In this document: piece after piece, positions 1-64,000 of the stretch
Layout of the letters: every line of letters starts with the position of its first letter
How positions within the stretch are numbered: the first letter of the stretch is position 1
Assembly: GCF_947387555.1 (NCBI RefSeq)
Contig: NZ_CANDNZ010000006.1
Coordinates: 91,482 to 155,481, forward strand
Direction: 5' to 3'
DNA from: Thalassomonas sp. RHCl1
Lineage (GTDB): Bacteria > Pseudomonadota > Gammaproteobacteria > Enterobacterales > Alteromonadaceae
Length of the DNA stretch: 64,000 bases
Made by a program: the position numbers and the translations under genes
The notes under the pieces: model-generated
Seen by the model: the letters and a program-made list of their open reading frames with translations, nothing else
Told to the model about the DNA's origin: nothing
Databases searched by the model: none

Positions 1-34
1 TTCTTTTAAATCAAAGAAAGGTATAAGTGTTTAT

Positions 35-1291
35 TTGCCGCAATTAGAGTTGGGCAGAGCCTTGTTCTTTCATGATGCTTACTTGGCTCGAACTGCTTTG
101 GAACCCGATGCGCTGGGTATTGAGTTTGATATTGTTTCTGATGATATATCTGATACAACGACAGTAAATGTATTGCAATCGTCAGGTTACACCCAAAAAT
201 CGTTTGATAATTATGCTGCCAGGAGGGTGTTAAGCTGGATATTGATTGATCCTGATGCACGTAGATCTTATGAATCCATAGGTCGTTATCAAAAGCTGTA
301 TGGAAAAGAAATGAACGGTTACCGGCATTGGGACTTTCAATTTGAACCGCCCCAATTGTCTAATGCTAAATTTGTGCTCAGGGGAAAATTTGATAGGGAA
401 AGTAATAGTGTGTTCGTCTATGAGATTACTACCATTTCTAATATCACCCATAAGGTACCCAGAAAAGTTGAGTTTTATAGCCCTAAATTTAGGGAATATG
501 TTCGTGGGGAAGGTTCTGGCGGTAGTGGCCCTATAAATGAGCGGCCCGAAGAACATAATGTCCAGGATGGTGAAGATGCCAACTCAAATACTGACCACAC
601 ACAATTGTATGCGCCAGTGGTGGGTGTTGAGTTTGATAATCCCTTTGCTACAACCAAGATCTACAAGAAGAAACAAAAAGGCTCAAGTGGCCGTAAAGAT
701 GATGAAGCAAATGAAGCAGGCAAGGACGTAAGTACAGAAGAGGGAGATACTGGCGGTAATCGTCCGCAAGCTGATTGGGATATTGCCGAAGATAACTCGG
801 ATGACGCGCACCTGTATGCAAATAAATTTAGCTGCTTTCAACGCATGTTAGAATTACTTGAATCGGAGTGTGGTTGTAAAATTACCTCCAATCAAATTAA
901 AAAGTTACCAAAAGTAGGACGATCTGGCAGACATATCCTAAAAACAGACGGTTCTCCCCGCTGTTTGTCTGTTGTAACAGTTATTTGTAACGATAGACAG
1001 TATCATATGCTTGAAGTTGATACCTCTGATGACAGCAAATCATTGTCTACTAAATTGTTAGTTGTAAATAAGCCGGCTAAATGGAGTGAACAGCTAATTG
1101 AATTAGAGCAAAAATTGATGAAAAGCTCTCTCAGCTGGCCTACTGAATTTTTAAATCTCATTTGTGGTGATAAGGGACATAAGAGCATTTCACACCCCCA
1201 AACTCCATCTGAAAACAAAGGATTACTGGATCCTGACTCTGTCAATAAGTGGGCGCAAAGGGTTAAAAGTTGGATGTTGGGAGCACAGTAA
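35..1291 (+). CDS. Hypothetical protein, 418 aa as drawn, with an acidic low-complexity middle (GSGGSGP..., D/E-rich). It may be 5'-partial because the frame stays open to the window edge.
   Basis: Long ORF in the AT-rich island. Start as drawn is TTG at 35 and no in-frame stop lies upstream to position 2, so the true start may be outside the window. I recognise no catalytic motif. Confidence 0.45.
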   Translation: MPQLELGRALFFHDAYLARTALEPDALGIEFDIVSDDISDTTTVNVLQSSGYTQKSFDNYAARRVLSWILIDPDARRSYESIGRYQKLYGKEMNGYRHWDFQFEPPQLSNAKFVLRGKFDRESNSVFVYEITTISNITHKVPRKVEFYSPKFREYVRGEGSGGSGPINERPEEHNVQDGEDANSNTDHTQLYAPVVGVEFDNPFATTKIYKKKQKGSSGRKDDEANEAGKDVSTEEGDTGGNRPQADWDIAEDNSDDAHLYANKFSCFQRMLELLESECGCKITSNQIKKLPKVGRSGRHILKTDGSPRCLSVVTVICNDRQYHMLEVDTSDDSKSLSTKLLVVNKPAKWSEQLIELEQKLMKSSLSWPTEFLNLICGDKGHKSISHPQTPSENKGLLDPDSVNKWAQRVKSWMLGAQ

Positions 1292-1395
1292 ATAATAGTA
1301 ATATATTGCTATTAAATTAGCTTCAGAACAGTAAAAATAGAGTATTTCTTATAAGATAGGGTTAAATAGCACAGAAGGATGTTAACTGAGCGTGT

Positions 1396-1851
1396 TTGCA
1401 TGTAGAATTACCCGCTAAACTCGGTGCGTTAATTTATGGAATATGGTTGTTTATGGAATTTTTAGACGCGATTTTTGTGCTAGCTTTTGGCACTGAAGGG
1501 GAATATAAGGGTAAACCTGAGTACGCAATTCTAGTTTTTTCAATAACATCCTCATTTTTCGGTACGCTAGTTGTCATCCTGGACGCTTTGGTCGTTAAAA
1601 CTTTAAATAAAAATAGTTTCTTGAAATTATCCTATCCTGGCTGGAAGGGGCTTTTAGTTTTTCTTTTATGGGGGGTTGGTGCTGGTATTGGGGGATTTTT
1701 AGGCGCAGCTATTGGTATTTTCGAGATTAATAGAATAGCTTGTGTTGTGGTTGGAACATCATGGCCATTGGTGCTTCCGCGCTTATTATCAACAGCAAAT
1801 AGTGAGTTATCCACTGAAAAAATAGATTTAGGAGTAAATACAAATGGGTAA
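1396..1851 (+). CDS. Small integral membrane protein with about 4 predicted TM helices
   Basis: The translation is dominated by hydrophobic stretches (LGALIYGIWLFMEFLDAIFVLAF..., LLVFLLWGVGAGIGGFLGAAIGIF). It overlaps the next ORF by 8 nt, so the two are likely co-transcribed. Confidence 0.45.
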   Translation: MHVELPAKLGALIYGIWLFMEFLDAIFVLAFGTEGEYKGKPEYAILVFSITSSFFGTLVVILDALVVKTLNKNSFLKLSYPGWKGLLVFLLWGVGAGIGGFLGAAIGIFEINRIACVVVGTSWPLVLPRLLSTANSELSTEKIDLGVNTNG

Positions 1852-2278
1852 TTTAAACTTTTTACTTGGTCGCTCCGATTTTAAAGCTGCGTCAGACATT
1901 ATTGAATCTGTGAGTACATTTCCTCAATTCAATGAGAGAAATGAAAATTTGGCTTTGGCCAGTTCTTTGCTTGTATTTAAAAGTCAATCGCAACAGTGTT
2001 GGTTAATTTTTACTTCTCAAAGAATATATTTTGTTGTGGATGATAATGAAGTCTCTGAAACTAAGACTTTATGGGCCAGAGATCGTGAAAAAATTGTGAA
2101 AAATGGTCGTATAGATCTTGATATGAAGATAATTTCTCAATCAAAAGAAAGTAGTAAATTGTTATTTGGTAAAATGAACAAAGGTTTTTTATTTACTAAC
2201 TCACTATTTAAAGATCAGACAATCACGGGTCTTATATTGAAATTAGTTTCAAACCATTTTTTATCTGTAGAAAATTAA
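1844..2278 (+). CDS. Hypothetical soluble protein, 144 aa
   Basis: ORF overlapping the upstream membrane-protein ORF by 8 nt, same strand, 132 bp upstream of the methyltransferase gene. Confidence 0.4.
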   Translation: MGNLNFLLGRSDFKAASDIIESVSTFPQFNERNENLALASSLLVFKSQSQQCWLIFTSQRIYFVVDDNEVSETKTLWARDREKIVKNGRIDLDMKIISQSKESSKLLFGKMNKGFLFTNSLFKDQTITGLILKLVSNHFLSVEN

Positions 2279-2409
2279 TCTTATTTATAAGTTAATGTTA
2301 TCGATACAAGTATTTTTAGGCTTATTGTTTATCGATAACAGAAAGAACTTGAGTTTACTACTATTCATCGATATAAGTTTGTTGTATATATTTAATTTAA
2401 AATGATTTT

Positions 2410-4047
2410 ATGAGTCCTCATTGCGCAATAAAAAAACGGGAGCTTGGTGCATATTATACTCCTCCTGAGTTAACAAAGGTTCTTGTTGATTGGGCTATAC
2501 GCTCATCAAGAGAAACTGTTCTCGAACCTAGCTTCGGTGGTTGCGGTTTTTTAGAAAGTTGTAAAAGCAGGTTGGAGAAATTAGGGACCAAAAGGCCTTT
2601 CACTAAATTATTTGGAGTAGATATCGATGATAAAGCTTTCGATTATTTACATGATATATTTGGACCTATCGTTGTAACTAAACGATTTATAAAAAAAGAT
2701 TTTATTGGTGTTAATGGTAAAGAATTTTCAGTCAAAAAATTTGATGTACTTTTAGGGAATCCTCCATATGTATCACTTCATAATATGACTCCTGAACAGC
2801 GAGAAAGGTGTTTTAAAGTACTTCATTCTTCACCTTTCGCTGATAAAACTATTGGGCGTAATGCAAGTCTTTGGGGGTTTTTCTTGCTTCATAGCTTGAG
2901 CTTTATTCGAGATAATGGACGGATGATATGGGTTTTACCAAGTAGTCTCTTACATACACATTATGCTAAAGCTTTAATTGAAATATATAAGAAGCATTTT
3001 TCTAATATTAAGCTAATTAAGCTAAATCAACGTTTTTTCAAAACTGAAGGTACCGAAGAAGTTTCTGTAATACTAGCCGCGGAAGGCTTTTCTCAAGAAA
3101 TAATTGATCATAACTTAACAGGCCTTTACGTCGCTAAAAGTGTTAATGAATTGAGTGTTATTCTTAACAATAAAGAAATTTTAGAAAAAGACCAGATAGC
3201 TAATCATAAATTAAATTTAGTTAATGAAGATGTTTTAGCGACGTCTGAGTTATTAAAACAAAATTCTGTTAATTTAGGTGATATTAGTAAAATTGTTATT
3301 GGTATGGTGACTGGTGCGAATGACAAGTTTGTTATTAAACCTTCAACATCAAGCAATCTTGGTTTATCTGCTCAAGATATAAGGCCCGTTATTTCTAAAT
3401 TTAAACATCTTTCAGGGATTATTCATGATAAAAGGAGTCATGAAAAACTCATCTCTGAGGATGAAAGATGTCTTTTGGTGTGTCCTTCTGATATACAAGA
3501 AAAACATACATCTGTTCGAAATTATCTAGCTACAATTGACCGGGTAAATAGAAAAACTAACAGAACATTCCCTAAACGAAAATTTTGGTTTTACCCTGAT
3601 GATGAGCAGATACCAGATGCGTTTCTTTCCTATATGATTGATTCAGGTCCTCGTTTAGTTATTAATTCAGCGAAAATAAACTGCACTAATACAATACATC
3701 GTGTGTTTTTTAATGGTGGTATTAGCTTTAGAAAAAAGAAAGCATTAGCTATTTCAATGTTATCAAGTTACACACGTTTTTCTGCTGAAATAGTCGGCCG
3801 TTCATATGGTTCGGGGGTTTTAAAGTTAGAGCCTTCAGCAGCAAAACAGTTAAGCATAATATACAACAATGAGCTATTAGAGCCTTTGTTATCTATTTCA
3901 AAAGAAGTTAATGATTTACTTTCTCGGGGCCTGATTACAAATGCAACGACTATCGTTGATGAATTATTAACAGAGCACTTTGCTATTGATTTTAAAAAGT
4001 TTAGTGATGCAGTTATTGTTTTAAGAAAAGATAGATATGAAAGTTAA
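2410..4047 (+). CDS. N6-adenine-specific DNA methyltransferase, gamma class (TaqI/Eco57I-like)
   Basis: Motif X GAYYTPPELTKVLVDW near the N-terminus. Motif I (AdoMet-binding) LEPSFGGCGFLE. Motif IV LLGNPPYVS (NPPY = amino-methyltransferase catalytic motif). The order X-I-IV defines the gamma class. ATG at 2410. Confidence 0.85.
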   Translation: MSPHCAIKKRELGAYYTPPELTKVLVDWAIRSSRETVLEPSFGGCGFLESCKSRLEKLGTKRPFTKLFGVDIDDKAFDYLHDIFGPIVVTKRFIKKDFIGVNGKEFSVKKFDVLLGNPPYVSLHNMTPEQRERCFKVLHSSPFADKTIGRNASLWGFFLLHSLSFIRDNGRMIWVLPSSLLHTHYAKALIEIYKKHFSNIKLIKLNQRFFKTEGTEEVSVILAAEGFSQEIIDHNLTGLYVAKSVNELSVILNNKEILEKDQIANHKLNLVNEDVLATSELLKQNSVNLGDISKIVIGMVTGANDKFVIKPSTSSNLGLSAQDIRPVISKFKHLSGIIHDKRSHEKLISEDERCLLVCPSDIQEKHTSVRNYLATIDRVNRKTNRTFPKRKFWFYPDDEQIPDAFLSYMIDSGPRLVINSAKINCTNTIHRVFFNGGISFRKKKALAISMLSSYTRFSAEIVGRSYGSGVLKLEPSAAKQLSIIYNNELLEPLLSISKEVNDLLSRGLITNATTIVDELLTEHFAIDFKKFSDAVIVLRKDRYES

Positions 4048-4081
4048 GCTTTAAAATTAATGTAGATCATCAGGAAGATAT

Positions 4082-6463
4082 ATGCTGGATAAGATAATAA
4101 AGGAAAAACTTAATTTTTCAGTCGATGGGCGTTTGATCTCAGAATTAGGTGAAAAGTTAGTTACAAAAAATTACCTGGCTTTAGGTGAATTAATTAAAAA
4201 TTCATATGACGCAGACTCGGAAAATGTAGAAATTAAATTTAACAATGTTCGAGAAGGGAACGGTACAATTGTTGTAAAAGATCTTGGTACGGGGATGTTG
4301 TGGGAAGAAGTCCGAGATTGTTGGATGAGGGTATCAACATCTAATAAAGAAACAAGTCCCGTATCTTTGATATATGGTAGAAAAAAAAGCGGCAGCAAAG
4401 GTATTGGTCGGTTCGCTTGTCAAAAATTAGCCGCGGCGGTGAATCTTAAAACCGTTGCTATTACAGATGATCCGAATATTGCGCAAGTCACTACTCTTGA
4501 TATTGAGTGGGAGGATTTTAAATTAGGTAAAGATTTAATTGAGATTAAATGTAAATCGGAATACTACTTTACCGAGAAGTCAAATGTAACAATAGGCACA
4601 ACGATAACTCTTATCAATTTAAAGCAAAAATGGAACCAAATTAGTTACAACAGTTTGCAAAGACAATTGGCATCTCTTTCAATCTCATCGCCTGTTCGAC
4701 GAGAAGACTTTGAAGAAGATCCTGGTTTTGAAATTTTAGTAAGTGCAGATGAATTTGAAAGTGGTAACTATAAACTGTCGGAAAAAGTTCTAGATGCTAG
4801 TTGGGGGCGCGTCAAAGGTAGTGTCGCTGAAGATGGTACTGTAAAATTATTTTTTGATGGAAAGCTAATAGGAAAGAAAGAACATACTTTACATGAACAA
4901 TTTCCTATTTTAAAACATGCTGAATTTGATGTAAGTTGCCTACCGCATGTGAAAGCATATCAGAGAAACCCTCAATTAATGAATTCTAAGCAAATGAAAA
5001 TAATTGAGGACACACACCCCGGTATAAAAGTATATAGTGAAGGTTTTAGAGTTTACCCGTATGGGCAGGAAGGGGATGATTGGTTAGGGTTAGACCGCGA
5101 TGTAGGTCGTCGTAAAGCCAAAATAGACAATAATGAATTAGGGAAAATAGCATCAAGTTATGGGTTAGATAAAAGTAGGGTTATTCTTGATTTATTTAGG
5201 AATGCTAACATTGTTGGAGCTGTATACATAGATACTAACATCAACCCTGCCTTTGAAATTAAACTCAATAGGGAAGGTTTCGTTGAAAATGAAGCTTCTT
5301 TGATGCTGTCTAAACTTTTGCGTTATATTGTTGAATGGATGACGGTCCAATATTCATATTTTAAAGTGCTTTTTAGTGAGCATGAATTAGAGCAGCTAAG
5401 AAAAGATTTTGATGACAAATTGGGTAGTAACAATTCGGAGGTTGCTGAAAATAAAATCATTTATGATGAAGAACCAGGAGGTGTAATACCAAAACCTCCG
5501 CTTTCTATTGATAATAAAAAAGAGCAATTTGATAAAGCGATGACGCTCTTATTGAATGAAGCAAAATTCAATAGAGAAACTAGTAATAAGTCTTATTTAG
5601 AAGATATTGCACCTGAAAGAGCTAGTGATCAGTCAGTTGCAACAAATAAAGATTCAGAATTACTTGAAGTCGCAAGTAAAATAATAACAACAGAATTTAA
5701 TGCAAATAAAAATGAGTTAACCTTGTTACGCGCCATTGCGTCATCAGGGCCTTTATTTTTTGTTTTTGCACATGAATTTAAAAGTTTAGTTTCAAATCTG
5801 GATACAGATGCAGGGAATATAGAGCAATGGATCTCTAAAAATAGTAAAAACGATACTCGTTGGCTTTCAGAAATAGCCAAATCAATGAGACTTACTCGTC
5901 AACGGTTCTTGTCACTAGAAAATTTAATTGGTGTGTTTGCATCAACGCATAAAATCAAAACTAAGAGAATCAAAGTTGCGCAAGCGATTGAAAAGGTGTG
6001 TGCTGGATTTGAATTTGTTACAAGCAGCAGTAATATTAAAATTGATACTAAAGGTATCGATGCATTATTAAAAACTCAAGAAATTTCAGATGCTGCGTTT
6101 TATTCAATAGTGGTTAATCTTGTATCAAATGCGATAAAAGTTGTTTTAGCGAAAGGGACACGAGAGATTAGAATTACAGCTTTTCGAAAAAATAATCTTG
6201 TTATGAGGGTTGAGGACAAGGGGATAGGGCTACCTGAAGATAAATGGGATGATGTGTTTTTACCACTAGTAACTGATCCAACAGGTGAAATGTATAATGA
6301 GCTATTTGATAAAGTAGGCACGGATGAATTATCAGTTCTTGGACGAGGTACAGGTTTAGGATTGAACATTGTTAAAGGAATGGTACAAGATAATGGAGGA
6401 AGGGTGAAGTTTATAAAGCCTTCTGATGGGTGGAAAACTTGTGTGGAAGTTATACTCCCCTAG
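4082..6463 (+). CDS. Atypical sensor histidine kinase. The N-terminal domain is a GHKL/Bergerat-fold ATPase (MORC/Hsp90/MutL-like). It is followed by an H-box and a C-terminal canonical histidine-kinase HATPase_c.
   Basis: N-terminus: N-box ELIKNSYDA, G1 DLGTGM, G2-like SKGIGRFA. Middle: H-box-like FVFAHEFKSLVSNL. C-terminus: N-box NLVSNAIKV, G1 EDKGIGLPE, G2 GRGTGLGLNIVKGMVQDNGGRV. AGGAAG RBS before ATG at 4082. The stop lies 13 nt before the next gene. Confidence 0.75.
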   Translation: MLDKIIKEKLNFSVDGRLISELGEKLVTKNYLALGELIKNSYDADSENVEIKFNNVREGNGTIVVKDLGTGMLWEEVRDCWMRVSTSNKETSPVSLIYGRKKSGSKGIGRFACQKLAAAVNLKTVAITDDPNIAQVTTLDIEWEDFKLGKDLIEIKCKSEYYFTEKSNVTIGTTITLINLKQKWNQISYNSLQRQLASLSISSPVRREDFEEDPGFEILVSADEFESGNYKLSEKVLDASWGRVKGSVAEDGTVKLFFDGKLIGKKEHTLHEQFPILKHAEFDVSCLPHVKAYQRNPQLMNSKQMKIIEDTHPGIKVYSEGFRVYPYGQEGDDWLGLDRDVGRRKAKIDNNELGKIASSYGLDKSRVILDLFRNANIVGAVYIDTNINPAFEIKLNREGFVENEASLMLSKLLRYIVEWMTVQYSYFKVLFSEHELEQLRKDFDDKLGSNNSEVAENKIIYDEEPGGVIPKPPLSIDNKKEQFDKAMTLLLNEAKFNRETSNKSYLEDIAPERASDQSVATNKDSELLEVASKIITTEFNANKNELTLLRAIASSGPLFFVFAHEFKSLVSNLDTDAGNIEQWISKNSKNDTRWLSEIAKSMRLTRQRFLSLENLIGVFASTHKIKTKRIKVAQAIEKVCAGFEFVTSSSNIKIDTKGIDALLKTQEISDAAFYSIVVNLVSNAIKVVLAKGTREIRITAFRKNNLVMRVEDKGIGLPEDKWDDVFLPLVTDPTGEMYNELFDKVGTDELSVLGRGTGLGLNIVKGMVQDNGGRVKFIKPSDGWKTCVEVILP

Positions 6464-6475
6464 CGTGGAAATAAT

Positions 6476-7528
6476 ATGAATAAGAAATTTAATATTTTGT
6501 TTGTTGACGATGAAGTCAACGGAAATAGAAAAGGTTTAATCGCTAACATTAATTATGATGAGCGTTTTAATGTTACAGAATATCATCCTGTAGACGCAAT
6601 TGAAGATCTTGATAAAGGACTTATTGAAGATAAGTATGCATTAATTATTGTTGACTATAAGTTGAGCCATGAACCAAATAGAAACAATGTATCATGTCAC
6701 TCAAATGGATATTCATTAACTAGCTTGTTTAAAGAAAAACTTCCCAATACCCCTGTGTATTTAATCAGTCAAATTCTAACAGATGATATCTCCATGGGTG
6801 AACATTACGATAAAATGTTTTCTCATAGTTTCCTTACTTCAGAAAAAGGAAGAGATTTATTGGCCTATGACTGTGAAGATCATCAACAACTTTTAAAAGA
6901 AGCTCGAAATTTAAATTCTTTTGAAAAAATATGTGAATTTTTGATGGTACCTAATGAATGTAAAGATGCCTTTAAAGTGGCTTTACCAATTGAGTTTAGA
7001 AAAGGTCTATCAAACAACTTAGATAATAATTCTTCACAAGTCTTAGATAAGGAACGCAGTTTTATAAGGTTTGCTAAATGGATAAATCAAATATTCTTAC
7101 TTAAAAGCGGACCTTTAATTGATGAGTTGGAGGTTGCTGTTTTATTTGGCCTTGATTATGAATATTTTAAAACAAACTTTCGTAAAGAATATGAAAGCGA
7201 TTTAATGGCATGTGAATATAAGGGGATTTTTGCGAAAACGAATGAAAAAAAATGGTGGAGCCAAGCTGTTTTCGATTTTGCGGTTTCTTTAGCTGATGAG
7301 GATTATATTTCATATCCTTGGAAAGTTGTTCCTAAAAAGCTAAATGTTGAAGAAAAATTTTTATCAAAATGTGCTTTATGTCAAGAAAACACCCCTGAGT
7401 GTACGGCATTTGATAGAGATGAAACCGAAGGAAATACGAAATATGCAGCTCATTGGAGCTGCACCGTTGCTGCAGAAGATCAGGTCGATCTAGCTGGGTT
7501 TAATCCTGTTTTATATTTGGATGATTAG
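6476..7528 (+). CDS. Response-regulator receiver (REC) domain protein with a roughly 220-aa C-terminal output domain of unknown function that contains a Cys cluster
   Basis: N-terminus ILFVDDE (acidic pocket) and ALIIVDYKL (putative phospho-acceptor Asp) are typical CheY-like REC motifs. The C-terminus has CALCQENTPEC...HWSC. I recognise no HTH. Confidence 0.7.
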   Translation: MNKKFNILFVDDEVNGNRKGLIANINYDERFNVTEYHPVDAIEDLDKGLIEDKYALIIVDYKLSHEPNRNNVSCHSNGYSLTSLFKEKLPNTPVYLISQILTDDISMGEHYDKMFSHSFLTSEKGRDLLAYDCEDHQQLLKEARNLNSFEKICEFLMVPNECKDAFKVALPIEFRKGLSNNLDNNSSQVLDKERSFIRFAKWINQIFLLKSGPLIDELEVAVLFGLDYEYFKTNFRKEYESDLMACEYKGIFAKTNEKKWWSQAVFDFAVSLADEDYISYPWKVVPKKLNVEEKFLSKCALCQENTPECTAFDRDETEGNTKYAAHWSCTVAAEDQVDLAGFNPVLYLDD

Positions 7529-7536
7529 GAGTTATT

Positions 7537-8280
7537 TTGGCAAAGAAGGATTTTTTTTACGAAGCCTATAAAAAAAATTTATGTAACTTTTTTAAATTTT
7601 TATCAGCGGATACACGTGTTAGTCAAGCTCTTGTAAAAACTCTTAGTGAAATAAAAACTAATCAGCAAGTTCTCCAGGCCGCAACTAAAAGCAAAAAAGT
7701 GAAGGTGGACTTACCAAGCTTTGAAATACCGTTATTAAACTCGGTAAAATGTGGAGTAGATACAGATTCTTTTTTATCTATAGGCGGTAAAATCGAATTT
7801 AATGAGCAAGGTATTGTAAATCAAAGTATATCTGCTTGCCTTATTATAAGGCCCCATGAGGATACAAAAGTTTGTGAAAAGAATGCTACAGGCGTAATGA
7901 AAGCTGGAAATAAGTATATAATAAGGCGTTTTCATTTTGATATAGATTCAAGTCAAACTAGTAAGGATCGGCCAATATCACATGTTCAATATGGTGGAAA
8001 TATTCAAGATGAACAAAAAGGAAGCTCGGAATACCAATTAATCAATTCTATTGATCTGCCTCGAATTCCCTCATTCCCACTAGATGTAGTACAGGTTATC
8101 AACTTTTTAATGGATCAATTCGATACAACTTTGAAACAACAATTCAAATTACCTAGCTGGAGGGGAATAGTTGTGGATAATGATGCAATTTGGAAGAAAT
8201 ATTTTTTTGAAAAAATGATTTCAAAAACAAGTAAGCGTAAGACAATGTATGAATGGGCCTGTGATCCGATTAGCTTTTAA
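7537..8280 (+). CDS. Hypothetical protein, 247 aa, last gene of the methyltransferase / histidine kinase / REC cluster
   Basis: TTG start 6 nt after an AGGAG RBS and 9 nt after the REC gene stop. No recognisable motif. Confidence 0.45.
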   Translation: MAKKDFFYEAYKKNLCNFFKFLSADTRVSQALVKTLSEIKTNQQVLQAATKSKKVKVDLPSFEIPLLNSVKCGVDTDSFLSIGGKIEFNEQGIVNQSISACLIIRPHEDTKVCEKNATGVMKAGNKYIIRRFHFDIDSSQTSKDRPISHVQYGGNIQDEQKGSSEYQLINSIDLPRIPSFPLDVVQVINFLMDQFDTTLKQQFKLPSWRGIVVDNDAIWKKYFFEKMISKTSKRKTMYEWACDPISF

Positions 8281-8527
8281 TAAAGAACTTTATTGTTTTA
8301 ATTTAGATGATTAATTTGAGGATTATTTACATAGTAAAGTTTTACTTTTTTGTGGATATTACAGTAACTAAACGAACAAAAACAAAAGTTGTAATTTATT
8401 TAATTAATAGGGTTTGAAGCGGTCAACTGATTTTGATCACTAGATTTTAAGAATTATACAAAATATGGTTGTTTTTTAATGGAAGTCTATGGCTTTGTTA
8501 GATAATAACCGTTTTGAGTCCTTGGAG

Positions 8528-9151
8528 CTATTGAAACCGCTTACACAGCTCTTCCCAGTTTGGTTGCGCTGTTTTTAAATCTGTCGGCTCGAAGCGATCC
8601 CTATATGGTGAGATTGCAGGTTGCATCCAACAGAGTTGTCTATCTGCCTCATGCTTATCTTCCTTTGTCATAAGCTCTCTGCTCTCAAGATATGTGTACA
8701 AGGCACGAAGGTAGAATGAGTAGAGGTCGTTTAAGTAGGGAGTGCATCCAACACTCGTGTTTTCAGCTCCGCACCCTAAGTTAATCAGATAAGCAGATGA
8801 TTCTCTTACGCTCCGCGTGCCCATCGCTATCTGGTTCAGTGAGATGCGACCTAGATTTTTGTTCGCGAGGTCTACAGCCGTTTGCGCCGCGAAGACCGCT
8901 GCGTTAGCTCTAGTTACCGCTGTTTCGGCTTTTCTTCGTTCCACAGTCGATTCTGAGGCTTGATACAGTGCGATAAGAGCAGCAGCGATTGCAACTATCA
9001 GCCCTAAAATCGCTGGCATACCCGTTGCTGTTATAACGCCAAACCATGATTGGTGGTGGCCACAATGGAGGCATATAACCGCGTCCTTCGGAATTGGACC
9101 TACATGGCACCAGCGACAACGCCGGTCGAGAGCGTTCACGTTTTCTTTCAT
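8528..9151 (-). CDS. Zn-ribbon plus single-TM membrane protein (CxxC...CxxC N-terminus)
   Basis: N-terminal RRCRWCHVGPIPKDAVICLHCGH (four Cys / His zinc ribbon), then the hydrophobic helix MPAILGLIVAIAAALIALY. It is convergent with the upstream cluster. Confidence 0.45.
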   Translation of the reverse strand: MKENVNALDRRCRWCHVGPIPKDAVICLHCGHHQSWFGVITATGMPAILGLIVAIAAALIALYQASESTVERRKAETAVTRANAAVFAAQTAVDLANKNLGRISLNQIAMGTRSVRESSAYLINLGCGAENTSVGCTPYLNDLYSFYLRALYTYLESRELMTKEDKHEADRQLCWMQPAISPYRDRFEPTDLKTAQPNWEELCKRFQ

Positions 9152-9388
9152 AGTGTCTATCGAGCTATAAATTTTTTGATATTTGGGATTAGGTAAAACA
9201 ACTCAAATAATTGCAAATTATTAATCTATAGTCTACTTAGCTTTGTTGAATGAATATGGTGGTATCGTTTAAGTTTAATCAAATAATAAATAAAACCTAA
9301 ATTAATATTGAGATTGAGGGAGCATAGTCTTCTATCATTACTTAAACCAATTTGAAAAATAGCCTAAAAACTAGAGAGGTTCCTCACC

Positions 9389-10684
9389 ATGGCTATATCA
9401 AAACTGTTTATTAGAGTTTTATTGTTTTTTATTTTCTGCGGAATAGCACATGCAACCGTGTGCCGTTTGCCTGGCTTAAATGGTTTTAATGAATCACAAA
9501 TTCGCGGTGAAAAATTTATTAGGTCTACGACATCAAATTTAAAAGACGTAAGTCTATACATTGAGTTGACTGAAAATGGGCCATGGTACCACTCAAATTA
9601 CATTACACCAGGATTTGAACACCCTACTAAGATTGGTAGAGAAGATATTTATGATGCACAACGTGCGTACAATAACATTGCCATAACACAGGAAATACTT
9701 GATAAAGATTCAAGTATAATAGGCCGTTTGGAAAAAGCCTATGAAGAAAACTCTACCATTTATGTTGACCAAAGCGTATTAAATTCAGATGGTACTTCTA
9801 AGATTGATTTTGGAAGAGCCAAGAATCTAATCGCGGTTGATGGTAAAACTGGAAAGCAGTTGAGTGAAATAGTAAAGATTGATCGCACTCTAGGCAGGAA
9901 AACATTGCTAACCGGTCGAGCACTTGGGTGTTGTTTTTTTGTTTTTCCTCCTCATTTTTTAAAGACATTAGTTGCTCAATTAAGGTCTAAATTATTTAAT
10001 TCTAAAAATGTTAATATCGTAAGTTTGGTAAAAGATTCTGCTACTGCTAGGGCATTTAAAGAGAGTAAATTTCTGTCTAAAAATGTTAAGCAACCTGACG
10101 GATTAGAAACTAAAGTCGCTCTGAGAAATCAAATCAAGGATAGCCGTGGAAAAACGCTTATTGTAGTTGGGCATGTTGAAGGCAAAAAGTTTGTCACTAG
10201 GGATGAAGCAGGGAACATGGTCTTTGATTATGATGTTGCTGACTTACATACTTTAGCAAAAAAGAACAACGTGCAACTGATCGCGCTTGGATGTGAAACA
10301 GCAAAAAATGTTGATTTGGCTACAACTGGTAGTGGTGTAGTGAAAAAATTTAACACTGTAGATGCTGTATCTAATTTAGAGGCAGCTTTTTCATCTTCGA
10401 AAAACTATGCAGAGTTTTTCGAAAACCTTACTAGTCCTGATCTAATGTTTGTTGCTGGTGAAACGTTTTTATCAAAGTCTCCAGAAGCTATTGCCAAAGT
10501 TTCCATTTTTTCTAGAATTAAAGGTTCTGTAAGTAAAAGAATACAAGTGGGGGCTGCTTATCTTCTTGGGAGGGGGAGCAAAATAAATTTCTCGAAGCCG
10601 ACTAAAATGGTAGCAGGACAAGAGCTAACCGAAAGTGAACGTCTCAAAATAATATTGGAAAAACTTACTGGTGAGACAAGGTAA
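9389..10684 (+). CDS. Secreted protein with a signal peptide and a possible CHAT/caspase-like His-Cys dyad
   Basis: Signal peptide MAISKLFIRVLLFFIFCGIAHA. LIVVGHVEG, and about 45 aa later LIALGCETAK, resembles the CHAT-domain H...LSACET catalytic dyad arrangement. Confidence 0.45.
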   Translation: MAISKLFIRVLLFFIFCGIAHATVCRLPGLNGFNESQIRGEKFIRSTTSNLKDVSLYIELTENGPWYHSNYITPGFEHPTKIGREDIYDAQRAYNNIAITQEILDKDSSIIGRLEKAYEENSTIYVDQSVLNSDGTSKIDFGRAKNLIAVDGKTGKQLSEIVKIDRTLGRKTLLTGRALGCCFFVFPPHFLKTLVAQLRSKLFNSKNVNIVSLVKDSATARAFKESKFLSKNVKQPDGLETKVALRNQIKDSRGKTLIVVGHVEGKKFVTRDEAGNMVFDYDVADLHTLAKKNNVQLIALGCETAKNVDLATTGSGVVKKFNTVDAVSNLEAAFSSSKNYAEFFENLTSPDLMFVAGETFLSKSPEAIAKVSIFSRIKGSVSKRIQVGAAYLLGRGSKINFSKPTKMVAGQELTESERLKIILEKLTGETR

Positions 10685-10687
10685 TTA

Positions 10688-11311
10688 ATGAAAAATTCTC
10701 CTAGTATACTGACCCCTATAAATGAAGCTGTTAATTTTTTAGAACTCATACAACCAGAACATCTTAGCAAGTTCCGAGAAAGCTACCCGGAACTATCTGA
10801 GGAGTTGAAGCCTGGAATAATTGCCGGTTCAGAGGATTATTCTTCTGAGTTTATTAAGGCTAAGGCAAATATTATGCTACATACCCTGGAGAGAGCTATC
10901 AATGCAGTGAAGATAGGTTCTCGCAAGGCTGCACAAAGGATAACTTGGGTTAATCGTATTCGTACTGGGAGCGAAATATTAGTGCTTGTGGGAAGTTCTT
11001 CAGTTCTGGGAACTATTAACCTTGCAAATGAAACACCACACATTTTGGCTGCTGCTATAACATTAATCGCAAGCTGCGGAAGCCTGCTTGCGAAACATAC
11101 ATCAAGAATAACTTCTCCAAAATTAGGTAATATTAATGTCGCATATACTACGCTATCGACTTTAGTCTTTGAAACGAGTGAATTAATAAAGGAATTAAAA
11201 CTTGCTTTGCGCTTTTCACTTCCATTAGAAGATATTTCTGATCTAATATCTCGAGGTAACCAATTGATGGCCCGGGTAAATAAGTGGGACTCTCAAGTAT
11301 TGAAGATCTAG
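10688..11311 (+). CDS. Hypothetical protein, 207 aa (helical)
   Basis: ORF starting 4 nt after the previous stop, so probably translationally coupled to the secreted protein. Confidence 0.4.
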   Translation: MKNSPSILTPINEAVNFLELIQPEHLSKFRESYPELSEELKPGIIAGSEDYSSEFIKAKANIMLHTLERAINAVKIGSRKAAQRITWVNRIRTGSEILVLVGSSSVLGTINLANETPHILAAAITLIASCGSLLAKHTSRITSPKLGNINVAYTTLSTLVFETSELIKELKLALRFSLPLEDISDLISRGNQLMARVNKWDSQVLKI

Positions 11312-11524
11312 TTATTTAGTGTTTCATTGATATTGTGAGTTGTGTAAAGAACTTTATTGTTTAAATTTTTAGGTTGGAATTGTATCTTGGCTTTATAGTA
11401 AAGCTCTTTATTTTTTAAAGCTCTGAATTTTATAGTCACTTAATAGGTGTTATAGAGGAATTGAGTAAAGGACTTTATTGTTCTCCTACATTACTTGTGG
11501 GTGAGTAATAAAGTATCATACTGA

Positions 11525-11571
11525 AAACGCCCTGCTTTACTCAAAATATGAGTAAAGCAGGGCGTTTTTTA
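11525..11571 (+). terminator. Rho-independent terminator
   Basis: Stem AAACGCCCTGCTTTACTCA, a 6-nt loop, then TGAGTAAAGCAGGGCGTTT followed by a T-run. Confidence 0.6.
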
Positions 11572-11611
11572 TGGCATCGAAAAAAGTCAGTTTACTATTG
11601 TGTGATTATAG

Positions 11612-12805
11612 ATGTTTCTCCGTCTGTCTTTGGCTATAGTTAAACGCTCAACGTTAGTTTTAAAAGGATTTAAAATGACCAGCCCTTCTGTTCAAGAAAA
11701 AGCTATAGAGATTTGCTTTCCGGAAAACAATGCCTTTGCATTGCCGTGCGATCCTAATAACCCTGACGAAATTGCCTGCTTTCGAAAAGATAATCCACAT
11801 ATTAAAAGCACTGTTATTCCTCCAGGTACACCGTATATTCTTCGAAGGGAGTTCGGTGAAAATCCCCAGCCCTGGCAGGAGTTGAGGCCTGATCTCTCTG
11901 ATACCTTTACCCGGCTGAATAATCTGGATGCCGAAACCAGACGTAATATTGCCAATATGAACAAGTCCTTTGGCAGTGAATTATTGGTTGCCTTGTCTGA
12001 ATTCCATCGTGTTGAAATTGCTCCTTTGGTGTTAAGAACTAAAGAATACGCAAAGGATAAGGTATGGAAAACAGTGAATAAGGAGTCTGGCGGTTTGGTT
12101 GGAGCCGGTGTAGGGGCATTGGATAATCGTTTAACCAACTTTAATAAGGCGGTTCTGGAGAGTCAGCGTGCACTGGAAGAAGTACGTAAAGGCTATCAGG
12201 CTAAAATCCCCAAGCTGGAGCTATATAAATTAGAGCAGACCGCTAGAGAGTTGTTGCGTGAAATGAAATATAACTTTCAGGCTGAGCTGACTAAATATAT
12301 GGGCAATGCCAGGGCAAGTGCCAGAGGTACTGTATGGAGCAATCCGGATCGTGCCATAGCTATTGCCAAGAGCGGTCGAACAGCTACTCCTATTCAATTA
12401 TCAAACGCTAAAGAAATGCAAAGGGTTAAGGAATTTGGCATGGTGGGGAAGTTGGCCGGTCCAGGGCTGTTGATACTTGATATTGGAGTTAGAGTTGGCA
12501 ATGTGCATGTAGATCAGATGTCGGGACTAGATTGGCAAAGACGGGCTGTTGTTGAGACTACGGGATTAGGAACTGCCGGCTTTTTGGGAACTGCAGGTGC
12601 ATATGCCGGTGGTGCTGCAGGTACCGCAGCGATTAGTGCTCTTAATGTTGCTTTATTGGCAACACCTGTGGGATGGTGTGTAGTTATCGGTTCGGGCCTG
12701 GCTTTGGGGTATTTGGCTGCTAAAGGAGGTGATACGGCTGGCCAGTGGCTCGCCGGGTTGTTTTATGATGCCAGTGCAAGTATCAAATGGAACCGCTTGT
12801 TTTAA
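11612..12805 (+). CDS. Toxin-like protein with a C-terminal Gly/Ala-rich glycine-zipper membrane domain (putative pore-forming or polymorphic toxin)
   Basis: C-terminus TTGLGTAGFLGTAGAYAGGAAGTAAISALNVALLATPVGWCVVIGSGLALGYLAAKGG has repeated GxxxG/A motifs. A small 2-TM protein gene follows 14 nt later. The gene sits in a duplicated cassette. Confidence 0.55.
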   Translation: MFLRLSLAIVKRSTLVLKGFKMTSPSVQEKAIEICFPENNAFALPCDPNNPDEIACFRKDNPHIKSTVIPPGTPYILRREFGENPQPWQELRPDLSDTFTRLNNLDAETRRNIANMNKSFGSELLVALSEFHRVEIAPLVLRTKEYAKDKVWKTVNKESGGLVGAGVGALDNRLTNFNKAVLESQRALEEVRKGYQAKIPKLELYKLEQTARELLREMKYNFQAELTKYMGNARASARGTVWSNPDRAIAIAKSGRTATPIQLSNAKEMQRVKEFGMVGKLAGPGLLILDIGVRVGNVHVDQMSGLDWQRRAVVETTGLGTAGFLGTAGAYAGGAAGTAAISALNVALLATPVGWCVVIGSGLALGYLAAKGGDTAGQWLAGLFYDASASIKWNRLF

Positions 12806-12819
12806 TTTGAGGCTTTAGC

Positions 12820-13170
12820 ATGATTGAGATTACTACAGAGCTATTGTTTGCCATCATTTTTGCACTATCAATTTTTGTGGCGGGGATTGCTACTTTTTGT
12901 TTTATCCGGATTTCCGGTAAGCATATCGAACGGGAAATGAAGAAGGAAGGAAAGGTACCGCCGGGGTGGGATTCAACTATGGGATTCAGATATGGGCTTT
13001 ATGCCATAACTATTGTTCGTAACTCCATAGGGCCCATGTCATTTGTTGATGATGAAGCTGTGTTGCGCCATGCCCGTAAAAAAGACAGATTTTTAGCGTT
13101 GTTTTTGGTGATTTCTACGATTGTGTTGATGGTTGTAGGTTGCCTGGTTTATTTTTTATATGCGTCCTAG
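12820..13170 (+). CDS. Small 2-TM membrane protein, putative cognate immunity protein
   Basis: 116 aa with hydrophobic N- and C-terminal helices. It lies immediately downstream of the toxin-like gene. An intact paralogue (about 70% identical by eye) sits at 13957-14310. Confidence 0.5.
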   Translation: MIEITTELLFAIIFALSIFVAGIATFCFIRISGKHIEREMKKEGKVPPGWDSTMGFRYGLYAITIVRNSIGPMSFVDDEAVLRHARKKDRFLALFLVISTIVLMVVGCLVYFLYAS

Positions 13171-13383
13171 TTTGGAATTTTTATTCGAATACGAAGACAT
13201 ACATGCCATTTTCAGTATGAAACTTTATTTTTAAAGCCTGGAAAAACTCAACAGAAGAATGGGCCTTGTGAGTAATAAAGTATCATATTAAAAAAGTCAG
13301 TTCACTATTGCGTGATTATAGATGCTTCTCCGCCTGTTTTTGGCTACAGTTAAACGCTCACGTTAATTTTAAAAGGATTTAAA

Positions 13384-13940
13384 ATGACCAGCCCCTCAGT
13401 TCAAGAAAAAGCGATAGATATCTGCTTTCCGGACAATAATGCCAATGCCTTTGCATTACCGTGTGATCACAATAACCCCGATGAGATTGCCTGTTTTCAC
13501 CGAGATAATCCGCATATCAAAAATACCGTTATTCCACCGGGGACGCCTTATATTTTCCGAACGAGGCTGGCGAGAACCCTCGTCCCTGGCAAGAGCTGAG
13601 GCCTGATCTATCCAGTACCTTTACACAGTTGAATAACCTACCTGCGGAAACCAGGCGCAATATTGCAAATATGAATCAGGCCTTTGGCAGCGAGCTGCTT
13701 GTTGCCTTGTCGGAATTTCATCGTGTTGAAATAGCTCCTTTGGTGTTAAAGGCAAAAGAGTACAGCGAGAATAGGATATTAAAAACACTAAATAAGGAAT
13801 CTGGTGGGTTGGTGTATTGTCATAGGTTCGGCAGTAGCCCTGGGATATTTTTCAGCTAAAGCCGGTGATTCGGCGGGACAATTTTTTGCCGGAATATTTT
13901 ATGATGCTAGTGCAAATATTAATTGGAATCGTTTGTTCTA
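13384..13940 (+). pseudogene. Degraded paralogue of the 11612-12805 toxin-like gene, with a frameshift after about codon 57 and a roughly 180-codon internal deletion
   Basis: N-terminus MTSPSVQEKAIDICFP... matches copy 1 and then shifts frame (ENPRPWQELRPDLSSTF in another frame). KESGGLV is fused directly to GWCIVIGSAVALGYFSAKAGDSAGQFFAGIFYDASANINWNRLF*. The roughly 120-bp upstream leader is also duplicated (13269-13383 matches 11574-11690). Confidence 0.7.
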
Positions 13941-13956
13941 ATTTGAGGTTTTATGA

Positions 13957-14310
13957 ATGATTGAAATCACAACTGAGCTAGGGTTTGCCATTTCTTTTGC
14001 TTTATCACTGTTTGCAATGGCTATTGCTACTTTTTGTTTTATCAGAATATCAGGAAAACACATTGAAAGGGAAATGAAGAAAGAGGGGAAGCTACCCCCT
14101 GGGTGGGATTCAACTATGGGGCTTAGGTACGGATTTTATGCAATAACTATTGTACGTAACTCAATAGCACCCATGTCATTTGTTGATGATGATGCAGTGT
14201 TGCGTTTTACTCGAAAAAAAGATCGTTACCTTGCTTATTTCTTTGTCATTACGTCGGCTATATTTTTGCTGATTATTTTTACTGCTTACTTGTTCTTTGA
14301 TTTAGAGTAG
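13957..14310 (+). CDS. Paralogous small 2-TM immunity-like protein, intact (an orphan immunity gene after the degraded toxin)
   Basis: 117 aa, MIEITTEL...FCFIRISGKHIEREMKKEGK.PPGWDSTMG.RYG.YAITIVRNSI.PMSFVDD.AVLR, nearly colinear with the 12820-13170 protein. Confidence 0.55.
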   Translation: MIEITTELGFAISFALSLFAMAIATFCFIRISGKHIEREMKKEGKLPPGWDSTMGLRYGFYAITIVRNSIAPMSFVDDDAVLRFTRKKDRYLAYFFVITSAIFLLIIFTAYLFFDLE

Positions 14311-14346
14311 GAAAAAGGTTTATGTCTTTATTTATATCTACAAGAT

Positions 14347-14430
14347 ATGCCTTATCTTTTGCGTAAAAATATTGATGGTAACTGCCGATCTTGGCAAGAA
14401 TTAAGGCCAGAGCAATCTAATCCCCTTTAA
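14347..14430 (+). pseudogene. Third short remnant of the toxin-like gene
   Basis: Encodes MPYLLRKNIDGNCRSWQELRPEQSNPL*, which matches PYILRREFGENPQPWQELRPDLSDTF from residues 75-100 of the 397-aa toxin. Confidence 0.4.
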
Positions 14431-14706
14431 TTAGCAATCAGGTTTTTATTGAGCCTTGACCAATTAAATGACCCGTTGTAAAGCTTTACTTTTCAACCTA
14501 TTAGATGGTGTTCGCTAGTTGTAAACCTTAAGGGCCACTTTCCAAATTACCAACAAAATAAAACACCAGGCTACTGTTGATTTATCCATCTTTCTAGTCT
14601 TTGCTTATGAGTGCTTACAGCAACCCCTGTAACATAAGCCGCACCCCCTGAGTGCATCAACCACTCAGGAGGTGCTAACCAAAACGAACTACACTAGGAG
14701 TCCGTC

Positions 14707-14991
14707 ATGGCTGAATATCATCATACGTCAGAGCCACGCCCGGCAAAAGCAAAATATCCCACCAGCCGCCAGCTCACGGTGCTGGAAACCGCTTGCCAAA
14801 CAAGTCTTAAGCCCAGGGGCATAGGTGTTAATTATGTGCCGGTCAAGCTGGAGCCTTGTATTGTCCTGAGGGGGAAATGGTTGAAGCAGGCCGGTTTTAC
14901 TATCGGTGAAAAGATCACGGTAACTGCTCTTGGGAGGCAATTAGTGATCCAACCCGCCCAGGTTTTACCTGACTCGGCAGATAAGCGATAA
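14707..14991 (+). CDS. symE: SymE-family type I toxin (AbrB/MazE-fold, SOS-induced endoribonuclease-like)
   Basis: RQLTV...VKLEPCIVLRGKWLKQAGFTIGEKITVTALGRQLVIQPAQ parallels E. coli SymE NRQLTV...[33 protein letters not shown]. A terminator follows. Confidence 0.65.
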   Translation: MAEYHHTSEPRPAKAKYPTSRQLTVLETACQTSLKPRGIGVNYVPVKLEPCIVLRGKWLKQAGFTIGEKITVTALGRQLVIQPAQVLPDSADKR

Positions 14992-15003
14992 GGCATCAAC
15001 CAG

Positions 15004-15038
15004 GCTGCTGCACCTGAAGTTGGTGCAGCACTTTTTTT
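15004..15038 (+). terminator. Rho-independent terminator after the symE-like gene
   Basis: GCTGCTGCACC, loop TGAAGT, TGGTGCAGCAC, then TTTTTTT. Confidence 0.6.
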
Positions 15039-15467
15039 GGCATGTTTTTGCCGTTAACTTTATTGGCGGGATGGAAAATATAGCTGCCATTGTTACTTTA
15101 TTGTTATTTTCACACTCTTCACTTTAAAAGCGGTGCAAAATTTAGTATAAAACTTGTGCTCATTTTATATACAAGGACTGTATTACTGTGGCCCATTCCC
15201 TTTTTGTTATTTTTATCGCTTGCTTTATTGCTGATCTTTACGCCACAGCTCACTCTTTTTTAAGGCTTTTTGCTTACGGCAATAAAGATCCTAAAACCGT
15301 GGATATCACTCCGGACTTTGCCCGTTATCGCGCCGGGGTTAGCCGGGACATCAGCCATCACAGTACATAGTTATTTTAAAGACCTGTGAAGCTCTTGTTT
15401 GTATCTATGTCAGCAGCTGCCATTCAGTGCCGGTTAAGCAAGAGCTCATACTTTATTTACTCACTAA

Positions 15468-16394
15468 ATGAACATCTCAATGGAGGAGAATACAATGAAT
15501 GATATAAACACAACGCTTACCGCGCCTGCACTACCCGGTATCAAAAAAAGGAATGAAATTTTTGATTTTTTATTTTATGACATAGGTTCACTCTCAGCAG
15601 AAGAGAAAAAGAACCTGTCACCCATGGAAAATCACGAAGGCTCAATTATTGTGGTATCGCCTAAAGCAGCAAACAAAGAAATACTGGAGTTTGCCACAGC
15701 TGCCGACTTTATCAAGGCTGCTCCCCGTGAGGTAAAAGCCTTGGTGGTTGCCGGTGTTGGCAGCTCGGTTATTGGCACCGCATCTCTGGCACGTAATGTC
15801 GCAAATACCTACAACATTGCAGTGGCGGGTATTGTTTCCGGATACGGCGCCGCCGATCTGATTTCAGAAGCCTTGGGTGGCTGGTTTTTCTATGGTGCGG
15901 CTGATAAACACCGGCTTAAAATGAGAGAGTCGATGGGAGACTTCAGTTCAATGTTTACTGCGAATCCATTTTTCCAGTCAATGCTGCAAGCTGTACCGCA
16001 GGCTACAGAGCATGATGGAAAAAATACCGATATTGGGGCATTAAATGAAATATTGGCAGCCAAATCCATCGATCTATCGCTTATTGTCGGACACAGCAAA
16101 GGCAACCTGTTGATAGATTATGCTTTAGAGAAATTAGCCAAAAAATTTGCCGACACTGGTCACAGGTATTACGACGCATTGCGTATCGTGTCATTAGGAG
16201 CCGTGACCAATTTTCCTCCGCAATTTACCAATGTCTACCAGTTCCTCGGCGGTATTGACTGGTTTGGCGGACTAAATTCCCGCCTGGGGCTGGAGCATAC
16301 AAAAGTGCCGAGTGCATGGCATCATTTAAACACTGAACTCCCCTATCACATTTCGATCGAATCGCTGTTAAAAGAAAATGTTGCCCTTAGCTAA
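15468..16394 (+). CDS. Alpha/beta-hydrolase-like protein (putative lipase/esterase) with GHSKG nucleophile elbow
   Basis: GxSxG pentapeptide VGHSKGNLL, preceded by a Gly-rich VVAGVGSSVIGTASLA segment. 308 aa. Confidence 0.45.
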   Translation: MNISMEENTMNDINTTLTAPALPGIKKRNEIFDFLFYDIGSLSAEEKKNLSPMENHEGSIIVVSPKAANKEILEFATAADFIKAAPREVKALVVAGVGSSVIGTASLARNVANTYNIAVAGIVSGYGAADLISEALGGWFFYGAADKHRLKMRESMGDFSSMFTANPFFQSMLQAVPQATEHDGKNTDIGALNEILAAKSIDLSLIVGHSKGNLLIDYALEKLAKKFADTGHRYYDALRIVSLGAVTNFPPQFTNVYQFLGGIDWFGGLNSRLGLEHTKVPSAWHHLNTELPYHISIESLLKENVALS

Positions 16395-16708
16395 CTACTA
16401 GTTTTGGCGGAAATATCTGGCGATAAGGTATCACTTTAAAGCTTATGTTGATAAGCCCGGTTGAGAAACCGGGTTTATTCCGGCTTACCCTGTAGTCTTT
16501 GCCTCTGGCGATAGTCCCTCCAGTTCTTAAGGTATTAGGGAAAACCCTGGAGGAATTGGCTTAAGTGCCTGAATTTTATATGTCTTCACCGTTTCTTCAC
16601 TTTAATTCATCAAGATTTCACCGAGTTTAAGCCGCCAGATACTGCATTAAATATCGGTTCTGATAACGTATAACCACAAGTTAACATCACCTAAAACCCG
16701 GGCATTTT

Positions 16709-17950
16709 ATGATAAAAATAATAACCTTAATATTCGCCTTTTTGAGCGTCTTGTTCTCAAAGCTGGCGGCAAGTGAACAAGCTTTACAGACACAGCCGAT
16801 AATCAGCGGCTATCAATACCAGCACTCTTCCAAGCTGCTTGCTCAAGACCGGCGCTATATGGTGTCCCTGCCGGAACGCTACCATATGAGTAACCGCCAC
16901 TACGCCAGTTTGTATGTGATAGATGCCGACTTTCAGTTTCAGCATGTCTCCGCCGTGGTGAAAAACCTGGCCCGTATGGGCAAGTTACCGCCCTTGATAG
17001 TGATCGGTATCGCCAATCAGGGCAGTGATGACTATCTTAAAACCACGACCTGGCCCGACCCCAAAGATGAAGCATTTGGCGGTGCCGAGCAGTTTCATGC
17101 GTACCTTAAACAGGAGTTGGTGCCGTTAATCGACAGCCAATTCCGCACTAAGGGTCAAAAAGCCTTGTCGGGTTATTCACTGGGGGGCTTGTTTACCCTG
17201 TACAGCATGATGCAGCCGGATACGCCTTTTAATGCCTTTTTGGCGATGAGCCCCAGCGCCTGGTTTGACGGCAACAGTTTACCGGGCAAGCTAGAGCCTT
17301 TGCTTAAACAAGGTAAGCTGACTGCACCTGTGTTTATTTCCCTGGCCAGGGAAGAGGGCATGGGGGTTGATAAAGTGGTCGAGGTTTTTGAACAGTCGGC
17401 ACCTGCTGCCCTGAAATGGCAATATAAGCACTACCCGGAAGAAAATCATTTCACCACCGCCTTACCCGCCCTTTATGACGGCCTGCAATTTCTTGCCCCT
17501 GATTATGCTATTGACGGTACCGACATGCTGGCCATAGGCGATTATCATCAGGTCTTGGCGCATTTTAAGGAGCAGCAGAAAAACTGGGCCGGATTCAGGT
17601 TTGAATGGCTGCATGCCTATCAATTTGCCAAATACATGTTCTGGTCAAAACAGTTGGATCAGGTTGACGGTGCCTTACAGGCAATAGGCAAGCAGTTTCC
17701 AGAATCCCTCACCGGGGTAACGATTCAGCTGGCCAATGGCTTTAATAAAAGAAAAGATTTTGAGCGTGTCGCACAGCTTTTGGCAAGAGTGAAAGCCGAC
17801 GGCGAAACCTTGCCCGGCTGGCATAAGCAAATGAGCGTTTATTATCAGGCCATGAATAAACCCGAACTGGCCAGGCAGCACCAACAACAAGCCTTGAAGC
17901 TGGCACAGCAATATCAGCTGGAAAGCTGGGAAGTCTGGGAGCTGAAATAG
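16709..17950 (+). CDS. Secreted esterase (putative esterase / enterochelin-esterase-like family) with a C-terminal helical TPR-like extension
   Basis: Signal peptide MIKIITLIFAFLSVLFSKLAA. Nucleophile motif LSGYSLGGLFTLY, typical of Fes/IroE-like esterases. YVIDADFQF...IVIGIAN resembles the family core. Confidence 0.65.
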   Translation: MIKIITLIFAFLSVLFSKLAASEQALQTQPIISGYQYQHSSKLLAQDRRYMVSLPERYHMSNRHYASLYVIDADFQFQHVSAVVKNLARMGKLPPLIVIGIANQGSDDYLKTTTWPDPKDEAFGGAEQFHAYLKQELVPLIDSQFRTKGQKALSGYSLGGLFTLYSMMQPDTPFNAFLAMSPSAWFDGNSLPGKLEPLLKQGKLTAPVFISLAREEGMGVDKVVEVFEQSAPAALKWQYKHYPEENHFTTALPALYDGLQFLAPDYAIDGTDMLAIGDYHQVLAHFKEQQKNWAGFRFEWLHAYQFAKYMFWSKQLDQVDGALQAIGKQFPESLTGVTIQLANGFNKRKDFERVAQLLARVKADGETLPGWHKQMSVYYQAMNKPELARQHQQQALKLAQQYQLESWEVWELK

Positions 17951-18402
17951 CGTTTTATTTAGGAGCCCGGCAATTTAGTGCTACTTATCTGAATAATAAA
18001 GCCGCTTGTCATGCTACTGAGTTCAATCGGGTGCATTTAAATCTTCTTCAGATGCGTCCGTCTAATCCGCGGGGCTGTTGCTTTTTCAATATGAGACTCG
18101 CAGTATGTAATGGGCAGCAGCTTTTCCCCCCGGCTCTCTTTTTTTCATCGTCGATAGCCACATCTGATAGCCGGATTAGGACCGATGAGCCAGGGCCAAA
18201 AAGTTTAAATTGTGCAACATATGGCGAAAATAATATAACAGCTAAATACGTTATGGCGTATATACTAGTTCCCTGAAAATAAACAAGTCGGCTATTATCA
18301 GCAAACTCGCTAGCTACTTGTATGTGCGGCCGGTGAAAAAGAGCCTTGAAGTTTTCTTTTAAACCGGTACGGTAACAAGCTTACACCTTATTAGGGGATT
18401 AA

Positions 18403-18792
18403 ATGTTTTTTAAGCAAGGTAAGATAATTATCACGCTCTTTATGCTGCTGGCCTTTACCGGTCAGGCGCTGGCGTATAATGCCGAGCCTTGTACTATGCA
18501 TGAACCTGCCCCGCAAAGATCTGCCGAGCTGAGCATGCCTGATGGACAAGCCATGAGTATGCAAAGCGGGCATGAGCAGCATTTAGCGTCCCACAGCCAT
18601 GAAACTATGGCACCAGATGATTGTCAGAATACCTGCTGTTGCCCCATGGGCAGTTGCGTTAGTGCAGCGCTTACCTCTGAAACATCAACTATTGGTGAGT
18701 TGTTTATCAACTCAGCTAAAATCAGCCTGGGGAATAATTTGCTGTTAAGTCGTTACCCAGCTTCCCTTTACCGCCCTCCGATACTGAGTTAA
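18403..18792 (+). CDS. Small secreted Met/His/Cys-rich protein upstream of copA (putative copper-binding or cop-associated protein)
   Basis: Signal peptide, then HEPAPQ...MPDGQAMSMQSGHEQHLASHSHETMAPDDCQNTCCCPMGSC. Its position immediately upstream of copABCD supports a copper link. Confidence 0.45.
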   Translation: MFFKQGKIIITLFMLLAFTGQALAYNAEPCTMHEPAPQRSAELSMPDGQAMSMQSGHEQHLASHSHETMAPDDCQNTCCCPMGSCVSAALTSETSTIGELFINSAKISLGNNLLLSRYPASLYRPPILS

Positions 18793-18943
18793 CGGGGCAG
18801 ATCCGTCCGTTTTTCGGCGGCTGCCCGATTTTGAACTTTAATTAAAGCAGTAATTATCGTTGAGATAACTTTTACTAAAGTCTTAACTCAAGCACGGCAT
18901 CTTGTCTGAATTTTTCAGCAGGCCGTAGCTATTTGGAGGCAGT

Positions 18944-20767
18944 ATGTTTGCCAAAAATAAAGCGATCAGCCCTTTGGGGTTGTCGCGCAGAAGGTTTGTG
19001 CTCGGGGCCGGCAGCGCCCTGCTGCTAACCGCTATCCCCTTTTCGAAAAAAACCTTGGCCGGGGCCGTTAGCCGCGGGCTCACCACCTTGTCCGGCAAAG
19101 TTTTTGACTTAAGCCTGGATTATAAAACCGTCAACTTTACCGGCAGCGAACGCCTGGCCACGGTGATCAACCAGACCTTGCCTGGCCCTGTGCTGCGCTG
19201 GAAGGAGGGGGAAACCGTCACCTTAAGGGTAAAAAATAACCTGGCGGAAACCAGCTCACTGCACTGGCACGGCCTGATCCTGGAGAGTGCGATGGACGGT
19301 GTACCCGGCATCAGCTTTGACGGCATCAAGCCGGGGGAAACCTTTGAATATAAGTTCAAGGTGCAGCAAAGCGGTACTTACTGGTATCACAGCCACTCGG
19401 GCTTCCAGGAGCAAACCGGCATGTACGGCGCTATCGTCATTGACCCACAGGAGCCGGACCCGGTGGCGTATGACAATGAGTATGTGGTGATGCTCACCGA
19501 CTGGACCGATGAAGATCCCACGGATGTTTACGCCAAGCTGAAAAAAATGTCCGGTTATTACAATTTCAGCGAGCGCACCGCTGGCGATTTGCTGGATGAA
19601 ATCAAGAAAAACGGCGTGGTTAATACCTTCAATGCCAGGGCCATGTGGAATAAAGCGCGCATGAGCGACCGGGATCTCTCGGATGTGACCAGCCATACCT
19701 ACACCTATTTAATGAACGGCAATACTCCTGAGCTGGGCTGGCAGGCACTGTTTAATAAAGGTGAAAAGATACGGCTGCGTTTCATTAACGGTGCCGCCAT
19801 GACTATTTTTGATGTCCGGATCCCGGGACTGAAAATGACGGTGGTGGCCAGCGACGGACAAAATATCCAGCCGGTTACCGTGGATGAGTTCCGCATGGGA
19901 GTGGCGGAAACCTATGATGTTATCGTCGAACCGGATAGCGAGCAGGCCTACTGCATCTTTGCCCAGAGCATAGATAGAACCGGTTATGCCGTGGGTAACC
20001 TGACCCCGGATGCTAATGTGATTGCCGAAGTGCCGAAAATGGATACCGCTGCCGTGCTTGGCCATGCGGATATGGGCATGGATATGTCGGCGATGGCGGG
20101 TATGGATCATTCGGCTATGCCTGGTATGAAACAGCCGGAGATGTCCGGCATGAAAAAATCGGGCATGGATCATAGCGGACACCAGATGAAGGATATGGCA
20201 GCCGGTGCTTTAGGCTTGGCGGGCTTTGGCAGTAACAGCGAAATCAAGCATGTGAAGAGTGAGTTTGGCCCGCATGTGGATATGCGCGCCTCCACCCCGA
20301 AAAGTGGTCTTTATGATCCCGGTATCGGATTGAGGCAACACCAAAAAGAGCTGGGCCGCAAGGTGCTCAATTACGGCGATATTGTCGGCCTGCAGCCGAC
20401 GTCGGATCCGCGCGAACCCGGCCGTGAAATTCAGCTGCACCTGACCGGCAATATGAGCCGTTATATGTGGTCGATGAACGGCATTAAATTCGCCGATGCC
20501 GAGCCGTTGCAGCTTAAATACGGCGAACGGCTGCGTATCACCCTGGTCAACGATACCATGATGGCCCACCCCATGCACTTACACGGCATGTGGAGTGAAC
20601 TGGAAACCGGCGAACCCGGTTATATCCCGAAAAAACATACGGTACTGGTACAGCCGGGATCGAAAATCAGTTACCTGGTGAGTGCAGATGCCATGGGCGG
20701 TTGGGCCTATCACTGTCACCTGCTCTATCACATGTTGGGTATGTTCAGAAAAGTCGTGGTCAGTTAA
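18944..20767 (+). CDS. copA: Copper-resistance multicopper oxidase CopA (PcoA)
   Basis: Tat signal SRRRFVLGAGSALL. Copper-ligand motifs HWHGL, HSHSG and C-terminal HCHLLYHMLGM. Met-rich insert MGMDMSAMAGMDHSAMPGMKQPEMSGMKKSGMDHSGHQMKDM. Confidence 0.9.
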   Translation: MFAKNKAISPLGLSRRRFVLGAGSALLLTAIPFSKKTLAGAVSRGLTTLSGKVFDLSLDYKTVNFTGSERLATVINQTLPGPVLRWKEGETVTLRVKNNLAETSSLHWHGLILESAMDGVPGISFDGIKPGETFEYKFKVQQSGTYWYHSHSGFQEQTGMYGAIVIDPQEPDPVAYDNEYVVMLTDWTDEDPTDVYAKLKKMSGYYNFSERTAGDLLDEIKKNGVVNTFNARAMWNKARMSDRDLSDVTSHTYTYLMNGNTPELGWQALFNKGEKIRLRFINGAAMTIFDVRIPGLKMTVVASDGQNIQPVTVDEFRMGVAETYDVIVEPDSEQAYCIFAQSIDRTGYAVGNLTPDANVIAEVPKMDTAAVLGHADMGMDMSAMAGMDHSAMPGMKQPEMSGMKKSGMDHSGHQMKDMAAGALGLAGFGSNSEIKHVKSEFGPHVDMRASTPKSGLYDPGIGLRQHQKELGRKVLNYGDIVGLQPTSDPREPGREIQLHLTGNMSRYMWSMNGIKFADAEPLQLKYGERLRITLVNDTMMAHPMHLHGMWSELETGEPGYIPKKHTVLVQPGSKISYLVSADAMGGWAYHCHLLYHMLGMFRKVVVS

Positions 20768-20777
20768 GGAGTTTGTG

Positions 20778-21485
20778 ATGAAAAAGCAATTAACACTAGT
20801 GTCTTTGGCTTTAGCCGCTGTGCTGGCCAACAGCCCGGTTTATGCGGCAGGCTCGGATGATCCCTTACTGACTAAGGTGATGCTGGATCAGTTTGAAGGC
20901 GATGTGAATAACGACAACGCCACCAGCTGGGCGGCGCAGGCCTGGGCCGGTTATGATCTGGAAAAGCTCTGGATCAAAACCGACGGCGAGCGGGCAAACG
21001 GTAGCACAGAGTCGGCAGAGCTACAGGCCTTATACAGCAAGGCGGTTGCCCCTTACTGGGATCTGCAGTTTGGTTTCCGGCAAGATTTTAAACCTTCCCC
21101 TTCTGCTGAGTGGGCGGTGATTGGTTTCCAGGGACTGGCGCCGTACTTTTTTGAAATGGATAGCGCGCTCTTTATCGGCAAAGAGGGGAAAACCGCACTC
21201 AGGGTAGAGGCGGAATACGAAATCATGCTGACCCAGCAATGGGTATTAAGCCCGGAAATCGAAGTTAACTTCTACGGTAAAAATGACCGGACAACCGGCA
21301 TAGGCTCAGGCTTATCCGACATCGAAGCGGGTCTGCGCCTAAGGTATGAAGTGGTGCGGGAATTTGCTCCCTATATCGGGGTGAACTGGTCGAAAAGTTT
21401 CGGCAATACCGCAGACTTTGCCCGCGCCGAAGGGGAAAGCACCAGTGAAACCCAGCTGGTGCTGGGGTTCAGGGCCTGGTTTTAG
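20778..21485 (+). CDS. copB: Copper-resistance outer-membrane protein CopB (PcoB), short form
   Basis: ATG at 20778 with AAGGA RBS overlapping the copA stop. Signal peptide MKKQLTLVSLALAAVLANSPVYA. C-terminal LVLGFRAWF is a beta-barrel terminal Phe. The position between copA and copC fits CopB. The six-frame ORF starts earlier, at 20682, but that stretch lies inside copA. Confidence 0.8.
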   Translation: MKKQLTLVSLALAAVLANSPVYAAGSDDPLLTKVMLDQFEGDVNNDNATSWAAQAWAGYDLEKLWIKTDGERANGSTESAELQALYSKAVAPYWDLQFGFRQDFKPSPSAEWAVIGFQGLAPYFFEMDSALFIGKEGKTALRVEAEYEIMLTQQWVLSPEIEVNFYGKNDRTTGIGSGLSDIEAGLRLRYEVVREFAPYIGVNWSKSFGNTADFARAEGESTSETQLVLGFRAWF

Positions 21486-21540
21486 CAACAGATATCGTTA
21501 ACAACACAACAATCTAACAATTAAATTAGAGAAGAATTTT

Positions 21541-21942
21541 ATGAAAGTATTCAAAGTATTAACAGTAATGATTTTAGTAACCCTAAGCACTCTGGCTGCG
21601 GCCCACTCCAAACTGAAGGCTTCTATGCCCGCCAACGGCGCCATGCTGAATCACCCGCCGCAAGTAGTATCGCTGGAATTTGTCTCCGATGTCCGCCTGG
21701 TGAAATTAAAGCTGACGGATGAAGCCGGCAAAACCATTAAACTCGGCAGCAAACCGGATAAGGGCTTTGGCAGTAAGTTTCAATTGCCTGTGCCTGATTT
21801 GGCCGTGGGCAGTTACCAGGTGAACTGGCTGGCCATGGGTAAAGATGCCCATAAAATGACCGGTGAATTCAGCTTTATGGTGCATAGCAGCTCGAAAAAA
21901 CGTACCACAGACGACGGTCACAGTAACCACAATCACGAGTAA
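21541..21942 (+). CDS. copC: Periplasmic copper-binding protein CopC
   Basis: Signal peptide followed by mature N-terminus HSKLKASMPANGAMLN (CopC H-x-L-x-S-x-P signature). C-terminal His-rich tail DDGHSNHNHE. Confidence 0.85.
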   Translation: MKVFKVLTVMILVTLSTLAAAHSKLKASMPANGAMLNHPPQVVSLEFVSDVRLVKLKLTDEAGKTIKLGSKPDKGFGSKFQLPVPDLAVGSYQVNWLAMGKDAHKMTGEFSFMVHSSSKKRTTDDGHSNHNHE

Positions 21943-21967
21943 TGGCCGTTTGATGTGAGGAAGTATT

Positions 21968-22882
21968 ATGGAACTCACTGTTTGGGACTATAGCAACCTG
22001 GTTTCCAAATGGCTGATTTATATCGGGGTGGCCGCAGCGGTCGGCGGCCCCTTTATTGCGGCTTTAATTAAACCTGCCAGCCAGGTCAAGGCGGTGATCG
22101 AGTATGTGGTGCTGGGTATTATGCTCGGTATTGTCGCGGTGATCGCCAACTTCTTTATCCAGGTAGGCGCATTTGCCGAAGCAGGATTTGGCGGCATGTT
22201 TGATGGTGAATTGATCGACTTGTTGTGGCAAAGCCCGGTGGGAGATTCGGTGTTCTGGCGCCTGAGCGGCTTTACGCTGTTAGTGTTCGGTGTATGGATA
22301 ACAGGCAGGTTTACGGAGAAGTCCCGGGCCGGATTGCAGAAAATGCAGGGCCAACTTATGGCGGCCTTTTATATTTTCGCCCTGCCGGTCCTGGCTTATT
22401 CCTTTACCTTTATCGGTCATAATGCCGATATCGGCGGGATTGCCAAGTGGTTGATAGCCTTTCATGTCCTGGCCCTTGCCTGGTGGATAGGGGCTTTATA
22501 TCCCTTGTGGCTCAGCTGTCGGATATTAGAGCAAAAAGCCCTGTACGCCCTGATGCACCTATTTGGCCGGCTTGCCATGGTGATTGTCGGGATTTTATTG
22601 ATTTCCGGGGTTAGCTTGCTGGTAATGTTTATGGACAGTCCGGCGGAATTAATCACCACCCCTTATGGCCAGCTGATGCTGTTAAAACTTTTGCTGGTCT
22701 CGGCAATTTTATTGATGGCCGCCTGGCATAAATTTCATTTAGTACCTGCGGTTCATCACGGCAAAAAGCAGGACTGTCAACATCTGCAAAAATCGATCTC
22801 GGTTGAGATCTGGGTGGCGGCGGTGATTTTGGCGGTTACCTCAGTGTTATCTACGGTAATGGGACCGGCCAATCTGGCCTGA
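21968..22882 (+). CDS. copD: Copper-resistance inner-membrane protein CopD
   Basis: Polytopic membrane protein of about 8 TM, 304 aa, immediately after copC. This is the canonical copABCD order. Confidence 0.8.
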   Translation: MELTVWDYSNLVSKWLIYIGVAAAVGGPFIAALIKPASQVKAVIEYVVLGIMLGIVAVIANFFIQVGAFAEAGFGGMFDGELIDLLWQSPVGDSVFWRLSGFTLLVFGVWITGRFTEKSRAGLQKMQGQLMAAFYIFALPVLAYSFTFIGHNADIGGIAKWLIAFHVLALAWWIGALYPLWLSCRILEQKALYALMHLFGRLAMVIVGILLISGVSLLVMFMDSPAELITTPYGQLMLLKLLLVSAILLMAAWHKFHLVPAVHHGKKQDCQHLQKSISVEIWVAAVILAVTSVLSTVMGPANLA

Positions 22883-22933
22883 CTTCATTTACCGTTACTT
22901 ATATAAAAACAGAGAAAATAAACAGGAAAAATA

Positions 22934-23425
22934 ATGAATAAACTAACTAAGAAATTTAGCCTATTGCTGCTGTTCGTGAGCACTTTATTGATGCAAACCA
23001 GTGTTTTTGCCCATGGCAAAGAGCATCATAACAATAAACCTGCATTGTTCAGCGGCTTGGGTAGTGAAGCAGCCAAGGTGGTCAAAACCTTTCACCGGGC
23101 ATTGCAAACCGGTGATGAGCAAACGGCCCGGGATTTATTGGCAGATGATGTACTGATTTTTGAAGGAGGCCGGGTAGAGCGCTCGGCGCAGCAATATGCC
23201 AGCCATCATATGAAAGCGGATATCCAGTATCTGAAGTCGTTGCAGATAAAACCGCTGGAACACCAGGTGCAGGTATCCGGCGATACCGCTGTTTCCATGT
23301 ACCGCGGCCAGATCACCGGTAGCTATAACAGTAAAGCGGTTGATCGGCAAAGCATGGAAACCCTGGTATTAAAGAAACACAAGGGCGGCAGCTGGAAGAT
23401 CACTAAAATTCACTGGTCTGGCTGA
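22934..23425 (+). CDS. Secreted SnoaL-like/DUF4440 (NTF2-fold) protein with a His-rich N-terminus
   Basis: Signal peptide MNKLTKKFSLLLLFVSTLLMQTSVFA. HGKEHHNNKP. NTF2-like pattern ending ...GSWKITKIHWS. Confidence 0.45.
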   Translation: MNKLTKKFSLLLLFVSTLLMQTSVFAHGKEHHNNKPALFSGLGSEAAKVVKTFHRALQTGDEQTARDLLADDVLIFEGGRVERSAQQYASHHMKADIQYLKSLQIKPLEHQVQVSGDTAVSMYRGQITGSYNSKAVDRQSMETLVLKKHKGGSWKITKIHWSG

Positions 23426-23461
23426 TATCGGCTTTTGCGATTGTTGAAGCTACTTTAGCTT

Positions 23462-23505
23462 AAAAAGCCCCTTTAATTGCCATTAAAGGGGCTTTTTATT
23501 TTTCT
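23462..23505 (+). terminator. Rho-independent terminator
   Basis: AAAAGCCCCTTTAAT, loop TGCC, ATTAAAGGGGCTTTT, then a T-run. Confidence 0.65.
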
Positions 23506-23625
23506 GGTTCATATATGCACCACTGTGACCTGTTTTTTGCTGTATCTGTGTATTTATAGACCGAATATACTGGCCCCATATCGATGTTTTACCATCCGGG
23601 TACCGACATTCGTGAGGAGCAAGTT

Positions 23626-24159
23626 ATGAAATTAAACAGAACAGTAATTATCAACAAACCGGTTAACAAGGTCTGGCAGGTGGCGGCAGAAGATTTTGCC
23701 AATGCTTATAAATGGATGACCGGCGTGGTGCACTCATACGAGACTCCGGCTGCTAAGCAAGCTGGCGATGCTTTGCCGGGCCGCATCTGTTACCTGGAAA
23801 ATAAAGAGAACCCGTTTCATGCGGTAGAAAATATCCTTAGCTTTGATGCTGATAACCACAGGCTCGAATTTGAAATTTTTCCGGTGAAAACGTCCGGCGG
23901 CGATATTCCGATTATAAAAAACCATGTGGTGATGCAGTTTAAGTCGACCCCGGATGGCGGCACTCAGGTATTTTGGGATTGTAATGTCGAGCTTAAGTTA
24001 CTGGGTAAAATCTTATATCCGTTGTTAAAACTCGGTTTAAACAAAGGTTTTGACGGCATATTAAATGATCTGAAAGTTTATGTGGAAACCGGTCAGGTGA
24101 GCGCGAAAAAGAAAAAATTTGATAAAAAAATTGGTCCTCTTAAAATCGCCACCGTTTGA
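23626..24159 (+). CDS. SRPBCC (START/Bet v1-like, polyketide-cyclase-like) family protein
   Basis: MKLNRTVIINKPVNKVWQVAAEDFANAYKWM is the typical SRPBCC N-terminus. GAGGAG RBS before ATG at 23626. The six-frame ORF begins at 23584. Confidence 0.55.
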   Translation: MKLNRTVIINKPVNKVWQVAAEDFANAYKWMTGVVHSYETPAAKQAGDALPGRICYLENKENPFHAVENILSFDADNHRLEFEIFPVKTSGGDIPIIKNHVVMQFKSTPDGGTQVFWDCNVELKLLGKILYPLLKLGLNKGFDGILNDLKVYVETGQVSAKKKKFDKKIGPLKIATV

Positions 24160-24265
24160 AGCCTGAGCAGAAAAGATGATCATAAGACAATCAAAACAGC
24201 CGCTTGTGCCTGCTGCGAACTCACCGCGGATATGCCTTAATGCTCTTCTGATAAAGCGATCTAAG

Positions 24266-25486
24266 TTATATTTTCAACCTTTTCACTAATAAAGGGTTGG
24301 TGGTGGCTTGCACAATCAGGGTAAATAAGACTACGCCAAAACCTATGGATTGAATGGTCCACCAGTAGGGCAGCTCGGTAGGCAGCGACAGCACCAGGGC
24401 TATGGTGACGGCACCGCGCAGGCCACCCCAGATCATGATCGGCGGGTACCTGGGATCTATGGTTTGTCCCAGGGTAAATCTGTTCAAGCTGGTGGAGCTA
24501 TAAACGGCAATAAAGCGTGCCACCGTAGCGGCGATCACCGCAAGCCCTATCGCCAGCCAGCGCTCGGTGAACATGTCGACAGAAACCACCAGTCCCAATA
24601 AGACAAAGACGAAGACGTTGGCGATAAAACCGATAGACTCCCAGATACTGTGAAGTTCATCTTCCACCGGGGTGAGGGCTTGTTGGCCGAGCCTTTTAAA
24701 GGCGATGGCGGCAAATAATACCGCGACTATGCCGGAAACATGGAAAAAGTGCTCGCCGATATAAAAACTGCCGTAGGCCAATACCAGGGAAACCAGCACC
24801 AGGGCCGGCACGTTAACCGCCAATAACCTGAGGGAAAAAGCAAACATGCAGCCCATCAGCATGCCGACTAAAATGCCGCCGAAGAATATTTTCAAGAACT
24901 GGACTAAACCCGAGATCACGTCCGGTTCAGCGGCGCCTATGCCGATACTGACCAGGATAGTAAACAGGGCGATGGCCGTGGCATCGTTAAATAAGCTTTC
25001 TCCTTCAATTAGCACATTCAGCTCAGCCGGCGCTTTCAGGGCTTTTAATTGCGCCACCACTGCCACTGGATCTGTGGCGGAAACCACGGCACCGGTGATC
25101 AGGGCGGCGATAAAGGGAAATCCCGGGTGTCCTATGCCGTAAAAAAGTAATACGGCAGTCAGCACAGTTGATAACAGCAAACCTATAGTGGCCAGGGTCA
25201 GTACGTTCGGCAGGAATTTAAATAATAGCTTGCTGTCCAACACAAAGGCTGCTTCAAAAATCAATACCGGCAGCAGTACAAACAGCATCAGATCCTGGAA
25301 GTTGCTGGCCCGGATGCCGCTGTCCCAGTCAAAGATTTCTATGGAGAAAGACAGGATAAACCCCAGCAGCACCAGGGCCAGGGAATAAGGGATTTTTATT
25401 ACACGTATCACCATCAGACCGGTTATGCCGGTCACGGCGAAAATCAGCACAACACCTATGATTTCAATAGCTGTCATATCTTCCAT
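24266..25486 (-). CDS. Na+/H+ (cation:proton) antiporter, CPA1/NhaP-type
   Basis: 406 aa, 11-12 TM helices. Motifs such as ATDPVAV and GESLFNDATAIALF are characteristic of NhaP/CPA1 exchangers. Confidence 0.8.
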   Translation of the reverse strand: MEDMTAIEIIGVVLIFAVTGITGLMVIRVIKIPYSLALVLLGFILSFSIEIFDWDSGIRASNFQDLMLFVLLPVLIFEAAFVLDSKLLFKFLPNVLTLATIGLLLSTVLTAVLLFYGIGHPGFPFIAALITGAVVSATDPVAVVAQLKALKAPAELNVLIEGESLFNDATAIALFTILVSIGIGAAEPDVISGLVQFLKIFFGGILVGMLMGCMFAFSLRLLAVNVPALVLVSLVLAYGSFYIGEHFFHVSGIVAVLFAAIAFKRLGQQALTPVEDELHSIWESIGFIANVFVFVLLGLVVSVDMFTERWLAIGLAVIAATVARFIAVYSSTSLNRFTLGQTIDPRYPPIMIWGGLRGAVTIALVLSLPTELPYWWTIQSIGFGVVLFTLIVQATTNPLLVKRLKI

Positions 25487-25658
25487 CCAAGCACATGGTA
25501 AAGAAGACCTTCTTTCAGCGAAATATTGAATGTGTATTAGTGTAGCTCTTGCTGATAAAAGTGTGAGTTTATATCCGCTTGTGGAGGAAAGCTTGGCAGG
25601 CAGGTTCCCGCCAGGCGTTTAGACCCGGCGGGGAGGAGGAGTGCTTTTCCTTTAACTA

Positions 25659-28600
25659 TCAGTCCTGTATTAATTCATCCGAACTGTTTTCTCTGTCCTG
25701 CACCAGTTCCCGGCTGATTTTCTGAATTTCACTGGTGGCGCTGCGCACTGGCTGTCCCGGTTTAACCTCCAGTGTTTTCAGGGTTTCCACCAGGGCGCTG
25801 TCCAGAGCCTGGTTGTTTTGCAAGGTCGTGACCAGGGGAGTCAGGAAAGCCTCCATTTTTTCGCTGAATATCGCCAGAGTTTTTTCCAGCTCGGCATTGT
25901 TGCCGGCTTCTGCTTTTTGGCCGTTTAATTGGCTGGCCAGTGCCGACAATGACTGACTTATCTGCTCCAAACCGTCTGATTTTGGCTGCTCCAGGGCGCT
26001 GCCTATCTGGCCCAGGCCCTGCTGCAATAACGAAATCTGGCTGGCAATCGAAGCCAGCGGATCATCGCCGCTGCCCAGGTTCTGGTGGCGGACATAATCG
26101 TTTTTGATTTGCTGCCAGCGCTGCTCTTGTTCATCCGTTAACGTTTCTCTTAGTTCCGCCAGTTTTAACAGGTTTTCTTCCGCGCCTACCGTCAGGGTTT
26201 GTGCTTCGCCGCGGTAATGATCTGCAATCAGCAGTTCCAGCTCTTCATCCGTCATCACCGGCACCACTTTTTCCGCCATCTTGTTCATATTGCGGTAGCT
26301 GCCCTGTAATTTAAACGGCGGTTCCACTCGGTATTTATCATCCTGGGCGGCGGAGGCAATATATTGTTCGTTGGCCTTAAGTACGGTTTGCTGGATTTTA
26401 CGGATGCGCTGGATCACCGCGATGATCTCGTTCACTTCCGCCTGGGAATAACCGTGTTTGAGTTCGGTGATCGGCAGCGGTTCGCCGTCGGCCATTTTTA
26501 CCAGTTGGTAGAGGTCGTCCATATCCCGGGTGGCCAGCGGCGCGATATAGCTGTTGCTGGTTAAGCTGTTTTCGATAAAGCTCAACGAGAACTCATGTTC
26601 ACGGCCGCTTAAGGTGTCACCCAGGTTATAGATGTCGGCGCGGTTGGCGAGCATATCCGGGATGGTAAAGGCTTCGCCGGATTCGGTATAAGGGTTACCC
26701 GCCATGACTACGGCAAACTTTTTGCCGCGCATGTCATAGGTTTTGCTTTCGCCGTTCCAGACGCCGTCTACTCGCCTTGAGCCGTCACACAGGGAAATAA
26801 ATTTCTGCAAAAACTCCGGGTTGGTATGTTGGATATCATCCAGGTAGAGCATAACATTATTGCCCATCTCAAACGCCAGGTTGATTTTTTCTACTTCGCT
26901 GCGGGCGGTGGAGTTATTGGCCTGGGCGGGATCCAGGGACAACTGCTCATGGCCGATAGACGGACAGTTGACCTTGACGAAGGTCATACCGAGCTTGCTG
27001 GCGACATATTCTATCAAGGTGGTTTTACCGTATCCCGGCGGCGAGATCATTAATAACAAACCCATGAGATCCGAGCGTTTATTATTGCCGGCGGCGCCGA
27101 TCTGTTTGGCCAGGTTAGTGCCGATAATAGGGAAATAGACGTCGTTGATCAGTTTGTTGCGGACAAAAGACGACAGTGCCCCCGGTTTGAACTCCTGCAG
27201 GCGCAAGCGCTGGCGTTGCTCGGCTAATATCTGCTGTTTCAGCTGGTGGAATCGGGTAAAAGCCGGTACTTGCTCGTTGGTAAAGTTTCTCAGCCGGGCA
27301 ATAAATTCCTGGTAGCTAAATGCCAGTACCTGCTCCTTGATGCGGCCATGTTGCCCCAATAAACCTTTGACCATACCCGAGGTATTGGCGCTGGAGTCAT
27401 AAAATTTCAACGGCTCTTTCAGCGTCATCAGGCTGGCACCTTCAAGGATTAATTCCTGATCGGCATCAATATCCTGATGCCCGGCAAACGAGGTTAACCA
27501 GGCAAGGTGCAGTTTCATTTTCTGCTCCAGGCTGCTGCATCCGGCCAGGGCCGATTGCAGTTGCTGCTCCAGGCTTTTATGTTTGAGCTGGTTTTGTAAC
27601 TGATTTACCAGGCTTTTTGCGGCTTCACGGATCACGTATTGCTGTTTGCCGTCGGCAAATTCATTGATCAGATAATCTGCGGCTAAACGGCTGTCGCAGG
27701 CCAGCCAATTTTGCTCTGTGATCAGCTCGGTTAAGGCTTGAGCCAGTTCATCGCTCAGCTGGGCGCGCAGCTCACTGCTACCGAAAGTTTGCTCCATCAA
27801 ATAGAGGTTGTGACAGCGGTTAACTAATTGCTGGCGTGCCTCATCATTGAGCCCGGTTGCCATATAAACCCATGCCAGGCGGCGCTCGGCCGCGGCATAG
27901 GCTAGCAGGCCTACCGATTGGCGTAAGGCCAGTAATTCGCTCAGGATCAGGCTGGCATCGGCGTCGTGCACCCCTTTGTCATAACCTTCCTGGTATCTGG
28001 GCTCAGCGGCTTTTCGCACCAGCTCGGTTAAAGTGTTTTCTTTTGCCGCACCAAGCAGAGTATCTATGCCGGTGCTGCCTTTGGCTTCGGCCTCGAATAA
28101 GATACTTGCTGCCAGGTATTCGCCGCGGTAAACCTCGGGGCTTTCTGAGATCAGCTCCTGCTGCCATAAATGCTCGGTGCCGGCAAAAAGCTCAGGCGCT
28201 AACGGTTCAAAATAGTCGGTGCCGCTGATATGCAGCACCATAGATTGTTCCCTGGGCAGTAAGGTCAGTTCCAGCTTTTGCCGGTTGACGGAGAACTGGT
28301 GTTCGCCGATTTTTACCAGGCTGCCGTCGGCGGAATAAATATCGGTTTTGTCGCGCAAGGCACGTATGCCCTGCTCTTTGGCGTTTTTCAGTTGGGCGTC
28401 GACATCGTCGGCACGCACGTTATCGTCCAGATCCCGCAACTGCTCCGTCAGCTGTCTTAATTTCGCCACCATAGGGTCGGCGGCAAAATAGCTGTTGAGC
28501 TTATTAACGTCGTTAAAGTCCTGGCTGCGGCGGTTGATGCCTTCGAGGATACGGTCGGCGGCGGTTTTCAGGTTTAAACAGCGTCTTTGCTGGGCATCCA

Positions 28601-30887
28601 TTAACTGCTGTTTATGCTGCTCGAAGTTGTCGTAAATTTCGTCCCGTTTGGCGAGGATTTCCTGGTAGAACTCATCATAGTCGCTGAACTGGCTTTCCAG
28701 TTCTTCCAGCTGGATCAGCAAGGTCGATAACTGCTGATCACAGGCCTGCGGCGTATCGCTGGCATTTAAGGCACTGGTGACACTTTGTCCCAGCAGCTTA
28801 AAGCGGGCGCCAAATTCTGCACGGGCTTCTTCTGAACCGACATTTTTCGCCGCCAGCTCGGCGCTTGCCTTAACCCGATTGATTTGGCTGAAAACGGTGG
28901 AGATATCTTCCAGTATCCGGGTGCGTTGCCGGCTGTCTTCGATATTCAGCGACAGCATGGTATGGTTGAGCAGTTCCAGCCCCTGTACCTGCTCGTCTAT
29001 GGCGGCACGTATCGGTTTTAATGCGGTGATCGATTCGCTTGCTGCTATTTCTTTTTCCAGTTGCTCGATTTTTTCCTGATAAGGCTTCAGTGCCTGGTCT
29101 TGCTGGAGAAAATCTGCCGTGGCCTGGCTTAAGGTGAGTGTTAATGCTTCTAACTCGTCCTCCATGGTGTCGATTTGTGCGAGATCTATATATTTCAGAT
29201 CTTTATGGGAGATCAGCTCTCCTTTAAAGGCGGCAAGATCCGTCAGCCCCTGGACATATCCTTCGGCGCTGTCGAAACTGGCTTTTTCACAACGTTTGAT
29301 TATCTCTGCTTGTTTTTGTCTGGCCTCGAGCATGACCTGATCGGAAGCCGCCTTGATACTGGCGACTTTTTCAAATTCATCCAGCACCAGCTCTGAGGTG
29401 TTGATCACTTGTTTGATCAGCTCATTGAGGGCTGATAACTGGGGGTCGGTTAACCAGTGATATTTATCCAGCAGCTGCGCCGACTCTTTTACCAGGTCGT
29501 TGAAGTGATGCACGCTCGGGGTTTTGACATTGATCAGCTTAACTACGCCGTATAAGTCAGAAATGCCCCGTACCAGCTCCGGGTTGCCGATTTTGCCGAA
29601 CAATCCGCTTTCTTTTGGTTGTTCGCTGGCATATTCGTCACTGCAGAACGGTGTTTGCCAGATTTGCATGGCGTGGATGCGTGACGGCTCCGACTCGGCG
29701 TTAAACACCACGGCGCGACCGTTATTGGCCAGACTCTGGCCGTGGCCGTATATGGGGTTTTGCAGGGTACGGGTGATCAGGTTATAACCGAACAGCGCAT
29801 ACTGGCCTTCATTTGGCTCGTAAAAGATATAAAGAAAGTCTTCGCCGTTGGGGGATTTTACTACCCGGTGCAGCTGAAGGTCTTCGGCGTTGTCGTCAAA
29901 GCTTTTGTTTTCACCGCTTTGCAGGTAATAACCGCCGGGGAAAATAATGCCGTGATCTTCCGGTAGCTGGACACAGGCATGCTCTATGGCGTCCTGGCGC
30001 AATACTTCTTGGGTTTTGCAGTTAAAAATCAGGTGGCGGGTTTGCTGCTCCCGGTAGGGTTTGATTTTTAACAGGATCAGCTCGCCAACCTTGGCATAAT
30101 GGATTTCGGCATCGTCCAGCGATTGATGGGCGTCGTCGACTTCTTCGCTATAGATGCCCTGGCCGTCTTCGGTATTGTTTTCAACCTTGAGGGTTAGGCT
30201 GCCGTTGATGGCTTCAACAAACAAGGTATCGAATAAATTGTAATGGGGGTGTTTGCCGGTTTCCTGCTGCTCGCGGCTGACTTTTTGCCATTCAAAGTCG
30301 AAATTTTCCGGCTGTTTGATATTGCGCTCGCCGCGGTTGTCGATATAACGGACTTCGCCGTCGGCGGCTATGCCCCACTGGAATACCCGGATATCGTCGA
30401 GGCGCTCGCCGATCTGGAATACGGCAAAGACCTTGCTGCCCTGGCGGTAAACATGGGCAAGAAAGGTTTTTTTATAATAGGTGTAGAGTTCGTCAAAGTC
30501 GCGGATAAAGTCGGCGTGGTCTAAAAAGCTGCCGGCAAAAGGCACGTCCACCATTTCCAGCTCGCCGTCATTGTCAACCAGCTTATGCAGGCTGAAAACA
30601 TCCGCTACCGTGATATTGCGTTTCAGGCCGAGGAAAACGTTATAACCAAACAGCAATAACTCGCCGATGGCGGCGATATCCCGGGCGACACAGTTATGTT
30701 CGGTGCGCACCCTGACCCTGGCTTCAACCTTCATGTCGGTTGAACCGAACAGGGATATACGATCATCATTAAGCTGTTTAAGCTGGCCGGTGAGGTCTTC
30801 ACCTAAGCCCTGCAACCGGCGCTGGATCAATTCATAGGAGCCGCCCTGGGCTACGGCTTCATTATCGACATTTTCCATCTCGGACAT
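25659..30887 (-). CDS. Giant (1742 aa) AAA+ ATPase co-operonic with flotillin. The AAA_5/MoxR-McrB-like module sits near residues 1150-1300 and most of the rest is long helical/coiled-coil.
   Basis: Walker A MISPPGYGKTTLIEY. Walker B NNVMLYLDDIQ. Sensor-1-like FAVVMAGNPYTESG. The gene lies immediately downstream of the SPFH gene, same strand, 120-bp gap. No transposase or nuclease motif recognised. Confidence 0.65.
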   Translation of the reverse strand: MSEMENVDNEAVAQGGSYELIQRRLQGLGEDLTGQLKQLNDDRISLFGSTDMKVEARVRVRTEHNCVARDIAAIGELLLFGYNVFLGLKRNITVADVFSLHKLVDNDGELEMVDVPFAGSFLDHADFIRDFDELYTYYKKTFLAHVYRQGSKVFAVFQIGERLDDIRVFQWGIAADGEVRYIDNRGERNIKQPENFDFEWQKVSREQQETGKHPHYNLFDTLFVEAINGSLTLKVENNTEDGQGIYSEEVDDAHQSLDDAEIHYAKVGELILLKIKPYREQQTRHLIFNCKTQEVLRQDAIEHACVQLPEDHGIIFPGGYYLQSGENKSFDDNAEDLQLHRVVKSPNGEDFLYIFYEPNEGQYALFGYNLITRTLQNPIYGHGQSLANNGRAVVFNAESEPSRIHAMQIWQTPFCSDEYASEQPKESGLFGKIGNPELVRGISDLYGVVKLINVKTPSVHHFNDLVKESAQLLDKYHWLTDPQLSALNELIKQVINTSELVLDEFEKVASIKAASDQVMLEARQKQAEIIKRCEKASFDSAEGYVQGLTDLAAFKGELISHKDLKYIDLAQIDTMEDELEALTLTLSQATADFLQQDQALKPYQEKIEQLEKEIAASESITALKPIRAAIDEQVQGLELLNHTMLSLNIEDSRQRTRILEDISTVFSQINRVKASAELAAKNVGSEEARAEFGARFKLLGQSVTSALNASDTPQACDQQLSTLLIQLEELESQFSDYDEFYQEILAKRDEIYDNFEQHKQQLMDAQQRRCLNLKTAADRILEGINRRSQDFNDVNKLNSYFAADPMVAKLRQLTEQLRDLDDNVRADDVDAQLKNAKEQGIRALRDKTDIYSADGSLVKIGEHQFSVNRQKLELTLLPREQSMVLHISGTDYFEPLAPELFAGTEHLWQQELISESPEVYRGEYLAASILFEAEAKGSTGIDTLLGAAKENTLTELVRKAAEPRYQEGYDKGVHDADASLILSELLALRQSVGLLAYAAAERRLAWVYMATGLNDEARQQLVNRCHNLYLMEQTFGSSELRAQLSDELAQALTELITEQNWLACDSRLAADYLINEFADGKQQYVIREAAKSLVNQLQNQLKHKSLEQQLQSALAGCSSLEQKMKLHLAWLTSFAGHQDIDADQELILEGASLMTLKEPLKFYDSSANTSGMVKGLLGQHGRIKEQVLAFSYQEFIARLRNFTNEQVPAFTRFHQLKQQILAEQRQRLRLQEFKPGALSSFVRNKLINDVYFPIIGTNLAKQIGAAGNNKRSDLMGLLLMISPPGYGKTTLIEYVASKLGMTFVKVNCPSIGHEQLSLDPAQANNSTARSEVEKINLAFEMGNNVMLYLDDIQHTNPEFLQKFISLCDGSRRVDGVWNGESKTYDMRGKKFAVVMAGNPYTESGEAFTIPDMLANRADIYNLGDTLSGREHEFSLSFIENSLTSNSYIAPLATRDMDDLYQLVKMADGEPLPITELKHGYSQAEVNEIIAVIQRIRKIQQTVLKANEQYIASAAQDDKYRVEPPFKLQGSYRNMNKMAEKVVPVMTDEELELLIADHYRGEAQTLTVGAEENLLKLAELRETLTDEQEQRWQQIKNDYVRHQNLGSGDDPLASIASQISLLQQGLGQIGSALEQPKSDGLEQISQSLSALASQLNGQKAEAGNNAELEKTLAIFSEKMEAFLTPLVTTLQNNQALDSALVETLKTLEVKPGQPVRSATSEIQKISRELVQDRENSSDELIQD

Positions 30888-31007
30888 TTAACTCTCCACG
30901 GGATATATTTTAGCCCTTGCCCGGACAGGGGAAGGGCTTAAGCTGATGGCATAAATTTGTGCTCGCCCGCTCTTTGGCAGCAGGCGATGTTTTTCGGGAT
31001 AAACCGG

Positions 31008-32993
31008 CTATTTAACGTCTGAGGTATTTTTACCACCTAAGCCGCTGAGCAGGCTGGCTATTGCCCCTTTCTGGCTGTCATCGGCATTGTTCAGGCTGGA
31101 CAATAACTTGGCCATATTGATGTTTTTCAGGGTTTCGCTGGAATCGGAAGCCCCCGCCAATACACCTTTCAAGTCGTCCATGATGTTACGGTCGCCGTTT
31201 AACTGATCTTTAAACAGGGTTTGTACCGTCTCGCTTTCGCTGACTAAACCATCCAGGGATTTACCTACGGTAATGGACTTCATGAACTGGCGTAAGAAGT
31301 CGCCGTCGCCGCCCATGATGTTGATGTTGGCTTCGCCCAGGGCTTTGGCCAGGACTTCCGCCTGTTTCTCGGCCAAATCAACGCTGTTGTCCAGCTTCGC
31401 CAGGGTCAGCTCTCTCTCCTGGTTCAGGCGCAGGCCGAAGGTTTCAAAGTCACGCGCAGAGTCGGTCATGGCATCGAGCACTTCCTGCTTCTCGCGCAGG
31501 CCTGTGGCTTCTGCCAGGGCTTTTTCTTCAATGCCTTTGGCTTCTGCGGTTAGTTTCAGCTCCAGCGATTTCGCTTCTGCTTCGCCGTGTCTTTCCTGGG
31601 CATCCGCCTGGGCCAGGGTCACTTGTGCTTCTGCCAGGCCGAGTGAAGCCGCTTCCGCCTGCTCCCCTTCGGCGAGGATTTTCTTCGCTTCCGCCTGTTT
31701 GCTGGCGGCTTTTAATTCTGCTTCGGCTATGGTTTGCAGCTTGCGGGCTTTGTGCTCTGCCGCCTGCTCTTCCGCCTTGGCGGCTTCGATATCTTTTACC
31801 AGGGCTTCTTCGGCTTCTGCCTTGGCCTTGATTACCTGCTCTTCTTTTAAACGGTTGGCTTCAGAAACCACACGCAGATCTTTGATGTTCTCTTCTTCTT
31901 CCGCGACGCTCTTCTCCACCGCAATACGTTCTTTTTGTACTTCGGCGATATTTTTACGTTCGATTTCAAGCGCTTTTTCTTTGTCTATGCGCAGGGTTTC
32001 TACCTCTTTTTCCCGGTCGATGGCTTCGATCTGGCGGGCGCGTTTGACTTTTTCTTCCTCGATGGCAACCGCCCTGAGCTTGTTCTGCTCGGCGATCTCT
32101 GCTTCACGCAGCTTGTTTTCTTCGGCTACGGCAATCACCTGCTCGGTGTCGATTCTCGCCTGTTCGGCCTTGCTGCGCTCTTCTTCCATGATTTTCGCGG
32201 TTTCCGCTTCTTCGCGGGCTTTTACCGTCGCTACTTCCCTTTGTTGTTTGGCTTCGGCGTCTGCCAGCTGGCGTTCCAGTTCCAGGGCTTTTTCTTTGGC
32301 GTCGATGTCCTGGCGTTTGATGCGGATTTCTTCCTGGCGCTTAAGGTCGTTGGTTTCTACGCTTTGCTGGGCGGTCAGCTCAGTGATGCGGCGGATACCT
32401 TCGGCGTCCATGATGTTGTTGGGATCAAGATCCCGGATAGAGGTTTGCTCAAGGAAATCGATGGCAACATCTTCTAATACATAACCGGATAAGTCCTGGC
32501 CGATCACTTCTTTGATTTTATCGCGGAAGCTGTTGCGCTGGGTAAATAACTCGGTAAAGTTCAGTTGCTTACCTACGGTTTTCAGGGCTTCCGAGAACTT
32601 GGCTTCGAACAGTTCCTGCAAGGTTTCCGGGTAGGAAGAACGATCGCAACCCACTTGTTTCGCCACCCGTAAGATGTCTTCCTTGGTTTCATTGACCCGG
32701 ATATAAAAGGTGATGATGATATCGGCGCGGATATTATCCTGGCAGATCAAACCCGAACGCCCTTTACGCTCGAGCACCATACGTTTGGTGGAGATGTCCA
32801 TGATTTCTTTTTTATGGATCACCGGAATCACCATGCCGCCGGTGGTGCTAACTTCCGGCTCGGCGCGTAATTTATTAATGATCAGCGCCTGACCCTGTTC
32901 AACCTTGTTATAAAACTTGGCGACCATGATCAGGAGTGAAAAGACGAACAATACGCCTATGCCAATTGCTAAAAAAAGTGGTTCCAAAACCAT
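31008..32993 (-). CDS. yqiK: Flotillin-like SPFH-domain protein (YqiK family) with a long Ala/Glu/Lys-rich coiled-coil
   Basis: N-terminal TM, then the SPFH core (YNKVEQGQALIINKLRAEPEVS...), then EA-repeat coiled coil (AEAKQQREVATVKAREEAE...). 661 aa. Confidence 0.8.
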   Translation of the reverse strand: MVLEPLFLAIGIGVLFVFSLLIMVAKFYNKVEQGQALIINKLRAEPEVSTTGGMVIPVIHKKEIMDISTKRMVLERKGRSGLICQDNIRADIIITFYIRVNETKEDILRVAKQVGCDRSSYPETLQELFEAKFSEALKTVGKQLNFTELFTQRNSFRDKIKEVIGQDLSGYVLEDVAIDFLEQTSIRDLDPNNIMDAEGIRRITELTAQQSVETNDLKRQEEIRIKRQDIDAKEKALELERQLADAEAKQQREVATVKAREEAETAKIMEEERSKAEQARIDTEQVIAVAEENKLREAEIAEQNKLRAVAIEEEKVKRARQIEAIDREKEVETLRIDKEKALEIERKNIAEVQKERIAVEKSVAEEEENIKDLRVVSEANRLKEEQVIKAKAEAEEALVKDIEAAKAEEQAAEHKARKLQTIAEAELKAASKQAEAKKILAEGEQAEAASLGLAEAQVTLAQADAQERHGEAEAKSLELKLTAEAKGIEEKALAEATGLREKQEVLDAMTDSARDFETFGLRLNQERELTLAKLDNSVDLAEKQAEVLAKALGEANINIMGGDGDFLRQFMKSITVGKSLDGLVSESETVQTLFKDQLNGDRNIMDDLKGVLAGASDSSETLKNINMAKLLSSLNNADDSQKGAIASLLSGLGGKNTSDVK

Positions 32994-33098
32994 AGGTTTT
33001 TCCTCTTATTAATATTGGCTGCCGGCGTGCAGACCGGCAGCGTAAGTTTTTAATCTTGTGTTTAAATTGATATAAAAATAATTATTGACTACAAATGG

Positions 33099-33737
33099 TT
33101 AGCCTGGAAACGGCGCAACTATATAGGTATGGCTGTCCTGCTGGTATTCGATCAGCAAGACCTTATCTCCCATGCTCAGCTGATGTTGGGGATCACAACG
33201 GACATCAAGTAAGATTTCTGCGCCGTCATTAAAAACTTTTGCCTGGCCAAAGGTTTCACTGACCGACCCTGTGGCGATAGTGGCGTCTTTGCCTACCAGG
33301 TTGTTGCTGCTGGCGGTTTCGACACTGTTGAACATGCCTTTTAACGGCCGGATCAAAATCGCGGTAACAGGTAAGGAGATTAAAAATACCACGAAACTTG
33401 CCGCTGTGGCGGCCAGGTAGTAAAGCCAGCCGTCCGGCAGCCAGGTCAGCAGATAAAATTGTAGGTAAAAACTAATCAGCCAGCACACCAGGATAATAAT
33501 GCTGATAACCAGGGTAAAAGGTACTCCGGTCAAGCCAAAGGTCAGTAATAAACCGGTTAAGCCGCCGACACTGGCATCAGCATCGACATCTGCGTCGACA
33601 TCAACATCAATATCGCCGGAGAAATCTAAGTCGATAAGTCCGAGCATGCCCACCAGCCAGTAAATGACAACTACGGCTAATAATACGGTGTAGATAACGG
33701 TAGGAAACTGGCTGGCAACGGTAAAGACTTGCTGCAT
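33099..33737 (-). CDS. yqiJ: NfeD/YqiJ-like inner-membrane protein (flotillin partner) with an acidic (DV)n repeat loop
   Basis: Membrane helices. DFSGDIDVDVDADVDADASVGG. C-terminal OB-fold-like tail. The gene lies directly upstream of the flotillin gene, as in E. coli yqiJK. Confidence 0.65.
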   Translation of the reverse strand: MQQVFTVASQFPTVIYTVLLAVVVIYWLVGMLGLIDLDFSGDIDVDVDADVDADASVGGLTGLLLTFGLTGVPFTLVISIIILVCWLISFYLQFYLLTWLPDGWLYYLAATAASFVVFLISLPVTAILIRPLKGMFNSVETASSNNLVGKDATIATGSVSETFGQAKVFNDGAEILLDVRCDPQHQLSMGDKVLLIEYQQDSHTYIVAPFPG

Positions 33738-34055
33738 ATTTTATCCTTAAATAAATTATTGTTATTGCTTGATAATGCTTGTGTTTGTTGCTTATACGGG
33801 TTTCGAATGAACCGTCATCAATGACTGTGGCTGATATTATGTCAGCCATGTTCGTGTTTGAACATTACGGCGGATTACCGCCGCTTCATTTCGGAATGCT
33901 TAGCTAAAATAAGATGCGAATTTTTCTCTGTTTAGGGTAAGATATCAGGAAATTAGGCATGTTTTTATAGCTGTTGCTTGCTACTTTAACATACTATTAA
34001 CCGTATAAAATAGATTATGGCGCTCAGGTCGTAAAAATACCCAAAGGATACTCAA

Positions 34056-34607
34056 ATGATGAAATGCACAAGTTGTAATGCGGGTGAATTAGTGCCCAGT
34101 TTTATTGACGGGCTGTTCAGGGCGCATACCTGCTCTAATTGCCAGGGTAATTGGATCCTCATCGAAGATTATGTGGCCTGGAAAGAACGTAATCCGGAAT
34201 TCACCTTTGATGATAATGTTAATTATGAAGTGGAAGATACTAAAAAAGCCATTTTATGTCCGGTCACCGGCACAATTATGAGAAAATTCCGTCTTACTGC
34301 CAGTAATACTTATCGTATCGATTACAGTGCCGGGGTTGGTGGTGTTTGGTTAGACAGCGGTGAGTGGGAGTTGTTGAAAGAAGAAGGTTTGGCGGGCTCG
34401 TTAAATGCAGTATTAACCAGTCACTGGCAAAAAAATATACGTACTGTTAGCACCAAAGATAATTTTTATGAAATTTATCTGGATAAATTCGGCCAGGAAA
34501 CTTATGAAAAAGTTAAAGAACTAAGAAATTGGCTGGAAAAGCAACCCAACAAAGCTGATTTACGTGCCTACCTGTTAGCGGAAGACCCGTATTCAGCAGA
34601 AAAATAA
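34056..34607 (+). CDS. Zn-ribbon domain protein (CxxC...CxxC N-terminus), function unknown
   Basis: MMKCTSCNAGELVP...HTCSNCQGNWIL is a four-Cys zinc ribbon. 183 aa. Confidence 0.45.
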   Translation: MMKCTSCNAGELVPSFIDGLFRAHTCSNCQGNWILIEDYVAWKERNPEFTFDDNVNYEVEDTKKAILCPVTGTIMRKFRLTASNTYRIDYSAGVGGVWLDSGEWELLKEEGLAGSLNAVLTSHWQKNIRTVSTKDNFYEIYLDKFGQETYEKVKELRNWLEKQPNKADLRAYLLAEDPYSAEK

Positions 34608-34677
34608 ACCTTTGCTCTGGTGTCTGGGTTAGTCAATTTAAATGATATGGGCTAATCCAGGTGAATTTCAGAGCCGC

Positions 34678-36381
34678 TTAACTGAGCGGAGCCGCTTCCC
34701 CAGCTTTAAAAAATGCCAGTTCACTACTGAGTTGATTTTCCTTGTTTTGCTTTTGTTTCATGCGGGTAAGCACACGATTAAAGCTGTCAGAGGTTTTCAG
34801 CGGCTGAAACAGGGGCTGCTGTTCAACTTTGTTTATCTGGGTTAGGCCCTGTTCCAGCGCTTGCACCAGGTAGCGGATGGCTTGTTGTTCCTGTTCTTGC
34901 CGGGCGTATATCAAGGCCAGTTGATAACTGAGGCTGGCCTTATCCGAACCTTCATAAAGGCTGTTTTTCAAGGAGGTTGTTAAGGCGGAGATTTCCTTTG
35001 CCGGCAATGTTGGTGCTGTCAGTAAAAACATTAAACGCACCCGGGGCAGCACCTTGTTTTCCTGTTTAATCATGATGTCCTGGTAGGTTTTATGGGCCAA
35101 ATCTGTCTGGCCGTTATAAAAATAGCTGTCTGCCAGCCCTTCGGACAATAAGGCATGATCCTGATAGCGCGCCAATGCATCCCGGTAGGTTGTGATTGCC
35201 TGTTGGTATTGTTTTGTTCTCAGTTGTACCTGTCCCAGGTGGTAGCTGGCCAGCAGGTAATCCGGCTGCAGGTCTATCGCTTTATTAAACCAGGTTTTTG
35301 CCAGTTGTTCGTGACCTAACAGGCTTAAGGTTTGGCCGGCATGCACCATAGTCACTACATGGCCGGGATCGATAGCCAGCGCTTTTTTATGCCAGTCGAC
35401 GGCTTGTGCCAGTTTACCCTGTTCGCTGTAAATAAATCCCAAATTCGAGATGGTTTCCAAATTATCAGGGGCCAGCGACAAAGCTTTTAAATGGGCATTA
35501 ATGCTTTTAGAGAGCCAGCCGGAAACATAATAAGCAATACCGAGCGCCTTGTAGGCATCTGCCGAGTCATTGTCGAAAGTGATGGCCTGGTAGGCATTGT
35601 CTATGGCTTTTATTTTATCGCTTTCTTCGCCGTTAAACTGGAACAGTTGCTGGCTGTACGCCTGGCTTAATCCGGCATAGGCCAGGGAAAATTTGGGATC
35701 TTTGGCCAGGGCTTTGTGGAAAAACTCTATGGCGATGCTGTTATCGATTTTACGGTAGCGTTGATAGTACTCTTTTCCTTTGAGGTAATAGTCGTTGGCA
35801 ATTTCTTTTGTCGTTAATACCTGAGGGGCATTGTTGGTTTGCTTGGCAGCAAGCTGAACGGGAGCTGCCGGTGTTGTCGAATATAGCTGTGAATATAATG
35901 CCGTTAGCAGGCTCAGGCTAATAATAAGGGTCAGCCCTAACCGGGATATTCTGCGCCAGATGCCGGTCAATTGCTGGTAGGTTATATTGGGAAAGTGATC
36001 ATTGGCGGCCAAATCAACAATGGCTGCCGGTGCCTGGTTTATCACGCATTCGCATTTTACCTTGGGACGCAGGCGATATCCCCGTCCGCGGATGGCTTCG
36101 ATATATCTGGGATTACCGGCGTCATCTCCCAGGGATTTGCGTAACAGTTTTACCCTTTGTTTTAAGGTTTCATCACCAATTACCCGGTCGGGCCACACTT
36201 TTTCCATCAATAACTGTTGGCTTAATAATGCCGGAGACGATTCAACCAGGGAGACTAATAGATCGTAACTGAGTTTGGGCAGGTGGATTTCTTCGTCATT
36301 CCTCAATAACCTGCCTTGCTGGATATCCAGGATCAGGTCATCGAACAGGTAGCGGGTAACCCTTGTTTTCTTCTCCCCCAT
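34678..36381 (-). CDS. ToxR/CadC-like transmembrane transcriptional activator: N-terminal OmpR/PhoB winged-helix, one TM, periplasmic TPR repeats
   Basis: Winged-helix N-terminus (YLFDDLILDIQQGRLL...LSYDLLVSLVES...IEAIRGRGYRLRP). TM LGLTLIISLSLLTALY. Repeated TPR-like A..Y..AL motifs afterwards. Confidence 0.7.
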   Translation of the reverse strand: MGEKKTRVTRYLFDDLILDIQQGRLLRNDEEIHLPKLSYDLLVSLVESSPALLSQQLLMEKVWPDRVIGDETLKQRVKLLRKSLGDDAGNPRYIEAIRGRGYRLRPKVKCECVINQAPAAIVDLAANDHFPNITYQQLTGIWRRISRLGLTLIISLSLLTALYSQLYSTTPAAPVQLAAKQTNNAPQVLTTKEIANDYYLKGKEYYQRYRKIDNSIAIEFFHKALAKDPKFSLAYAGLSQAYSQQLFQFNGEESDKIKAIDNAYQAITFDNDSADAYKALGIAYYVSGWLSKSINAHLKALSLAPDNLETISNLGFIYSEQGKLAQAVDWHKKALAIDPGHVVTMVHAGQTLSLLGHEQLAKTWFNKAIDLQPDYLLASYHLGQVQLRTKQYQQAITTYRDALARYQDHALLSEGLADSYFYNGQTDLAHKTYQDIMIKQENKVLPRVRLMFLLTAPTLPAKEISALTTSLKNSLYEGSDKASLSYQLALIYARQEQEQQAIRYLVQALEQGLTQINKVEQQPLFQPLKTSDSFNRVLTRMKQKQNKENQLSSELAFFKAGEAAPLS

Positions 36382-36569
36382 AGTTTCTTAATCCTTTAGC
36401 CTCGGAAAGCTCATCATTACTGCTTTTTCACCAAACTTCAAGCCTTGCATCCGGCCTTCACCAAAGCTTCACCCAAGTTTTTATCCTCCTTCACCTTCTC
36501 TTCAAGTCAGTGTTTCCTAAAGATTTATGCTTAATAGCAGCAAAAGAACAAGCCTATCAAGGAAAAACG

Positions 36570-38093
36570 ATGACAACATTAGATGCAACCGGGCAAGAGG
36601 CAGGGCTTACTAAGCAAAACTGCCAATATGATGATTTATGGGGACATCCCAAACCTTTGTGGATGTTATTTATGGCGGAGTTTTGGGAGCGTTTTGCCTT
36701 TTATGGTATCCGCTGGGCCCTGACTCTTTATATCGTTGCACAATTTTTTAACGGTGATGCCAGCGGACAAACTTTCGCTGCCAATACCTATGGTGCCTAC
36801 CTGGCCCTGGTGTATGGCAGTGCTATTTTTGGCGGTTATGTTGCTGATAAAATCATTGGCTCGCAACATGCCATTTTAACCGGGGCCTTGATCATGGCGG
36901 CCGGTTTATTTCTGCTGATGCTGCCGGATCAGACCTTTTTTATGCTCGGGCTGGCCACGGTTATTATCGGTAACGGCCTGTTTAAGCCGAATATCTCCAA
37001 CCTGGTAGGCAAGATTTATCAGCAGGGAGATCCGCGCCGTGACCGGGGCTTCAGTATTTTTTATATGGGCATCAATGCCGGGGCCATGGTGTCGCCGATT
37101 GTGACCCAGTATCTGGCCAGCACTTTAACCGATACTCCTATGATGGATAACTATAAAGTGGTGTTTGCCGCCGCCGGTATCGGCATGGTGATCAGCTATT
37201 GCTGGTTTTACCTGGGGCGACGTCAGCTAAAAGGCACGGGAGCGATAGTAAAAAGTCCGCGGCGCAGTAAAAATTTGGCCTATGTGATCATTGGATCCGC
37301 CGCTTCGATAGTGCCGGTTTATCTGCTGATGGCTTATGCCGGTGCCCAGGTGTTGGCCTGGATCTTATTTATTTTATTTGTCGGCCTGGCTGCGGTGCTG
37401 ATTAAAGGGGCGAAGCGGGAAGGTAAAATCGCGATGGATCGGGTGTTGGCGTGCCTGATCATGTGTGGCTTTAATGTCATCTTTTTTATGTTTTTCGAGC
37501 AGGCGGGCAGTTCCTTTACCTTTTTGGCGCAAAACCTGGTGGACAGGAGCCTGGGCGGTGGTTTTGAGTTTAAACTTGCCTGGTTCCAGTCGGTGAATGC
37601 CGTGGCTATTTTGCTGCTGGCACCCGCGCTTTCACTGATCTGGCTGAAAATGTCCAGGCGTAACATCGAGCCTAATATTCCGCAGAAGTTTGCTTTGGGG
37701 CTGCTGGGTACCGGGGCCGGTTTTTTGGTGCTGGTGTTTGCCCTGGAAAACCTGCTGGATGCCAATCAGCTTATTCCGTTATGGCCGCTGGCGGCCTGTT
37801 ATGTGCTGCATACGGTGGGAGAATTATGTTTATCGCCGATAGGTTTGTCTATGGTCAGTAAGCTGGTGCCGGCTTCCATGGCGGGCCTGGCTTTTGGCGG
37901 CTGGTTTTTAAGCACCGCCATCGGCAATAATTTCTCCGGCATTCTAGCCGGCAGTATCAGCGGTGAAACCGGTATGACGGTGGCTTCAGCCATCAGTGGC
38001 TTTGATTTCAGCTTCTGGCTGCTGACCGGCGGCGGGTTATTGCTCTTTATCCTTGCCCCGCTCATTAACAAGCTCATGCACGGGATAAAATAA
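36570..38093 (+). CDS. Proton-dependent oligopeptide (POT/PTR2) family di-/tripeptide transporter
   Basis: PTR2 signature FWERFAFYGIRWALTLYIV. Second motif GNGLFKPNISNLVG. About 14 TM. ATG at 36570 after an AAGGA RBS. The six-frame ORF begins at 36510. Confidence 0.85.
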   Translation: MTTLDATGQEAGLTKQNCQYDDLWGHPKPLWMLFMAEFWERFAFYGIRWALTLYIVAQFFNGDASGQTFAANTYGAYLALVYGSAIFGGYVADKIIGSQHAILTGALIMAAGLFLLMLPDQTFFMLGLATVIIGNGLFKPNISNLVGKIYQQGDPRRDRGFSIFYMGINAGAMVSPIVTQYLASTLTDTPMMDNYKVVFAAAGIGMVISYCWFYLGRRQLKGTGAIVKSPRRSKNLAYVIIGSAASIVPVYLLMAYAGAQVLAWILFILFVGLAAVLIKGAKREGKIAMDRVLACLIMCGFNVIFFMFFEQAGSSFTFLAQNLVDRSLGGGFEFKLAWFQSVNAVAILLLAPALSLIWLKMSRRNIEPNIPQKFALGLLGTGAGFLVLVFALENLLDANQLIPLWPLAACYVLHTVGELCLSPIGLSMVSKLVPASMAGLAFGGWFLSTAIGNNFSGILAGSISGETGMTVASAISGFDFSFWLLTGGGLLLFILAPLINKLMHGIK

Positions 38094-38129
38094 TAACGCC
38101 GGCAAGTAAAGGTAAGCAGCAGCCTGAGT

Positions 38130-38819
38130 TTAACCTCGGGTTAAATCCTGCGTTAACAGTTGCTGCAGCTCTGTCAGTGAAGTTACCTGATAATGGGGAT
38201 CTATGCCGTCGGGTTTGTCTTGGTTATGGCGGTTAAGCCAGCAGGTGTCGATTCCGGCATTAAGGCCGCCGAGAATATCGGAATGGGGGTTATCCCCTAC
38301 CATAAGCACCTGCTCTTTTGCCGGATTATCCATCAGCTCGAAGGCATGTTCAAAAATGGCGACATCCGGTTTGGCCGTGCCCACCTGCTCGGAGATGATC
38401 AACGGATAAAAAGTATCTTTTAGCCCGGTGCGCTCCAGGCGTATGCTTTGCAGTTCGGTAAAACCATTGGTGATGATGCCCATATTGACTTTACCTTCCA
38501 GCGCCTGGATTAATTCCCGGGCACCGGGTAGTAGCGAGCAGATATCCGCCATGGCATTGAGAAATTCGCTGTTGAGGGTTTGCGTGCTGACTTCGAGTTT
38601 TTCTGCCCAGCCTTGGAAGCGGATGTTTTGCACCTGGTGGGCGGTTTTTTTTCCGTCCTGATAATCATCCCACAGCGGCTTGTTGACGGTTTGGTAATGG
38701 TGAAAGTCATCCCGGGAAAAATCAATATCAAAACGGGAAAACATCAGTTTTAAGCCCTGGTAGGCATCGAAATGAAACAGGGTTTCATCGGCGTCAAAAA
38801 GTATCCATTGGTATTTCAT
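38130..38819 (-). CDS. yjjG: HAD-superfamily pyrimidine 5'-nucleotidase, YjjG-like
   Basis: HAD motif I ILFDADETLF. Motif IV-like MVGDNPHSDILGGLNAGI. About 229 aa. Confidence 0.7.
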   Translation of the reverse strand: MKYQWILFDADETLFHFDAYQGLKLMFSRFDIDFSRDDFHHYQTVNKPLWDDYQDGKKTAHQVQNIRFQGWAEKLEVSTQTLNSEFLNAMADICSLLPGARELIQALEGKVNMGIITNGFTELQSIRLERTGLKDTFYPLIISEQVGTAKPDVAIFEHAFELMDNPAKEQVLMVGDNPHSDILGGLNAGIDTCWLNRHNQDKPDGIDPHYQVTSLTELQQLLTQDLTRG

Positions 38820-38936
38820 TTAGTTACGGCTCGCTTTATCTGGATAACGGGGAAACCTGGCGGGAGGGCATATTAGCAGGGATCTGCCTGCTGCGGATAG
38901 CAAAAAAAGCAAATACTTCCAGGAAGGCGGGGGCAA

Positions 38937-39680
38937 TTAATCCCGTTGCCGGCTGTTGATTAAAGGTACAAAGCGCACTGGCAGGATTTTGCGTTTGAAT
39001 ATTTTCCCTTCATCATCTTTAGTGATCAGGGTCAGATACTGGGTTTCATAGAAACCGCCTACGGGAATGATCATAGTGCCGCCGGGTTTTAACTGCATCA
39101 GTAACTGCTCAGGAATTTCGCCGCCGGCGGTGACGATTATGCTGTCGAACGGCGCCTGCTCCGGCCAGCCGAGATAACCGTCTCCTGCACGTACATAAAC
39201 GTTATTATATTCCAGCCGTGCCAGGGTCTTTTTCGCCGCTATTGCCAGTTCGGCAATGATCTCTATGGTATAAACCTGGTTAACCAGGCGGGATAATATT
39301 GCCGCCTGGTAGCCCGAGCCGGTGCCTATTTCCAATACCTTGTGATCCGGCTGCGGGTCGATCAGCTCTGTCATGATGGCAACGATATAAGGTTGGGAAA
39401 TGGTCTGGTTATGGCCTATCGGCAACGGACTGTTGATATAAGCCTGTTGGCGCATCAGAAAAGGTACGAATTCGTGTCTGGGTACGGTAAGTAAAGCCCG
39501 TATCACGTTGGCAGCTAAAACTTCCCTGCCGGTATAGCTAGCGGTTTCGGCAACTTCATAAGTGATAGTGTCTACCATTTGTTGCCTGTCTACTCGATAG
39601 AGATCGCTGGTGTCAGCCGGGGTTGCGATGATCAGTACTCCGATAAGTAAAATATTCACTTTCATGGTAAAGCTAGGCAT
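38937..39680 (-). CDS. pcm: Protein-L-isoaspartate O-methyltransferase paralogue with an N-terminal signal peptide (likely periplasmic)
   Basis: PCMT motifs GHNQTISQPYIVAIMTE and VLEIGTGSGYQAAILS. Hydrophobic N-terminus MKVNILLIGVLIIATPA. Confidence 0.8.
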   Translation of the reverse strand: MPSFTMKVNILLIGVLIIATPADTSDLYRVDRQQMVDTITYEVAETASYTGREVLAANVIRALLTVPRHEFVPFLMRQQAYINSPLPIGHNQTISQPYIVAIMTELIDPQPDHKVLEIGTGSGYQAAILSRLVNQVYTIEIIAELAIAAKKTLARLEYNNVYVRAGDGYLGWPEQAPFDSIIVTAGGEIPEQLLMQLKPGGTMIIPVGGFYETQYLTLITKDDEGKIFKRKILPVRFVPLINSRQRD

Positions 39681-39875
39681 ATGAAAGACGGCTTTAACGC
39701 AAGCTGTGTCTTTATTATAGGTTTTAAAAAGCTCGCTGTTAGCGGTTTAGGTGAAAAAATGCCCTGCCGCAATGCTGTTTGTTTTTTGTACCGGTATACG
39801 CTTGACCCTAAGTGCTAACTGCATTTATAATCTCATTCGAATAATGTTCGAATGTAGTTCACTATAGGTGTAAAT

Positions 39876-40598
39876 ATGGCGCCCGCCCCTAAATTCAGCA
39901 TGCAGGAACAAGAGCAAATGATCCTGGATGCAGCAGAAAAAAGCATTGAAAACAGCTCGCTACTTGATTTTACTATGTCTGCCATTGCCAAAGGTGCCGG
40001 ACTGTCCATGGGCTCGATCTATAAACATGTACAAAGTAAAGAAGATGTGCTGGTTGCCCTGGCAGCCAATATGTATGCCAATGAAGCGGCCATGTACCAC
40101 ACAGTGTTGACCTTGCCGCTGACAATACCGGAAAAGATTATTGCTACTAATCTTATCGACCGCAGCAAGGTACAAACCTACAGTTTTGAAGGCCAGCTGG
40201 ATAACCTGGTGAGCAGTGCGGCGTTATTAAAGCGCGGCTCCCCCATGTGGCTTGATCGCATGAGAAACAACAGCAAAAAAATCGAACAGGAGTTTGATCT
40301 GCTTTTTTCGAATGCTGCCCAAAGCGGTGAGTTTATCAGCGGCATGGAAGCGGTAGAGGAAATCGGTTTGCTGCTGTGGTCGTTAACCGCGGGCTATTTC
40401 CAGCTGGTACGCCAGCACCAGAGTTTATTGCAGGGGGATAATGCCGCTGCCGGCGGGGCGATTGTGGCGATAGCGCCGGATGCCCCCCATGTTCGCGGTC
40501 TGAAAAGAATATTAAATGCCTATGAGTGGCAGCAACCCTTGACGCAGCAGGGAATAGAAAAGGCCTGCCGTTTGCTTGAAGACATTGGCTTCAGGTAA
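39876..40598 (+). CDS. TetR-family transcriptional regulator (likely repressor of the downstream RND pump)
   Basis: TetR HTH LLDFTMSAIAKGAGLSMGSIYKHVQSKEDVLVAL. Located immediately upstream of the MFP/RND genes. Confidence 0.75.
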   Translation: MAPAPKFSMQEQEQMILDAAEKSIENSSLLDFTMSAIAKGAGLSMGSIYKHVQSKEDVLVALAANMYANEAAMYHTVLTLPLTIPEKIIATNLIDRSKVQTYSFEGQLDNLVSSAALLKRGSPMWLDRMRNNSKKIEQEFDLLFSNAAQSGEFISGMEAVEEIGLLLWSLTAGYFQLVRQHQSLLQGDNAAAGGAIVAIAPDAPHVRGLKRILNAYEWQQPLTQQGIEKACRLLEDIGFR

Positions 40599-40645
40599 CA
40601 AGTTTTAGCTAAGCAATTTTAAGTTTTATCCGAGGTAGAAGAAAT

Positions 40646-41755
40646 ATGAATATTAGTCGCTGGGTTATTACCCTGGTTATCTTGCTGCTCGGCGTGGCAG
40701 GTATATTTGGTTATAAAGAGTCGCTGAACACGGCCCGGGCACAACAGGGACAAGGCATGCCGGAACCGTCGGCAACTGTGCTTGCCGAGCTTGTTCAAAC
40801 AGTAAGTTATCAGGCAAGCACTAAGGTCAGCGGGGAAGTACAGGCTTATAAGCAGCTGGAGCTAAATAATGAACTGGCGGGTAAAATCAGCAAGCTTAAC
40901 CTGGTCTCCGGCAGCCGGGTAGAGGCCGGTGATTTGTTGTTGGAGCTGGATCACAGTGAAGAAAGCGCCCGGGTGATCGGGGTAAAAGCACGCCTGGAAT
41001 TAAACCGCCACACCTACAAACGTTACCTGAGACTGCAAAAAAATAATGAAATCAGTGATGAACTGGTGGATCAGGCCAGGGCTGACGTTGAGATCGCTCA
41101 ATCTGAATTGGCGGTATTACAGGCCAATATTCGTAAGAAACAAATTAGTGCCCCTTTTACCGCCCATGTCGGTATTCATAACCTGGAAGTGGGGCAATAT
41201 CTTGACAGCAATACTACTATCACTAAATTGATTGGGGTTTATGACTATACCTGGGTCGACTTTAGCTTGCCTCAGACTTATGGCGAATTAGCCTTGGGCA
41301 CCCAAGTTGAAATCAGCACCATAGCCGATAACAGCCAGGTTTTTCAGGCGGAAATTATTGCTGTCGATCCCCAACTGTCCAGCAGTTCAAGGCAACTGAA
41401 GTACCGGGCACAATTTGCCAAAGCTACGGGTTTTTTAAAGCCTAATACTTTAGTGACTGTTGCAGCACCGGTGGCAAAGGCCCGTGACCTGGTGGCGATT
41501 TCTGACCTTGCCATTACCCGGGATCACCTGGGAGAATATGTTTTTGTGTTAGAAGATGAAGGCAATAACAGCTACCGGGCCAAGCGCCAGAAAGTGATGC
41601 TGGGGGATCGCCGCGGCGATCAGGTCATGGTAACAGACGGTCTGGCACCGGATACCCTTATTGCGACTAAGGGAGCATTTAAACTCAGGCCCGGCCTTAA
41701 GGTTTTTATCACAGATGAAAATGCTGAAACAAACGCCGCCGATACCGCCTCATAA
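40646..41755 (+). CDS. RND efflux periplasmic adaptor (membrane-fusion protein, HlyD/AcrA-like)
   Basis: N-terminal TM anchor plus lipoyl/beta-barrel pattern. Sits between the TetR and RND permease genes. Confidence 0.8.
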   Translation: MNISRWVITLVILLLGVAGIFGYKESLNTARAQQGQGMPEPSATVLAELVQTVSYQASTKVSGEVQAYKQLELNNELAGKISKLNLVSGSRVEAGDLLLELDHSEESARVIGVKARLELNRHTYKRYLRLQKNNEISDELVDQARADVEIAQSELAVLQANIRKKQISAPFTAHVGIHNLEVGQYLDSNTTITKLIGVYDYTWVDFSLPQTYGELALGTQVEISTIADNSQVFQAEIIAVDPQLSSSSRQLKYRAQFAKATGFLKPNTLVTVAAPVAKARDLVAISDLAITRDHLGEYVFVLEDEGNNSYRAKRQKVMLGDRRGDQVMVTDGLAPDTLIATKGAFKLRPGLKVFITDENAETNAADTAS

Positions 41756-41772
41756 GCCCCGGGAGATACTTT

Positions 41773-44700
41773 ATGTTGCAAGTTAATCAGCCGGGGCAGG
41801 AAAAAAACTCGGTTATGGATATTTTTGTCCACCGTCCCGTGGTCGCTCTGGTATTGTCGATTATCATCTGTCTGGCGGGCCTGTGGGCGGTGACCAAGAT
41901 CCCGGTGCTGCAGTTTCCAAAAATTGAAAGCTCTTCCCTGGTGATCAGCACTAACTATACCGGCGCTTCAGCCAGTGTGGTACAGGGCTTTGTCAGTGAG
42001 CCGATAGAAAGGGTTGCCGCCAGCGTGCCCGGGGTGGAATATGTCGACTCCGTTACCAACTCAGGACATAGTACCGTGACCGCCTGGTTGAAACTCAATG
42101 AAAACAGCACTCATGCCTTGGCTGAGCTCAATGCGAGATTAAGTCAGATACGTTTCGAGTTACCGCCGGGGGCGGAAGATCCCGTGGTGTCGGTGAGCCG
42201 TACCGACCGGCCGTTTGCGGTTTTCTACCTTAATGTCCATGCCAAAGATATCAGCCGCTCCGAGCTGACGGATTATCTTACCCGTCAGGTGAATCCTATT
42301 ATCAATGGTATCGAAGGGGTGCAAAGAGTGGGCATTGAAGGGGGCAGGACCCCGGCGATGCGGGTGTGGCTTGATGCCGAGCGCCTGTCGGTGTTTAACC
42401 TCAGTGCCGAAGAAGTTTATAACGCCCTGGCGGCCAATAATACCATTGCCACCTTAGGTTACAGTGAAAACAACCGCCAGCGCATTGATATTATTGCCAA
42501 CAGCCAGTTATCGAAAGTCAGTGAATTTGAACGCCTGGTGGTGAAAAAAATCGATAATGCGGTGATTTATCTTAAAGACGTGGCCAAAGTGGAGTTGGGG
42601 GCGGAAGAAGCCAGCGTAACCGCACGTCTGGATAAAGAAGATACCGTATATATTTCCGTATGGCCCCTGCCCGGCGCCAATGAAATTGCCATCGGCGACC
42701 GTTTGTACCAGGTGCTGGATGAAGTTAATGCCTCTTTGCCGTCGGGTATGATGATTGACTTTGCCTATGACGGCACCCTGTATATGCGCGATGCCTTAAA
42801 AGAAATCTTTTCCACCCTGACTGAAACCGTGGTGCTGGTGGGCCTGGTAGTACTTATGCTGATGGGCTCGTTCAGAAGCGCCCTGGTGCCTTTGGTCACT
42901 ATTCCTATTTCTATTTTAGGGGCGGTAGCCGCGATGTCGGCGATGGGTTTTTCATTAAACCTGTTAACCGTGCTGGCCATCGTATTGTCTGTCGGTTTAG
43001 TGGTGGACGATGCTATCGTCGTGGTGGAAAATGTTGCCCGCTTTATGCGCCAGGGCATGTCACGGACCCGGGCGGCGTTGCTCAGCTCACGCCAGCTGTT
43101 GGTGCCTATTATTGCCATGACCCTGACCTTGGCCGCCGTTTACGCCCCGATAGGCTTTTTATCCGGCTTAACCGGGGTCTTGTTTAAGGAATTTGCCTTT
43201 ACCCTGGCAATCGCCGTGATCATTTCCGGGGTGGTAGCGGTGACGTTGTCGCCGATCATGAGTGCTTATGTCTCTCCCAAAGGTGGGGAAGAAGGCTGGT
43301 TAACCGCCAAGGTTAACGGCATTTTCGAACGGGTGCAGGTGAAATATGCTGCCATACTGGCCCGGGCATTCCACTGGCAGGGACAGATTTTCCTGGTGGC
43401 CCTGGTGGTCTCCCTGATGGTGATCCCGTTTTATCTGTTTTCGGCAAAAGAATTGGCGCCGATTGAAGATCAAAGCAGTATTAATGTCGTGGTACAGGCG
43501 CCGCCCGAGTCTTCCCTGAGCTACAATGTCGGCGAAATGCAGCAGGTGGTCTCAGACCTGCTTGAGGTGGAAGGCGGTACCCATATGTGGCAAATCGTAC
43601 AGAATTCCGGAGGTTTCGGCGGACTGGAACTGGTGCCCAGCGATGAGCGGGATTTCAGCCCGCAGGAAAAACTGCCGGAAGTTTACGGCCGTTTATCCGG
43701 CATTGCCGGTCTGGATTTACTGCCGATATTGCCGGGCTCTTTGCCGACTGCCGGCCAGTTTGAAATTGAACTGGTGGTTAAATCCAGCGACCCCTATGAA
43801 AAAATGAAGCTTTATGCCGACCAGCTGGTGGGCGCCGCCTTCCAGAGCGGTAAATTTCTTTTTGCCGATACCGATCTGAAAATAGATTTGCCGCAAATCG
43901 AATTAAAACTGAACCGGGAAAAAATAGCCGATCTCGGCATGAATATTTCGACCGTAAGTGATCAGCTGGGTATTTTGCTTTCCAGTAATTATGTCAACCG
44001 CTTTGATGCCAACGGCAAGGCGTACCGGGTGATCCCTATTGTCGGCGACGAGGTGCGCAGTAAACCGGAGAGTATCTTAAACCTGACCTTGAAATTACCC
44101 GGCGGTGAGTTGATCCCGGTATCTGCCATTGCTGAACTGAAATGGCTGACCGGGCCGAGAAAATTAGGCACTTTCGGGCAACAAAAGGCGTTCCGGATTT
44201 ATGGCGGTGTCCTGCCGGGCACCACCAAGGAAGAGGCCCTCTCGACCCTGGAAGCGGCGGCGGCAGAAATCTTACCGCCTTCCTACAGCCTGGATTATGC
44301 CGGCGAATCGCGTCAGCTAAGAAAAGAAGGCAATACCTTGCTGGCGGTGCTGGCGGTATCTTTGCTGATTGTTTACCTGGTGTTGGCGGTGCAGTTTAAC
44401 AGTTTCCGCGACCCCCTGGTGGTGTTGCTCGGCTGTGTGCCGCTGGCCTTATCCGGTGCCTTGTTGTTGCCTTATCTCGAGCTGACCACCATCAATATCT
44501 ATTCCCAGATAGGTTTGATCACTTTGATCGGCCTGATTGCGAAAAACGGTATCCTGATCGTTGAATTTGCCAACCATATGCAGGAGCAAGGCATGGATAA
44601 ACTGGCGGCGGTGACCGAAGCGGCCACCACACGTTTGCGCCCTATCCTGATGACCACGGCAGCCACGGTGCTGGGGCATTTCCCGCTGGTATTGGTTAGC

Positions 44701-44871
44701 GGTGCCGGCGCCGAAGCCCGTAACAGTATCGGCATTATCTTGGTGGCGGGTATGCTGATAGGCACGATATTTACCTTATTCGTGCTGCCGGCATTTTATT
44801 TATGGCTGGCAAAAAAGCGTGATAACACCACAGTGGAAGCCGTGGCTTTAACGCCGGACATGGCAGCTTAG
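41773..44871 (+). CDS. RND multidrug efflux transporter permease (AcrB/AcrD/AcrF family)
   Basis: 1032 aa, 12 TM with two large periplasmic loops. Conserved VLSVGLVVDDAIVVVEN and GIILVAGM...FVLPAFY motifs. Confidence 0.9.
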   Translation: MLQVNQPGQEKNSVMDIFVHRPVVALVLSIIICLAGLWAVTKIPVLQFPKIESSSLVISTNYTGASASVVQGFVSEPIERVAASVPGVEYVDSVTNSGHSTVTAWLKLNENSTHALAELNARLSQIRFELPPGAEDPVVSVSRTDRPFAVFYLNVHAKDISRSELTDYLTRQVNPIINGIEGVQRVGIEGGRTPAMRVWLDAERLSVFNLSAEEVYNALAANNTIATLGYSENNRQRIDIIANSQLSKVSEFERLVVKKIDNAVIYLKDVAKVELGAEEASVTARLDKEDTVYISVWPLPGANEIAIGDRLYQVLDEVNASLPSGMMIDFAYDGTLYMRDALKEIFSTLTETVVLVGLVVLMLMGSFRSALVPLVTIPISILGAVAAMSAMGFSLNLLTVLAIVLSVGLVVDDAIVVVENVARFMRQGMSRTRAALLSSRQLLVPIIAMTLTLAAVYAPIGFLSGLTGVLFKEFAFTLAIAVIISGVVAVTLSPIMSAYVSPKGGEEGWLTAKVNGIFERVQVKYAAILARAFHWQGQIFLVALVVSLMVIPFYLFSAKELAPIEDQSSINVVVQAPPESSLSYNVGEMQQVVSDLLEVEGGTHMWQIVQNSGGFGGLELVPSDERDFSPQEKLPEVYGRLSGIAGLDLLPILPGSLPTAGQFEIELVVKSSDPYEKMKLYADQLVGAAFQSGKFLFADTDLKIDLPQIELKLNREKIADLGMNISTVSDQLGILLSSNYVNRFDANGKAYRVIPIVGDEVRSKPESILNLTLKLPGGELIPVSAIAELKWLTGPRKLGTFGQQKAFRIYGGVLPGTTKEEALSTLEAAAAEILPPSYSLDYAGESRQLRKEGNTLLAVLAVSLLIVYLVLAVQFNSFRDPLVVLLGCVPLALSGALLLPYLELTTINIYSQIGLITLIGLIAKNGILIVEFANHMQEQGMDKLAAVTEAATTRLRPILMTTAATVLGHFPLVLVSGAGAEARNSIGIILVAGMLIGTIFTLFVLPAFYLWLAKKRDNTTVEAVALTPDMAA

Positions 44872-44884
44872 CTCTGTATCAGTA

Positions 44885-45970
44885 TTACCCGGCGTCAGTG
44901 TTAAGCTGAGGCAAGCGTTCTAAAACGGAAGACGACAGCCCGGCAGCGGACAGGGCTGTTGTCGCCACCTCCTTGTTATTGCCTGCGGCTATTTGGCTGG
45001 TCTCGGCTCCCAGGACAGTGTCGGTGATGCCGTCAAACAGCCCCCGATAATCAAAATTAATCACGGTATTGTTAATGGAATTTCCCGTGATGCCTTCCAG
45101 GGTCAGGTCCGCCGCGGATACGGCGAGTCCCACAGGTCCGCCATATAAAAAGCCGCCGGTTAATTTGGCTACGGCGCTCATATCCTGTTCGGTGACCTGT
45201 TGGTAAATACCGGAAACGACGGGAATATGTTGCAGTATATTCACCGAATCAAAGGCATCGGTTAATTCCAGGCCGTTATCGCCAAAGGAAAATTCGCTGA
45301 GCGTGTCTATCAGTGAGGAGTCGCCATCGACCTGGGCTGTCTGTTCACCGCCAGCTGTTTGTTCCTGGTCCGTGCCGGTTTCACTGTTCTCAGCCTGTCG
45401 GGCTTTGCCGCTGAACAGGTTGGCCTGTAATGAAGACAGGAAAGCCCCCTGCAAGGCGTCTAACGAACTGGCAGAAGTGATATCTTTGCTATCCAGGCCT
45501 TCGGCGTCGGTGAAGTTCAGTCCCAGGGTCGACAATATCTGCTGCTGGATATTGGTTGCGGCATCCGGTGATGTCGCTTTCACTTCAGGCTCTTTAGCTG
45601 CTTTTTGGGGAGCCGTGTTGGTCTCATCCTTAGCAGCTGCCGCGGCCGTTCTGGCAGCAACACCGGCTGCTATTTTTGCAGCATGTTCGGTATTATTGGC
45701 CATGGCGGGATCATTCGGGTCGGCGGGCGTTAAATGGGTGATTGGCGATGAAGCTGGTGTTTGCGGGTCTGTCAGCTGTGAGTACAGTTTGCTAAAGCCC
45801 TGCCCCAGATCATTGAGGCCTCCCAGTGCCCGATCCGCCACTTGCTCTAACTGGTTTAAGCCGCTATCAAACATGGATTGACTAACGGGGGCTGAAGCTT
45901 GTTGGTTGGGTATTTTCACTGTACCTCCCGGGCACCAAAAATGTGCCTTGCTTGTATAAGGGTATAGCAA
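44885..45970 (-). CDS. Hypothetical Ala/Thr/Gly-rich protein
   Basis: ORF convergent with the RND gene. Low-complexity middle (AAKIAAGVAARTAAAAAKDET...). Start uncertain, with an alternative at MFDSGLNQ. Confidence 0.35.
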   Translation of the reverse strand: MLYPYTSKAHFWCPGGTVKIPNQQASAPVSQSMFDSGLNQLEQVADRALGGLNDLGQGFSKLYSQLTDPQTPASSPITHLTPADPNDPAMANNTEHAAKIAAGVAARTAAAAAKDETNTAPQKAAKEPEVKATSPDAATNIQQQILSTLGLNFTDAEGLDSKDITSASSLDALQGAFLSSLQANLFSGKARQAENSETGTDQEQTAGGEQTAQVDGDSSLIDTLSEFSFGDNGLELTDAFDSVNILQHIPVVSGIYQQVTEQDMSAVAKLTGGFLYGGPVGLAVSAADLTLEGITGNSINNTVINFDYRGLFDGITDTVLGAETSQIAAGNNKEVATTALSAAGLSSSVLERLPQLNTDAG

Positions 45971-46116
45971 TATTGTTAATTATATCAGTGGCATGTCAAT
46001 GAAGATTACACTCAGTTACAGCTTTGACACTTGTTTACCCGGTTATAACAAAAGGCTACAGAACCAAGTCCAAAGCGCTGCAATAATAAGATCAAACTCT
46101 GCCTGAGCTGAAACTT

Positions 46117-46863
46117 ATGAAAAACCGGATTTTTATACTTGCCCTGTTAAACAGTTTGTTATTTGCCTGTAGCACTACCGGCGAACTGGATAAAGAGATC
46201 ATCAGTGACAGCCCCACCAACCCTAAGGTCAGTCAGCGACCGGCGCAAAAACAAAGCGAAGAAGTGATGCCGGATGCGCCCGCCTACCGGCCGATAAGGG
46301 GCAGCCGGATAGAAGTGGTGCAGCTGCCGACCGGTTCTTTGTTTAATCCCCGTCGGGCGATAGGCCTGTACCAGCCCAGCAGCCATTATCAGGTGGGCGA
46401 TATGATCCTGATCCGGCTGGAGGAGAAAACCACGGCGAAAAAATCGCTGGATTATAAAACCGATAAAAACGGTCATTTTGAATTGCAGCCGGTGACCTTT
46501 AATGCCGGTAATATCCAGGTGGGGGATAATGATTTAAGCGCCGCATTCGAGCAGGAAAATACCTTTGACAGCTCGGCGCAAACCAAGCAAAACAACTCCC
46601 TGACCGGCGATATCACCGTCTCTGTGCGTGAACTCTTACCCAACGGTAACCTGATTGTCAGCGGGGAAAAATGGCTTACCTTAAATACCGGCGATGAATA
46701 TATCCGCTTTTCCGGGCAAATCCGGGCCAGTGATATCGACAGCGATAATTCCATCAGCTCGGTTAAGGTCGGCAATGCCCGCATCGAATACAGCGGTAAG
46801 GGAGAGCAGCAGGCGAACCAGGAAAAATCCCTGCTGGGTAAATTATTCGGCATCCTGGAATAG
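46117..46863 (+). CDS. FlgH-like outer-membrane lipoprotein (flagellar L-ring protein family paralogue) outside any flagellar cluster
   Basis: Lipobox LLFAC|S. C-terminal half NGNLIVSGEKWLTLNTGDEYIRFSGQIRASDI...VGNARIEYSGKG closely parallels the FlgH consensus (…GEK…IRFSG…ADARIEY.G.G). Confidence 0.6.
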   Translation: MKNRIFILALLNSLLFACSTTGELDKEIISDSPTNPKVSQRPAQKQSEEVMPDAPAYRPIRGSRIEVVQLPTGSLFNPRRAIGLYQPSSHYQVGDMILIRLEEKTTAKKSLDYKTDKNGHFELQPVTFNAGNIQVGDNDLSAAFEQENTFDSSAQTKQNNSLTGDITVSVRELLPNGNLIVSGEKWLTLNTGDEYIRFSGQIRASDIDSDNSISSVKVGNARIEYSGKGEQQANQEKSLLGKLFGILE

Positions 46864-46874
46864 GAACCTGACTT

Positions 46875-48050
46875 ATGTGGCCGGTGTGTATGCGATTGTT
46901 ATTTCTTTTTATCCCCTTTATTTTCCCGCTTGCGGCAAGCGGACAGTGGTATCAGGGTAGCGCGCAAGTGGCCGTTACCGGTTTTGATTTTGATGAAGTG
47001 CGCACCAGGGCAATCAAAAGGGCCATCACCAATGCTTCGTTTCAGGCCAGCAGTTATATCAATGCCGAGGAAATTGTGCTTGACGGTTTATTGCAAAGCA
47101 GTAAATCCGCGATCCGCAGCGAAGGGCGGCTCAGGCGGGTGGAAATCCTCAGTGAAACTGTGCTGGATGATATGCTCACGGTGGAAGTTCGGGTGGACTT
47201 TGAACCCCAAATGGGCTGCGCCGGCGATGAATATCGTAAAAGCCTGGTGATCGCCCAGATGCCTTTGCTTAATGCCGCGCAAGGGGCTAACGGCGGCATG
47301 TTTAATATCGGCAGCCATGTCAGTAAAAGGTTTGAGCAGCAGCTGCTGGCGCAGGAAAATGTTGCTATCGGCCAGTTGCTGAACCAGGCTTTTCTGCCCC
47401 ATAACAGCATGCAGCAAATTGACTACCGGGAAGCAGCGGAAACCGCGCGTTATCTGGCGGGGGAATATGCCAGCCAGTTTATTTTGTTCGGTTTTATCCG
47501 GGATATCAGTTTATTTGAGCAGGTCAAAGATCAGTTGCTCTTTGATGACGTTAAACTCAGGCGCAATTTTACCATGCAGATCTATCTGTTCGACGGTATC
47601 CGCGGCAGTATCCTGATGCAAAAAGAATATCACGGCGAAAGCGATTGGTTATTTGCCGCCCATGAAACTGTAGATACCTATAACAGCCTGTTTTGGCGCA
47701 GCGATTACGGACGCATGATGCTCAATACCATTAACGGTGCGGTGACTGATATCGATGATGCCCTAAGGTGTCAGCAAAGCCTGGCACAGGTGATCAGCAA
47801 GGGAGAGCACGAGCTGGTGATCAATATGGGCAACAAGCATGGTTTAAAGGCCAGGGATGAGTTCAGGTTGATGAAATATCGGCTGCTGGTCGGTGCCAAC
47901 GGGCAAAGCCTGCCGTTATTGTCGGCCAATGAACAGAGGTTTTTCACTGTTTCCCGGGTAGACAGCCAGAGTGCGGTATTAACCAGCGCCAGTGCCAGCC
48001 TGCTCGAAAACAGCCACCTATTTGACTTTGTCAGCCCCAAAACCCAATAA
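46875..48050 (+). CDS. Secreted hypothetical protein (391 aa), downstream partner of the FlgH-like lipoprotein
   Basis: Signal peptide MWPVCMRLLFLFIPFIFPLAASG. The gene starts 11 nt after the upstream stop. The N-terminus QWYQGSAQVAVTGFDF is faintly reminiscent of Vibrio FlgT, a memory-based and unverified comparison. Confidence 0.45.
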   Translation: MWPVCMRLLFLFIPFIFPLAASGQWYQGSAQVAVTGFDFDEVRTRAIKRAITNASFQASSYINAEEIVLDGLLQSSKSAIRSEGRLRRVEILSETVLDDMLTVEVRVDFEPQMGCAGDEYRKSLVIAQMPLLNAAQGANGGMFNIGSHVSKRFEQQLLAQENVAIGQLLNQAFLPHNSMQQIDYREAAETARYLAGEYASQFILFGFIRDISLFEQVKDQLLFDDVKLRRNFTMQIYLFDGIRGSILMQKEYHGESDWLFAAHETVDTYNSLFWRSDYGRMMLNTINGAVTDIDDALRCQQSLAQVISKGEHELVINMGNKHGLKARDEFRLMKYRLLVGANGQSLPLLSANEQRFFTVSRVDSQSAVLTSASASLLENSHLFDFVSPKTQ

Positions 48051-48078
48051 AACCTAACTTTGGCGATGAAAGCTTAAA

Positions 48079-48300
48079 AGCGATTTTTTGGGTACTGGGG
48101 GAAGAGGCCCATATAGTCACACCAGGTGCTGATATTTGAGCCTGGCATGAAAGGGTCAGAAGCGTTTTTTTTGGTATTGGGGGTAGAGTTCCATATAGTC
48201 GCACCAGGTGCTGATATTTCAGCCTGGCATGAAAGGGTCAGAAGCGTTTTTTCTGGTATTGGGGGTAGAGTTCCATATAGTCGCACCAGGTACTGAAATG
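48079..48300. repeat. Tandem direct repeat, about 82-bp unit x about 2.7 copies, duplicating the 3' end (last ~27 codons plus stop plus T-run) of the 48238-48567 gene
   Basis: AGCG(A)TTTTTTGGTA(C/T)TGGGGG(A/T)AGAG(G/T)(C/T)CCATATAGTC(A/G)CACCAGGT(G/A)CTGA(T/A)AT(T/G)... units start at 48079, 48161 and 48243. Each unit on the minus strand encodes ...STWCDYM(E/G)L(Y/F)PQY(Q/P)K(K/N)RF*. Confidence 0.8.
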
Positions 48301-48567
48301 ACTGGCATTAAAGCGGGTATCTGTGGCCTTGTACCATTTCGAACTGTTTAACGGCGGCAGGCGGAATTTTATCTTATAGCCGTTGATAGCGACATAACAC
48401 AGCAGTTCTTCCCGGGTTTCATTGGTGATGCGTACCCGGGCATAATCCTGGGTATTGCGGTCATGGACGATTTTTATTTTCGGCATGGCATTAAGTTCAA
48501 AGGGAAGCAAGCATATTACGCATAGCCAGCAAATGACAGCCAGTGCCCGTGAAGTCGTTGTCAACAT
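48238..48567 (-). CDS. Small secreted/TM-anchored protein (109 aa) whose 3' terminus is tandemly duplicated downstream
   Basis: N-terminal hydrophobic LAVICWLCVICLLPF. C-terminus FSTWCDYMELYPQYQKKRF. The repeats downstream carry variant copies of that C-terminus. Confidence 0.5.
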   Translation of the reverse strand: MLTTTSRALAVICWLCVICLLPFELNAMPKIKIVHDRNTQDYARVRITNETREELLCYVAINGYKIKFRLPPLNSSKWYKATDTRFNASHFSTWCDYMELYPQYQKKRF

Positions 48568-48595
48568 CTCTTGCCTCCTTTGTTATCCCCTGTCC

Positions 48596-49456
48596 TCAGT
48601 CTACCTTATTTTCCAGCCTTTGGGTGATTTGTTGCGCCCAGTACAGGCTGATAATGATCAAGCCCCCGCCTACGGCCAGCCGGGTGATATCGGCGCTTTC
48701 ATTAAATAGCGTCAAGGCCAGCAAGACCGCCAGCGGGACATAAGCGTTGTTCATGATGGCCAGCAAGGGGGCGGAAACCTGTCTGGCCCCCAGGTTCCAC
48801 AGGAAAAATCCCAGGCCTGAAGCGATCAGCCCGAGATAAACCAGTACCGCCCATTGGCGCTGGCTGATCACTATATCGCTGCCTATGGCCTGGGGCAGCG
48901 CCGCCAGTGCCGTTAACAGCATAGCTCCCAGGTACATGGACGCCATGTTGACCTTATGCGGGCTGTCTAAAGTCACAGAATAATGTTTATAAGCCACCTG
49001 GCCAAAAGCAAACGCCAGATTGGCCAGCTGTAAAATCGCAAATCCGGTGACGACTTGCCCGGAGTCCGGCATTTTAAAGACTATGATGGCGGTGGCTAAA
49101 ATCGATAATAATACCGGTAGCAGCAGCACGGCGTTGAAACGCTTTGTCAGCAGGGCATCGAAAAGCATTACATATAAGGGGGTGAAGATGGTAAAAACCG
49201 CCACCAGGTAACCGGGTAAATACTGATAAGAGGCGATATAGGCGAGATACATCATGCCAAACTGTATGCTGCCCAGCAGCACCAGGCGCAGGTTAGGCCG
49301 ATACTTTTTTGCCATCAATGCCAGCGGCATAAACAGGAGAAAACAAAAGCCCAGGCGAATAAACGCCACCAGTGCCGGGGGGATGCCGGTGAGCTCCCCT
49401 TTAATTAAACCGAAAGAAAATGCCCAAAGCAGCGATACTGCGAATAATGCCAGCAA
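48596..49456 (-). CDS. DMT-superfamily (EamA-like) transporter
   Basis: 286 aa, 10 TM helices arranged as two EamA repeats. Confidence 0.75.
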   Translation of the reverse strand: MLALFAVSLLWAFSFGLIKGELTGIPPALVAFIRLGFCFLLFMPLALMAKKYRPNLRLVLLGSIQFGMMYLAYIASYQYLPGYLVAVFTIFTPLYVMLFDALLTKRFNAVLLLPVLLSILATAIIVFKMPDSGQVVTGFAILQLANLAFAFGQVAYKHYSVTLDSPHKVNMASMYLGAMLLTALAALPQAIGSDIVISQRQWAVLVYLGLIASGLGFFLWNLGARQVSAPLLAIMNNAYVPLAVLLALTLFNESADITRLAVGGGLIIISLYWAQQITQRLENKVD

Positions 49457-49696
49457 AGTATATTACCTTTTTATCTTTCCCTGCCCGCTAAAGCATTTGG
49501 CGCGGGGATATAAATTAATTTTGCCGGTTATTGTACTGAATTTCTTTAAAAACAAATGGGGTTAATCAAAGAAATGCGGATTTTTTCCGGTTAATTTGAA
49601 AAAGACCATTGAAAGCGCCGGCCTATGTCGCCATTATAATCGGCAACATTATAAAAATATGCTGCAGTTGCAGCGATCAGAGAAAGAGATTTATTC

Positions 49697-50455
49697 ATGG
49701 CTAAAATGGTTCCAGTAAGAAAAGAACAACATCAAAATTTAAAAGTGGCGGCAAAGCGTGATTTATCTCATGTTGCTAACCAGCATATCGTACCGGTAAA
49801 TGCAGTTGAGTTTGCCCAGGCGGCGACCAGCTTCCCTGTTGTTATCGTAAAAGATCCCGACTCTAACCGTTTCCGCTCTGTAGCTATGCTAGGCTTAGAA
49901 ACCGGCGAAAACCTGTATTACAGCAAGGAAAAATGGAATGCGATCTTTGTTCCGCAAAGCATCGGCATGGTGCCTTTTGCCTTAGGTCTGGATCCGGAAA
50001 AAGAAAAAACCCTGACCGCCTGTATCGATATGGACAGTGCCTTTGTTGGTGAAGACAAAGAAAATGCCTTGTTTGATGACAAAGGTGAAGAAACCGAATT
50101 CTTGAAAAAAATTCAGGAATCACTGGGTCGTTTATATGACAATGAAGTGGCTTCTGAAAAATTCATCAAGGAATTAGTAGATAATGATCTGCTGCAAGAG
50201 CTTGAGCTGAACATGTCACTGGTTAGCGGCGAGAAGAAAAAGCTGGTAGGTATCTACACGGTTCACGAGAAGAAATTACAGGAACTGAGCGATGAAAAAG
50301 TTATCGACTTCCACAAGCGTGGCTTATTCGTACCTTTACATGCCATGTTAGGTTCTATTGCCCAGGTTAACCGTTTGGTGCAATTACGTAACGAAAGCTC
50401 AGACAACAAAATCAACGGCATTCAGATCAGCCCGATCGCCGCTGAAGAAAAATAA
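49697..50455 (+). CDS. SapC-family protein
   Basis: Roughly 250 aa with PVNAVEFAQAATSFPVVIVKD and MLGLE...YYSKEKWNAIFVPQSIGMVPFALG, which resemble the SapC (PF07277) pattern. From memory, unverified. Confidence 0.5.
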   Translation: MAKMVPVRKEQHQNLKVAAKRDLSHVANQHIVPVNAVEFAQAATSFPVVIVKDPDSNRFRSVAMLGLETGENLYYSKEKWNAIFVPQSIGMVPFALGLDPEKEKTLTACIDMDSAFVGEDKENALFDDKGEETEFLKKIQESLGRLYDNEVASEKFIKELVDNDLLQELELNMSLVSGEKKKLVGIYTVHEKKLQELSDEKVIDFHKRGLFVPLHAMLGSIAQVNRLVQLRNESSDNKINGIQISPIAAEEK

Positions 50456-50576
50456 AGCTGACGTTTATCGTCAGTAATGGTTAAGAGGCGTTATTCAGGC
50501 GAATGTCGCCTCTTAATTGACATCTTATATATACTAAAAAATATACATAAGCAGATATTCACGGCATAATAGTCTG

Positions 50577-51212
50577 ATGGAACAGATCAAAAATGTTGAT
50601 GCCATTTTGGCACAATTAAAAAACCGGGGGCCCATGACCTCGGGTAGCTTAGCCGACATCCTGGATATGACCAGTATGGGGGCGCGTCAGCATCTGTTAC
50701 GCCTGGAAAAGCAAGAACTGGTTTCCTCCTTCTCCCAGAGAGCCGTGGTCGGCAGACCGAAAAAATTATGGCAACTCACCGCCAAGGCCCATGCAAAATT
50801 CCCCGACCGTCATGCGGATTTAACCCTGCACCTGATTGATTCCGTGAAAGTCATTTATGGCGACAGCGGTTTGGATAAGCTGATCAGCGCCCGGGAAGAG
50901 AAAATCATCGTGTTATATAAAGCCTTGCTGGATAAATGCGAAGACTTAGCCGGAAAAGTCGCGGCATTAGCTCATCAGCGCTGTGAAGAAGGTTATATGG
51001 CCACGGTGGAGTCGGTGAATGACCATGAGTTTCTGTTGATAGAAAACCACTGCCCTATCTGTAGTGCCGCCAAAGCCTGCCAGAATTTTTGCCGTTCTGA
51101 GCTGGATATTTTTCAACACAGTTTTGGCGATAATTATCTGGTGGAACGCCAGGACTACCTGCTAAACGGCGACCGCCGTTGTAGCTACAAGATCACAAGT
51201 ATTACCCGCTAA
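50577..51212 (+). CDS. Winged-helix transcriptional regulator with a C-terminal Cys-rich (CPxC...C...C) putative metal-binding domain
   Basis: N-terminal wHTH GPMTSGSLADILDMTSMGARQHLLRLEKQELV...VGRPKKLW. C-terminal ENHCPICSAAKACQNFC...RRCSYKI. Confidence 0.5.
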   Translation: MEQIKNVDAILAQLKNRGPMTSGSLADILDMTSMGARQHLLRLEKQELVSSFSQRAVVGRPKKLWQLTAKAHAKFPDRHADLTLHLIDSVKVIYGDSGLDKLISAREEKIIVLYKALLDKCEDLAGKVAALAHQRCEEGYMATVESVNDHEFLLIENHCPICSAAKACQNFCRSELDIFQHSFGDNYLVERQDYLLNGDRRCSYKITSITR

Positions 51213-51285
51213 AAACCAACAGTCGGTCAATCCTGTGCTAATTTAAAGTTATTACTTGTTAAATCAGCCCGGAAATGAGGATGGT

Positions 51286-52671
51286 ATGGCGGATTCGCGC
51301 AAGCTGCCCAAGGAATTAGCAGAACAAATACAAACGATAGCCGGCAGTGTTTATGTACAGGTGGAAGAAGAGCTCACCACTTTACTTGCCGGACAAGTCC
51401 CTCCCGAAATCAAAATAGCAGATATCAGCCGTGAGCAGTTGGCCCAGCATCCGGATTATCAGGTGCTGGAAACACAAATATCATCTCTCAAGGAGCAAGT
51501 TGCATCACTGGAGGCAACATATGATGACTTGGCTGATAGCAGCAAGAAAGCATTACTAGATCAAAAGCAGGATCAAAAGCTGGAGCAAGAGAAAGATCAA
51601 GAGCAGCTTCAGGCAGTATTGGAACAGCAAAAGCAAACCATAGCCAGCCTTGAAATCAGTGAAGGTAAACTCAGTAAAGATAATGCAGCCAAAGCGGCTA
51701 CTTTAGATATTCAGAATAAGCAAATCTCTTCCCTGCAGCAGGAATTAAATGAAACCGCCAGTGAACTGGAGCGGGTGAAATCAGATGCCAGACAAGAGAG
51801 TGAATCTGCCCGTGAACAGCAAGAGGCTCAGCAGCAACAAGTCGCCGAATTAAGCCAAATTAATCACATGCTGAATAAACAATTGGCACAAACACAAAGT
51901 GAACTGGATTTGGCTGTTTCAACGGCGGGGCAAGATAAGCTGTCGGCTAAAGAGCAACAACAGGCACTGCAGCAAGAATTGTTTGAGTTAAGCAAAAGTA
52001 ACAACAAGATCACCGGAGATTTACAGTTAAAAGCAGCCGAGCTGAAAAAGCTGCAGAGTGTCTTAACCAATAAAGATAGCGTGATTAAGCAGTTCACCGT
52101 TGAAGCCGAAGCCTTGCAAGCGGAAAAAAGACAACAAAGCCAACTGATTGCCGAACGGGAAGAGCAGCTCCAACAACAGGCGGGGGAGATTGAACAGATG
52201 TTAAAAGATGCCGGGCAGCGCGAACAGGTTTTGAAGGAAAACCTGGGTAAAGCCGATGCCCGGCTGGGATCTCAGCAGGAAGAATTAGCAGGGTTAAGGA
52301 AGAAGTTGCAAAGTGAGCAGGATAAATGGGCATTGCAGCTAAGTGACGGGCAAAGCAAGCAAGAGGAGTTGATAGCAAAACTTAAGCAAAGCGATGAGCA
52401 AGTTAGCCAATATCAACAGCAATGTGATGAGCTTGAACAAAAAGTTTCCGGGTTGAACAATACCCTGAAAAAAGCTGAGCAAAGGCTGGAGAAAAATCGG
52501 GAAAAATTCCAGGCTGATGGCGATAAAGCCAGGGAAACCATTAAATATCTGAGGGATGAAAACTTTGAATTAAATTCCCGCCTGGAAACCGAGCTGGGGG
52601 AATTAGAAAGTAAATTGACGGAATATCGCTTACGTTTCGAATATGCGCAAAAGCAGCTGGAGAAAAATTAG
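51286..52671 (+). CDS. Long coiled-coil protein (Q/E/L/K-rich, SMC/myosin-tail-like heptads)
   Basis: About 460 aa, almost entirely heptad-repeat (LQQELNETASELERVKSDARQESESAREQQEAQQQ...). ATG at 51286 after GAGGATGG. The six-frame ORF starts at 51256. Confidence 0.5.
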   Translation: MADSRKLPKELAEQIQTIAGSVYVQVEEELTTLLAGQVPPEIKIADISREQLAQHPDYQVLETQISSLKEQVASLEATYDDLADSSKKALLDQKQDQKLEQEKDQEQLQAVLEQQKQTIASLEISEGKLSKDNAAKAATLDIQNKQISSLQQELNETASELERVKSDARQESESAREQQEAQQQQVAELSQINHMLNKQLAQTQSELDLAVSTAGQDKLSAKEQQQALQQELFELSKSNNKITGDLQLKAAELKKLQSVLTNKDSVIKQFTVEAEALQAEKRQQSQLIAEREEQLQQQAGEIEQMLKDAGQREQVLKENLGKADARLGSQQEELAGLRKKLQSEQDKWALQLSDGQSKQEELIAKLKQSDEQVSQYQQQCDELEQKVSGLNNTLKKAEQRLEKNREKFQADGDKARETIKYLRDENFELNSRLETELGELESKLTEYRLRFEYAQKQLEKN

Positions 52672-52738
52672 CGCGCTGCGCACTTAGCCGGAATTTTTGA
52701 TATAATAGCCTAAATATCAATAAAAAAGTCTTATTCCT

Positions 52739-53353
52739 GTGGCCATTCACCTACCCTTATCCCGCTTAAGCCAGTGGCAGCAAGTTACCTTTTGCGCCGC
52801 GTTATTAGAGCGTATGTTACCTAATTACCAGATGTTTTCTCAGGCCGTTGATTTTGGCGATGGCAAGTTATTGCGCAATCAGCTGGATCTGTTGTGGCAA
52901 TGGCTGGATAAAAATAGCCGCACTAAAATTAATTTTGAGGCGCAGCTGAATAAACTCGAAGCCGCTACCCCGAATCCCGAGCATTTTGATACCTATGGCG
53001 TATTTCCCGCTTTAGATGTTTGTATGGCCCTGATGTCGGTATTCCAGGGGATCCAGGATAAGAACAGTGCCGACTTTGCCAGTGTCGCTCGCCTGTCCGC
53101 CAACAGTGTTTATGGCTATGTTGAATTGCTGTTGGTTGAGGAATTAGTTGAAGAAAGCGGTGAAGAAAGCGATGAAGGGCTCACTGTTGCACCGGAGGCC
53201 CTGGAGCAACATCCGCTGGTGCAATGGGAAGTGGCCACACAAAATGAGTTATTCGATTTCCTCAAAGAGGCCCCGGAAAATAAAAAAACCTGTGAACAAG
53301 CCAAACAGATGGTGATGGAAGAAGGCTTGTCCAATTTAGGTATTGAAGTGTAA
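52739..53353 (+). CDS. yjaG: DUF416 family protein YjaG
   Basis: LSRLSQWQQVTFCAALLERMLPNYQMFSQAVDFGDGKLLRNQLDLLWQ matches E. coli YjaG LERLESWQHVTFMACLCERMYPNYAMFCQQTGFGDGQIYRRILDLIWE. Acidic C-terminus. Confidence 0.8.
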   Translation: MAIHLPLSRLSQWQQVTFCAALLERMLPNYQMFSQAVDFGDGKLLRNQLDLLWQWLDKNSRTKINFEAQLNKLEAATPNPEHFDTYGVFPALDVCMALMSVFQGIQDKNSADFASVARLSANSVYGYVELLLVEELVEESGEESDEGLTVAPEALEQHPLVQWEVATQNELFDFLKEAPENKKTCEQAKQMVMEEGLSNLGIEV

Positions 53354-53407
53354 GGCCGATATCCGGCTATTAATAGCCGGATATCTGTTAGGTGTCACAG
53401 TCTTATT

Positions 53408-54019
53408 TTATTCCGGGCAATAACGGTATAGCCGGTAACTTACCTGCCCTGCGGTTTTTTCTTTTAACAGCTGCCAGTTTGCCGGCAGCTGTTGGCTGCT
53501 GTTTTGCTCGGTTTCCACATAAATAATGCAATTGTCTGCCAGGCATCCGGCATTTAATAAAGCTGCCGCTTGCTCGGCCAATTGTTTATTAAAAGGCGGG
53601 TCGAGAAAAACCAAGTCAAATAGTGTTTCATTTCCTTTTTTGCGGGCAGCCGGTAAGTCGCGTAAATAACTCAGGCTGTCGGTATGCACTATCTGCATAT
53701 TTTCCGCTTTTAACAGCTGTTGATTTTGCCTTAGCTGGTTTGCCGCTGCTTTATTAAGCTCCAGCAAGGTGACCTGCTCAGCCCCTCGGGACAAGGCTTC
53801 AAAGCCTAAACTGCCGGAACCGGCAAAGCAGTCAAGGCAAACGCTTTGCTGTATATAAGGCATCAGCCAGTTAAATACCGTTTCTTTTACCCTGTCTGTG
53901 GTTGGTCTCAGGCCTTCCGCCAGGATCACGGGTAATTTTCTGCCCCTGTGCTTGCCGGCGATGATGCGAATATTGCCTTTGGCTGCTGTTTGTTTGCTTT
54001 TTTGCGGTCGTTTATTCAT
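53408..54019 (-). CDS. rsmD: 16S rRNA (guanine966-N2)-methyltransferase RsmD
   Basis: IIAGKHRGRKLPV...LRPTTDRVKETVFNWL...CLDCFAGSGSLGFEALSRGA...DPPF. Divergent from ftsY, as in E. coli. Confidence 0.85.
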   Translation of the reverse strand: MNKRPQKSKQTAAKGNIRIIAGKHRGRKLPVILAEGLRPTTDRVKETVFNWLMPYIQQSVCLDCFAGSGSLGFEALSRGAEQVTLLELNKAAANQLRQNQQLLKAENMQIVHTDSLSYLRDLPAARKKGNETLFDLVFLDPPFNKQLAEQAAALLNAGCLADNCIIYVETEQNSSQQLPANWQLLKEKTAGQVSYRLYRYCPE

Positions 54020-54137
54020 CTTGATGACAGCTTTTGTTTTTCGTATTGATTTATGATGCTATTATACCGGCAATTTTATCCTTGTTTGATGCGTGAATAC
54101 TAATAGTATTGATACGCCATGATTGAATTTATTCTAT

Positions 54138-55622
54138 ATGTCTAAGAAAAAAGGTTTATTTTCCTGGTTAGGTTTAGGTGGCCAGAAGAAAGAAAAGCAA
54201 AATGAAGCCGAGCTTGAAGCAGAAAAATTAGCGGCGGAAAAAGCCGAAGCAGAGCGCCTTGCCGCCGAGCAGGCAGAAGCGGACAGGTTAGCGGCGGAAA
54301 AAGCCGAAGCTGAGCGAATTGCCGCCGAGCAGGCAGAAGCGGATAAGTTGGCGGCGGAAAAAGCCGAAACAGAACGCCTTGCCGCTGAGCAGGCAGAAGC
54401 GGATAAGTTGGCGGCGGAAAAAGCCGAAGCAGAGCGCCTTGCCGCCGAGCAGGCGGAAGCGGATAAGTTGGCGGCGGAAAAAGCCGAAGCAGAGCGCCTT
54501 GCCGCCGAGCAGGCAGAAGCGGACAGGTTAGCGGCGGAACAAGCCGAAGCTGAGCGCATTGCTGCCGAGCAGGCGGAAGCGGACAGGTTAGCGGCGGAAC
54601 AAGCCGAAGCAGAGCGCATTGCCGCCGAGCAGGCAGAAGCGGACAGGTTGGCGGCGGAACAAGCCGAAGCAGAACAAGCGGAAGCCGAAAAGGCCAAACC
54701 TAAAAAAGCCGGCTTTTTCACCCGATTAAAACAAAGCCTGACCAAGACCCGGCAGAACCTGGGTGGCGGGATCTTTGATTTGTTCCGTGGCAAAAAGATC
54801 GATGATGAATTATTCGAAGAATTAGAAACTCACTTGTTACTGGCGGATGTCGGGGTGGACACCACCACTAAAATTATCGATTCCCTGACCGAGTCTGCCA
54901 GCCGCAGCCAGCTAAAAGATGCGGAAGCGCTTTACGATTTGCTTAAGCAGGAGCTGAAAAAAGTGATCGAACCGGTGAGTCAGCCGCTGGAAATTCCGGA
55001 TACCCAAGGTCCTTATGTGATCTTAATGGTGGGGGTTAATGGTGTCGGTAAAACCACCACCATAGGTAAGCTGGCGAAACAGTTCCAGGCCCAGGGCAAG
55101 TCGGTGATGCTGGCTGCCGGCGATACTTTCCGCGCCGCCGCAGTGGAGCAGTTGCAGGTTTGGGGTGAGCGTAACGATATCCCTGTGATTGCCCAGCATA
55201 CAGGTGCAGACAGCGCCTCGGTGATTTTTGATGCCATCAGTGCCGCCAAAGCCCGCGGGGCGGATATCTTGATCGCCGATACCGCAGGTCGTTTGCAGAA
55301 TAAAAATCACCTGATGGAAGAATTGAAAAAGGTGGTGCGAGTCATGAAAAAACAAGATGTTGCCGCGCCCCATGAAGTGATGCTGACCCTGGATGCCGGT
55401 ACCGGACAAAATGCCCTGAGCCAGGCTTCCTTGTTTGATCAGGCGGTTGGTTTAACCGGTTTAACCTTGACCAAGCTTGACGGTACAGCCAAAGGCGGGG
55501 TTGTCTTTGCCATCGCCGATAAGTTTGCCATGCCCATTCGTTATCTTGGCGTAGGGGAAGGTATAGATGATTTAAGGCCTTTTAACGGTGATGATTTTAT
55601 CGATGCGCTTTTTGAAAAATAA
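54138..55622 (+). CDS. ftsY: Signal-recognition-particle receptor FtsY with an expanded acidic repeat A-domain
   Basis: N-terminus [17 protein letters not shown] matches E. coli MAKEKKRGFFSWLGFGQK. NG domain [20 protein letters not shown] and [10 protein letters not shown]. The six-frame ORF begins at 54123. Confidence 0.95.
54226..54670 (+). repeat. In-frame tandem repeat inside ftsY, with a 60-bp unit (two 30-bp half-units) x about 7 encoding (LAAE[KQ]AEA[ED]R)n
   Basis: GCGGCGGAAAAAGCCGAAGCAGAGCGCCTTGCCGCCGAGCAGGCAGAAGCGGACAGGTTA recurs with minor K/R, L/I, E/Q substitutions. Confidence 0.85.
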
Positions 55623-55711
55623 AGCCTGGCTTAGTTACGCAAAAAGAACAGTGCAGTAATAGCCGAATCGTCATAATTTTAAATAACAAAAAGAATTAAG
55701 TATTAAACGTT

Positions 55712-56416
55712 ATGATCCGCTTTAACAATGTTAATAAAACCTATCCCGGGGGGTATATCGCCCTCAAAAGGGTGAGCTTTTCCCTTGAGGCCGGTGAAAT
55801 GGCTTTTTTAACCGGTCATTCCGGGGCCGGGAAAAGTACTTTGTTGAAGCTGATCAGCCTGATGGAAACCCCGACTTCCGGCAGCATAGAGATTAACGGT
55901 ACTGAGCTGTCCAGCATCAAATACCGGCAAATACCTTTTGTGCGCCGGGGTATCGGCATGATCTTCCAGAACCATAACCTGCTCATGGATCGCACCGTTT
56001 TTGATAATGTTGCCTTACCTTTGGTTATCGAGGGATACAGCCAGAAAGAAATCAGCCATAGGGTGGAAGCTGCCCTGGATAAGGTGCACCTGAGCGCTAA
56101 ACTGCGCTGTTTCCCTTATATGTTGTCCGGCGGCGAACAGCAAAGGGTGGGGATTGCCCGTGCCATAGTCAACAAACCGCCGATATTGCTGGCGGATGAA
56201 CCTACCGGCAACCTGGATCCTAAATTATCTTTAGATATTATAAGGTTATTTGAGGAGTTTAATGCCTTGGGTATTTCGGTATTAATCGCCACCCATGATT
56301 TGGGCCTAATCGCCCGGATGAAGTATCGTACCTTGACCCTGAAAAGCGGCACTATGATCACCGACGGTATTGTTGATGGCTTAACCACCGCCGAGACGGG
56401 AGCTGCCGATGTCTGA
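55712..56416 (+). CDS. ftsE: Cell-division ABC transporter ATP-binding protein FtsE
   Basis: Walker A GHSGAGKST. ABC signature LSGGEQQRV. Walker B ILLADEPTGNLD. Overlaps ftsX by 8 nt. Confidence 0.95.
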   Translation: MIRFNNVNKTYPGGYIALKRVSFSLEAGEMAFLTGHSGAGKSTLLKLISLMETPTSGSIEINGTELSSIKYRQIPFVRRGIGMIFQNHNLLMDRTVFDNVALPLVIEGYSQKEISHRVEAALDKVHLSAKLRCFPYMLSGGEQQRVGIARAIVNKPPILLADEPTGNLDPKLSLDIIRLFEEFNALGISVLIATHDLGLIARMKYRTLTLKSGTMITDGIVDGLTTAETGAADV

Positions 56417-57383
56417 GCGCACAGAGATGGCCAATAGCCGACAATCACCTTTGCTGCGGCTTTTATATGTGTTGCCGCTGCGGCATTTGCAGCAAGCCAT
56501 AGGCAGTTTGGGAGACTTATGGCGGACCCCGCTGTCATCGGTGATGACGGTGTTGGTGCTCGGGATCAGTTTGACCCTGCCGGCGACCTTACATTTATTT
56601 GTTAAAAACTCGAAAGTGGTTACCGAGCAATGGGATTCGGCCTCCGAAATAAGTTTGTTCTTAAAGCTTTCGGTAGACGATAAGGCGGCGAAAAACCTGG
56701 TGCAACGGCTTAAGCTGTATCCCGAGATTGCCCAGGTGCAGTATATTTCCGCCACGGATGCCTTAACCGAGTTTAAATCCCTGTCCGGGTTTGGCCAGGC
56801 GCTGGATTATCTGGATACGAATCCCCTGCCGGCAACCGTGCTGGTGACGCCGACAAAACGGGCGGCACAGACCCAGGCGGCCAGAGAGCTGTTGGCGAAG
56901 CTGGAGCAGGAGCGGGAAGTAGAGCTGGGCAAGCTGGATTTAGAATGGTTGTCACGGCTTGAAGCCATGGCGCAGCTGGTGGAAGATATAGTGATCGGGG
57001 TCGCGGTACTGCTGTGCCTGTCTGTGGTGCTGATCATCGGCAACACCATACGGTTGGCAATTATGCAGCAAAAAGATGCGATCGCGGTGATGAAGCTGGT
57101 AGGGGCTACCGACAGTTTTATTCAACGGCCGTTTTTATATTGCGGTATCTGGTATGGTATTTTCGGTGGCCTCTTTGCCTGTATTGCCGTGGCCGCTTTG
57201 GCAGAATACCTCTCGGGGGCGATCTTTAAACTGACCCAGCTTTACCACAGCAGCTTTGTGTTAACGGGCTTATCTTTCAGTGAAGGATCTGTGTTGATCC
57301 TTTATGCGGTGTTATTGGGGCTGATCGGCAGTTATATCTCGGTGCGTCAGCATATTAAAGAGATCGAGCCCACCGCCGACTGA
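56409..57383 (+). CDS. ftsX: Cell-division ABC transporter permease FtsX
   Basis: 324 aa, four TM, periplasmic loop. Canonical ftsYEX order. Confidence 0.9.
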   Translation: MSERTEMANSRQSPLLRLLYVLPLRHLQQAIGSLGDLWRTPLSSVMTVLVLGISLTLPATLHLFVKNSKVVTEQWDSASEISLFLKLSVDDKAAKNLVQRLKLYPEIAQVQYISATDALTEFKSLSGFGQALDYLDTNPLPATVLVTPTKRAAQTQAARELLAKLEQEREVELGKLDLEWLSRLEAMAQLVEDIVIGVAVLLCLSVVLIIGNTIRLAIMQQKDAIAVMKLVGATDSFIQRPFLYCGIWYGIFGGLFACIAVAALAEYLSGAIFKLTQLYHSSFVLTGLSFSEGSVLILYAVLLGLIGSYISVRQHIKEIEPTAD

Positions 57384-57399
57384 TCCTTTTCAAAGATGC

Positions 57400-57591
57400 A
57401 AAAGGATCCGTTAAGGGATCCTTTCGCGACCGCCCTGTTACAAAATCAAACATTTTTTTACTCTCTGTTTCTCATTATTATGTCATTTGGCATTGTTTTG
57501 TCCTGTTGGCTGGGGTAATGTTGTCCTACAATACTCGCCAGGTAATATAAAGCGTGTTAAAATCGCGAGTGAATAATAGTAATGGAGTTTT
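57400..57591 (+). promoter_or_regulatory. rpoH upstream regulatory and leader region (expected multiple promoters; the mRNA 5' region in E. coli forms an RNA thermometer)
   Basis: 192-bp intergenic region between ftsX and rpoH. The hairpin AAAGGATCCGTTAAGGGATCCTTT at 57402-57425 may be the ftsX terminator. Individual -10/-35 boxes are not confidently assignable by eye. Confidence 0.35.
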
Positions 57592-58458
57592 TTGATGAGT
57601 AACATAACGCAATCAATGGCACTGACCGTCCCTCAAAGCGGCAGCATTGAAGCATACATGCAGTCGGCGTATAGCATACCTATGCTCAGCGCTGAACGTG
57701 AGCATGAGCTGGCAACTCGTCTTTATGAAAGTAATGACCTGCATGCAGCCCAGGAGCTGATCATGTCGCATTTACGCTTCGTTATTCATATCGCCAAAGG
57801 TTATGCCGGTTATGGCTTGCCGCAGGCGGATCTGGTGCAGGAAGGCAATGTCGGTTTGATGAAAGCGGTTAAGCGCTTTAACCCGGAAGTGGGTGTTCGC
57901 CTGGTATCTTTTGCCGTTCACTGGATCAAAGCTGAAATTCATGAGTTTGTGCTGCGCAACTGGCGTATCGTTAAAGTCGCTACCACCAAAGCCCAGCGGA
58001 AATTGTTTTTTAACTTACGTAAAAATAAAAAGCGCCTTGGCTGGTTCAGCAATGAAGAAATCAGCACAGTAGCCGATACTCTCGGGGTTACAGAGAAAGA
58101 TGTCATGGAAATGGAGTCTCGTATGAGCAACCAGGACCAGGCGTTTGAATTGTCTTCCGATGACGACGACAGCGGCGCCGGCCTCGGTAATTTTGCTCCG
58201 GCGCAATATCTGGAAGACAAGCAATCTGATCTGGCCACCAGCGTCGAAGATGCCAACTGGGAAGATCATGCCAATCAGCGTTTATCCACGGCACTGGTTG
58301 CTTTAGACGAGCGTAGCCAGGATATTATCCGTACCCGCTGGTTAAATGAAGACAAATCCACCTTGCAGGAGCTGGCAGATAAATACCAGATCTCGGCAGA
58401 GCGTGTCAGACAGCTGGAAAAGAATGCCTTGGGTAAACTGAAAAGTACCATGGGGTAA
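57592..58458 (+). CDS. rpoH: RNA polymerase sigma-32 heat-shock factor RpoH
   Basis: Near-identical blocks to E. coli RpoH: [84 protein letters not shown] (includes the RpoH box), and [22 protein letters not shown]. Confidence 0.95.
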
Positions 58459-58475
58459 TTTGTTACCTTGTTTGA

Positions 58476-58502
58476 GAAAACCGGCATTAGCCGGTTTTTT
58501 TA
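58476..58502 (+). terminator. Rho-independent terminator of rpoH
   Basis: AAAACCGGC, loop ATTA, GCCGGTTTTTTT. Confidence 0.65.
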
Positions 58503-58826
58503 TACATGGAAGTATTTATCCTGCGAGTAAATGGATTTACAGGAGCAGGGTTTATGCCCTGGACGGGCTGTGTGACACGAACTCAGGGATGAATAGGAGC
58601 GGCGGAGTATGGAAGTTTTTCAGTGTATATGATTTCGGCGCAGGCTAAGTACTTACCTCCTGTAAGTCATTAACCGTGATTAACACCGGCTAAAAAGTAA
58701 TATCGTCCGGGTATTACTTTTTCTTGCAATAACAGGATGATTAATTTCACTTTGCGCTGGCAATAGCAGCATAATTTGATAGACTAATCGCTTAAAAATA
58801 ATACTAATAACAAAAATGAGCAGTCC

Positions 58827-61436
58827 TTGAGAGAATCCGAGGAAAAAGATGACTTGCGCGCCCTGCGCCAACTTCCAAAACTTAAGTCATTACTAAAGAA
58901 GTACCGGCATGTTAAAAACATCCAGTCCGGGCTATTGCAGCTGTCGGAACTGGCCAGTACCGTTACCGAGATGGAAAGTTTTTACCCGTCTCTGGTTTCC
59001 CTTATCCGCTCTTTATTGGCCAGCGAATATTTCCATATCTGTTTGTCGGATGCCGATAACCGTCTGACCCTGGCGTATGCCCATAGTCCCGAAACCTCTT
59101 CGGCCAAACCTGCCGGGCTTTCACCCGATTGTTTAAGCCAGCGGGTGTTCAACCAGGAGGGCCCTTTACATGTGAATGTCGGGCAAATGGAGCAGCTCAA
59201 AACATCCGGAAAAATCCAGGCGTTTGAGTCGGCCTGTATCGATTGGCTTGGTGTGCCGTTAATGCGCGGCCGGGAAGTGATCGGGGTGATCGCATTGCAA
59301 AGTTATCAGCCCGGCAGCTTTTTCGCCGAGCGGGATAATCAGCTGCTGCAGTTTATTTCCGAGCATCTGGTGACGGCCATCGACCGGATAAATCGCCGGG
59401 AACTGTTGGAACTGAGTATCAAGCGCAGGACCGGCAAGCTAATCCAGACCAATTTAGAACTGCAGCGGGAAATTGCCGAGCGGCAAAAAGCGGTAAAAAT
59501 GCACCAGGCCTTGCTGGCGATGTCGGAAATCACCGCCGGCACCCATGAGATAGATATTTTTTACCAGCTGCTCCATAGTGAAGTGAAAGGGCTGATTAAT
59601 GCCGACAACTTTTATATTGCCTTGCTTTGTGAAGATAAGGTTCGCTTGAACTTTCCCTATTATATCGATGAGTTTAAGGCGGCGCCTAAATCGAGAAAGC
59701 TGGCCGGCGGCTTAACAGAAATGGTGTTGAATAAAGCCTGTCCTGTCCTGATATCATCGGGGCAGCTCCATGCCTTATCGGAGCAAAATAAACAGCAATC
59801 AGAGCCTTTTGCTTATTCGGGGACCCATGGACGCCTGCCTAAATCCTGGCTGGCGGCACCGCTGATGGAGCAGGATAAAATTTTTGGCGTGTTGGCGATC
59901 CAGGATTATCATAACGAAAATGCCTATCAAGAATCGGATATGGAGCTGATCCGCTTTGTCGGACAGCATATCGCTACGGCCATATTACGCAAACGGGATT
60001 TGACCAAAAACCTCGAGCATAAAGCCGAACTGGAGCGCCTGGTGAATGACAGGACGCAGGAGCTGCAGGCGAGCAATCTTAATTTGCGCATGCAAATCGA
60101 AGAAAGGCGTAAAGCGGAAAGCCAGTTATATTACGATGCCCATCATGATGCCTTGACCAAGCTGGCCAACCGGGCGATGTTTTCCGATCGGCTTACCTAT
60201 GCCATACGGCATTTGAAACGCCATCCCGCCTATAAGTTTTCGGTATTATTTATCGATCTTGATCGCTTCAAGTTAATTAATGATACCTTGGGCCATCATA
60301 CCGGTGATTTATTCCTGGTTGAGATAGCCGCCCGGCTAAAAGAGTGTGTCCGGGAAAATGATGTCCTGGCCCGGCTGGGGGGGGATGAATTTGTGGTGTT
60401 GCTGGATGCGATCCAGTCCCAGGACGATGTTGAAGATATCGCAACCCGTATTATTGAACGTATTGCCCAGCCCTTTGAGCTTGACGGGCAAATTCTACAT
60501 TCCAGTGCCAGTATCGGTATTTCCCTTTGCCATCATCACTACCAGGACGCCAATGAAATCCTGCGTGATGCCGATGCCGCCATGTATCAGGCCAAGAGCC
60601 TGGGCCGCGGTCGCTATGTCTTTTTTGACGAAAGTATGCGCGAGCAGTTACTGGCCAGTATGACCCTGGAGCAGGAGCTGAGGGTCGCCATAAACCAGCA
60701 GCAGTTTGAACTGCATTACCAGAAGATTTCTAACCTTGAATGCAGTCAGATCATAGGTTTTGAAGCCCTGTTGCGTTGGCAGCATCCGAAAAAAGGCCTG
60801 CTGACGCCGAGTGAATTCCTGTTTATGGCGGAAGAAACCGGCATGATACTGGAAATTGAAAACTGGGTGATTGAGGAAGTGTCCCGTCAGTTGCTAAGCT
60901 GGCAATATGGCAGTGAATTCGATAATGCTTTTATTGCCGTCAACCTTTCCGGCAGGCACTTAACCCAGGTGAGTCAGCTGTCTAAACTTATTGATAACAT
61001 AAGAAAAAATATAGTACTGCCGCAGCGCTTGATCTTGGAGTTTAACGAATCTGCTTTTGAGCAGCATAATGAACAGGCGCTTAAGGGCTTAAGAAAATTA
61101 AAGGCCCTTGGGGTGAAATTGGCTTTGGATGATTATGGCGCCGGTTTGTCTTCCCTGAACTTTTTATATAGCTACCCGTTTGAGATCATTAAACTCGATC
61201 GCAGTTTTGTCCGTTCATTGAAAAACAATGAAAAGAATTTGTCGGTGATACGGGCTTTGCATGAGTTAGGACAAGACTTTGGTTATCGCCTGGTGGCGGA
61301 AGGCATAGAAAATGAAGATACCCTGCAGAAATTGCATGCCGCCGGCTGTGAATTCGGCCAGGGATATTATCTCAATCGCCCGGTCAAGATCGTCAGGGAT
61401 GACTCGTCTGAAGACGATAACAAACATTACGCCTAA
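58827..61436 (+). CDS. Signalling protein with two GAF domains, a GGDEF diguanylate cyclase and an EAL phosphodiesterase
   Basis: GGDEF active site RLGGDEFVVLL. EAL motif FEALLRWQHP and later DDYGAG / KLDRSF. Two GAF-like segments upstream, separated by coiled linkers. Start ambiguous: TTG at 58827, or ATG at 58971 (MESFYPSL). Confidence 0.85.
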   Translation: MRESEEKDDLRALRQLPKLKSLLKKYRHVKNIQSGLLQLSELASTVTEMESFYPSLVSLIRSLLASEYFHICLSDADNRLTLAYAHSPETSSAKPAGLSPDCLSQRVFNQEGPLHVNVGQMEQLKTSGKIQAFESACIDWLGVPLMRGREVIGVIALQSYQPGSFFAERDNQLLQFISEHLVTAIDRINRRELLELSIKRRTGKLIQTNLELQREIAERQKAVKMHQALLAMSEITAGTHEIDIFYQLLHSEVKGLINADNFYIALLCEDKVRLNFPYYIDEFKAAPKSRKLAGGLTEMVLNKACPVLISSGQLHALSEQNKQQSEPFAYSGTHGRLPKSWLAAPLMEQDKIFGVLAIQDYHNENAYQESDMELIRFVGQHIATAILRKRDLTKNLEHKAELERLVNDRTQELQASNLNLRMQIEERRKAESQLYYDAHHDALTKLANRAMFSDRLTYAIRHLKRHPAYKFSVLFIDLDRFKLINDTLGHHTGDLFLVEIAARLKECVRENDVLARLGGDEFVVLLDAIQSQDDVEDIATRIIERIAQPFELDGQILHSSASIGISLCHHHYQDANEILRDADAAMYQAKSLGRGRYVFFDESMREQLLASMTLEQELRVAINQQQFELHYQKISNLECSQIIGFEALLRWQHPKKGLLTPSEFLFMAEETGMILEIENWVIEEVSRQLLSWQYGSEFDNAFIAVNLSGRHLTQVSQLSKLIDNIRKNIVLPQRLILEFNESAFEQHNEQALKGLRKLKALGVKLALDDYGAGLSSLNFLYSYPFEIIKLDRSFVRSLKNNEKNLSVIRALHELGQDFGYRLVAEGIENEDTLQKLHAAGCEFGQGYYLNRPVKIVRDDSSEDDNKHYA

Positions 61437-61516
61437 ACATAACCACTGGGCAGTTAATGGCCAGGGAGCTTGTTAGCGGCTCCCCTGTTTATTTTTTAGA
61501 ATCTATTTTTTAAAAC

Positions 61517-62581
61517 TTATTTTTTGGAGAAATAGCCTTCCACCCTTAAGGCGATGCCCGGGGTGGTTTTATGATCCACCTCTTCAGGCCATTCGATAAA
61601 AGGTTCGATGTCGAAAAACAGCCACTCTCTCAGGGCATTGAAACGATAGCGGTAACTCAGGGTATAATTATCGATTAAAAAGCCGTTTTCGCCGTTTCTT
61701 TCCCCTTCCACCAGCAGGCCGAGTACGGCGGCGCGGTCATTGGCTATTTGCTGTAAATGATAAAAGCCGTGTTTCCAGCGGATGCCGCTATAGGATTCCG
61801 AGCCCCTGATGCTGTAATTGATCCTGAATTGTTCTTTTTCATTAAGCTGGTAATCGTATTCCAGCAATAAACGGGCGCCGAGACCGTCATCAAGGAAATA
61901 AAATACCGAGGGCTCTATCTTAAAACCATGAACATCTTGCCAGCTATAACGGCTTCTGTGGCGGGACTTTAAAAAGATATCGCCACCGGACAAACCCAGC
62001 CGGGTATCGGTAAATTTCTCAGTCGTATTGGTGTGTATTAAGCGCACCGCGGCGGCAAAAGGTTCATCATTTATTTCAGATTTGGCCTTGATGCTGGTTT
62101 CCAGCGGCAACTGACTTAATTCATCGTCACTGTCATCGGAGAGGATAAGGTCAAGTTTGTTTTTAAAATGGGGCAATTTCACTTTCACCCTGAAACGGGT
62201 GTCAAATTCTGCCAGGTCTCTGCTTCTCGGTTCCCAGGCCAGGCGGATCCTGGCGGTTGTCTGGGGTGTTTGCTCCTGGCTGTCATCATGGCTGAAAAAG
62301 CCGTCAAACCATACCGCACTCTGGTATACCGAGTTGGAGATAGTATCGTGAAAACTGTGCATCCAGTCGTCGGCCGGCGGTAAATCTTGATCGCTTTCTT
62401 CTGCCGGAGCCTGGTAATCCCTGTCGGGAAGCTTTTTGTTTATTTCGGATGAATTATTATTTGCTATTGTCTTAAAAGAGGTGACAGTAAAAATGAAAAT
62501 AACGGCATAAAAAATCGGAAACGGCTTTTTGATTAATCTTTTACTCAAAGTTTGTTTTACCTCATAAATAAGCTTATTCAA
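61517..62581 (-). CDS. Hypothetical secreted / outer-membrane protein (354 aa)
   Basis: N-terminal hydrophobic signal/anchor FPIFYAVIFIFTVTSF. Alternating beta-strand-like C-terminal half. No motif recognised. Confidence 0.4.
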   Translation of the reverse strand: MNKLIYEVKQTLSKRLIKKPFPIFYAVIFIFTVTSFKTIANNNSSEINKKLPDRDYQAPAEESDQDLPPADDWMHSFHDTISNSVYQSAVWFDGFFSHDDSQEQTPQTTARIRLAWEPRSRDLAEFDTRFRVKVKLPHFKNKLDLILSDDSDDELSQLPLETSIKAKSEINDEPFAAAVRLIHTNTTEKFTDTRLGLSGGDIFLKSRHRSRYSWQDVHGFKIEPSVFYFLDDGLGARLLLEYDYQLNEKEQFRINYSIRGSESYSGIRWKHGFYHLQQIANDRAAVLGLLVEGERNGENGFLIDNYTLSYRYRFNALREWLFFDIEPFIEWPEEVDHKTTPGIALRVEGYFSKK

Positions 62582-62640
62582 AGGGTGCTTTTTACGGCTG
62601 AAACCTTATAATGATCCCATATAGATTATAGGAGTTTTTT

Positions 62641-62871
62641 ATGGCTGGCATCAGTATTTGGCAATTATTAATCATAGCGGTAATTGTAATTTTATTATTT
62701 GGTACTAAAAAGTTACGTAACATGGGAACAGACCTGGGCTCTGCCGTGAAGGGGTTTAAAAAGGCGGTGTCTGAAGAAGGTGAAAAATCCACTGACGCAC
62801 TGGCAGATAAGTCGGCGGCATCTGAAGATCAGGTGAAAACCTCGGCCGAAAAAGAAAAAGATCAGGCTTAA
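62641..62871 (+). CDS. tatA: Twin-arginine translocase subunit TatA
   Basis: [42 protein letters not shown] is the canonical TatA/E N-terminus. Confidence 0.9.
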
Positions 62872-62874
62872 TCA

Positions 62875-63360
62875 ATGTTTGATGTTGGCTTTTGGGAATT
62901 AATACTGATTGCGATTATCGGTTTGGTGGTGTTGGGGCCGGAGCGTTTGCCTGTGGCTATCCGCACCGTGCGTTCCTGGATTGCCGGGGTACGTAAGTTC
63001 AGTGACAACGTCAAATCTGAATTAACGGAAGAGCTACGTATTCAAGAGTTGCATGAGAATTTGAAAAAAGCCGAACAGTCTAACTTAAAGGATTTAAGTC
63101 CTGAAGTGGCCGAGTCGTTAAAATCATTGCAGGATGCGGCAAAAATGGTGACCCGTCCCTATGAAAAGTCGGCAGGCGATGAAAACGGACAGGCGGCTTC
63201 AGTACCCGAAAAGGCGCCGGTAGCGCAGGAAAAGTTGGCTGCTGCATCAGATGAAGTATCATCACCTTCTCTGTCAGCTGCTTCTTCTGACTCTGTATCA
63301 GATTCAGCCTCTGGCTCTTCATTAGACTCTTCATTAGACAAAGAGAAGCAAAAACCATAA
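62875..63360 (+). CDS. tatB: Twin-arginine translocase subunit TatB
   Basis: [36 protein letters not shown] matches E. coli Tat[37 protein letters not shown]. Acidic/Ser-rich tail. Confidence 0.9.
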
Positions 63361-63362
63361 GT

Positions 63363-64000
63363 ATGAGTTCACAACCCCAATCAAGCCTGTTTGACCACCT
63401 ACTGGAATTACGCAACCGATTATTACACTCAGTACTCGGGGTGTTAGTGGTTTTTTGTTGCCTGGTATATTTTGCCCAGGATATTTATCAATACCTGGCG
63501 CAGCCCTTGTTGGCCACTATGCCGGATGGCGCGCAAATGATCGCAACCGATGTTGCCTCCCCCTTTTTCGCCCCTTTTAAATTGACTATGGTATTGTCTT
63601 TTTTCCTGGCAATGCCTTATATCCTGTTCCAGATCTGGTCGTTTATCGCGCCTGGCCTGTATCAAAATGAGAAAAAACTGATTGCTCCCCTGATGTTCGG
63701 CAGTACTTTTTTATTTTATGCCGGTATTTCTTTTGCGTACTTTGTTGTTTTCCCGCTGGCGTTTGCATTTTTCACTTCGGTGGCGCCGGAAGGGGTCACC
63801 ATAGCCACGGATATCAGTAGTTATCTGGATTTTGTCTTAAAGCTGTTTTTTGCTTTCGGGGCCACCTTTGAGATCCCGGTCGCGATCGTCTTATTGTGTT
63901 GGACCGGGGTCACTGAGCCTGCCAGTTTACGAGCCAAACGTCCTTATGTTATCGTGGGTGCCTTTGTTATTAGTATGCTGCTGACGCCTCCGGATGTCAT
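63363..64000 (+). CDS. tatC: Twin-arginine translocase subunit TatC, 3'-truncated by the window end
   Basis: ATG at 63363. [50 protein letters not shown]...[16 protein letters not shown]...[21 protein letters not shown] is colinear with E. coli TatC. The six-frame track omits it because no stop falls inside the window. Confidence 0.9.

Follow-up and report, generated by a model that had tools for sequence, protein, structure and literature searches.

A methylase, sensor kinase and receiver cassette beside a Tn7-type tnsE gene in Thalassomonas: sequence comparisons point to a distant cousin of the Ambrosia defense system

A four-gene cassette in Thalassomonas sp. RHCl1 is, as judged by its sequences, a distant cousin of the Ambrosia anti-phage system. 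The reading that is favored, with a probability of roughly 0.55, is that the cassette functions as a mobile anti-invader system of the Ambrosia kind, directed against phage or plasmid. Its design would be restriction-modification (R-M)-like, with a His-Asp phosphorelay controlling the attack arm. The cassette is found at positions 2410–8280 (+ strand) of the window, which is the whole 64 kb stretch of DNA that was analyzed. It consists of four tightly packed co-directional open reading frames in the order N6-adenine methylase, kinase, receiver protein and a 247 aa protein termed protein 4. A sequence-only reading had described four co-directional genes that belong to no named system. All four open reading frames are present on the + strand, however Ambrosia has been named and validated (bioRxiv 10.1101/2025.09.30.679545) and kinase/receiver-like pairs beside R-M genes were described in 2021 (PMC8011034). 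The cassette is not wholly undescribed. The features of the region are:

35–1291, + strand: 3′ part of a Tn7-type tnsE gene (Pfam TnsE_C, 2.5e-43); the cassette, probably Tn7-like cargo, comes first behind the transposition genes
1396–1851, + strand: accessory gene 1, optional, encoding a small glycine-zipper-like membrane protein (2–3 transmembrane segments by hydropathy)
1844–2278, + strand: accessory gene 2, optional, encoding a 144 aa soluble protein; overlaps accessory gene 1 by 8 nt
2300–2377, + strand: predicted methylase-operon promoter carrying three ATCGAT(A) palindromes (at 2300, 2331 and 2367), a −35 TTGAGT (2349–2354) and a −10 TATAAG (2372–2377)
2410–4047, + strand: stand-alone gamma-class N6-adenine DNA methyltransferase, 545 aa, M.Eco57I-like, with its own target-recognition domain (Pfam, PADLOC)
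4082–6463, + strand: soluble sensor kinase, 793 aa, with HATPase_c_3 at 33–157 and HATPase_c at 673–793 (Pfam)
6476–7528, + strand: receiver protein, 350 aa, with a REC domain at positions 1 to ~120, a helical domain with an HTH-like segment at ~212–236, and a C2HC zinc-ribbon-like cluster
7537–8280, + strand: protein 4, 247 aa, TTG start, stand-alone, with no known-fold match; candidate effector

The intergenic gaps in the cassette are 34, 12 and 8 nt, each one nucleotide shorter than the 35, 13 and 9 nt given previously. The module, described earlier as lying in AT-rich DNA, has a GC content of 31–35%; the remainder of the window is at about 50%. The neighboring genes had also been taken as toxin/immunity and type I toxin genes; this is not confirmed, as the neighboring open reading frames display no family matches. 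A megablast search of E. coli genomes gave no match to the cassette, and no PADLOC model calls it as a system.

The methylase contains the YYTPP, FGGCGF and NPPY motifs that had been read in its translation. It matches the Pfam families N6_Mtase, Eco57I and M_Eco57I_C, as well as PADLOC MTase_II (8e-83). No recognizable endonuclease domain is found in the cassette, in agreement with the earlier claim that there is no recognizable restriction endonuclease partner. With respect to type II R-M systems, a methylase and a target-recognition domain are present, and the resemblance to restriction enzymes, those of the GHKL type, is limited to the kinase's ATPase domain.

The kinase displays two GHKL domains, as expected from its description as a GHKL-ATPase/histidine kinase. 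Its first ~430 residues comprise a MutL/MORC-type GHKL ATPase and a middle domain. These are followed by a hypervariable linker at positions 431–545, a DHp segment with H564-E565, and the C-terminal ATP-binding domain. Amino acid identity in the linker is 17%–27% versus 35%–73% in the flanking parts. The family profile aligns to the whole DHp and CA core of HK853 (E-value = 1e-11) and also matches MutL. Positions N40, D67, G69, G71, H564, N683, G714 and G756/758/760 are 98%–100% conserved in 82 homologs. Of the hallmarks of classical two-component systems, a conserved phospho-His position in the DHp segment, the N, G1 and G2 boxes, and the acidic pocket and acceptor Asp of the receiver are found. 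By alignment, both predicted ATPase sites, the predicted phospho-His H564 and the predicted phospho-Asp D60 are conserved in the clade.

The REC domain of the receiver protein contains D11, D12 and the phospho-acceptor D60, and the C-terminal zinc-ribbon-like cluster is formed by C299, C302, H326 and C329. The output domain had been said not to bind DNA. This is not established, as residues 212–236 fit the classical helix-turn-helix pattern, and A221 and G225 of this segment are the same in all homologs compared (10 close, 7 distant). The C-terminal domain shows no Pfam HTH match in 12 members. A 59-member profile of the domain matched nothing among PDB sequences, and fold searches were swamped by REC matches. 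An exact look-up of the receiver sequence returned no record and a comparison with PHROGs returned nothing. A weak PADLOC match of the receiver to PDC-M60C (E-value = 0.004) was dropped; no other component and no distant member matches PDC-M60.

Protein 4 had been listed as a 247 aa unknown, and it indeed shows no match in Pfam, NCBIfam, PADLOC, PHROGs or PDB sequences. Sequence profile and fold searches detected no similarity of protein 4 to any nuclease or known fold; neither in this protein nor in the receiver C-terminal domain was a nuclease, NADase or PNP fold found. An exhaustive profile search gave 359 clusters, all of them stand-alone proteins, with no informative fusions. The conserved residues are H133-x-D135, P146-x-x-H149 and P175-R176. 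By analogy, protein 4 would be an effector, most likely a metal-dependent nuclease of undescribed fold that acts via its conserved His-Asp-His-Arg set. The effector role is suggested by gene position, in that the fourth gene of Ambrosia encodes an HNH nuclease and Vsr or HNH_2 genes are located downstream of the receiver-like gene in the 2021 family (PMC8011034). In the loci where the protein 4 profile failed, ten proteins occupy the fourth slot, and none of these has a Pfam domain that would mark a known nuclease as the replacement; the nuclease-displacement argument is therefore drawn only from Ambrosia and the 2021 family. Because there are no fold matches, the putative effector role of protein 4 and the putative DNA-binding output of the receiver are both deduced from position and sequence patterns.

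Relatives of the kinase are present in at least 586 stretches of species-representative genomes from many bacterial phyla and from archaea. Gene neighborhoods were compared in a census of 90 loci that likewise spans many bacterial phyla and archaea; for the receiver and protein 4 the counts were taken after one profile iteration. The order kinase, receiver protein, protein 4 is kept in most loci (about 80 of 90). A receiver-type protein is found in 81 of the 90 loci and protein 4 in 68. The three genes lie side by side, in many cases with overlaps, in Proteobacteria, Bacteroidota, Chloroflexota, Planctomycetota, Actinomycetota, Verrucomicrobiota, Campylobacter, Staphylococcus, haloarchaea and Methanoperedens. 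An Eco57I-like N6 methylase adjoins the kinase core in 75/90 loci, on either side and on either strand, which upholds the claim that the methyltransferase is hard-wired to the kinase/REC pair. The arrangement, for which a conservation search had been suggested, is not due to chance.

The cassette is located on mobile DNA. In the Thalassomonas window it lies in AT-rich DNA immediately downstream of the Tn7-type tnsE. Shewanella algae displays tnsB-C-D-E followed directly by the same four-gene cassette, and Aeromonas caviae has the cassette inverted and directly beside tnsE. The full tnsBCDE set is present in the Shewanella and Aeromonas loci, with nothing between tnsE and the four genes. The cassette is Tn7-like cargo in Shewanella and Aeromonas and probably also in Thalassomonas; elsewhere it is found beside integrases or IS elements, or in integrase-bearing islands.

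The two accessory genes upstream of the methylase are optional. The true start of accessory gene 1 is probably the ATG at about position 1453. Its product has 53%–54% identity to open reading frames at the same position in Citrobacter/Enterobacter, Klebsiella and Vibrio harveyi loci, and the gene is absent from the Shewanella, Aeromonas, Methyloprofundus and archaeal loci and from those of other phyla. The product of accessory gene 2 shows 50%–52% identity to open reading frames at the same position in the Citrobacter/Enterobacter and V. harveyi loci, and the Klebsiella locus has one too. In Vibrio the accessory gene pair directly adjoins the kinase gene. Neither accessory protein has a family match in Pfam, NCBIfam, PADLOC or PHROGs.

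The sequence ATCGATA occurs in three copies within 74 nt upstream of the methylase, and there are 22 strand matches in all 64 kb where 5.4 are expected. In Thalassomonas, Shewanella, Aeromonas and Methyloprofundus the ATCGATATAA block is invariant and keeps a constant spacing to the methylase ATG, and the spacer sequence varies. A second ATCGA is found ahead of a TTGAC −35 sequence in three of these four loci. A generic scan for promoters and terminators gave fewer matches than shuffled sequences did and was uninformative; it did not list the methylase promoter site, and the prediction of a promoter is therefore based on the cross-species alignment. The methylase, the receiver protein and a host factor are all candidates for binding the palindromes. 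Comparing loci with and without the motif for identity in the HTH-like segment and in the target-recognition half does not discriminate between a methylase target and a receiver operator.

Related to possible function, the MORC-like half of the kinase would clamp on DNA or sense an infection cue in an ATP-dependent manner. In response, the C-terminal kinase domain would autophosphorylate H564, from where the phosphoryl group would pass to D60 of the receiver. Via its HTH-like and zinc-ribbon C-terminal domain, the phosphorylated receiver may activate the operon at the ATCGAT promoter and/or directly license protein 4, the putative effector. The methylase would mark DNA such that self and invader are treated differently. 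A more specific proposal, offered tentatively, is that protein 4 represents a new effector fold, probably a metal-dependent nuclease (His-x-Asp / Pro-x-x-His / Pro-Arg), which is switched on by the phosphorelay from a DNA-sensing MORC/MutL-like ATPase.

Other explanations of the cassette are considered less probable. The output could be purely post-translational, as in Detocs, where phospho-activated REC-effector fusions are established; the phosphorylated receiver would bind and activate protein 4, or its zinc ribbon would act on DNA, and the operon would be constitutive. The receiver and protein 4 genes are adjacent or overlapping, which suggests a complex, and both this and the absence of Pfam HTH matches in the 12 receiver members, together with the Detocs precedent, fit such an output. 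It appears unlikely, however, in view of the helix-turn-helix pattern with its two invariant residues and the conserved palindrome-bearing promoter upstream, and the Ambrosia genes are transcriptionally induced on infection (bioRxiv 10.1101/2025.09.30.679545). Still less likely is a selfish epigenetic or addiction module, where the kinase and receiver tune methylase expression during establishment in a new host and cells that have lost the element are killed by protein 4 as a toxin, thereby stabilizing the transposon or island. In favor of such a module, the cassette is always located on mobile DNA, the conserved palindromes in the methylase promoter are of the kind used in R-M autoregulation, and the authors of the 2021 study proposed that such pairs regulate R-M systems (PMC8011034). 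However, addiction and defense are not mutually exclusive in R-M systems, and the validated relative Ambrosia protects against phage without measurable host toxicity (bioRxiv 10.1101/2025.09.30.679545). In addition, an elaborate and conserved MORC-like ATPase sensor with its catalytic residues intact is hard to explain by establishment control alone.

That the genes do not form one system, i.e. that an orphan methylase lies by chance beside an ordinary cytoplasmic two-component system for host genes, is highly improbable. The NCBI annotation, merely “ATP-binding protein” and “response regulator”, is compatible with it, as is the fact that no defense model calls the genes. Yet the four genes co-occur across phyla and domains, the linkage to the methylase survives changes of position and strand, and the distribution is sporadic and island- or transposon-borne; the Shewanella and Aeromonas loci, in which no gene separates tnsE from the cassette, also speak against it. 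Both a housekeeping two-component system and an unlinked orphan methylase are effectively refuted by the linkage census and the mobile DNA.

If the nuclease reading of protein 4 is correct, the phosphorelay-gated defense would amount to a restriction-like immunity, widespread among bacteria and archaea, where the signal “foreign DNA” is carried by phosphorylation and not by direct coupling of recognition to cleavage. Two components, the receiver output domain and protein 4, are without recognizable relatives. The fusion of a MORC/MutL-type ATPase to a histidine-kinase core makes the kinase a natural test case for how a GHKL DNA clamp turns a DNA-state signal into a biochemical output, and such clamps are the prokaryotic relatives of the eukaryotic MORC chromatin ATPases. 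In Tn7-like transposons the cassette repeatedly occupies the first cargo position, which makes it compact, portable and easy to test.

Several known systems share parts with the cassette. Detocs (DtcA/B/C) is a phage defense that also uses His-Asp phosphotransfer from a kinase to a receiver-effector protein, but it lacks a methylase and uses a different sensor, a buffer receiver (DtcB) and a receiver-PNP effector (DtcC). None of the window proteins, and none from three distant loci, matches a Detocs model in PADLOC. The first ~185 residues of the kinase resemble the BbrUII/HgiDII type II restriction enzymes (NCBIfam NF050001, 2e-20; PADLOC REase_II PDLC03419, 5e-10), however this is a match of the ATPase domain only, at 72.7 bits versus a cutoff of 550, and the remaining protein is a kinase that does not correspond to the C-terminal portion of these enzymes. 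Similarity to BREX/Pgl is a weak domain-level match of the methylase to PglX (PADLOC 4e-6; NCBIfam 11.6 bits versus a 500-bit cutoff), and there is no PglZ or BrxC. MADS, BREX, Mza and Detocs were rejected as the identity of the cassette, as all are domain-level matches only. A predicted HATPase/REC system from DefensePredictor is mentioned only in a figure legend and could not be matched to the cassette.

The paraMORC ATPases of R-M systems were described by Iyer, Abhiman and Aravind 2008 (PMC2292703), whose paper describes no kinase or receiver branch. In paraMORC3/Shedu type I-D VcSduA, a validated defense protein of GHKL-clamp-nuclease type, the ATPase is needed and is proposed to control the C-terminal nuclease (PMC12137116). 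The cassette kinase is similar in its N-terminal MutL/MORC-type GHKL ATPase and middle domain and in its R-M or defense contexts on mobile DNA. It differs in that the ATPase output is a histidine-kinase core and not a nuclease or TIR, with the signal exiting by phosphotransfer.

Also related are the HEF_HK/Response_reg_2 pairs linked to R-M systems, described computationally only by Bellieny-Rabelo et al. 2021 and proposed to derive from paraMORC ATPases (PMC8011034). In these a soluble HATPase_c_3, DHp and HATPase_c kinase is likewise found beside an atypical receiver without other known domain, in an R-M context. However, the H-box of the window kinase scores 12.6 bits with HEF_HK (PF19191; E-value = 0.2) and the Geobacter member, the highest-scoring of the clade, reaches 19.8 bits, both below the cutoff of 24.1, and four other clade members give no match. 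Response_reg_2 (PF19192) has no match in 12 receiver members (seven searched at E-values up to 1 and five up to 0.01). The pairs are mostly associated with C5-cytosine methylases and Vsr/HNH_2, whereas the present loci have Eco57I-like N6 methylases and protein 4.

Ambrosia (AbrR-AbrA-AbrB-AbrC-AbrD) of Pseudomonas aeruginosa is an anti-phage system that combines a methylase, a double-GHKL kinase, a receiver and an HNH protein; AbrB N40A, AbrC D60A and AbrD H60A each abolish defense, and the methylase did not protect phage DNA (bioRxiv 10.1101/2025.09.30.679545). The gene logic and order are alike, i.e. an N6-adenine methylase, a kinase of ~750 aa with HATPase_c_3 and HATPase_c, a receiver and a small fourth protein. 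The cassette kinase is homologous to and colinear with AbrB: a BLASTP comparison with the first 399 residues of AbrB gives 27% identity (about 400 aa aligned, E-value = 1e-28), a level of similarity that would probably not reach the 500-bit cutoff set for AbrB by the authors. AbrB N40 and AbrC D60 correspond to the conserved N40 of the kinase and D60 of the receiver. Homology beyond the domain class is confined to the kinase; the methylase belongs to another subfamily, the receiver has another output domain and the fourth protein is a different one. AbrC is 209 aa in length, with a C-terminal region called wHTH by the authors, and shares with the cassette receiver the common receiver fold and Asp60 only, with no significant BLASTP similarity. 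The ~230 aa C-terminal domain of the cassette receiver, with its zinc cluster, is unrelated to AbrC. Unlike the HNH nuclease AbrD, protein 4 shows no AbrD similarity, HNH Pfam match or His-Me-finger fold match, and the 90 loci contain no AbrD homolog apart from one unrelated weak match. The methylase of Ambrosia, AbrA, is shorter and of the MmeI type; its identity to the cassette methylase is 22% and confined to the catalytic core. No AbrR-type XRE/HipB-like (HTH_3) regulator is found among the open reading frames flanking the cassette in the window. Ambrosia is mainly reported in Pseudomonadales (bioRxiv 10.1101/2025.09.30.679545), whereas the present clade spans many phyla and archaea. If the cassette is a working defense, the Ambrosia principle of combining R-M-like parts with two-component signaling reaches far beyond Pseudomonadales.

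The four genes between window positions 2410 and 8280 are one system. They run in one direction, fill this interval exactly as the sequence-only reading had placed them, and are separated by intergenic gaps of 34, 12 and 8 nt. The GC content is 31%–35% over the module, compared with ~50% farther along the window. The genes are as follows.

2410–4047, + strand, methylase, 545 aa
4082–6463, + strand, kinase, 793 aa
6476–7528, + strand, receiver protein, 350 aa
7537–8280, + strand, protein 4, 247 aa

The methylase matches Pfam N6_Mtase, Eco57I and M_Eco57I_C, as well as PADLOC MTase_II (8e-83), and is a gamma-class N6-adenine methyltransferase that carries its own target-recognition domain. The kinase, whose sequence matches an NCBI entry for Thalassomonas sp. 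RHCl1 at 100% identity, displays two GHKL ATPase domains, an N-terminal HATPase_c_3 domain of the MutL/MORC type and a C-terminal domain of the histidine-kinase type. The N-terminal domain matches the ATPase part of the BbrUII/HgiDII restriction enzymes. A profile of 15 family members covers the complete DHp+CA core of HK853 (E-value = 1e-11) and its N-terminus aligns to MutL. Across 82 homologs the first ATP site (N40, D67, G69, G71), the phospho-His H564 and the second ATP site (N683, G714, G756/758/760) are 98%–100% conserved. The catalytic residues for both ATPase sites and for His-to-Asp transfer are intact. The linker that joins the MORC-like half to the kinase core (aa positions 431–545, window 5372–5716) is hypervariable and partly of low complexity; its identity is 17%–27% vs 35%–73% in the flanking parts. 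The linker may simply tether the two halves, or may be a recognition segment that diversifies.

Each of the neighborhoods of diverse kinase homologs that was examined has the same four genes, in the following arrangements.

Citrobacter/Enterobacter: methylase, kinase, receiver, protein 4, with an adjoining integrase
Methanoperedens archaeon: kinase, receiver, protein 4, methylase
Vibrio harveyi: kinase, receiver, protein 4; methylase encoded on the other strand
Chloroflexota bacterium: methylase, an extra gene, kinase, receiver, protein 4

The additional Chloroflexota gene (L008 7209–7943, 244 aa), between methylase and kinase, has no Pfam match and is found in this lineage only. When one genome per species was scanned, at least 586 stretches encoding kinase relatives were obtained. 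The best 80 of these plus earlier loci, 90 in all, were searched with a profile of each component. After one iteration a receiver-type protein is present in 81 of the 90 loci and protein 4 in 68; an Eco57I-like methylase is present in 75. The proposed linkage of the methylase to the kinase/receiver pair is therefore borne out. The order kinase, receiver, protein 4 is constant over the surveyed loci and gene overlaps are frequent. Several loci lacking a component match are truncated contigs, and the rest keep right-sized open reading frames in the matching positions, in which no Pfam domain was found. In two loci (L018 8971–11441, Halolamina pelagica, and L021 3732–5943) the kinase homolog is split over two open reading frames, which could reflect a frameshift, a pseudogene or an assembly error.

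The catalytic half of the Vibrio methylase (L006 12307–13989) is 64% identical to that of the window (2410–4047), whereas the Vibrio kinase is merely 35%–42% identical to the window kinase. These discordant similarities indicate that the methylase is swapped between cores. Such swapping is what one would expect of an exchangeable yet functionally required partner.

The 131-nt gap preceding the methylase contains ATCGATA three times. ATCGAT palindromes are found at a predicted sigma70-like promoter at these positions.

Window 2300–2377
Shewanella algae, L090 5255–5290
Aeromonas caviae, L091 5245–5285
Methyloprofundus, L092 2870–2905

In an alignment of these four loci, a ATCGATATAA block is invariant and keeps a constant distance to the start codon; it consists of the palindrome overlapping the −10 TATAA(A/G). 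ATCGA precedes the −35 TTGAC(C/A) in three of the four, where a palindrome overlaps the −35 element as well, and the 17-nt spacer between −35 and −10 is not conserved in sequence. The Citrobacter locus differs and has ATCGCGAT adjoining a TATATAAT. The 2300–2377 region is probably a palindrome-decorated promoter of the kind serving R-M autoregulation. Candidate readers of the palindrome are the methylase, the receiver protein and other factors.

An open reading frame at 35–1291, directly upstream of the module, displays a TnsE C-terminal domain (2.5e-43). Since this domain is present, the module appears to be the first cargo that a Tn7-like transposon carries past tnsE, as in Shewanella algae, where tnsB-C-D-E (L090 1–5232) are followed directly by the cassette. 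In Aeromonas caviae (L091 11206–16316) the cassette abuts tnsE in inverted orientation. Other genes flank the cassette.

1396–1851, small membrane protein with a glycine-zipper-like segment, GVGAGIGGFLGAAIG, upstream of the cassette
1844–2278, 144-aa protein, overlapping the preceding gene by 8 nt
8528–11311, 207-aa open reading frame (− strand), then 431-aa and 207-aa open reading frames (+ strand), between the cassette and toxin-like genes
11612–13170, 397-aa protein with a glycine-rich hydrophobic C-terminus, then a 116-aa membrane protein
13384–14310, degraded downstream copy of the 397-aa/116-aa pair, the first gene fragmented, the second intact (117 aa)

Counterparts of the two upstream genes, with 50%–55% identity, occupy the equivalent place in Citrobacter/Enterobacter, Klebsiella and Vibrio; the Vibrio pair directly adjoins the kinase gene. 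None of the surveyed loci from Shewanella, Aeromonas, Methyloprofundus or any other phylum has the pair. It is optional and accessory, lies outside the core, and might supply an accessory membrane effector or else form a separate two-gene module traveling with the cassette. The three open reading frames of 8528–11311 have no match in Pfam, NCBIfam, PADLOC or PHROGs. The 11612–14310 genes have no family matches; the pair and its copy resemble a toxin/immunity-type cassette in which an additional immunity gene is kept as a spare.

R-M operons contain paraMORC ATPases, which were defined in a study that describes no kinase branch (Iyer et al. 2008, PMC2292703). Kinases with HATPase_c_3, HEF_HK and HATPase_c domains and Response_reg_2 partners adjoin R-M genes, mostly C5 methylases, a family known from comparative genomics alone (Bellieny-Rabelo et al. 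2021, PMC8011034). Here the kinase does not reach the cutoff of the HEF_HK Pfam model and the receiver protein does not match Response_reg_2; PADLOC v2 did not call the system. Ambrosia is a validated, infection-induced anti-phage cassette of P. aeruginosa that encodes AbrR (XRE), AbrA (N6 methylase), AbrB (747-aa double-GHKL kinase), AbrC (receiver) and AbrD (HNH); AbrB N40A, AbrC D60A and AbrD H60A abolish defense (bioRxiv 10.1101/2025.09.30.679545). While the linkage and defense-like character suggested by the sequence-only reading stand, its statement that no named system matches does not, as Ambrosia shares the gene logic and the 2021 family has kinases of this architecture beside R-M genes.

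The conserved linkage, the location in mobile DNA, the intact catalytic residues and the conserved promoter palindromes suggest, at a probability of roughly 0.55, that the window cassette is a defense cassette of the Ambrosia kind. Each individual step of its action is proposed more tentatively. GHKL clamps and the GHKL-clamp-nuclease defense protein paraMORC3/VcSduA (PMC12137116) suggest by analogy that the MORC/MutL-like half of the kinase may respond to DNA or to a sign of infection. The signal would lead to kinase autophosphorylation and transfer to receiver D60, and the receiver protein would then turn on transcription, protein 4 or both. The putative effector is protein 4, considering the position of AbrD, the Vsr/HNH_2 neighbors of the 2021 family and its own conserved His/Asp/His/Arg set. 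Methylation may separate self from invader, and Ambrosia data show that it need not act as in classical R-M (10.1101/2025.09.30.679545).

The window kinase and AbrB are colinear over ~400 aa with 27% identity (E-value = 1e-28). Direct comparisons of AbrC with the receiver protein, AbrD with protein 4 and AbrA with the methylase show no specific similarity. Only the kinase is homologous. The window cassette represents a sister clade. This clade is widespread, is a candidate for a role in phage defense, brings two proteins without recognizable relatives and joins a MORC-like ATPase to a phosphorelay. Gene logic and a homologous sensor kinase link the cassette to Ambrosia; the receiver output, the fourth protein and the methylase subfamily set it apart, and its clade has a much wider phyletic range.

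Follow-up and report, generated by a model that had tools for sequence, protein, structure and literature searches.

Sequence analysis confirmed the gene at positions 4082..6463 (forward strand) of the window, i.e., the whole stretch of 64,000 nucleotides analysed here, as that of a soluble histidine kinase in which a GHL-type ATPase, catalytically intact as judged from its motifs, takes the usual place of the sensor domain. Two-component kinases usually sense their signals through PAS, GAF, HAMP, or periplasmic domains. In a kinase with a MutL/MORC-type ATPase, phosphotransfer is coupled to a DNA-transaction engine. Kinases of this type are required in at least one anti-phage system, Ambrosia, a minor gammaproteobacterial branch of a far larger family found in bacteria and archaea. 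Instead of an HNH nuclease, the fourth gene of most family members encodes a protein that is uncharacterised and has no solved structural relative (here called protein Y). We lean towards the reading that the gene under study belongs to a mobile anti-phage cassette linked to a methylase, in which it encodes the sensor kinase, and that this cassette is a distant and differently equipped relative of Ambrosia. Answers on the input of the GHL module and the chemistry of Y would likewise be informative about how eukaryotic MORC proteins turn ATP-driven dimerisation into a downstream signal.

Architecture of the kinase

The reading frame of 793 amino acids, whose extent agrees with the original prediction, was analysed by Pfam searches, homolog alignment, BLASTP comparison with the Ambrosia kinase AbrB, and profile searches of the PDB. 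From the N-terminus, the protein consists of a GHL-type ATPase module, a conserved middle region, an acidic linker, a DHp domain, and a histidine-kinase catalytic (CA) domain. The two Bergerat-fold ATPase modules that had been proposed were both recovered by Pfam, with HATPase_c_3 at residues 33-157 (E = 9.9e-21) and HATPase_c at residues 673-793 (E = 1.8e-20). Since the N-terminal module has a HATPase_c_3 match, the objection that its motifs are chance resemblances falls away. Residue invariance was judged on 19 full-length kinase homologs with 34-64% identity, and the ATP-binding and H-box residues show no variation, in bacterial and archaeal homologs alike. As had been claimed, the protein carries neither PAS nor GAF domains (nor any further Pfam domain detected in the Pfam search) and no transmembrane segment in the hydropathy scan, where the lone borderline stretch (residues 671-690) corresponds to the N-box helix, which is buried in the CA domain.

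The N-terminal module (residues 12-197, 4115..4672, forward strand) was recognised as a MutL/MORC/Hsp90-type Bergerat ATPase by HATPase_c_3, NCBIfam, PDB profiles, and its invariant residues. The ELIKNSYDA, DLGTGM, and GIGRF motifs are all present and invariant in the 19 homologs; they supply E36/N40/D43, D67-G69-G71, and, within GSKGIGRF, K106-G107-G109-R110. The codons of E36, N40, and the D67xGxG box lie at 4187-4189, 4199-4201, and 4280-4294, respectively. In the PDB profile search, the nearest solved relatives are MutL (2.2e-10), PMS2, MLH1, MORC2/3, HtpG, TRAP1, and Hsp90, while histidine kinases are not among them, and the module is best assigned to the MutL/MORC/Hsp90 clade. These matches span the Bergerat fold only (profile positions ~18-155). 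In sequence profile searches, the kinase gave no match to the S5 'transducer', the domain by which the MORC, paraMORC, and MutL families are defined, and no DNA-recognition domain was detected either. The module also matches the NCBIfam BbrUII/HgiDII restriction-enzyme family (NF050001) over residues 12-197 with E = 2.3e-20; membership in that family was rejected, as the score of 72.7 bits compares with a cut-off of 550 and the match is confined to the GHKL module (profile positions 3-184 of 659), leaving out the C-terminal nuclease part. Among the PADLOC models, REase_II and MzaB match the kinase, and no other model does so at E <= 0.1.

The middle region (residues 198-430, 4673..5371, forward strand) was defined from the homolog alignment and is collinear with AbrB. 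It contains a series of invariant or near-invariant residues (R207, DPG213-215, W241, G314, FRxxPYG322-328, DDWL332-335, G379, and R397), and the sequence profile search returned zero matches to solved structures for it.

The DHp domain (5717..5956, forward strand) has an H-box of the HEF type with the phospho-acceptor H564 encoded at 5771-5773, as indicated by invariance and by alignment to ZraS and ThkA. H564-E565 (AHEFKSL) is invariant among the kinase homologs, and a profile of the C-terminal third of the protein places this pair on the HE phospho-His motif of ZraS (E = 2.8e-30), followed by ThkA and HK853. When the DHp fragment was excised, Pfam HEF_HK matched it weakly (E = 0.088). The CA domain (6098..6460, forward strand) is supported by the HATPase_c match, by matches to solved kinases, and by the invariant residues N679/N683/K686, D712xGxG716, and G756xGxG760. 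With both the phospho-accepting histidine of a DHp domain and the N, G1, and G2 boxes of a CA domain in place, the kinase is predicted to have a HisKA-type transmitter. The C-terminal kinase domain with its AHEFKSLVSNL H-box had been foreseen, and the spacing is close to the anticipated one (H564 lies ~110 residues before the CA domain, against a claimed ~120).

The cassette and its mobile setting

The kinase gene (HK) is followed after 12 nt by the gene for a receiver protein (RR) of 350 amino acids (6476..7528, forward strand) and then by the conserved fourth gene, which encodes the 247-residue protein Y (7537..8280, forward strand). The three form a tightly coupled operon. In the 89 loci examined, most of which contain a similar cassette, the genes for HK, RR, and Y invariably point in one direction and keep a constant order, with median gaps of -4 nt; strict profiles find all three together in 55 of the 89, and Y adjoins ~67 of the 72 HK-RR loci if diverged copies are included.

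The REC domain of the receiver protein (residues 1-122) has the residues D11, D12, and K113 as well as the invariant phospho-acceptor D60 (6653-6655). The C-terminal ~228 residues are helical and contain an HTH-like 'A..LG' motif, the invariant residues Y248 and W261, and a Cys3-His-Cys cluster (C299, C302, C309, H326, and C329), and this region matches no recognised wHTH family.

Upstream of the kinase lies a stand-alone DNA methyltransferase of the Eco57I type, specific for N6-adenine (2410..4047, forward strand), which was identified by the Pfam models N6_Mtase, Eco57I, and M_Eco57I_C and matches PADLOC MTase_II with E = 8.3e-83. Homologs of this methylase flank the core in 65 of the 89 loci, on either side and on either strand. 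The methylase class found around the kinase varies among Eco57I-type N6A, MmeI/N6_Mtase-type N6A, and C5 enzymes, and more distant loci carry C5 methylases together with Vsr. A relationship to MADS was considered and rejected, as the N-terminus of the methylase alone weakly matches mad2/MADS2 and the 'histidine kinase' of the MADS paper is merely a flanking marker gene.

Two small genes precede the methylase. U1 (1396..1851, forward strand) encodes a small membrane protein with at least three hydrophobic segments in the hydropathy scan, and U2 (1844..2278, forward strand; 144 aa) overlaps it by 8 nt and is conserved jointly with it. Homologs of U1 are found directly upstream of the cassette in four Enterobacteriaceae loci (L001-L004) and two of Vibrio harveyi (L008/L009) with E = 1e-37 to 1e-40, and the same six loci have U2 homologs with E = 1e-43 to 1e-44. 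Searches of Pfam, NCBIfam, PADLOC, and PHROG assigned neither U1 nor U2 to a family. In Gammaproteobacteria, U1 accompanies the cassette as an accessory gene.

A gene for a TnsE-like protein (C-terminal domain) is located at 35..1291 (forward strand; Pfam TnsE_C, E = 2.5e-43), and the GC content between 2 and 12 kb is 0.32-0.37, compared with ~0.5. Going by this annotation, the cassette is cargo of a Tn7-like element and lies directly behind its transposition genes. Other homologs are found in P4-type integrase islands, an archaeal provirus, an island with CI, replicase, and integrase genes, and, at one locus, a haloarchaeal plasmid with toxin-antitoxin genes alongside. No tRNA integration site was found in the first 25 kb (1-25 kb) of the window. 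The Y-type cassette ranges over many bacterial phyla and archaea, and its distribution is patchy. The original prediction had suggested that the kinase might sense foreign DNA or a methylation state. The genomic context fits the first of these or a role in defence, either of which predicts methylase linkage, mobile elements, and homology to AbrB.

Relation to known systems and competing accounts of the signal

Ambrosia is a phage defence system of Pseudomonas aeruginosa consisting of AbrR-AbrA-AbrB-AbrC-AbrD, which has been reported in 537 instances, all in Gammaproteobacteria (bioRxiv 10.1101/2025.09.30.679545). Its defence is abolished by AbrB N40A, a substitution within the N-terminal ATPase module, and likewise by AbrC D60A, by mutation of the methylase, and by mutations of the HNH nuclease (bioRxiv 10.1101/2025.09.30.679545). 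The window shares with Ambrosia an N6A methylase, a soluble HATPase_c_3 plus HATPase_c kinase, a D60 receiver, and a small fourth protein. In a BLASTP comparison with residues 1-399 of AbrB, the window kinase aligns with 27% identity and E = 1e-28, collinear over its residues 12-402, and the two have the ELxKN40xYDAD motif in common; the REC domain of the window RR matches AbrC in hhalign (94.5%, E = 8e-8). The two cassettes also differ. Whereas AbrC has 209 residues (a REC domain and a short tail), the window RR has 350 and an extra C-terminal region of ~200 residues that AbrC lacks; the fourth gene encodes Y instead of the HNH endonuclease AbrD; and U1-U2 stand upstream in place of an XRE regulator, the Pfam and NCBIfam searches having given no HTH_XRE-type match (AbrR being XRE/HipB-like) for the ORFs on either side of the cassette. 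The two methylases fall into separate Pfam subfamilies (Eco57I/M_Eco57I_C in the window, MmeI_Mtase/N6_Mtase in AbrA), and their similarity is only generic, with E = 0.001 and 22% identity over the catalytic core. The Y-type cassette is also spread across many bacterial phyla and archaea, in contrast to the report of Ambrosia from Gammaproteobacteria only. Extrapolation from Ambrosia thus crosses a long evolutionary distance because the XRE regulator is absent and the partners fall below the published Pfam models.

The architecture itself is not new, although the original prediction had regarded its signal-input logic as unusual. The HATPase_c_3 kinase architecture and its linkage to R-M systems and paraMORCs were described computationally in 2021 as HEF_HK/Response_reg_2 'TCS-like' elements (Bellieny-Rabelo et al. 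2021, PMC8011034). Experiments on one such kinase followed in 2025. Like those elements, the window has a soluble kinase with HATPase_c_3, a HEF-type DHp (H-E-F motif in AHEFKS), and HATPase_c, an adjacent RR-like gene with a conserved Asp, and a methylase upstream; the C5 methylases and Vsr of the published loci recur in the more distant loci of our set (PMC8011034). The published elements have a C5 methylase where the window has the Eco57I-type N6A enzyme, and the conserved fourth gene was not identified there (PMC8011034). Formal membership in the Pfam families was rejected for both proteins: HEF_HK (PF19191) gives 13.7 bits against a cut-off of 24.1, on the excised fragment only, and Response_reg_2 (PF19192) matches neither the window RR nor any of 48 RR homologs.

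An N-terminal MutL/MORC-like GHKL module with intact motifs, an R-M or defence context, and lateral mobility are shared with the paraMORC proteins (Iyer, Abhiman and Aravind 2008, PMC2292703) and with GHKL-Shedu VcSduA, in which a paraMORC-type ATPase regulates a C-terminal output domain and E27A abolishes defence (PMC12137116). In these proteins, the output is a nuclease, a TIR domain, or a helicase partner, and in the window its place is taken by a histidine-kinase transmitter. The search of the PADLOC models gave no support to Detocs, Mza, or further systems, with no meaningful match beyond the generic GHKL similarity to REase_II and MzaB. Detocs (DtcA/B/C) is alike in being an anti-phage phosphorelay from a kinase to a receiver-domain protein; it has another sensor domain, its effector is a PNP-type ATP nucleosidase, it includes a buffer receiver, and it is not known to contain a methylase.

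In the preferred reading, the N-terminal module together with the middle region would bind a trigger during infection, most likely DNA that is invading or being replicated, or a complex of DNA and protein. The module would then dimerise and change conformation in an ATP-driven cycle, as GHL proteins typically do, and the change may be relayed via the acidic linker to the DHp and CA domains, whose residues are present for autophosphorylation of H564. From H564, the phosphoryl group would pass to D60 of the receiver, which is consistent with the phenotype of AbrC D60A. The phosphorylated receiver presumably acts through its C-terminal region with the HTH-like motif and putative Zn cluster, either by inducing the operon or by recruiting and licensing Y on DNA. 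The methylase would represent the 'M' half of an R-M-like logic, its mark either protecting self DNA or creating the substrate of the effector.

The strongest competitor, which we rate as possible but clearly behind the preferred reading, is the working model of the Ambrosia authors (the mechanism being presented as such in the preprint), namely pure transcriptional control (bioRxiv 10.1101/2025.09.30.679545). Here, the kinase and a DNA-binding receiver would only induce the operon upon infection, and the methylase and Y would be toxic as a modification-dependent pair, with Y attacking DNA that bears the methylase's own mark. It is favoured by the infection-induced Ambrosia operon, in which reporters replacing abrA or abrD are switched on, and by the wHTH reported for AbrC (bioRxiv 10.1101/2025.09.30.679545), and the window receiver has its own HTH-like motif. 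A candidate operator (2296..2372) also lies in the 131-bp gap ahead of the methylase gene. It consists of a perfect 11-nt inverted repeat, TGTTATCGATA/TATCGATAACA, at 2296-2306 and 2330-2340 and a third ATCGAT at 2367-2372, so that three ATCGAT sites occur in 73 bp, compared with 24 in the 64 kb. The function of this site can only be inferred because the orthologous locus L001 has no equivalent; conservation in L001 or L008 does not support it as an operator. Promoter and terminator scans showed no enrichment over shuffles. Against the transcriptional model, the kinase and receiver themselves sit in the operon that is to be induced, downstream of the methylase, the C-terminal region of the receiver is absent from AbrC and is not a recognised wHTH family, and Y is unlike type IV nucleases.

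It is doubtful that the kinase reads the methylation state, as the original prediction had also considered. The MutL/MORC-like module would then clamp DNA that lacks the cognate N6A mark and the kinase would license a nuclease, either Y or an RR-Y complex; DNA without methylation would be destroyed, and self DNA bearing the mark would stay intact. The methylase is tightly linked to the core, the N-terminal module resembles the N-terminus of a type II restriction-enzyme family, bacterial MutL is established to serve methyl-directed strand discrimination (discussed in PMC2292703), and Ambrosia needs its methylase (bioRxiv 10.1101/2025.09.30.679545). Weighing against this, phage propagated on an AbrA-expressing host is still fully sensitive to Ambrosia (bioRxiv 10.1101/2025.09.30.679545), and the kinase lacks a detected DNA-recognition domain. 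Unrelated methylase classes and specificities also swap around a kinase with a conserved N-terminal half, and sequence-specific reading of a mark by the kinase is hard to reconcile with such free exchange.

A housekeeping or stress two-component system beside an orphan methylase, with the N-terminal ATPase sensing ATP or nucleotide status, was suggested in 2021 after Pectobacterium homologs had been noticed as stress- or host-induced (PMC8011034), but it is very improbable for a patchily distributed four-gene cassette that moves as a unit among bacteria and archaea on transposons, integrase islands, proviruses, and plasmids and whose homolog AbrB is genetically required for phage defence (bioRxiv 10.1101/2025.09.30.679545).

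Protein Y as a candidate effector

Returning to the preferred reading of a methylase-linked anti-phage cassette, Y is the likely executor because it has an invariant His/Asp/His/Arg constellation and holds the place of the HNH nuclease in Ambrosia. Its invariant or near-invariant residues are H133, D135, P146, H149 (in H-x-Q-x-GG), P175-R176, and P181-x-D183. The structure model of Y is confident and has no relative, in sequence or fold, among solved structures; the alignments behind the RR and Y models are shallow because word-index protein searches returned close homologs only. No recognisable nuclease fold or motif and no similarity to type IV nucleases were found in Y. A cryptic HNH domain was rejected, with a probability of 0.4% for the Y profile against AbrD in hhalign and HNH Pfam matches in none of 48 Y homologs. 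Of the 359 family representatives, the best 150 were surveyed for domain fusions that might hint at a function, and none has one. Overall, Y is probably an effector or co-factor, and it could instead be a regulator, phosphatase, or adaptor.

A bolder version of the proposal, which we regard as speculative and rather unlikely in full, holds that Y is a new enzyme fold (His-x-Asp...His-x-Gln-x-Gly-Gly...Pro-Arg) that serves as a phosphorelay-run effector, and that the GHL module senses invading DNA directly and in an ATP-dependent manner. If true, this would be the first two-component pathway with a MutL/MORC-type DNA clamp as input and a previously unseen DNA-targeting enzyme as output, conserved from Enterobacteriaceae to Bathyarchaeia and haloarchaea, and the Y branch would be the most widespread of a paraMORC-kinase defence superfamily.

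Finally, Y was compared with the fourth ORF of the C5-methylase-linked loci. Homology was not demonstrable by hhalign; an H-x-x-x-H-x-Q motif is common to 7 of the 8 sequences compared, at a matching relative position.

Domain architecture of the kinase

The ORF at 4082-6463 (+) encodes a protein of 793 aa, in which Pfam places the two ATPase modules originally predicted, namely HATPase_c_3 on residues 33-157 (E = 9.9e-21) and HATPase_c on residues 673-793 (E = 1.8e-20). As predicted, Pfam detected neither PAS nor GAF domains and a hydropathy scan gave no membrane segment; HAMP or other sensory domains are likewise missing from the Pfam result. Nineteen full-length homologs (34-64% identity) from Gammaproteobacteria, Chloroflexota, Desulfobacteria, Methanoperedens, and Bathyarchaeia were aligned, and each of the named motifs (N-box, G1, G2-like, and H-box) is present and invariant in them: E36, N40, D43, D67-x-G69-x-G71, and K106-G-x-G-R110 in the N-terminal module and H564-E565 in the H-box. 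The same holds for N679/N683/K686, D712-x-G-x-G716, and G756-x-G-x-G760 in the CA domain. A profile built on the C-terminal third retrieves the solved histidine kinases ZraS (2.8e-30), ThkA (8.4e-27), and HK853 (8e-26) across both DHp and CA, with the family's '...sHEik...' falling on their phospho-His motif. The profile of the N-terminal half, predicted to be of the MORC/MutL/Hsp90 type, finds MutL (2.2e-10), PMS2, MLH1, MORC2/3, HtpG, TRAP1, and Hsp90 and no kinases, all matches being confined to the Bergerat fold. The best curated-family match is the BbrUII/HgiDII restriction-enzyme family (N-terminal ~185 residues, 2.3e-20), with a score far under its full-length cut-off. For the conserved middle region (aa ~198-430) the profile search detected no solved relative, and the hallmark of MORC and MutL, the S5 transducer domain, is therefore not established. 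With this caveat, the motif, domain, profile, and hydropathy results together confirm the observation in full.

The input logic had been regarded as unusual, but it has been published before, and one relative, discussed below, has been validated genetically. Bellieny-Rabelo et al. 2021 (PMC8011034) described computationally the soluble HATPase_c_3, HEF-type DHp, and HATPase_c architecture, derived such kinases from paraMORCs, reported their linkage to a receiver-like gene and to restriction-modification methylases, and proposed the N-terminal ATPase as sensor. The window proteins are too diverged for the Pfam models of that study to recognise them. VcSduA (PMC12137116), a defence protein whose regulatory head is a paraMORC-type GHKL module, is a further precedent. 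What is new is that the window cassette belongs to a large branch across bacteria and archaea, whose fourth gene encodes an uncharacterised protein without a solved structural relative, that the receiver carries an extra conserved domain, and that a putative two-gene membrane module accompanies the cassette in Gammaproteobacteria.

A coupled, laterally mobile four-gene cassette

The kinase gene lies 34 nt past a gene for an Eco57I-type N6A methylase (2410-4047; PADLOC MTase_II, 8.3e-83) and is followed after 12 nt by that of a 350-aa receiver protein (RR, 6476-7528) and, 8 nt further, by that of the 247-aa protein Y (7537-8280). Full-length kinase homologs gave 3,527 matches among scored candidates, and in species-representative genomes at least 581 loci were confirmed. 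They span many phyla of bacteria and, among archaea, haloarchaea, Methanoperedens, Bathyarchaeia, and Nitrososphaerales. Across 89 surveyed loci, the order of kinase, RR, and Y is fixed and always co-directional, with a median intergenic gap of -4 nt at both junctions. Under strict profiles all three occur in 55 loci, and kinase plus RR in 72. Among the 17 kinase-RR loci without a Y call, 14 have an ORF of 213-257 aa directly after the RR gene, 12 of which score as diverged Y. The fourth gene is under-reported in public annotations: an Enterobacteriaceae metagenome contig (L004) holds an intact 248-aa Y ORF at 8983-9729 that was missed by the source's gene caller. The Halomicrobium plasmid pLC1Hm-01 (L090), where a YgjP-like metallopeptidase gene (5202-5930) stands between N6 methylase and kinase, has a ~950-bp unannotated gap after the RR gene that might hold a Y homolog.

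An Eco57I-type methylase adjoins the core in 65/89 loci; it may lie on either side and on either strand. At 24-25% identity, the most distant kinases still show the usual layout, being followed by proteins of ~410 and then ~215 aa, and are paired with C-5 cytosine methylases upstream (5214-6929 in locus L056, with a fused N-terminal Vsr mismatch endonuclease domain; 5782-6996 in locus L073). In their RR-like proteins, homology to the window RR extends past REC (hhalign 94%, 224 columns); for the fourth ORFs of these loci homology to Y is not demonstrable, and an H-x-x-x-H-x-Q motif occurs in 7/8 of them at the same relative position. The cassette is found in P4-type integrase islands in Enterobacteriaceae, in a provirus in Bathyarchaeia, in a CI/replicase/integrase island in Vibrio harveyi, and in haloarchaea on a plasmid adjoining toxin-antitoxin genes. 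These settings are mobile elements, and the four genes travel laterally as a coupled unit.

The predicted RR structure is confident (pLDDT 86), with D11, D12, and K113 present along with the phospho-acceptor D60, which is invariant in 48 RR sequences. Both nucleotide sites and H564 of the kinase as well as D60 of RR are intact and strongly constrained. The C-terminal ~228 residues of RR, which could be placed in no known family, form helices and show an HTH-like 'A..LG' pattern, invariant Y248 and W261, and, in close homologs, a Cys3-His-Cys cluster. Y, also confidently modeled (pLDDT 87, pTM 0.86), begins with three helices, continues with a five-stranded sheet, and ends in long helices; it matches no sequence family in Pfam, NCBIfam, PADLOC, PHROG, or PDB. 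Its invariant residues (H133, D135, P146, H149-x-Q-x-GG, P175-R176, and P181-x-D183) look like those of an active site. With 359 representatives in 1.84 billion proteins, the Y family is small, and it is stand-alone throughout the best 150 of these representatives, with no fusions.

Relation to Ambrosia and possible mechanism

Ambrosia, a phage-defence system validated in P. aeruginosa (2025 preprint, 10.1101/2025.09.30.679545), consists of AbrR (XRE), AbrA (N6A methylase), AbrB (HATPase_c_3 and HATPase_c, 747 aa), AbrC (REC, 209 aa), and AbrD (HNH). Its operon is induced by infection, point mutations in every gene, including the homologs of the window kinase and receiver, abolish defence, and phage pre-methylated by AbrA remains sensitive (same preprint). 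According to the supplementary sequence, the AbrB N40A site (...ELVKN40AYDAD...) is an N-box residue of the N-terminal GHL module that corresponds to N40 in the window kinase. AbrB(1-399) is collinear with the window kinase over aa 12-402 (27% identity, E = 1e-28), and AbrC matches the RR family in the REC domain only (hhalign 94.5%). In contrast, AbrD is unrelated to the Y family (probability 0.4%), AbrA shows only generic similarity to the window methylase (E = 0.001), and the window cassette lacks an XRE gene. The sensor and receiver core is therefore common to both, whereas effector and regulator differ; by analogy, the window cassette probably works like Ambrosia, yet is not Ambrosia in the strict sense.

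We somewhat favor a scheme in which an infection-associated cue would engage the GHL module and middle region of the kinase, an ATP-driven rearrangement would lead to H564 autophosphorylation, and the phosphate would pass to D60 of RR, whose HTH-like and Zn-cluster domain may then induce the operon or bring Y, the putative executor, to DNA. A purely transcriptional switch over a pair made up of methylase and mark-dependent effector appears unlikely, though it deserves some weight. The original guess of foreign DNA or methylation sensing pointed in the right direction; strict sensing of the methylation state, however, is improbable, being disfavored by the Ambrosia pre-methylation experiment and by the exchangeable methylase classes. 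That the genes form a housekeeping two-component system is very hard to credit.

Genomic setting in the window

The kinase gene belongs to a low-GC stretch (0.32-0.37 versus ~0.5) directly downstream of a TnsE-like gene at the window start (35-1291; TnsE_C, 2.5e-43), so the block appears to be cargo of a Tn7-like transposon. Upstream of the methylase lie U1 (1396-1851), a membrane protein of 151 aa with at least three hydrophobic segments, and the overlapping U2 (1844-2278; 144 aa, function unassigned), neither of which received a family assignment. Their homologs stand directly upstream of the cassette, 5' of the methylase, in Enterobacteriaceae, and directly 5' of the kinase in Vibrio harveyi, where the methylase is elsewhere; U1-U2 may be an accessory membrane module of gammaproteobacterial cassettes. 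At 2296-2372, in the promoter gap that precedes the methylase gene, there is a perfect 11-nt inverted repeat, TGTTATCGATA/TATCGATAACA, with a third ATCGAT site beside it, all within 73 bp, and ATCGAT occurs only 24 times in the 64 kb. These sites may serve as an operator or be what the methylase itself targets; the orthologous locus L001 does not conserve the arrangement.

The remaining low-GC island (8528-14310) contains ORFs without family matches at 8528-9151 (-), 9389-10684, 10688-11311, and 11612-12805, the last with a Gly/Ala-rich C-terminus, and two paralogous small membrane proteins with near-identical N-termini (12820-13170 and 13957-14310). These may be further cargo, defence, or toxin genes. 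A copper-resistance cluster of host-like GC (18944-22882) encodes a CopA-like multicopper oxidase (18944-20767), CopB (20682-21485), and CopD (21968-22882).

Follow-up and report, generated by a model that had tools for sequence, protein, structure and literature searches.

What does a response-regulator-like protein do when its long C-terminal tail resembles no standard output domain? The question is raised by a protein encoded in Thalassomonas sp. RHCl1, within a window of 64 000 nucleotides (the whole stretch of DNA analysed here). A first-pass annotation, made from the letters of the DNA, had read the protein as a receiver (REC) domain followed by an unfamiliar Cys-cluster domain, and had proposed the latter as a toxic enzymatic effector gated by phosphorylation, by analogy with DtcC of the Detocs defence system. 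The gene boundaries given there and every motif quoted, including CALCQENTPEC...HWSC, were found exactly, and the protein is 100% identical to a Thalassomonas sp. RHCl1 entry that NCBI names 'response regulator'. On function our analysis leads elsewhere. We give about even chances to the reading that the protein is the response regulator of a compact phosphorelay in a restriction–modification-like defence cassette, where, as a phospho-switch adaptor or regulator, it would license the output of the cassette and would not itself be the toxin. The features on which the argument draws are collected in Table 1.

Table 1. Features of the cassette and its surroundings. Positions are those of the window unless another locus is named.
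Feature	Position	Strand	Description
C-terminal part of Tn7-like TnsE gene	35..1291	+	Pfam TnsE_C 2.5e-43
Two small accessory genes	1396-1851 and 1844-2278	+	151-aa hydrophobic, probably membrane protein; 144-aa soluble protein; no family match
Three ATCGAT boxes	2300, 2331, 2367 (span 2300..2376)	+	131-bp spacer upstream of methyltransferase gene
Eco57I-like N6-adenine DNA methyltransferase	2410..4047	+	545 aa; Pfam N6_Mtase, Eco57I, M_Eco57I_C; PADLOC MTase_II 8e-83
Cognate kinase	4082..6463	+	793 aa; N-terminal MORC/HgiDII-type GHKL ATPase (N40), C-terminal histidine kinase (HK) catalytic domain
Kinase H-box FAH564EF	5771-5773 (H564)	+	
Target gene, response-regulator-like protein	6476..7528	+	ATG-to-stop ORF, 350 aa: REC plus uncharacterised C-terminal module
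Divergent REC domain	6476..6835	+	residues 1-120
REC acidic pocket D11/D12	6506-6511	+	
REC phospho-acceptor D60	6653-6655	+	
Helical part of output module	6836..7345	+	residues 121-290
Strand-helix-turn-helix-like unit	7058-7213	+	~residues 195-246; signature GPL-x5-ELAxxxG
C2HC zinc-finger-like element	7370..7462	+	C299-x2-C302 knuckle, beta-hairpin, H326-x2-C329
Protein 4	7537..8280	+	247 aa; orphan family always after regulator; candidate effector
Protein 4 invariant block RRFHFDxD...DRPxxHxQYGGN...QK	about 7924-8019	+	enzyme-like polar residues
Conserved ATCGAT/10-mer sites outside window	L001 5890-5922; L007 2873-2905; L011 4857-4889; L004 5991-6000		

The receiver domain is real, with the (beta-alpha)5 flavodoxin-like fold and a conserved phospho-acceptor chemistry. 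The CheY-like acidic residues (ILFVDDE) and the phospho-acceptor context (IIVDYKL) recognized by the first-pass annotation are present, and in an alignment of 65 family members D11 is kept in 98%, while D12 and D60 are each kept in 100%. The position at the end of beta4 is Ser or Thr in all 65 (S98 in the target). K113, at the position of the Lys that ends beta5, is invariant in close relatives, and in the wide alignment this position holds Arg in 20 members, Lys in 15 and other residues in 30. The full-length AF2 model is confident (pLDDT 87, pTM 0.86) and packs the REC domain compactly against the C-terminal module; helix 4 is unassigned in the modelled REC domain, and the invariant segment 98–116 stands in its place. 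By profile the domain is hard to see: Pfam Response_reg (PF00072) gave no match to the target at E ≤ 10 and a weak match in just five of the 65 members, and Pfam, NCBIfam and PADLOC scans of the target returned nothing significant. The same profile scans gave a weak PDC-M60C match over the REC part (E = 0.004) and a PWWP match that we rejected as spurious. Sequence searches of the PDB yielded zero matches with a close-family profile and, with a broad profile, matches confined to the REC part.

The regulator is the third gene of a four-gene cassette that runs methyltransferase, dual-GHKL kinase, regulator and protein 4, with gaps in the window of 34, 12 and 8 nt. Twelve independent contexts with DNA were compared (Thalassomonas, Shewanella algae, Aeromonas caviae, Enterobacter, Citrobacter, a Methyloprofundus MAG, five metagenome branches and a Halomicrobium megaplasmid); a thirteenth (P0130), represented by gene calls only, stands outside these 12. 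An orphan protein of ~225–270 aa directly follows the regulator in 12 of 12 contexts, a kinase of ~750–790 aa directly precedes it in every context with upstream DNA, and every contig that extends far enough also carries a gene for an Eco57I-like N6-adenine methyltransferase, be it upstream, downstream or divergent. The linkage is thus strict across Bacteria and Archaea, in hosts that range from Gammaproteobacteria to the bearer of a haloarchaeal plasmid, and the regulator family also includes Pectobacterium members. A scan of a genome collection returned one locus, already in the set, and complete E. coli genomes held no match to either version of the cassette.

The kinase is complete, and its H, N, G1 and G2 boxes are legible and intact. 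It matches Pfam HATPase_c_3 (1e-20) and HATPase_c (2e-20); its first ~185 residues match the NCBIfam model for the N-terminus of BbrUII/HgiDII restriction enzymes (2e-20), which have this N-terminal GHKL module in common with it, and residues 551–793 are covered by many NCBIfam HK models. A comparable GHKL ATPase (paraMORC3) occurs in the Shedu protein VcSduA, where it controls a nuclease, whereas in the kinase described here the GHKL module is joined to a histidine-kinase transmitter. With a transmitter in the place of a nuclease, the output of the system would therefore run via a separate REC protein.

Protein 4, the gene directly downstream, is the other constant companion of the regulator. 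None of its 22 homologues is annotated, and it matched nothing in Pfam, NCBIfam, PADLOC or the PDB. A profile of the family nevertheless recovers it in distant cassettes (L013, 7e-51; L014, 3e-14; the archaeal L016, 3e-9), so that conservation of the family extends from Gammaproteobacteria to Halomicrobium. The regulator and protein 4 genes, separated by 8 nt in the window, overlap in L011 and L013. The archaeal homologue is a 269-aa ORF at 7873–8682 of L016 (Halomicrobium sp. LC1Hm plasmid NZ_CP044130.1, 107558–108367) that is missing from the PLSDB gene table; with it, the megaplasmid carries the full set of methyltransferase, kinase, regulator and protein 4. Another locus, L015, holds a degraded copy of the cassette (5678–9542), in which the kinase is in two ORFs and the regulator is seemingly 'fused' to the start of protein 4. 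The corresponding protein (P0092, 513 aa) was considered as a natural regulator–protein 4 fusion and rejected: since the protein 4 match spans two reading frames and the kinase is split, it is a frameshift or assembly artefact. Judging from sequence conservation, the effector of the system is more likely to be the co-inherited protein 4 than the tail of the regulator.

What, then, is the tail? Its family is larger than quick searches suggest. A word-indexed homology search with the target returned 11 relatives only, and a further one with the C-terminal profile returned known members and none new, whereas an exhaustive HMMER search with that profile over 1.84 billion representatives gave 313 matches at E ≤ 1e-3, of which 182 reach E ≤ 1e-10. 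Almost all of these relatives are 320–380 aa long and carry the domain at the same C-terminal position. The view that the output domain belongs to no known family has stood: neither profiles (Pfam, NCBIfam, PADLOC) nor fold searches matched the tail to any of the standard, housekeeping output domains of response regulators. Fold searches found a weak or partial resemblance to small helix-turn-helix proteins of the excisionase, AlpA and MerR types, to TniQ and to treble-clef zinc fingers; hhalign against a real AlpA protein detected no similarity. Conservation, read from the same 65 members at identities down to ~20%, falls on W202, G212, L214, A221, G225, F231, Y248, G250, F252, W260, W261 and P307 and on the four zinc ligands, all four of which are retained in 63 of the 65. 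No conserved residue set of catalytic type was present in the C-terminal module among these members. Because conservation is structural and centred on a zinc site, without a catalytic-type set, we read the 230-residue tail as what looks like an uncharacterised binding module, possibly a helix-turn-helix unit with a zinc finger, rather than as an enzyme or toxin.

A binding module could simply bind a promoter, and the alternative that survives best makes the protein a pure transcription factor. This is the model put forward by the authors of Ambrosia, an anti-phage system validated in Pseudomonas aeruginosa (2025 preprint, 10.1101/2025.09.30.679545) that consists of an XRE regulator (AbrR), an N6 methyltransferase (AbrA), a HATPase kinase (AbrB), a REC protein (AbrC) and an HNH nuclease (AbrD), all of them required. 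Applied to the locus studied here, the phosphorylated regulator would bind the promoter of its own cassette, perhaps through the ATCGAT boxes that cover the −35 and −10 elements upstream of the methyltransferase gene, expression of the methyltransferase and the effector would be switched on at infection, and protein 4 would be just one regulated gene. We regard this as possible rather than probable. Transcription of the Ambrosia cluster is indeed infection-induced, reporters replacing abrA or abrD staying silent until infection, and the substitutions D60A in AbrC and N40A in AbrB each abolish defence (10.1101/2025.09.30.679545); the partial helix-turn-helix matches of the tail point the same way.

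The upstream DNA offers candidate operators. In Shewanella, Methyloprofundus and Aeromonas, ATCGAT stands at exactly −62 and −39 from the ATG of the methyltransferase gene, and the copies in these three loci abut a TTGAC −35-like box (ATCGATTGAC) and form the −10-like 10-mer ATCGATATAA. The last ATCGAT box of the window lies within this 10-mer, which is found at a −10-like position upstream of the methyltransferase gene in five loci (L001, L004, L007, L011 and the window). Since the proteins of the box-bearing loci are only ~45–57% identical, conservation of the boxes indicates function. Two copies of ATCGATATAA occur in the window against 0.13 expected; the only other one is at 59660–59669 (−), far outside the island. 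A scan of 1200–9400 for consensus promoters and terminators performed no better than on shuffled sequence and did not call the ATCGAT/ATCGATATAA site. The boxes may be the operator of the regulator, or they may be sites that the methyltransferase itself modifies, which would make the promoter sensitive to methylation. The operator reading is weakened because the putative recognition helix of the regulator varies among the box-bearing loci, where the DNA box is invariant, and because the close relatives L005 and L009 lack an ATCGAT box ahead of the methyltransferase gene. Two further points count against a purely transcriptional role: the C-terminus of AbrC is unrelated to the tail of our regulator, and such a role would leave unexplained why this tail and protein 4 are so strictly paired.

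The toxic effector of the first-pass annotation, a new enzyme restrained by its REC domain as in DtcC, fares much worse, and we consider it very unlikely. REC–effector fusions do exist in defence (Detocs), a tail that matches no known domain could formally be an enzyme of novel type, and two acidic positions are moderately conserved among the 65 members (Glu or Asp at position 308 in 89%, D132 in 74%). A self-contained toxic effector is nevertheless disfavoured because conservation in the tail is structural rather than catalytic. The Detocs analogy also fails on gene content: the cassette has no REC-only buffer gene like DtcB, and no Detocs-named model was returned when 10 island proteins were run against PADLOC-DB v2.0.0 (2023). 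Directly downstream, moreover, lies the separate and strictly linked protein 4, with its enzyme-like invariant motifs.

The genomic setting bears on defence more broadly. The cassette is carried by Tn7-like transposons (window, L001, L004, L011 next to glmS), by an island with a phage-type integrase (L017) and by a haloarchaeal plasmid (L016), a distribution typical of defence cargo. In the window the TnsE gene marks it as cargo of a Tn7-like transposon, and Shewanella algae has the same order, tnsABCDE and then the cassette. GC content is 32–37% for about 2–12 kb, against ~50% in the rest of the window. The defence-type setting proposed in the first-pass annotation is thus borne out by carriage on a mobile element, by the methyltransferase link and by homology of the kinase to AbrB, the kinase of the validated Ambrosia system. 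An ordinary housekeeping response regulator with a methyltransferase neighbour by chance, to which the plain NCBI name would be suited, is scarcely credible: the protein lacks any standard output domain, its gene is part of a low-GC island, and the cassette recurs in a conserved mobile context among unrelated hosts, on Tn7-like transposons, on an archaeal plasmid and in an island with an integrase.

Other genes travel close by. The two small genes between TnsE and the methyltransferase share 66–68% identity with a pair in L005 and 50–52% with a pair in L009; the pair adjoins the cassette upstream in L005/L006 and L009/L010, a same-sized pair (128 and 139 aa) holds this position in L017/L018, and the pair is absent from L001, L004, L007 and L011. 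The pair may serve as an accessory module, or form an independent two-gene system that travels with the cassette in one sub-clade. Beyond protein 4, the low-GC island contains genes at 8528–9151 (−), 9389–10684 and 10688–11311 that have no family assignment and may be more transposon cargo; in the product of the first, an N-terminal CxxC...CxxC motif precedes a hydrophobic segment. Genes for a 397-aa protein and a 116-aa hydrophobic protein, both without a Pfam match, occupy 11612–13170, and a second copy of the pair at 13384–14310 has the large gene broken (71 + 76 aa) and the small gene intact (117 aa), an arrangement that resembles a duplicated toxin/immunity-like pair with one copy decaying. 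At the edge of the island is a SymE-type toxin ORF (14707–14991; Pfam SymE_toxin, 2.7e-12), and the Enterobacter locus L009 likewise has a SymE_toxin gene near its cassette.

Returning to the regulator as a phospho-switch adaptor, we propose the following sequence of events. The N-terminal GHKL ATPase module, of MORC/HgiDII type, would let the soluble kinase detect infection or foreign DNA; to judge from its motifs, the kinase would autophosphorylate H564 in the 'HEF' H-box. The phosphate would then pass to D60 of the regulator, by analogy with the same-numbered Asp60 of AbrC on which Ambrosia defence depends. The C-terminal 230 residues would act as a non-enzymatic binding module made up of a helical bundle, a possible strand-helix-turn-helix unit and a C2HC zinc finger, and phosphorylation would change the packing of this module against the invariant beta4–beta5 face of the REC domain. 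Freed or re-oriented, the module could engage DNA and protein 4, the likely catalytic effector. The direction of signalling, the binding of DNA and the partnership with protein 4 are inferred. For the partnership the main argument is comparative: in two domains of life the tail is inherited together with protein 4, and in the one related system without this tail the fourth gene differs as well. Taken one step further, the helix-turn-helix/zinc-finger module of the regulator and protein 4 could together form an undescribed, phosphorylation-licensed effector complex, conserved from Gammaproteobacteria to haloarchaea, in which protein 4 supplies a new catalytic fold around its invariant HFD...HxQ residues and the action is directly on nucleic acid rather than on transcription. 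This extension we put forward tentatively, as a possibility that we would not yet call probable.

Were the effector complex to exist, it would amount to a 'phosphorelay-gated restriction system', in which a GHKL restriction-type sensor carries a kinase transmitter in place of its nuclease and hands the decision to cut or not to cut to a separate, REC-controlled effector. Phosphorelays are the main signalling device of bacteria; to our knowledge, few of them (Detocs, Ambrosia) run immune decisions. The variant described here keeps an Ambrosia-type sensor kinase and swaps both downstream parts, and the new parts are strictly co-inherited in at least 12 contexts and two domains of life. It raises questions that can be tested: what a GHKL/MORC-type module senses at infection, and whether the REC output is transcriptional or a direct licensing of the effector. 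The four-gene cassette is small and already naturally mobile. Through the analysis, ~300 clusters of proteins listed as 'hypothetical' or generically as 'response regulator', together with an orphan family of ~250-aa proteins, acquire a functional context.

Among known systems, the closest are the HEF_HK/Response_reg_2 families and Ambrosia. Bellieny-Rabelo et al. (2021; PMC8011034) described, in purely computational terms, response-regulator-like (RR-like) proteins (Response_reg_2, PF19192) that are linked in 91.6% of cases to soluble kinases built of HATPase_c_3, HEF_HK (PF19191) and HATPase_c, lie in neighbourhoods rich in restriction–modification genes, and have no other recognisable domain. 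The cassette here has the same kinase architecture, with HATPase_c_3, an H-E-F H-box and HATPase_c, next to a regulator with a divergent REC domain, an upstream methyltransferase and a mobile, restriction–modification-rich setting, and the genus of the founding gene, Pectobacterium, is represented in our regulator family. That study stressed C5-cytosine methylases with Vsr or HNH_2 neighbours, whereas a C-terminal domain of the regulator and a fourth gene are undescribed there (PMC8011034). PF19192 and PF19191 scored on none of the proteins tested, even at E ≤ 10, nor in the precomputed Pfam columns of the loci, the models being perhaps narrow or absent from the library copy; family identity is therefore likely, though not at profile level, and from architecture and context we regard membership as probable.

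Like our cassette, Ambrosia unites in a single operon an N6-adenine methyltransferase, a soluble kinase of the dual-GHKL type, a protein with a REC domain and a fourth component, and the essential residues mutated there have the same numbers as N40 of the kinase and D60 of the regulator here. Comparison with the component sequences (Table S1 of 10.1101/2025.09.30.679545) gives 27% identity between the kinase and AbrB over ~400 aa (BLASTP, E = 1e-28), whereas AbrA has only the catalytic core in common with our methyltransferase (22%, E = 0.001). AbrC, a 209-aa protein whose tail is short and helical and which lacks a Cys cluster, differs from the 350-aa regulator with its other tail; the two have no significant similarity, the hhalign probability being 0.4% with alignment only around D60. 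Protein 4 has no HNH Pfam match and is unrelated to AbrD, a canonical HNH protein, and no XRE/HTH_3 protein that could be the counterpart of AbrR is encoded within 1..8300. Ambrosia is found mostly in Pseudomonadales (10.1101/2025.09.30.679545), whereas the variant here extends to Archaea. Only the kinase is clearly homologous, and by these comparisons the cassette is a sister variant of Ambrosia, with the same logic and with another regulator output and fourth component.

Detocs is more distant than either of these. It too uses a phosphorelay for defence, with the output under the control of a REC domain, but it combines the sensor kinase DtcA and the REC-only buffer DtcB with a REC-fused enzymatic effector, DtcC (an ATP nucleosidase), and its DtcA/DtcB/DtcC architecture is methyltransferase-free, whereas our cassette carries a methyltransferase and a tail that is not enzyme-like. 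Classical DNA-binding response regulators (OmpR/PhoB, NarL/LuxR, LytTR, NtrC) likewise join a REC domain to a C-terminal module that, as here, may bind DNA; their output domains are unmatched in our protein, whose tail is twice as large and closes with a C2HC zinc finger. The regulator tail and protein 4 are thus uncharacterised parts, matching nothing described, of a type of system that has been known computationally since 2021 and of which a relative was validated in 2025.

Follow-up and report, generated by a model that had tools for sequence, protein, structure and literature searches.

What kind of system is encoded by the two related cassettes that stand in tandem in Thalassomonas sp. 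RHCl1? They sit in a low-GC island beginning with a Tn7-like tnsE gene, within the 64-kb stretch of DNA that was analysed (the window). The earlier note had described a leader, a large gene and a two-transmembrane (2-TM) gene, a second copy with a decayed large gene and a further relic, and had proposed a toxin/immunity-like polymorphic-toxin locus. All these elements are present (Table 1). The core of that reading, a putative polymorphic-toxin-type cassette whose toxins decay while orphan immunity persists, is supported by obligate pairing, arrays, recurrent toxin decay and co-divergence in relatives. Probably this is a toxin-immunity locus that acts between bacteria and represents an undescribed family, with a colicin-type pore toxin and a membrane immunity protein.

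Table 1. Candidate features of the tandem cassettes, in window positions
Feature	Position	Strand	Basis
Cassette-boundary box GTGAGTAATAAAGTATCATA, 20 nt, first copy	11501..11520	+	exact second copy at 13268-13287
Terminator-like hairpin of copy-1 leader, 21-bp stem then T-run, absent in copy 2	11523..11570	.	RNA fold
Copy-1 conserved leader (promoter/5'UTR), Shine-Dalgarno AAGGA at 11664-11668	11580..11674	+	alignment to copy-2 leader
Putative toxin gene, intact, 376 aa	11675..12805	+	100% identity to WP_281559101.1; AF2 model; C-terminal profile
Toxin N-terminal beta-alpha-beta domain, aa 1-80	11675..11914	+	
Toxin long-helix region, aa 81-214	11915..12316	+	
Toxin colicin-type pore-forming domain, aa 215-376	12317..12805	+	C-terminal profile
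Toxin Gly/Ala-rich hydrophobic hairpin, aa 291-352	12545..12730	+	
Immunity-like gene 1, 116 aa, two transmembrane segments, basic central loop	12820..13170	+	hydropathy and charge
Inter-cassette spacer	13171..13267	+	homologous to spacer before third (truncated) cassette of T. haliotis L015
Copy-2 boundary box and leader, CTGT-N8-ACAG palindrome at 13334-13349	13268..13383	+	alignment; LexA-box-like pattern
Toxin pseudogene, copy 2	13384..13941	+	three tblastn segments in different frames; DNA alignment
Orphan immunity-like gene 2, 117 aa, intact	13957..14310	+	two-transmembrane layout as in gene 1
Relic of third toxin allele, 27 codons, equivalent to residues ~52-78	14347..14430	+	motif match

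The large gene of copy 1 is intact. Its reading frame has 397 codons from ATG 11612, the length given in the earlier note, and 376 from ATG 11675. The latter is almost certainly the true start, because it is preceded by a Shine-Dalgarno sequence, all full-length close homologues have 360-376 aa, and the 376-aa product is identical to a RefSeq protein of the same strain. The AF2 model of this product has pLDDT 71 overall, above 90 at residues 10-130 and low at 270-376. Residues 307-353 form a hydrophobic segment, and residues 297-326 contain nine overlapping [GAS]xxx[GAS]xxx[GAS] motifs. The protein has no signal peptide or other export signal, and it matches nothing in Pfam, NCBIfam, PADLOC or PHROGs.

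The leader is indeed repeated, but the repeated unit begins farther upstream than had been stated, at the box GTGAGTAATAAAGTATCATA (at 11501 and at 13268), and a related sequence precedes the T. haliotis cassette L015a. In copy 1 the box and the leader are separated by an extra stretch of about 59 nt with the terminator-like hairpin (dG -34.8 kcal/mol, z = -9.2 against shuffles). A hairpin of this type occurs also upstream of L015a and, partly, of L015c; its probable role in the window is to shield the cassette from transcription arriving from upstream. The two leaders are 92.6% identical over 94 aligned nucleotides, although synonymous sites of the cassettes are saturated. The leader core ...GTCTTTGGCTATAGTTAAACGCTCAACGTTA...TTTTAAAAGGATTTAAAATG is common to all five 376-aa-type cassettes from two Thalassomonas species, and no Rfam family scored above threshold for the leader. 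Since the spacer between the cassettes has a homologue in T. haliotis, the arrays of the two species share ancestry.

The large gene of copy 2 is a pseudogene. Its surviving parts correspond to residues 1-57, 59-142 and 332-376 of copy 1, each in a different frame. The similarity between the copies is far above chance (tblastn E=4e-64 and 4e-54). Both lesions described before were found. A 1-nt deletion near 13560 causes a frameshift, and an out-of-frame deletion of approximately residues 143-331 falls at a short GGTTGGTG-type microhomology; it spans about 189 codons rather than about 180. Similarly, the third remnant exists with 27 codons instead of 28. It encodes MPYLLRKNIDGNCRSWQELRPEQSNPL, which fits the conserved PY.LR...WQELRP block of the toxin family and has the P-to-W spacing of the 360-aa subfamily (P0007/P0008), unlike copy 1. 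It was detected by neither tblastn nor blastn, and was identified by the motif match. T. haliotis L015 offers a parallel in its third copy, truncated to 265 aa.

The earlier view of a tandem duplication with progressive decay of the toxin copies needs a correction. As dS between the copies is 1.4-1.8, with synonymous sites saturated, they are two old, diverged alleles in tandem, not a recent duplication that later decayed. The dN/dS ratio between the copies is 0.04-0.13. In the surviving segments of the copy-2 toxin it is 0.04-0.09. Inactivation is thus recent in comparison with the age of the split between the copies, and until then, judging from this ratio, purifying selection acted on this toxin. 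For small gene 2 against gene 1 it is 0.125.

Small gene 1 begins 14 nt past the toxin stop. Its product has hydrophobic segments at approximately residues 1-33 and 88-116 (by hydropathy) and a loop of about 59 residues with 12 K/R against 7 D/E. It is identical to the MULTISPECIES protein WP_044842614.1; in T. viridans, that protein is linked to pieces of broken toxin (95 and 290 aa). Small gene 2 is intact and diverged, as had been noted; its identity to gene 1, earlier put at about 70%, is 72.8% at the amino acid and 72.4% at the nucleotide level. Neither PADLOC nor PHROGs has a model that matches the small protein.

The toxin family has at least 436 cluster representatives, mostly from marine Gammaproteobacteria and metagenomes, and its distribution is patchy, with horizontal transfer. 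It is covered by no Pfam, NCBIfam, PADLOC or PHROGs model. The kind of system is familiar, whereas the toxin family is undescribed so far. The toxin and the small gene are the only two gene families common to about 17 distinct genomic contexts. At every locus having downstream sequence a small-gene homologue follows the toxin, directly at its 3' side, with a gap of 3-60 nt or an overlap, and often in 2-5 copies (tandem small genes at L001, L002, L006, L008, L010, L011, L012). Fragments of toxin 3' ends lie between the small genes at L008, L010 and L011. In T. haliotis L016, two N-terminally truncated toxins starting at about residue 81, each with an immunity gene, adjoin an Rhs toxin array and symE. 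At no fewer than five loci the toxin is knocked out while the small genes stay open (nonsense mutations in L001 and L002, frameshifts in L010, L011 and L012). The small proteins are homologous throughout the superfamily, and their identity tracks best that of toxin segment 291-376 with the hairpin (Spearman 0.92). Among closely related pairs no other segment diverges as fast as the hairpin and the immunity protein (for L003/L005, 0.88, 0.87 and 0.83 in the first three toxin segments, 0.65 in the hairpin and 0.44 in the immunity protein).

The possible activity of the toxin is suggested by its C-terminal part. A profile of residues 215-376, built from 36 diverse members, was compared with 177,635 PDB sequences. 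Of the six top-ranking hits four are colicins, namely B (1rh1, E=3.3e-4), A (1col, 0.01), Ib (8iom, 0.016) and S4 (3few, 0.083). All four match by the C-terminal half of the pore domain and in one register; the alignment reaches only approximately helices 5/6-10 of the colicin domain. The near-invariant block LD.G.R...V..DY..G.DWQR..V.E is aligned with the colicin signature ...GNWGPLMLEVE, and then follows the hydrophobic hairpin. Hence the comparison with colicin pore-forming domains, suggested in the earlier note, gave a positive result. One family member matches the Pfam Colicin family PF01024 (E=0.0058), and two homologues are labelled 'Channel forming colicins domain-containing' in UniRef. 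The full-length family profile missed colicins, the similarity being seen with the C-terminal profile only, and no family member exactly matches the channel-colicin PROSITE pattern. By these alignments, what had been described as a glycine-zipper tail is a colicin-type hydrophobic hairpin rich in Gly and Ala; the pore domain to which it belongs is divergent, and its homology to colicins is remote. No relationship of the tail to Ssp6/Tse4-type glycine-zipper effectors was demonstrated.

The following mechanism can be proposed. The toxin, made without a signal peptide, would be exported into the periplasm of a neighbouring Gram-negative cell. There the Gly/Ala-rich hydrophobic helical hairpin of the colicin-type domain would enter the inner membrane from the periplasm, an ion-conducting channel would open, and the membrane potential would collapse. 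The 116-aa protein would reside in the inner membrane of the producer and neutralise incoming toxin via intramembrane helix-helix contact with the hairpin, and this contact would set allele specificity. Copy 2 would be a different old allele whose toxin was lately destroyed and whose immunity gene was kept, plausibly still guarding against neighbours carrying that allele. Cassette exchange may use the conserved leader and the 5' part of the toxin gene as homology. Toxicity, depolarisation and protection by the small protein, as well as membrane topology and the delivery route, are predicted here from sequence comparison.

As regards delivery, the orphan T6SS cargo route, with the N-terminal domain of about 60-80 aa as a loading signal, is tentatively and slightly favoured over a diffusible colicin-like bacteriocin, a route that we consider rather unlikely; other routes share the remainder. 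There is a precedent: in some T6SS orphan effectors a delivery domain of about 55 aa at the N-terminus is joined to a C-terminus resembling colicin A (PMC10435454). Several observations touch on this route. On its side, the toxin and the small gene form a tightly coupled same-strand bicistron, the N-terminal domain, predicted to be structured (pLDDT >90), is exactly the part missing from orphan copies, and Hcp and VgrG are encoded 9 kb from one member. On the other side, that is only one of about 17 distinct contexts, and no MIX, FIX, RIX or PIX-type markers were detected in the family. T6SS, CDI and lysis genes were not found in the window and do not recur near relatives, and T6SS genes are not recurrent among 125 neighbour proteins, so that T6SS- or CDI-type delivery, as named in the earlier note, is a candidate route.

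It is improbable that the whole system is a compact diffusible bacteriocin of the colicin N and klebicin E size class, with the small gene encoding immunity. Such a protein would be released by some producer cells, bind an outer-membrane receptor by its central helices, be imported by Ton or Tol via its conserved extreme N-terminus and form pores in the inner membrane. The homology does point to genuine colicins, and in both size and three-part build (an N-terminal domain, then long helical hairpins and finally the pore domain) the toxin fits known examples, such as klebicin E, which has 377 aa, carries its TonB box at residues 2-10 and is followed by the gene of a membrane immunity protein (PMC10906532). 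The extreme N-terminus of the family, M-[PAST]-E-[IVL]-[LI]-[LFI], is loosely TonB-box-like, and no secretion system is linked to the loci. The CTGT-N8-ACAG palindrome is perfect in the copy-2 leader and has one mismatch in copy 1. However, LexA-type boxes are missing upstream of all 19 other family genes considered (19/19), and no locus has a lysis or release gene. The loci are chromosomal rather than carried by small plasmids; the only match in the plasmid collection is an 801-kb chromid. Finally, the first 130 residues of the toxin are predicted to be well folded (pLDDT >90), whereas colicins are disordered and glycine-rich there.

The neighbouring genes bear on another explanation. The island of the window and that of T. 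haliotis also encode a restriction-modification methylase, an HNH gene, a GHKL-ATPase protein and a helicase, which are typical of defence islands, and the type I toxin gene symE adjoins the cassette in two species. Together with the lack of an export signal, this would fit an intracellular toxin-antitoxin or abortive infection system, where phage infection makes the large protein depolarise the producer's membrane, with the small membrane protein as its restraint. Such a system seems very improbable. Most relatives are isolated two-gene islets among housekeeping genes, outside defence islands; PADLOC and PHROGs match neither protein, and the phage collection contains no family matches. Two to five diverged small genes with N-terminus-less toxin fragments look like inter-strain immunity repertoires and are unexpected for a single antitoxin, and the small genes kept beside a dead toxin at many loci would be functionless in a defence module. 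Besides, the domains of pore-forming colicins attack the membrane from the periplasm, and their synthesis in the cytoplasm generally does no harm.

Least probable of all is a non-toxin pair of paralogous membrane-associated proteins (envelope stress, transport) with ordinary pseudogenisation after duplication in copy 2: the function of the pair is indeed deduced from sequences only, the colicin similarity is weak and Gly/Ala-rich hydrophobic segments can yield spurious profile matches, but the four colicins match in one register including the non-hydrophobic signature block upstream of the hairpin, the family is patchy and horizontally transferred, the large gene was inactivated repeatedly and independently with the small gene kept, small-gene arrays are common, and the hairpin and the small protein co-diverge.

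The probable toxin-immunity locus with a colicin-type pore can be compared with several known systems. The pore domain is remotely, but in a consistent register, similar to those of pore-forming colicins (A/B/N/S4, Ia/Ib/E1). As in colicins, including colicin N and klebicin E (377 aa against 376 here), there is a hydrophobic helical hairpin near the C-terminus, no signal peptide, a layout of N-terminal, central helical and C-terminal toxin parts, and a small inner-membrane immunity protein encoded beside the toxin. Immunity specificity is expected at the hairpin, which the co-divergence in our family fits. On the other hand, the colicin N-terminus is disordered and Gly-rich, while here it is predicted to be folded; our family has no lysis gene and no family-wide SOS box, is chromosomal or transposon-borne, falls below the PF01024 threshold and aligns with only the C-terminal half of the colicin domain. 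Colicin immunity proteins have three (E1 type) or four (A type) TM segments (as summarised in PMC10906532), against two in the window.

CDI cdiA-CT/cdiI systems, including the ionophore class, and Rhs tips have similar arrays of extra immunity genes and delivery-less toxin fragments, and a glycine-zipper-like motif in the membrane domain. CDI ionophore systems have small hydrophobic two-helix immunity proteins of 72-100 aa (PMC11630599). CdiI hairpins are predicted to have both termini in the cytoplasm, whereas the basic loop of the window protein suggests the opposite orientation. In contrast to CDI and Rhs, the toxin is free-standing (about 330-376 aa); among the 150 matches listed the longest homologue has 394 aa, and there is no CdiA, Rhs, PAAR or LXG-sized carrier fusion. 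CdiB/TpsB is linked to the family only by coincidence, in L020. The T6SS effectors VasX and TpeX likewise end in a membrane domain resembling that of colicins and have a membrane immunity protein, but are of about 119 kDa, contain MIX and PH domains, lie beside hcp and vgrG, and have immunity proteins with four transmembrane helices.

The remaining relatives in kind are the orphan T6SS pairs of pore-forming effector and immunity protein, Ssp4/Sip4 (PMC12669606) and Tme1/Tmi1 (PMC7046647) and the RIX effectors (PMC10435454). Ssp4 has about 113 N-terminal residues predicted to be disordered and a confident helical bundle at 114-302, and Sip4 has four transmembrane helices (PMC12669606); compared by description, the confidence pattern of the window toxin is reversed, and its immunity protein has two transmembrane segments. 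The DxxK motif, TM helix and D motif of Tme were not seen in the family alignment, and the published Tme member lists include none of the searched genera that carry the window family. RIX, a domain of two helices rich in arginine, occurs only in Vibrionaceae and Moritellaceae (PMC10435454). T6SS dependence has been shown for the orphan pairs and is only predicted here. In both cases, however, the toxin is free-standing, of about 300-380 aa, without a signal peptide and with a short N-terminal region apart from the toxic C-terminus; the gene of a small membrane immunity protein comes directly after it on the same strand; the loci are marine gammaproteobacterial and usually far from T6SS genes; and membrane depolarisation is the expected activity.

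The array, read from the ORF map, the raw sequence and a pairwise DNA alignment, consists of one live (predicted) cassette, one immunity-only cassette and the relic of a third (see the table). The large ORF of copy 1 may be read from either of two ATG codons. The true toxin start is almost certainly the second one, since it is preceded by an AAGGA Shine-Dalgarno box 6 nt upstream, close full-length homologues have 360-376 aa, and the product is identical to the RefSeq protein WP_281559101.1 of Thalassomonas sp. RHCl1. Thus the large protein, described in the earlier note as 397 aa long, has 376 aa.

Features of the cassette array and its surroundings (window coordinates)
Feature	Position	Strand	Remarks
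tnsE, Tn7-type	35-1291		TnsE C-terminal domain, Pfam E=2.5e-43; opens the window
Eco57I-type N6 methylase	2410-4047		defence-like; upstream of the cassette
793-aa double-GHKL-ATPase protein	4082-6463		weak PADLOC 'REase_II'/MzaB match
two ORFs	6476-7528, 7537-8280		family-less
207-aa zinc-ribbon plus TM protein	8528-9151	minus	family-less
431-aa protein	9389-10684		family-less; signal-peptide-like N-terminus
207-aa protein	10688-11311		family-less; start nearly abuts preceding stop
copy 1, large ORF (toxin)	end 12805		ATG 11612 gives 397 aa, ATG 11675 gives 376 aa
copy 1, small ORF	12820-13170		116 aa; begins 14 nt past the large-gene end
copy 2, toxin pseudogene	13384-13941		three remnants
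copy 2, small gene	13957-14310		117 aa
relic of large gene	14347-14430		27-codon ORF
symE (SymE-family type I toxin)	14707-14991		Pfam E=2.7e-12; just downstream of the array
299-aa protein (ORF as listed 308 aa)	15495-16394		GHSKG serine-hydrolase-like motif, Gly/Ala-rich hydrophobic stretch, no Pfam family
1742-aa protein	25659-30887	minus	DUF3686 ('ATPase involved in DNA repair', E=1.9e-191), DUF7902, AAA_5
661-aa ORF	31008-32993	minus	family-less; directly upstream of the 1742-aa gene

The decay of copy 2 follows closely what the earlier note had read from the sequence: a leader repeated nearly verbatim, a frameshift and an internal deletion of about 180 codons in the large gene, an intact small gene with about 70% identity, and a third remnant of the large gene further downstream. 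The 95-nt leader is repeated with 92.6% identity. The large gene survives as three remnants in three frames, corresponding to residues 1-57, 59-142 and 332-376 of copy 1, which implies that one nucleotide was lost near 13560 and that about 189 codons were deleted out of frame; the latter deletion falls at a short microhomology. The small gene is open, and its product has 72.8% protein identity to that of copy 1. The relic keeps the block PY.LR...WQELRP, conserved in the toxin family, with the spacing of the 360-aa subfamily. The repeat itself stood up, its proposed start did not: the repeated unit actually opens at a 20-nt box found at 11501 and again at 13268.

The synonymous divergence between copies 1 and 2 is saturated (dS 1.4-1.8, Nei-Gojobori). 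The small genes have a dN/dS of 0.125, and the toxin segments that survive have values of 0.04-0.09. It follows that the cassettes split long ago under purifying selection, and that the toxin of copy 2 was disabled only recently. Thus the two copies are old alleles.

The leader is much more conserved than the synonymous sites of the same cassettes, and its core is common to all cassettes of the 376-aa type (5/5, from two Thalassomonas species). It is either a promoter/5'UTR under constraint or a tract that recombination has kept homogeneous, or both. The Rfam scan of the leader produced sub-threshold matches only, with no family. At the box, copy 1 carries an extra insert, for which direct folding gives a terminator-like hairpin of very high stability (dG -34.8 kcal/mol, z = -9.2); the consensus terminator scan did not pick it up.

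The leader of the dead copy 2 contains a LexA-box-like perfect palindrome, CTGTTTTTGGCTACAG, at 13334-13349, and the copy-1 leader contains a one-mismatch palindrome of the same kind at 11624-11639. The palindrome overlaps the probable -10 region (TATAGT/TACAGT). The pattern CTGT-N8-ACAG occurs only in the two leaders of the window and in none of the 19 other upstream regions of the family. Hence SOS regulation as a family trait is ruled out, and the palindrome of the window is possibly a chance match or a regulatory element acquired locally.

A low-GC island (31-44%, against ~50% beyond) takes up the first ~16.5 kb of the window. Together with the tnsE gene, this suggests that the cassette may be cargo of a Tn7-like transposon or island; a search for a Tn7-like end by repeats at 14.3-17.2 kb gave nothing convincing. 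T. haliotis has a related island, and the cassettes of its locus L015 are flanked by a gene set related to the defence-like genes at 2410-8280, plus HNH and IS66 genes. None of the three family-less genes immediately upstream of the cassette (8528-11311) is conserved beside it in other loci. A homologue of symE adjoins a cassette of the 360-aa type in the second T. haliotis locus (L016, 11993-12277) and is thus a recurrent neighbour. The family of the 299-aa protein is very broad and uncharacterised, with 349 matches including Actinobacteria, Planctomycetes and Magnetococcales; its T. viridans homologue has a nearby locus tag, SG34_000390. Farther away, the 1742-aa and 661-aa genes could constitute a large defence or repair ATPase system.

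Neither the toxin nor the small protein matches any Pfam, NCBIfam, PADLOC or PHROGs model, and no matches were found in the phage collection. The word-indexed protein search detected only 17 relatives of the toxin, and a second such search with a deep alignment added just three sequences (P0163, P0167, P0168). The exhaustive HMMER profile search yielded at least 436 cluster representatives at E<=1e-3, 272 of them at E<=1e-10. Nearly all members are free-standing and have about 310-376 aa; the distant ones are almost all metagenomic proteins (cluster records). At present the family is annotated only as hypothetical, and none of 110 diverse full-length members has a convincing Pfam match.

The AlphaFold2 model was taken from a run with an alignment of these 110 sequences (pLDDT 71, pTM 0.67), the run with 15 sequences being unusable (pLDDT 48). 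It consists of a confident N-terminal beta-alpha-beta domain, long helices up to residue ~211, a small alpha/beta unit, and a hydrophobic C-terminus of low confidence. Residues 10-130 are predicted to be folded, with pLDDT above 90. The profile of the N-terminal domain has no match in PDB or Pfam, and an initial impression, from the sequence pattern, of a LysM-like domain was dropped for this reason.

The C-terminal domain points to pore-forming colicins. The full-length profile produced only noise against PDB sequences (myoglobin, E about 0.2); the colicin signal was seen only once the profile was confined to the C-terminal domain (residues 215-376, 36 diverse members, profile A6). Among 177,635 PDB sequences, four of the six best matches of this profile were colicins: colicin B (E=3.3e-4), colicin A (0.01), colicin Ib (0.016) and colicin S4 (0.083). 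Thus the comparison with colicin pore-forming domains proposed in the earlier note gave a positive result. All four alignments have one register and cover the C-terminal half (last ~105 residues) of the pore-forming domain. The near-invariant block LD.G.R..V..DY..G.DWQR..V.E of the family (D269-x-G-x-R273 ... W287 ... E294) aligns on the colicin signature ...GNWGPLMLEVE, and W287 and E294, both nearly invariant, fall on signature positions. The block is followed by a Gly/Ala-rich hydrophobic hairpin and then by a K/D-rich tail. The PROSITE signature of channel-forming colicins, which we take to be T-x2-W-x-P-[LIVMFY]3-x2-E, has no exact match in 169 family sequences. The Pfam model PF01024 (Colicin) matches one of 36 C-terminal segments (E=0.0058) and none of the 110 full-length members at E<=0.01; the window protein is without any Pfam match, and the family stays below the gathering threshold of PF01024. 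The automatic UniRef name of two homologues is 'Channel forming colicins domain-containing'. Thus the Gly/Ala-rich stretch (residues ~297-352), described in the earlier note as a C-terminal glycine-zipper membrane-insertion-like domain, is predicted to form the hydrophobic hairpin in a divergent pore domain of the colicin type.

The sampled loci comprise 14 genome loci (Shewanella, Colwellia, Oleispira, Vibrio, Spongiibacteraceae), two loci of T. haliotis, metagenomic contigs and a Pseudoalteromonas chromid. When all neighbouring ORFs were clustered, no gene families other than those of the large and the small gene proved common between loci. Wherever downstream sequence exists, the small gene lies immediately 3' of the large one, in one locus (L022) as an uncalled ORF. 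The small protein has two strongly hydrophobic segments on either side of a basic loop of ~59 residues. Only two such segments are present across small proteins of 116-126 aa, and the distant ones (120-126 aa) are homologous with the same layout. [quoted passage not shown] The small protein is likewise adjacent and membrane-embedded, but has two segments in place of three or four.

Small genes accumulate while toxin genes decay. Tandem small genes were found in seven loci: two in L001, L010 and L011, three in L002 and L008, and five in L006 and L012. Fragments of the large-gene 3' end lie between small genes in L008, L010 and L011. Nonsense mutations interrupt the toxin gene in L001 and L002, and frameshifts do so in L010, L011 and L012, the small genes of these loci being open. 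In T. haliotis L016, two toxin copies start at residue ~81, exactly past the N-terminal domain, each with an intact small gene. The small protein of the window recurs unchanged in T. viridans, where it is linked to toxin fragments of 95 and 290 aa. Finally, the identity of small proteins in 11 intact pairs tracks that of toxin segment 291-376 best (Spearman 0.92), and between close pairs divergence is fastest in the hairpin and the small protein. In pore-forming colicins, immunity specificity maps to the hydrophobic hairpin; such co-divergence would be expected if an intramembrane interface between the two determined specificity.

The nonsense mutations in L001 (Shewanella frigidimarina, 10418, GAG->TAG) and L002 (Colwellia sp., 10427, GAA->TAA) are independent and yet lie three codons apart in the same toxin helix (...KLQ[E]AL[E]KVR...), a coincidence for which we see no obvious reason. 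The truncated copies of L016 adjoin symE and an Rhs array with orphan tips.

With pairing across loci, small-gene arrays, toxin inactivation and co-divergence, the toxin/immunity reading of the earlier note, for the putative pair, is well supported by comparative genomics. Its polymorphic-toxin pattern, in which toxins decay and orphan immunity genes are kept, is also borne out: extra immunity genes and fragments lacking the N-terminal region, the orphan-cassette trait of such systems, recur among the loci and in the window itself (copy 2 and the relic). Fusion to a large carrier (Rhs, CdiA, LXG, PAAR) was seen in none of the best 150 representatives listed, which have one architecture and do not exceed 394 aa. 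Most likely the large protein would form a colicin-type pore, neutralised by the two-transmembrane immunity protein.

As regards delivery, the toxin is quite possibly a type VI secretion system (T6SS) cargo, at somewhat less than an even chance. The bicistron is tightly coupled on a single strand, and the N-terminal domain is predicted to be folded and is lacking in orphan copies. Orphan effectors that combine a short N-terminal delivery domain with a colicin A-like C-terminus are already known (PMC10435454). One locus (L016) adjoins an Rhs array, and one distant member, on the metagenomic contig L020, has genes for Hcp and VgrG at a distance of 9 kb. On this contig (4549-14164), the toxin/immunity pair is followed by a 319-aa unknown gene, a TPS-domain exoprotein and a DUF5649 protein, and further along by a ShlB-type transporter and then hcp and vgrG; it looks like a mixed antagonism island. 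However, Hcp and VgrG are absent from every other locus, and the 125 neighbour proteins include no recurrent T6SS family. The 64-kb window contains no hcp, vgrG, PAAR or adaptor genes. Delivery domains of the LXG, PAAR or MIX kind, suggested in the earlier note, did not materialise: no such carrier was found, and no known N-terminal T6SS marker (MIX/FIX/RIX/PIX) was detected. The literature search found nothing on T6SS in Thalassomonas.

A diffusible bacteriocin seems a less likely alternative. In its favour are the homology to genuine colicins, a conserved extreme N-terminus (M-x-E-h-h-h, loosely TonB-box-like), and a size and three-part layout close to those of klebicin E, a 377-aa protein with a TonB box at residues 2-10 (PMC10906532). 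However, the N-terminus is modelled as ordered, not as a disordered translocation domain with a Tol or TonB box, LexA boxes are confined to the leaders of the window, and there is neither a lysis gene nor a conserved lipoprotein-type small ORF. Other routes take up what probability remains; the 64-kb window has no CDI or lysis gene.

One possibility, advanced tentatively and with the balance against it, is that the family represents a third, unrecognised class of colicin-type pore-former/immunity systems, widespread in marine Gammaproteobacteria, with two-TM immunity and a folded lineage-specific delivery signal of ~60-80 aa at the N-terminus. If so, the N-terminal domain could serve as a T6SS loading marker of a new kind, analogous to RIX, or else as a new import module that removes the need for a disordered translocation domain and for a lysis gene, and the two-TM immunity class would stand beside the three-TM E1 type and the four-TM A type. 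An N-terminal delivery signal would also help to find further effectors in Alteromonadales and Oceanospirillales. Antibacterial toxins that form pores are not easily spotted by sequence and are probably under-counted; the profile-based assignment would give a likely activity (a colicin-type channel) and a likely partner (two-TM immunity) to at least 436 protein clusters. This compact marine system also offers natural allelic pairs, with immunity identity of 70-73%, for mapping specificity to the hydrophobic hairpin, as well as natural immunity-only 'cheater' states and a conserved N-terminal domain with a possible part in export or import. The conceptual gain is moderate, because toxin decay with retention of orphan immunity is already well known; the main interest is in a widespread unannotated family, a new immunity architecture and an N-terminal domain with a possible delivery role.

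Among known families, VasX/TpeX are ~119-kDa MIX+PH+colicin proteins encoded beside vgrG, an architecture unlike that of the window family. Tme proteins, also proposed earlier for comparison, carry a DxxK that is near-invariant and precedes a TM helix flanked by D (PMC7046647). The comparison was negative: this DxxK-TMH-D motif was not seen on inspection of the family alignment by eye, and the supplementary lists of that paper contain no Thalassomonas, Colwellia, Oleispira, Shewanella frigidimarina or S. waksmanii.

Closest in lifestyle is the Ssp4-like family of ~331-aa orphan T6SS pore-formers with a membrane immunity gene downstream, where membership is defined by a HMMER score above 100 to the Ssp4 model (PMC12669606). 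Its 'marine' subgroup includes Thalassomonas and Shewanella entries, with matches at residues ~3-281 (PMC12669606). The UniProt accessions in the Ssp4 dataset belong to a series different from those of the window family. The neighbouring 299/308-aa ORF was considered as the Ssp4-like Thalassomonas protein and ruled out, as its family reaches Actinobacteria and Planctomycetes. We judge the window family to be distinct from the Ssp4-like one, because the confidence pattern and the immunity architecture differ; it is set apart by the description of Ssp4 and its immunity protein Sip4, which is the main caveat on novelty. In Ssp4 the N-terminal 113 aa are predicted to be disordered and the bundle 114-302 is confident, whereas in the window family the pattern is reversed; Sip4 has four transmembrane helices, and the immunity protein of the window family has two transmembrane segments.
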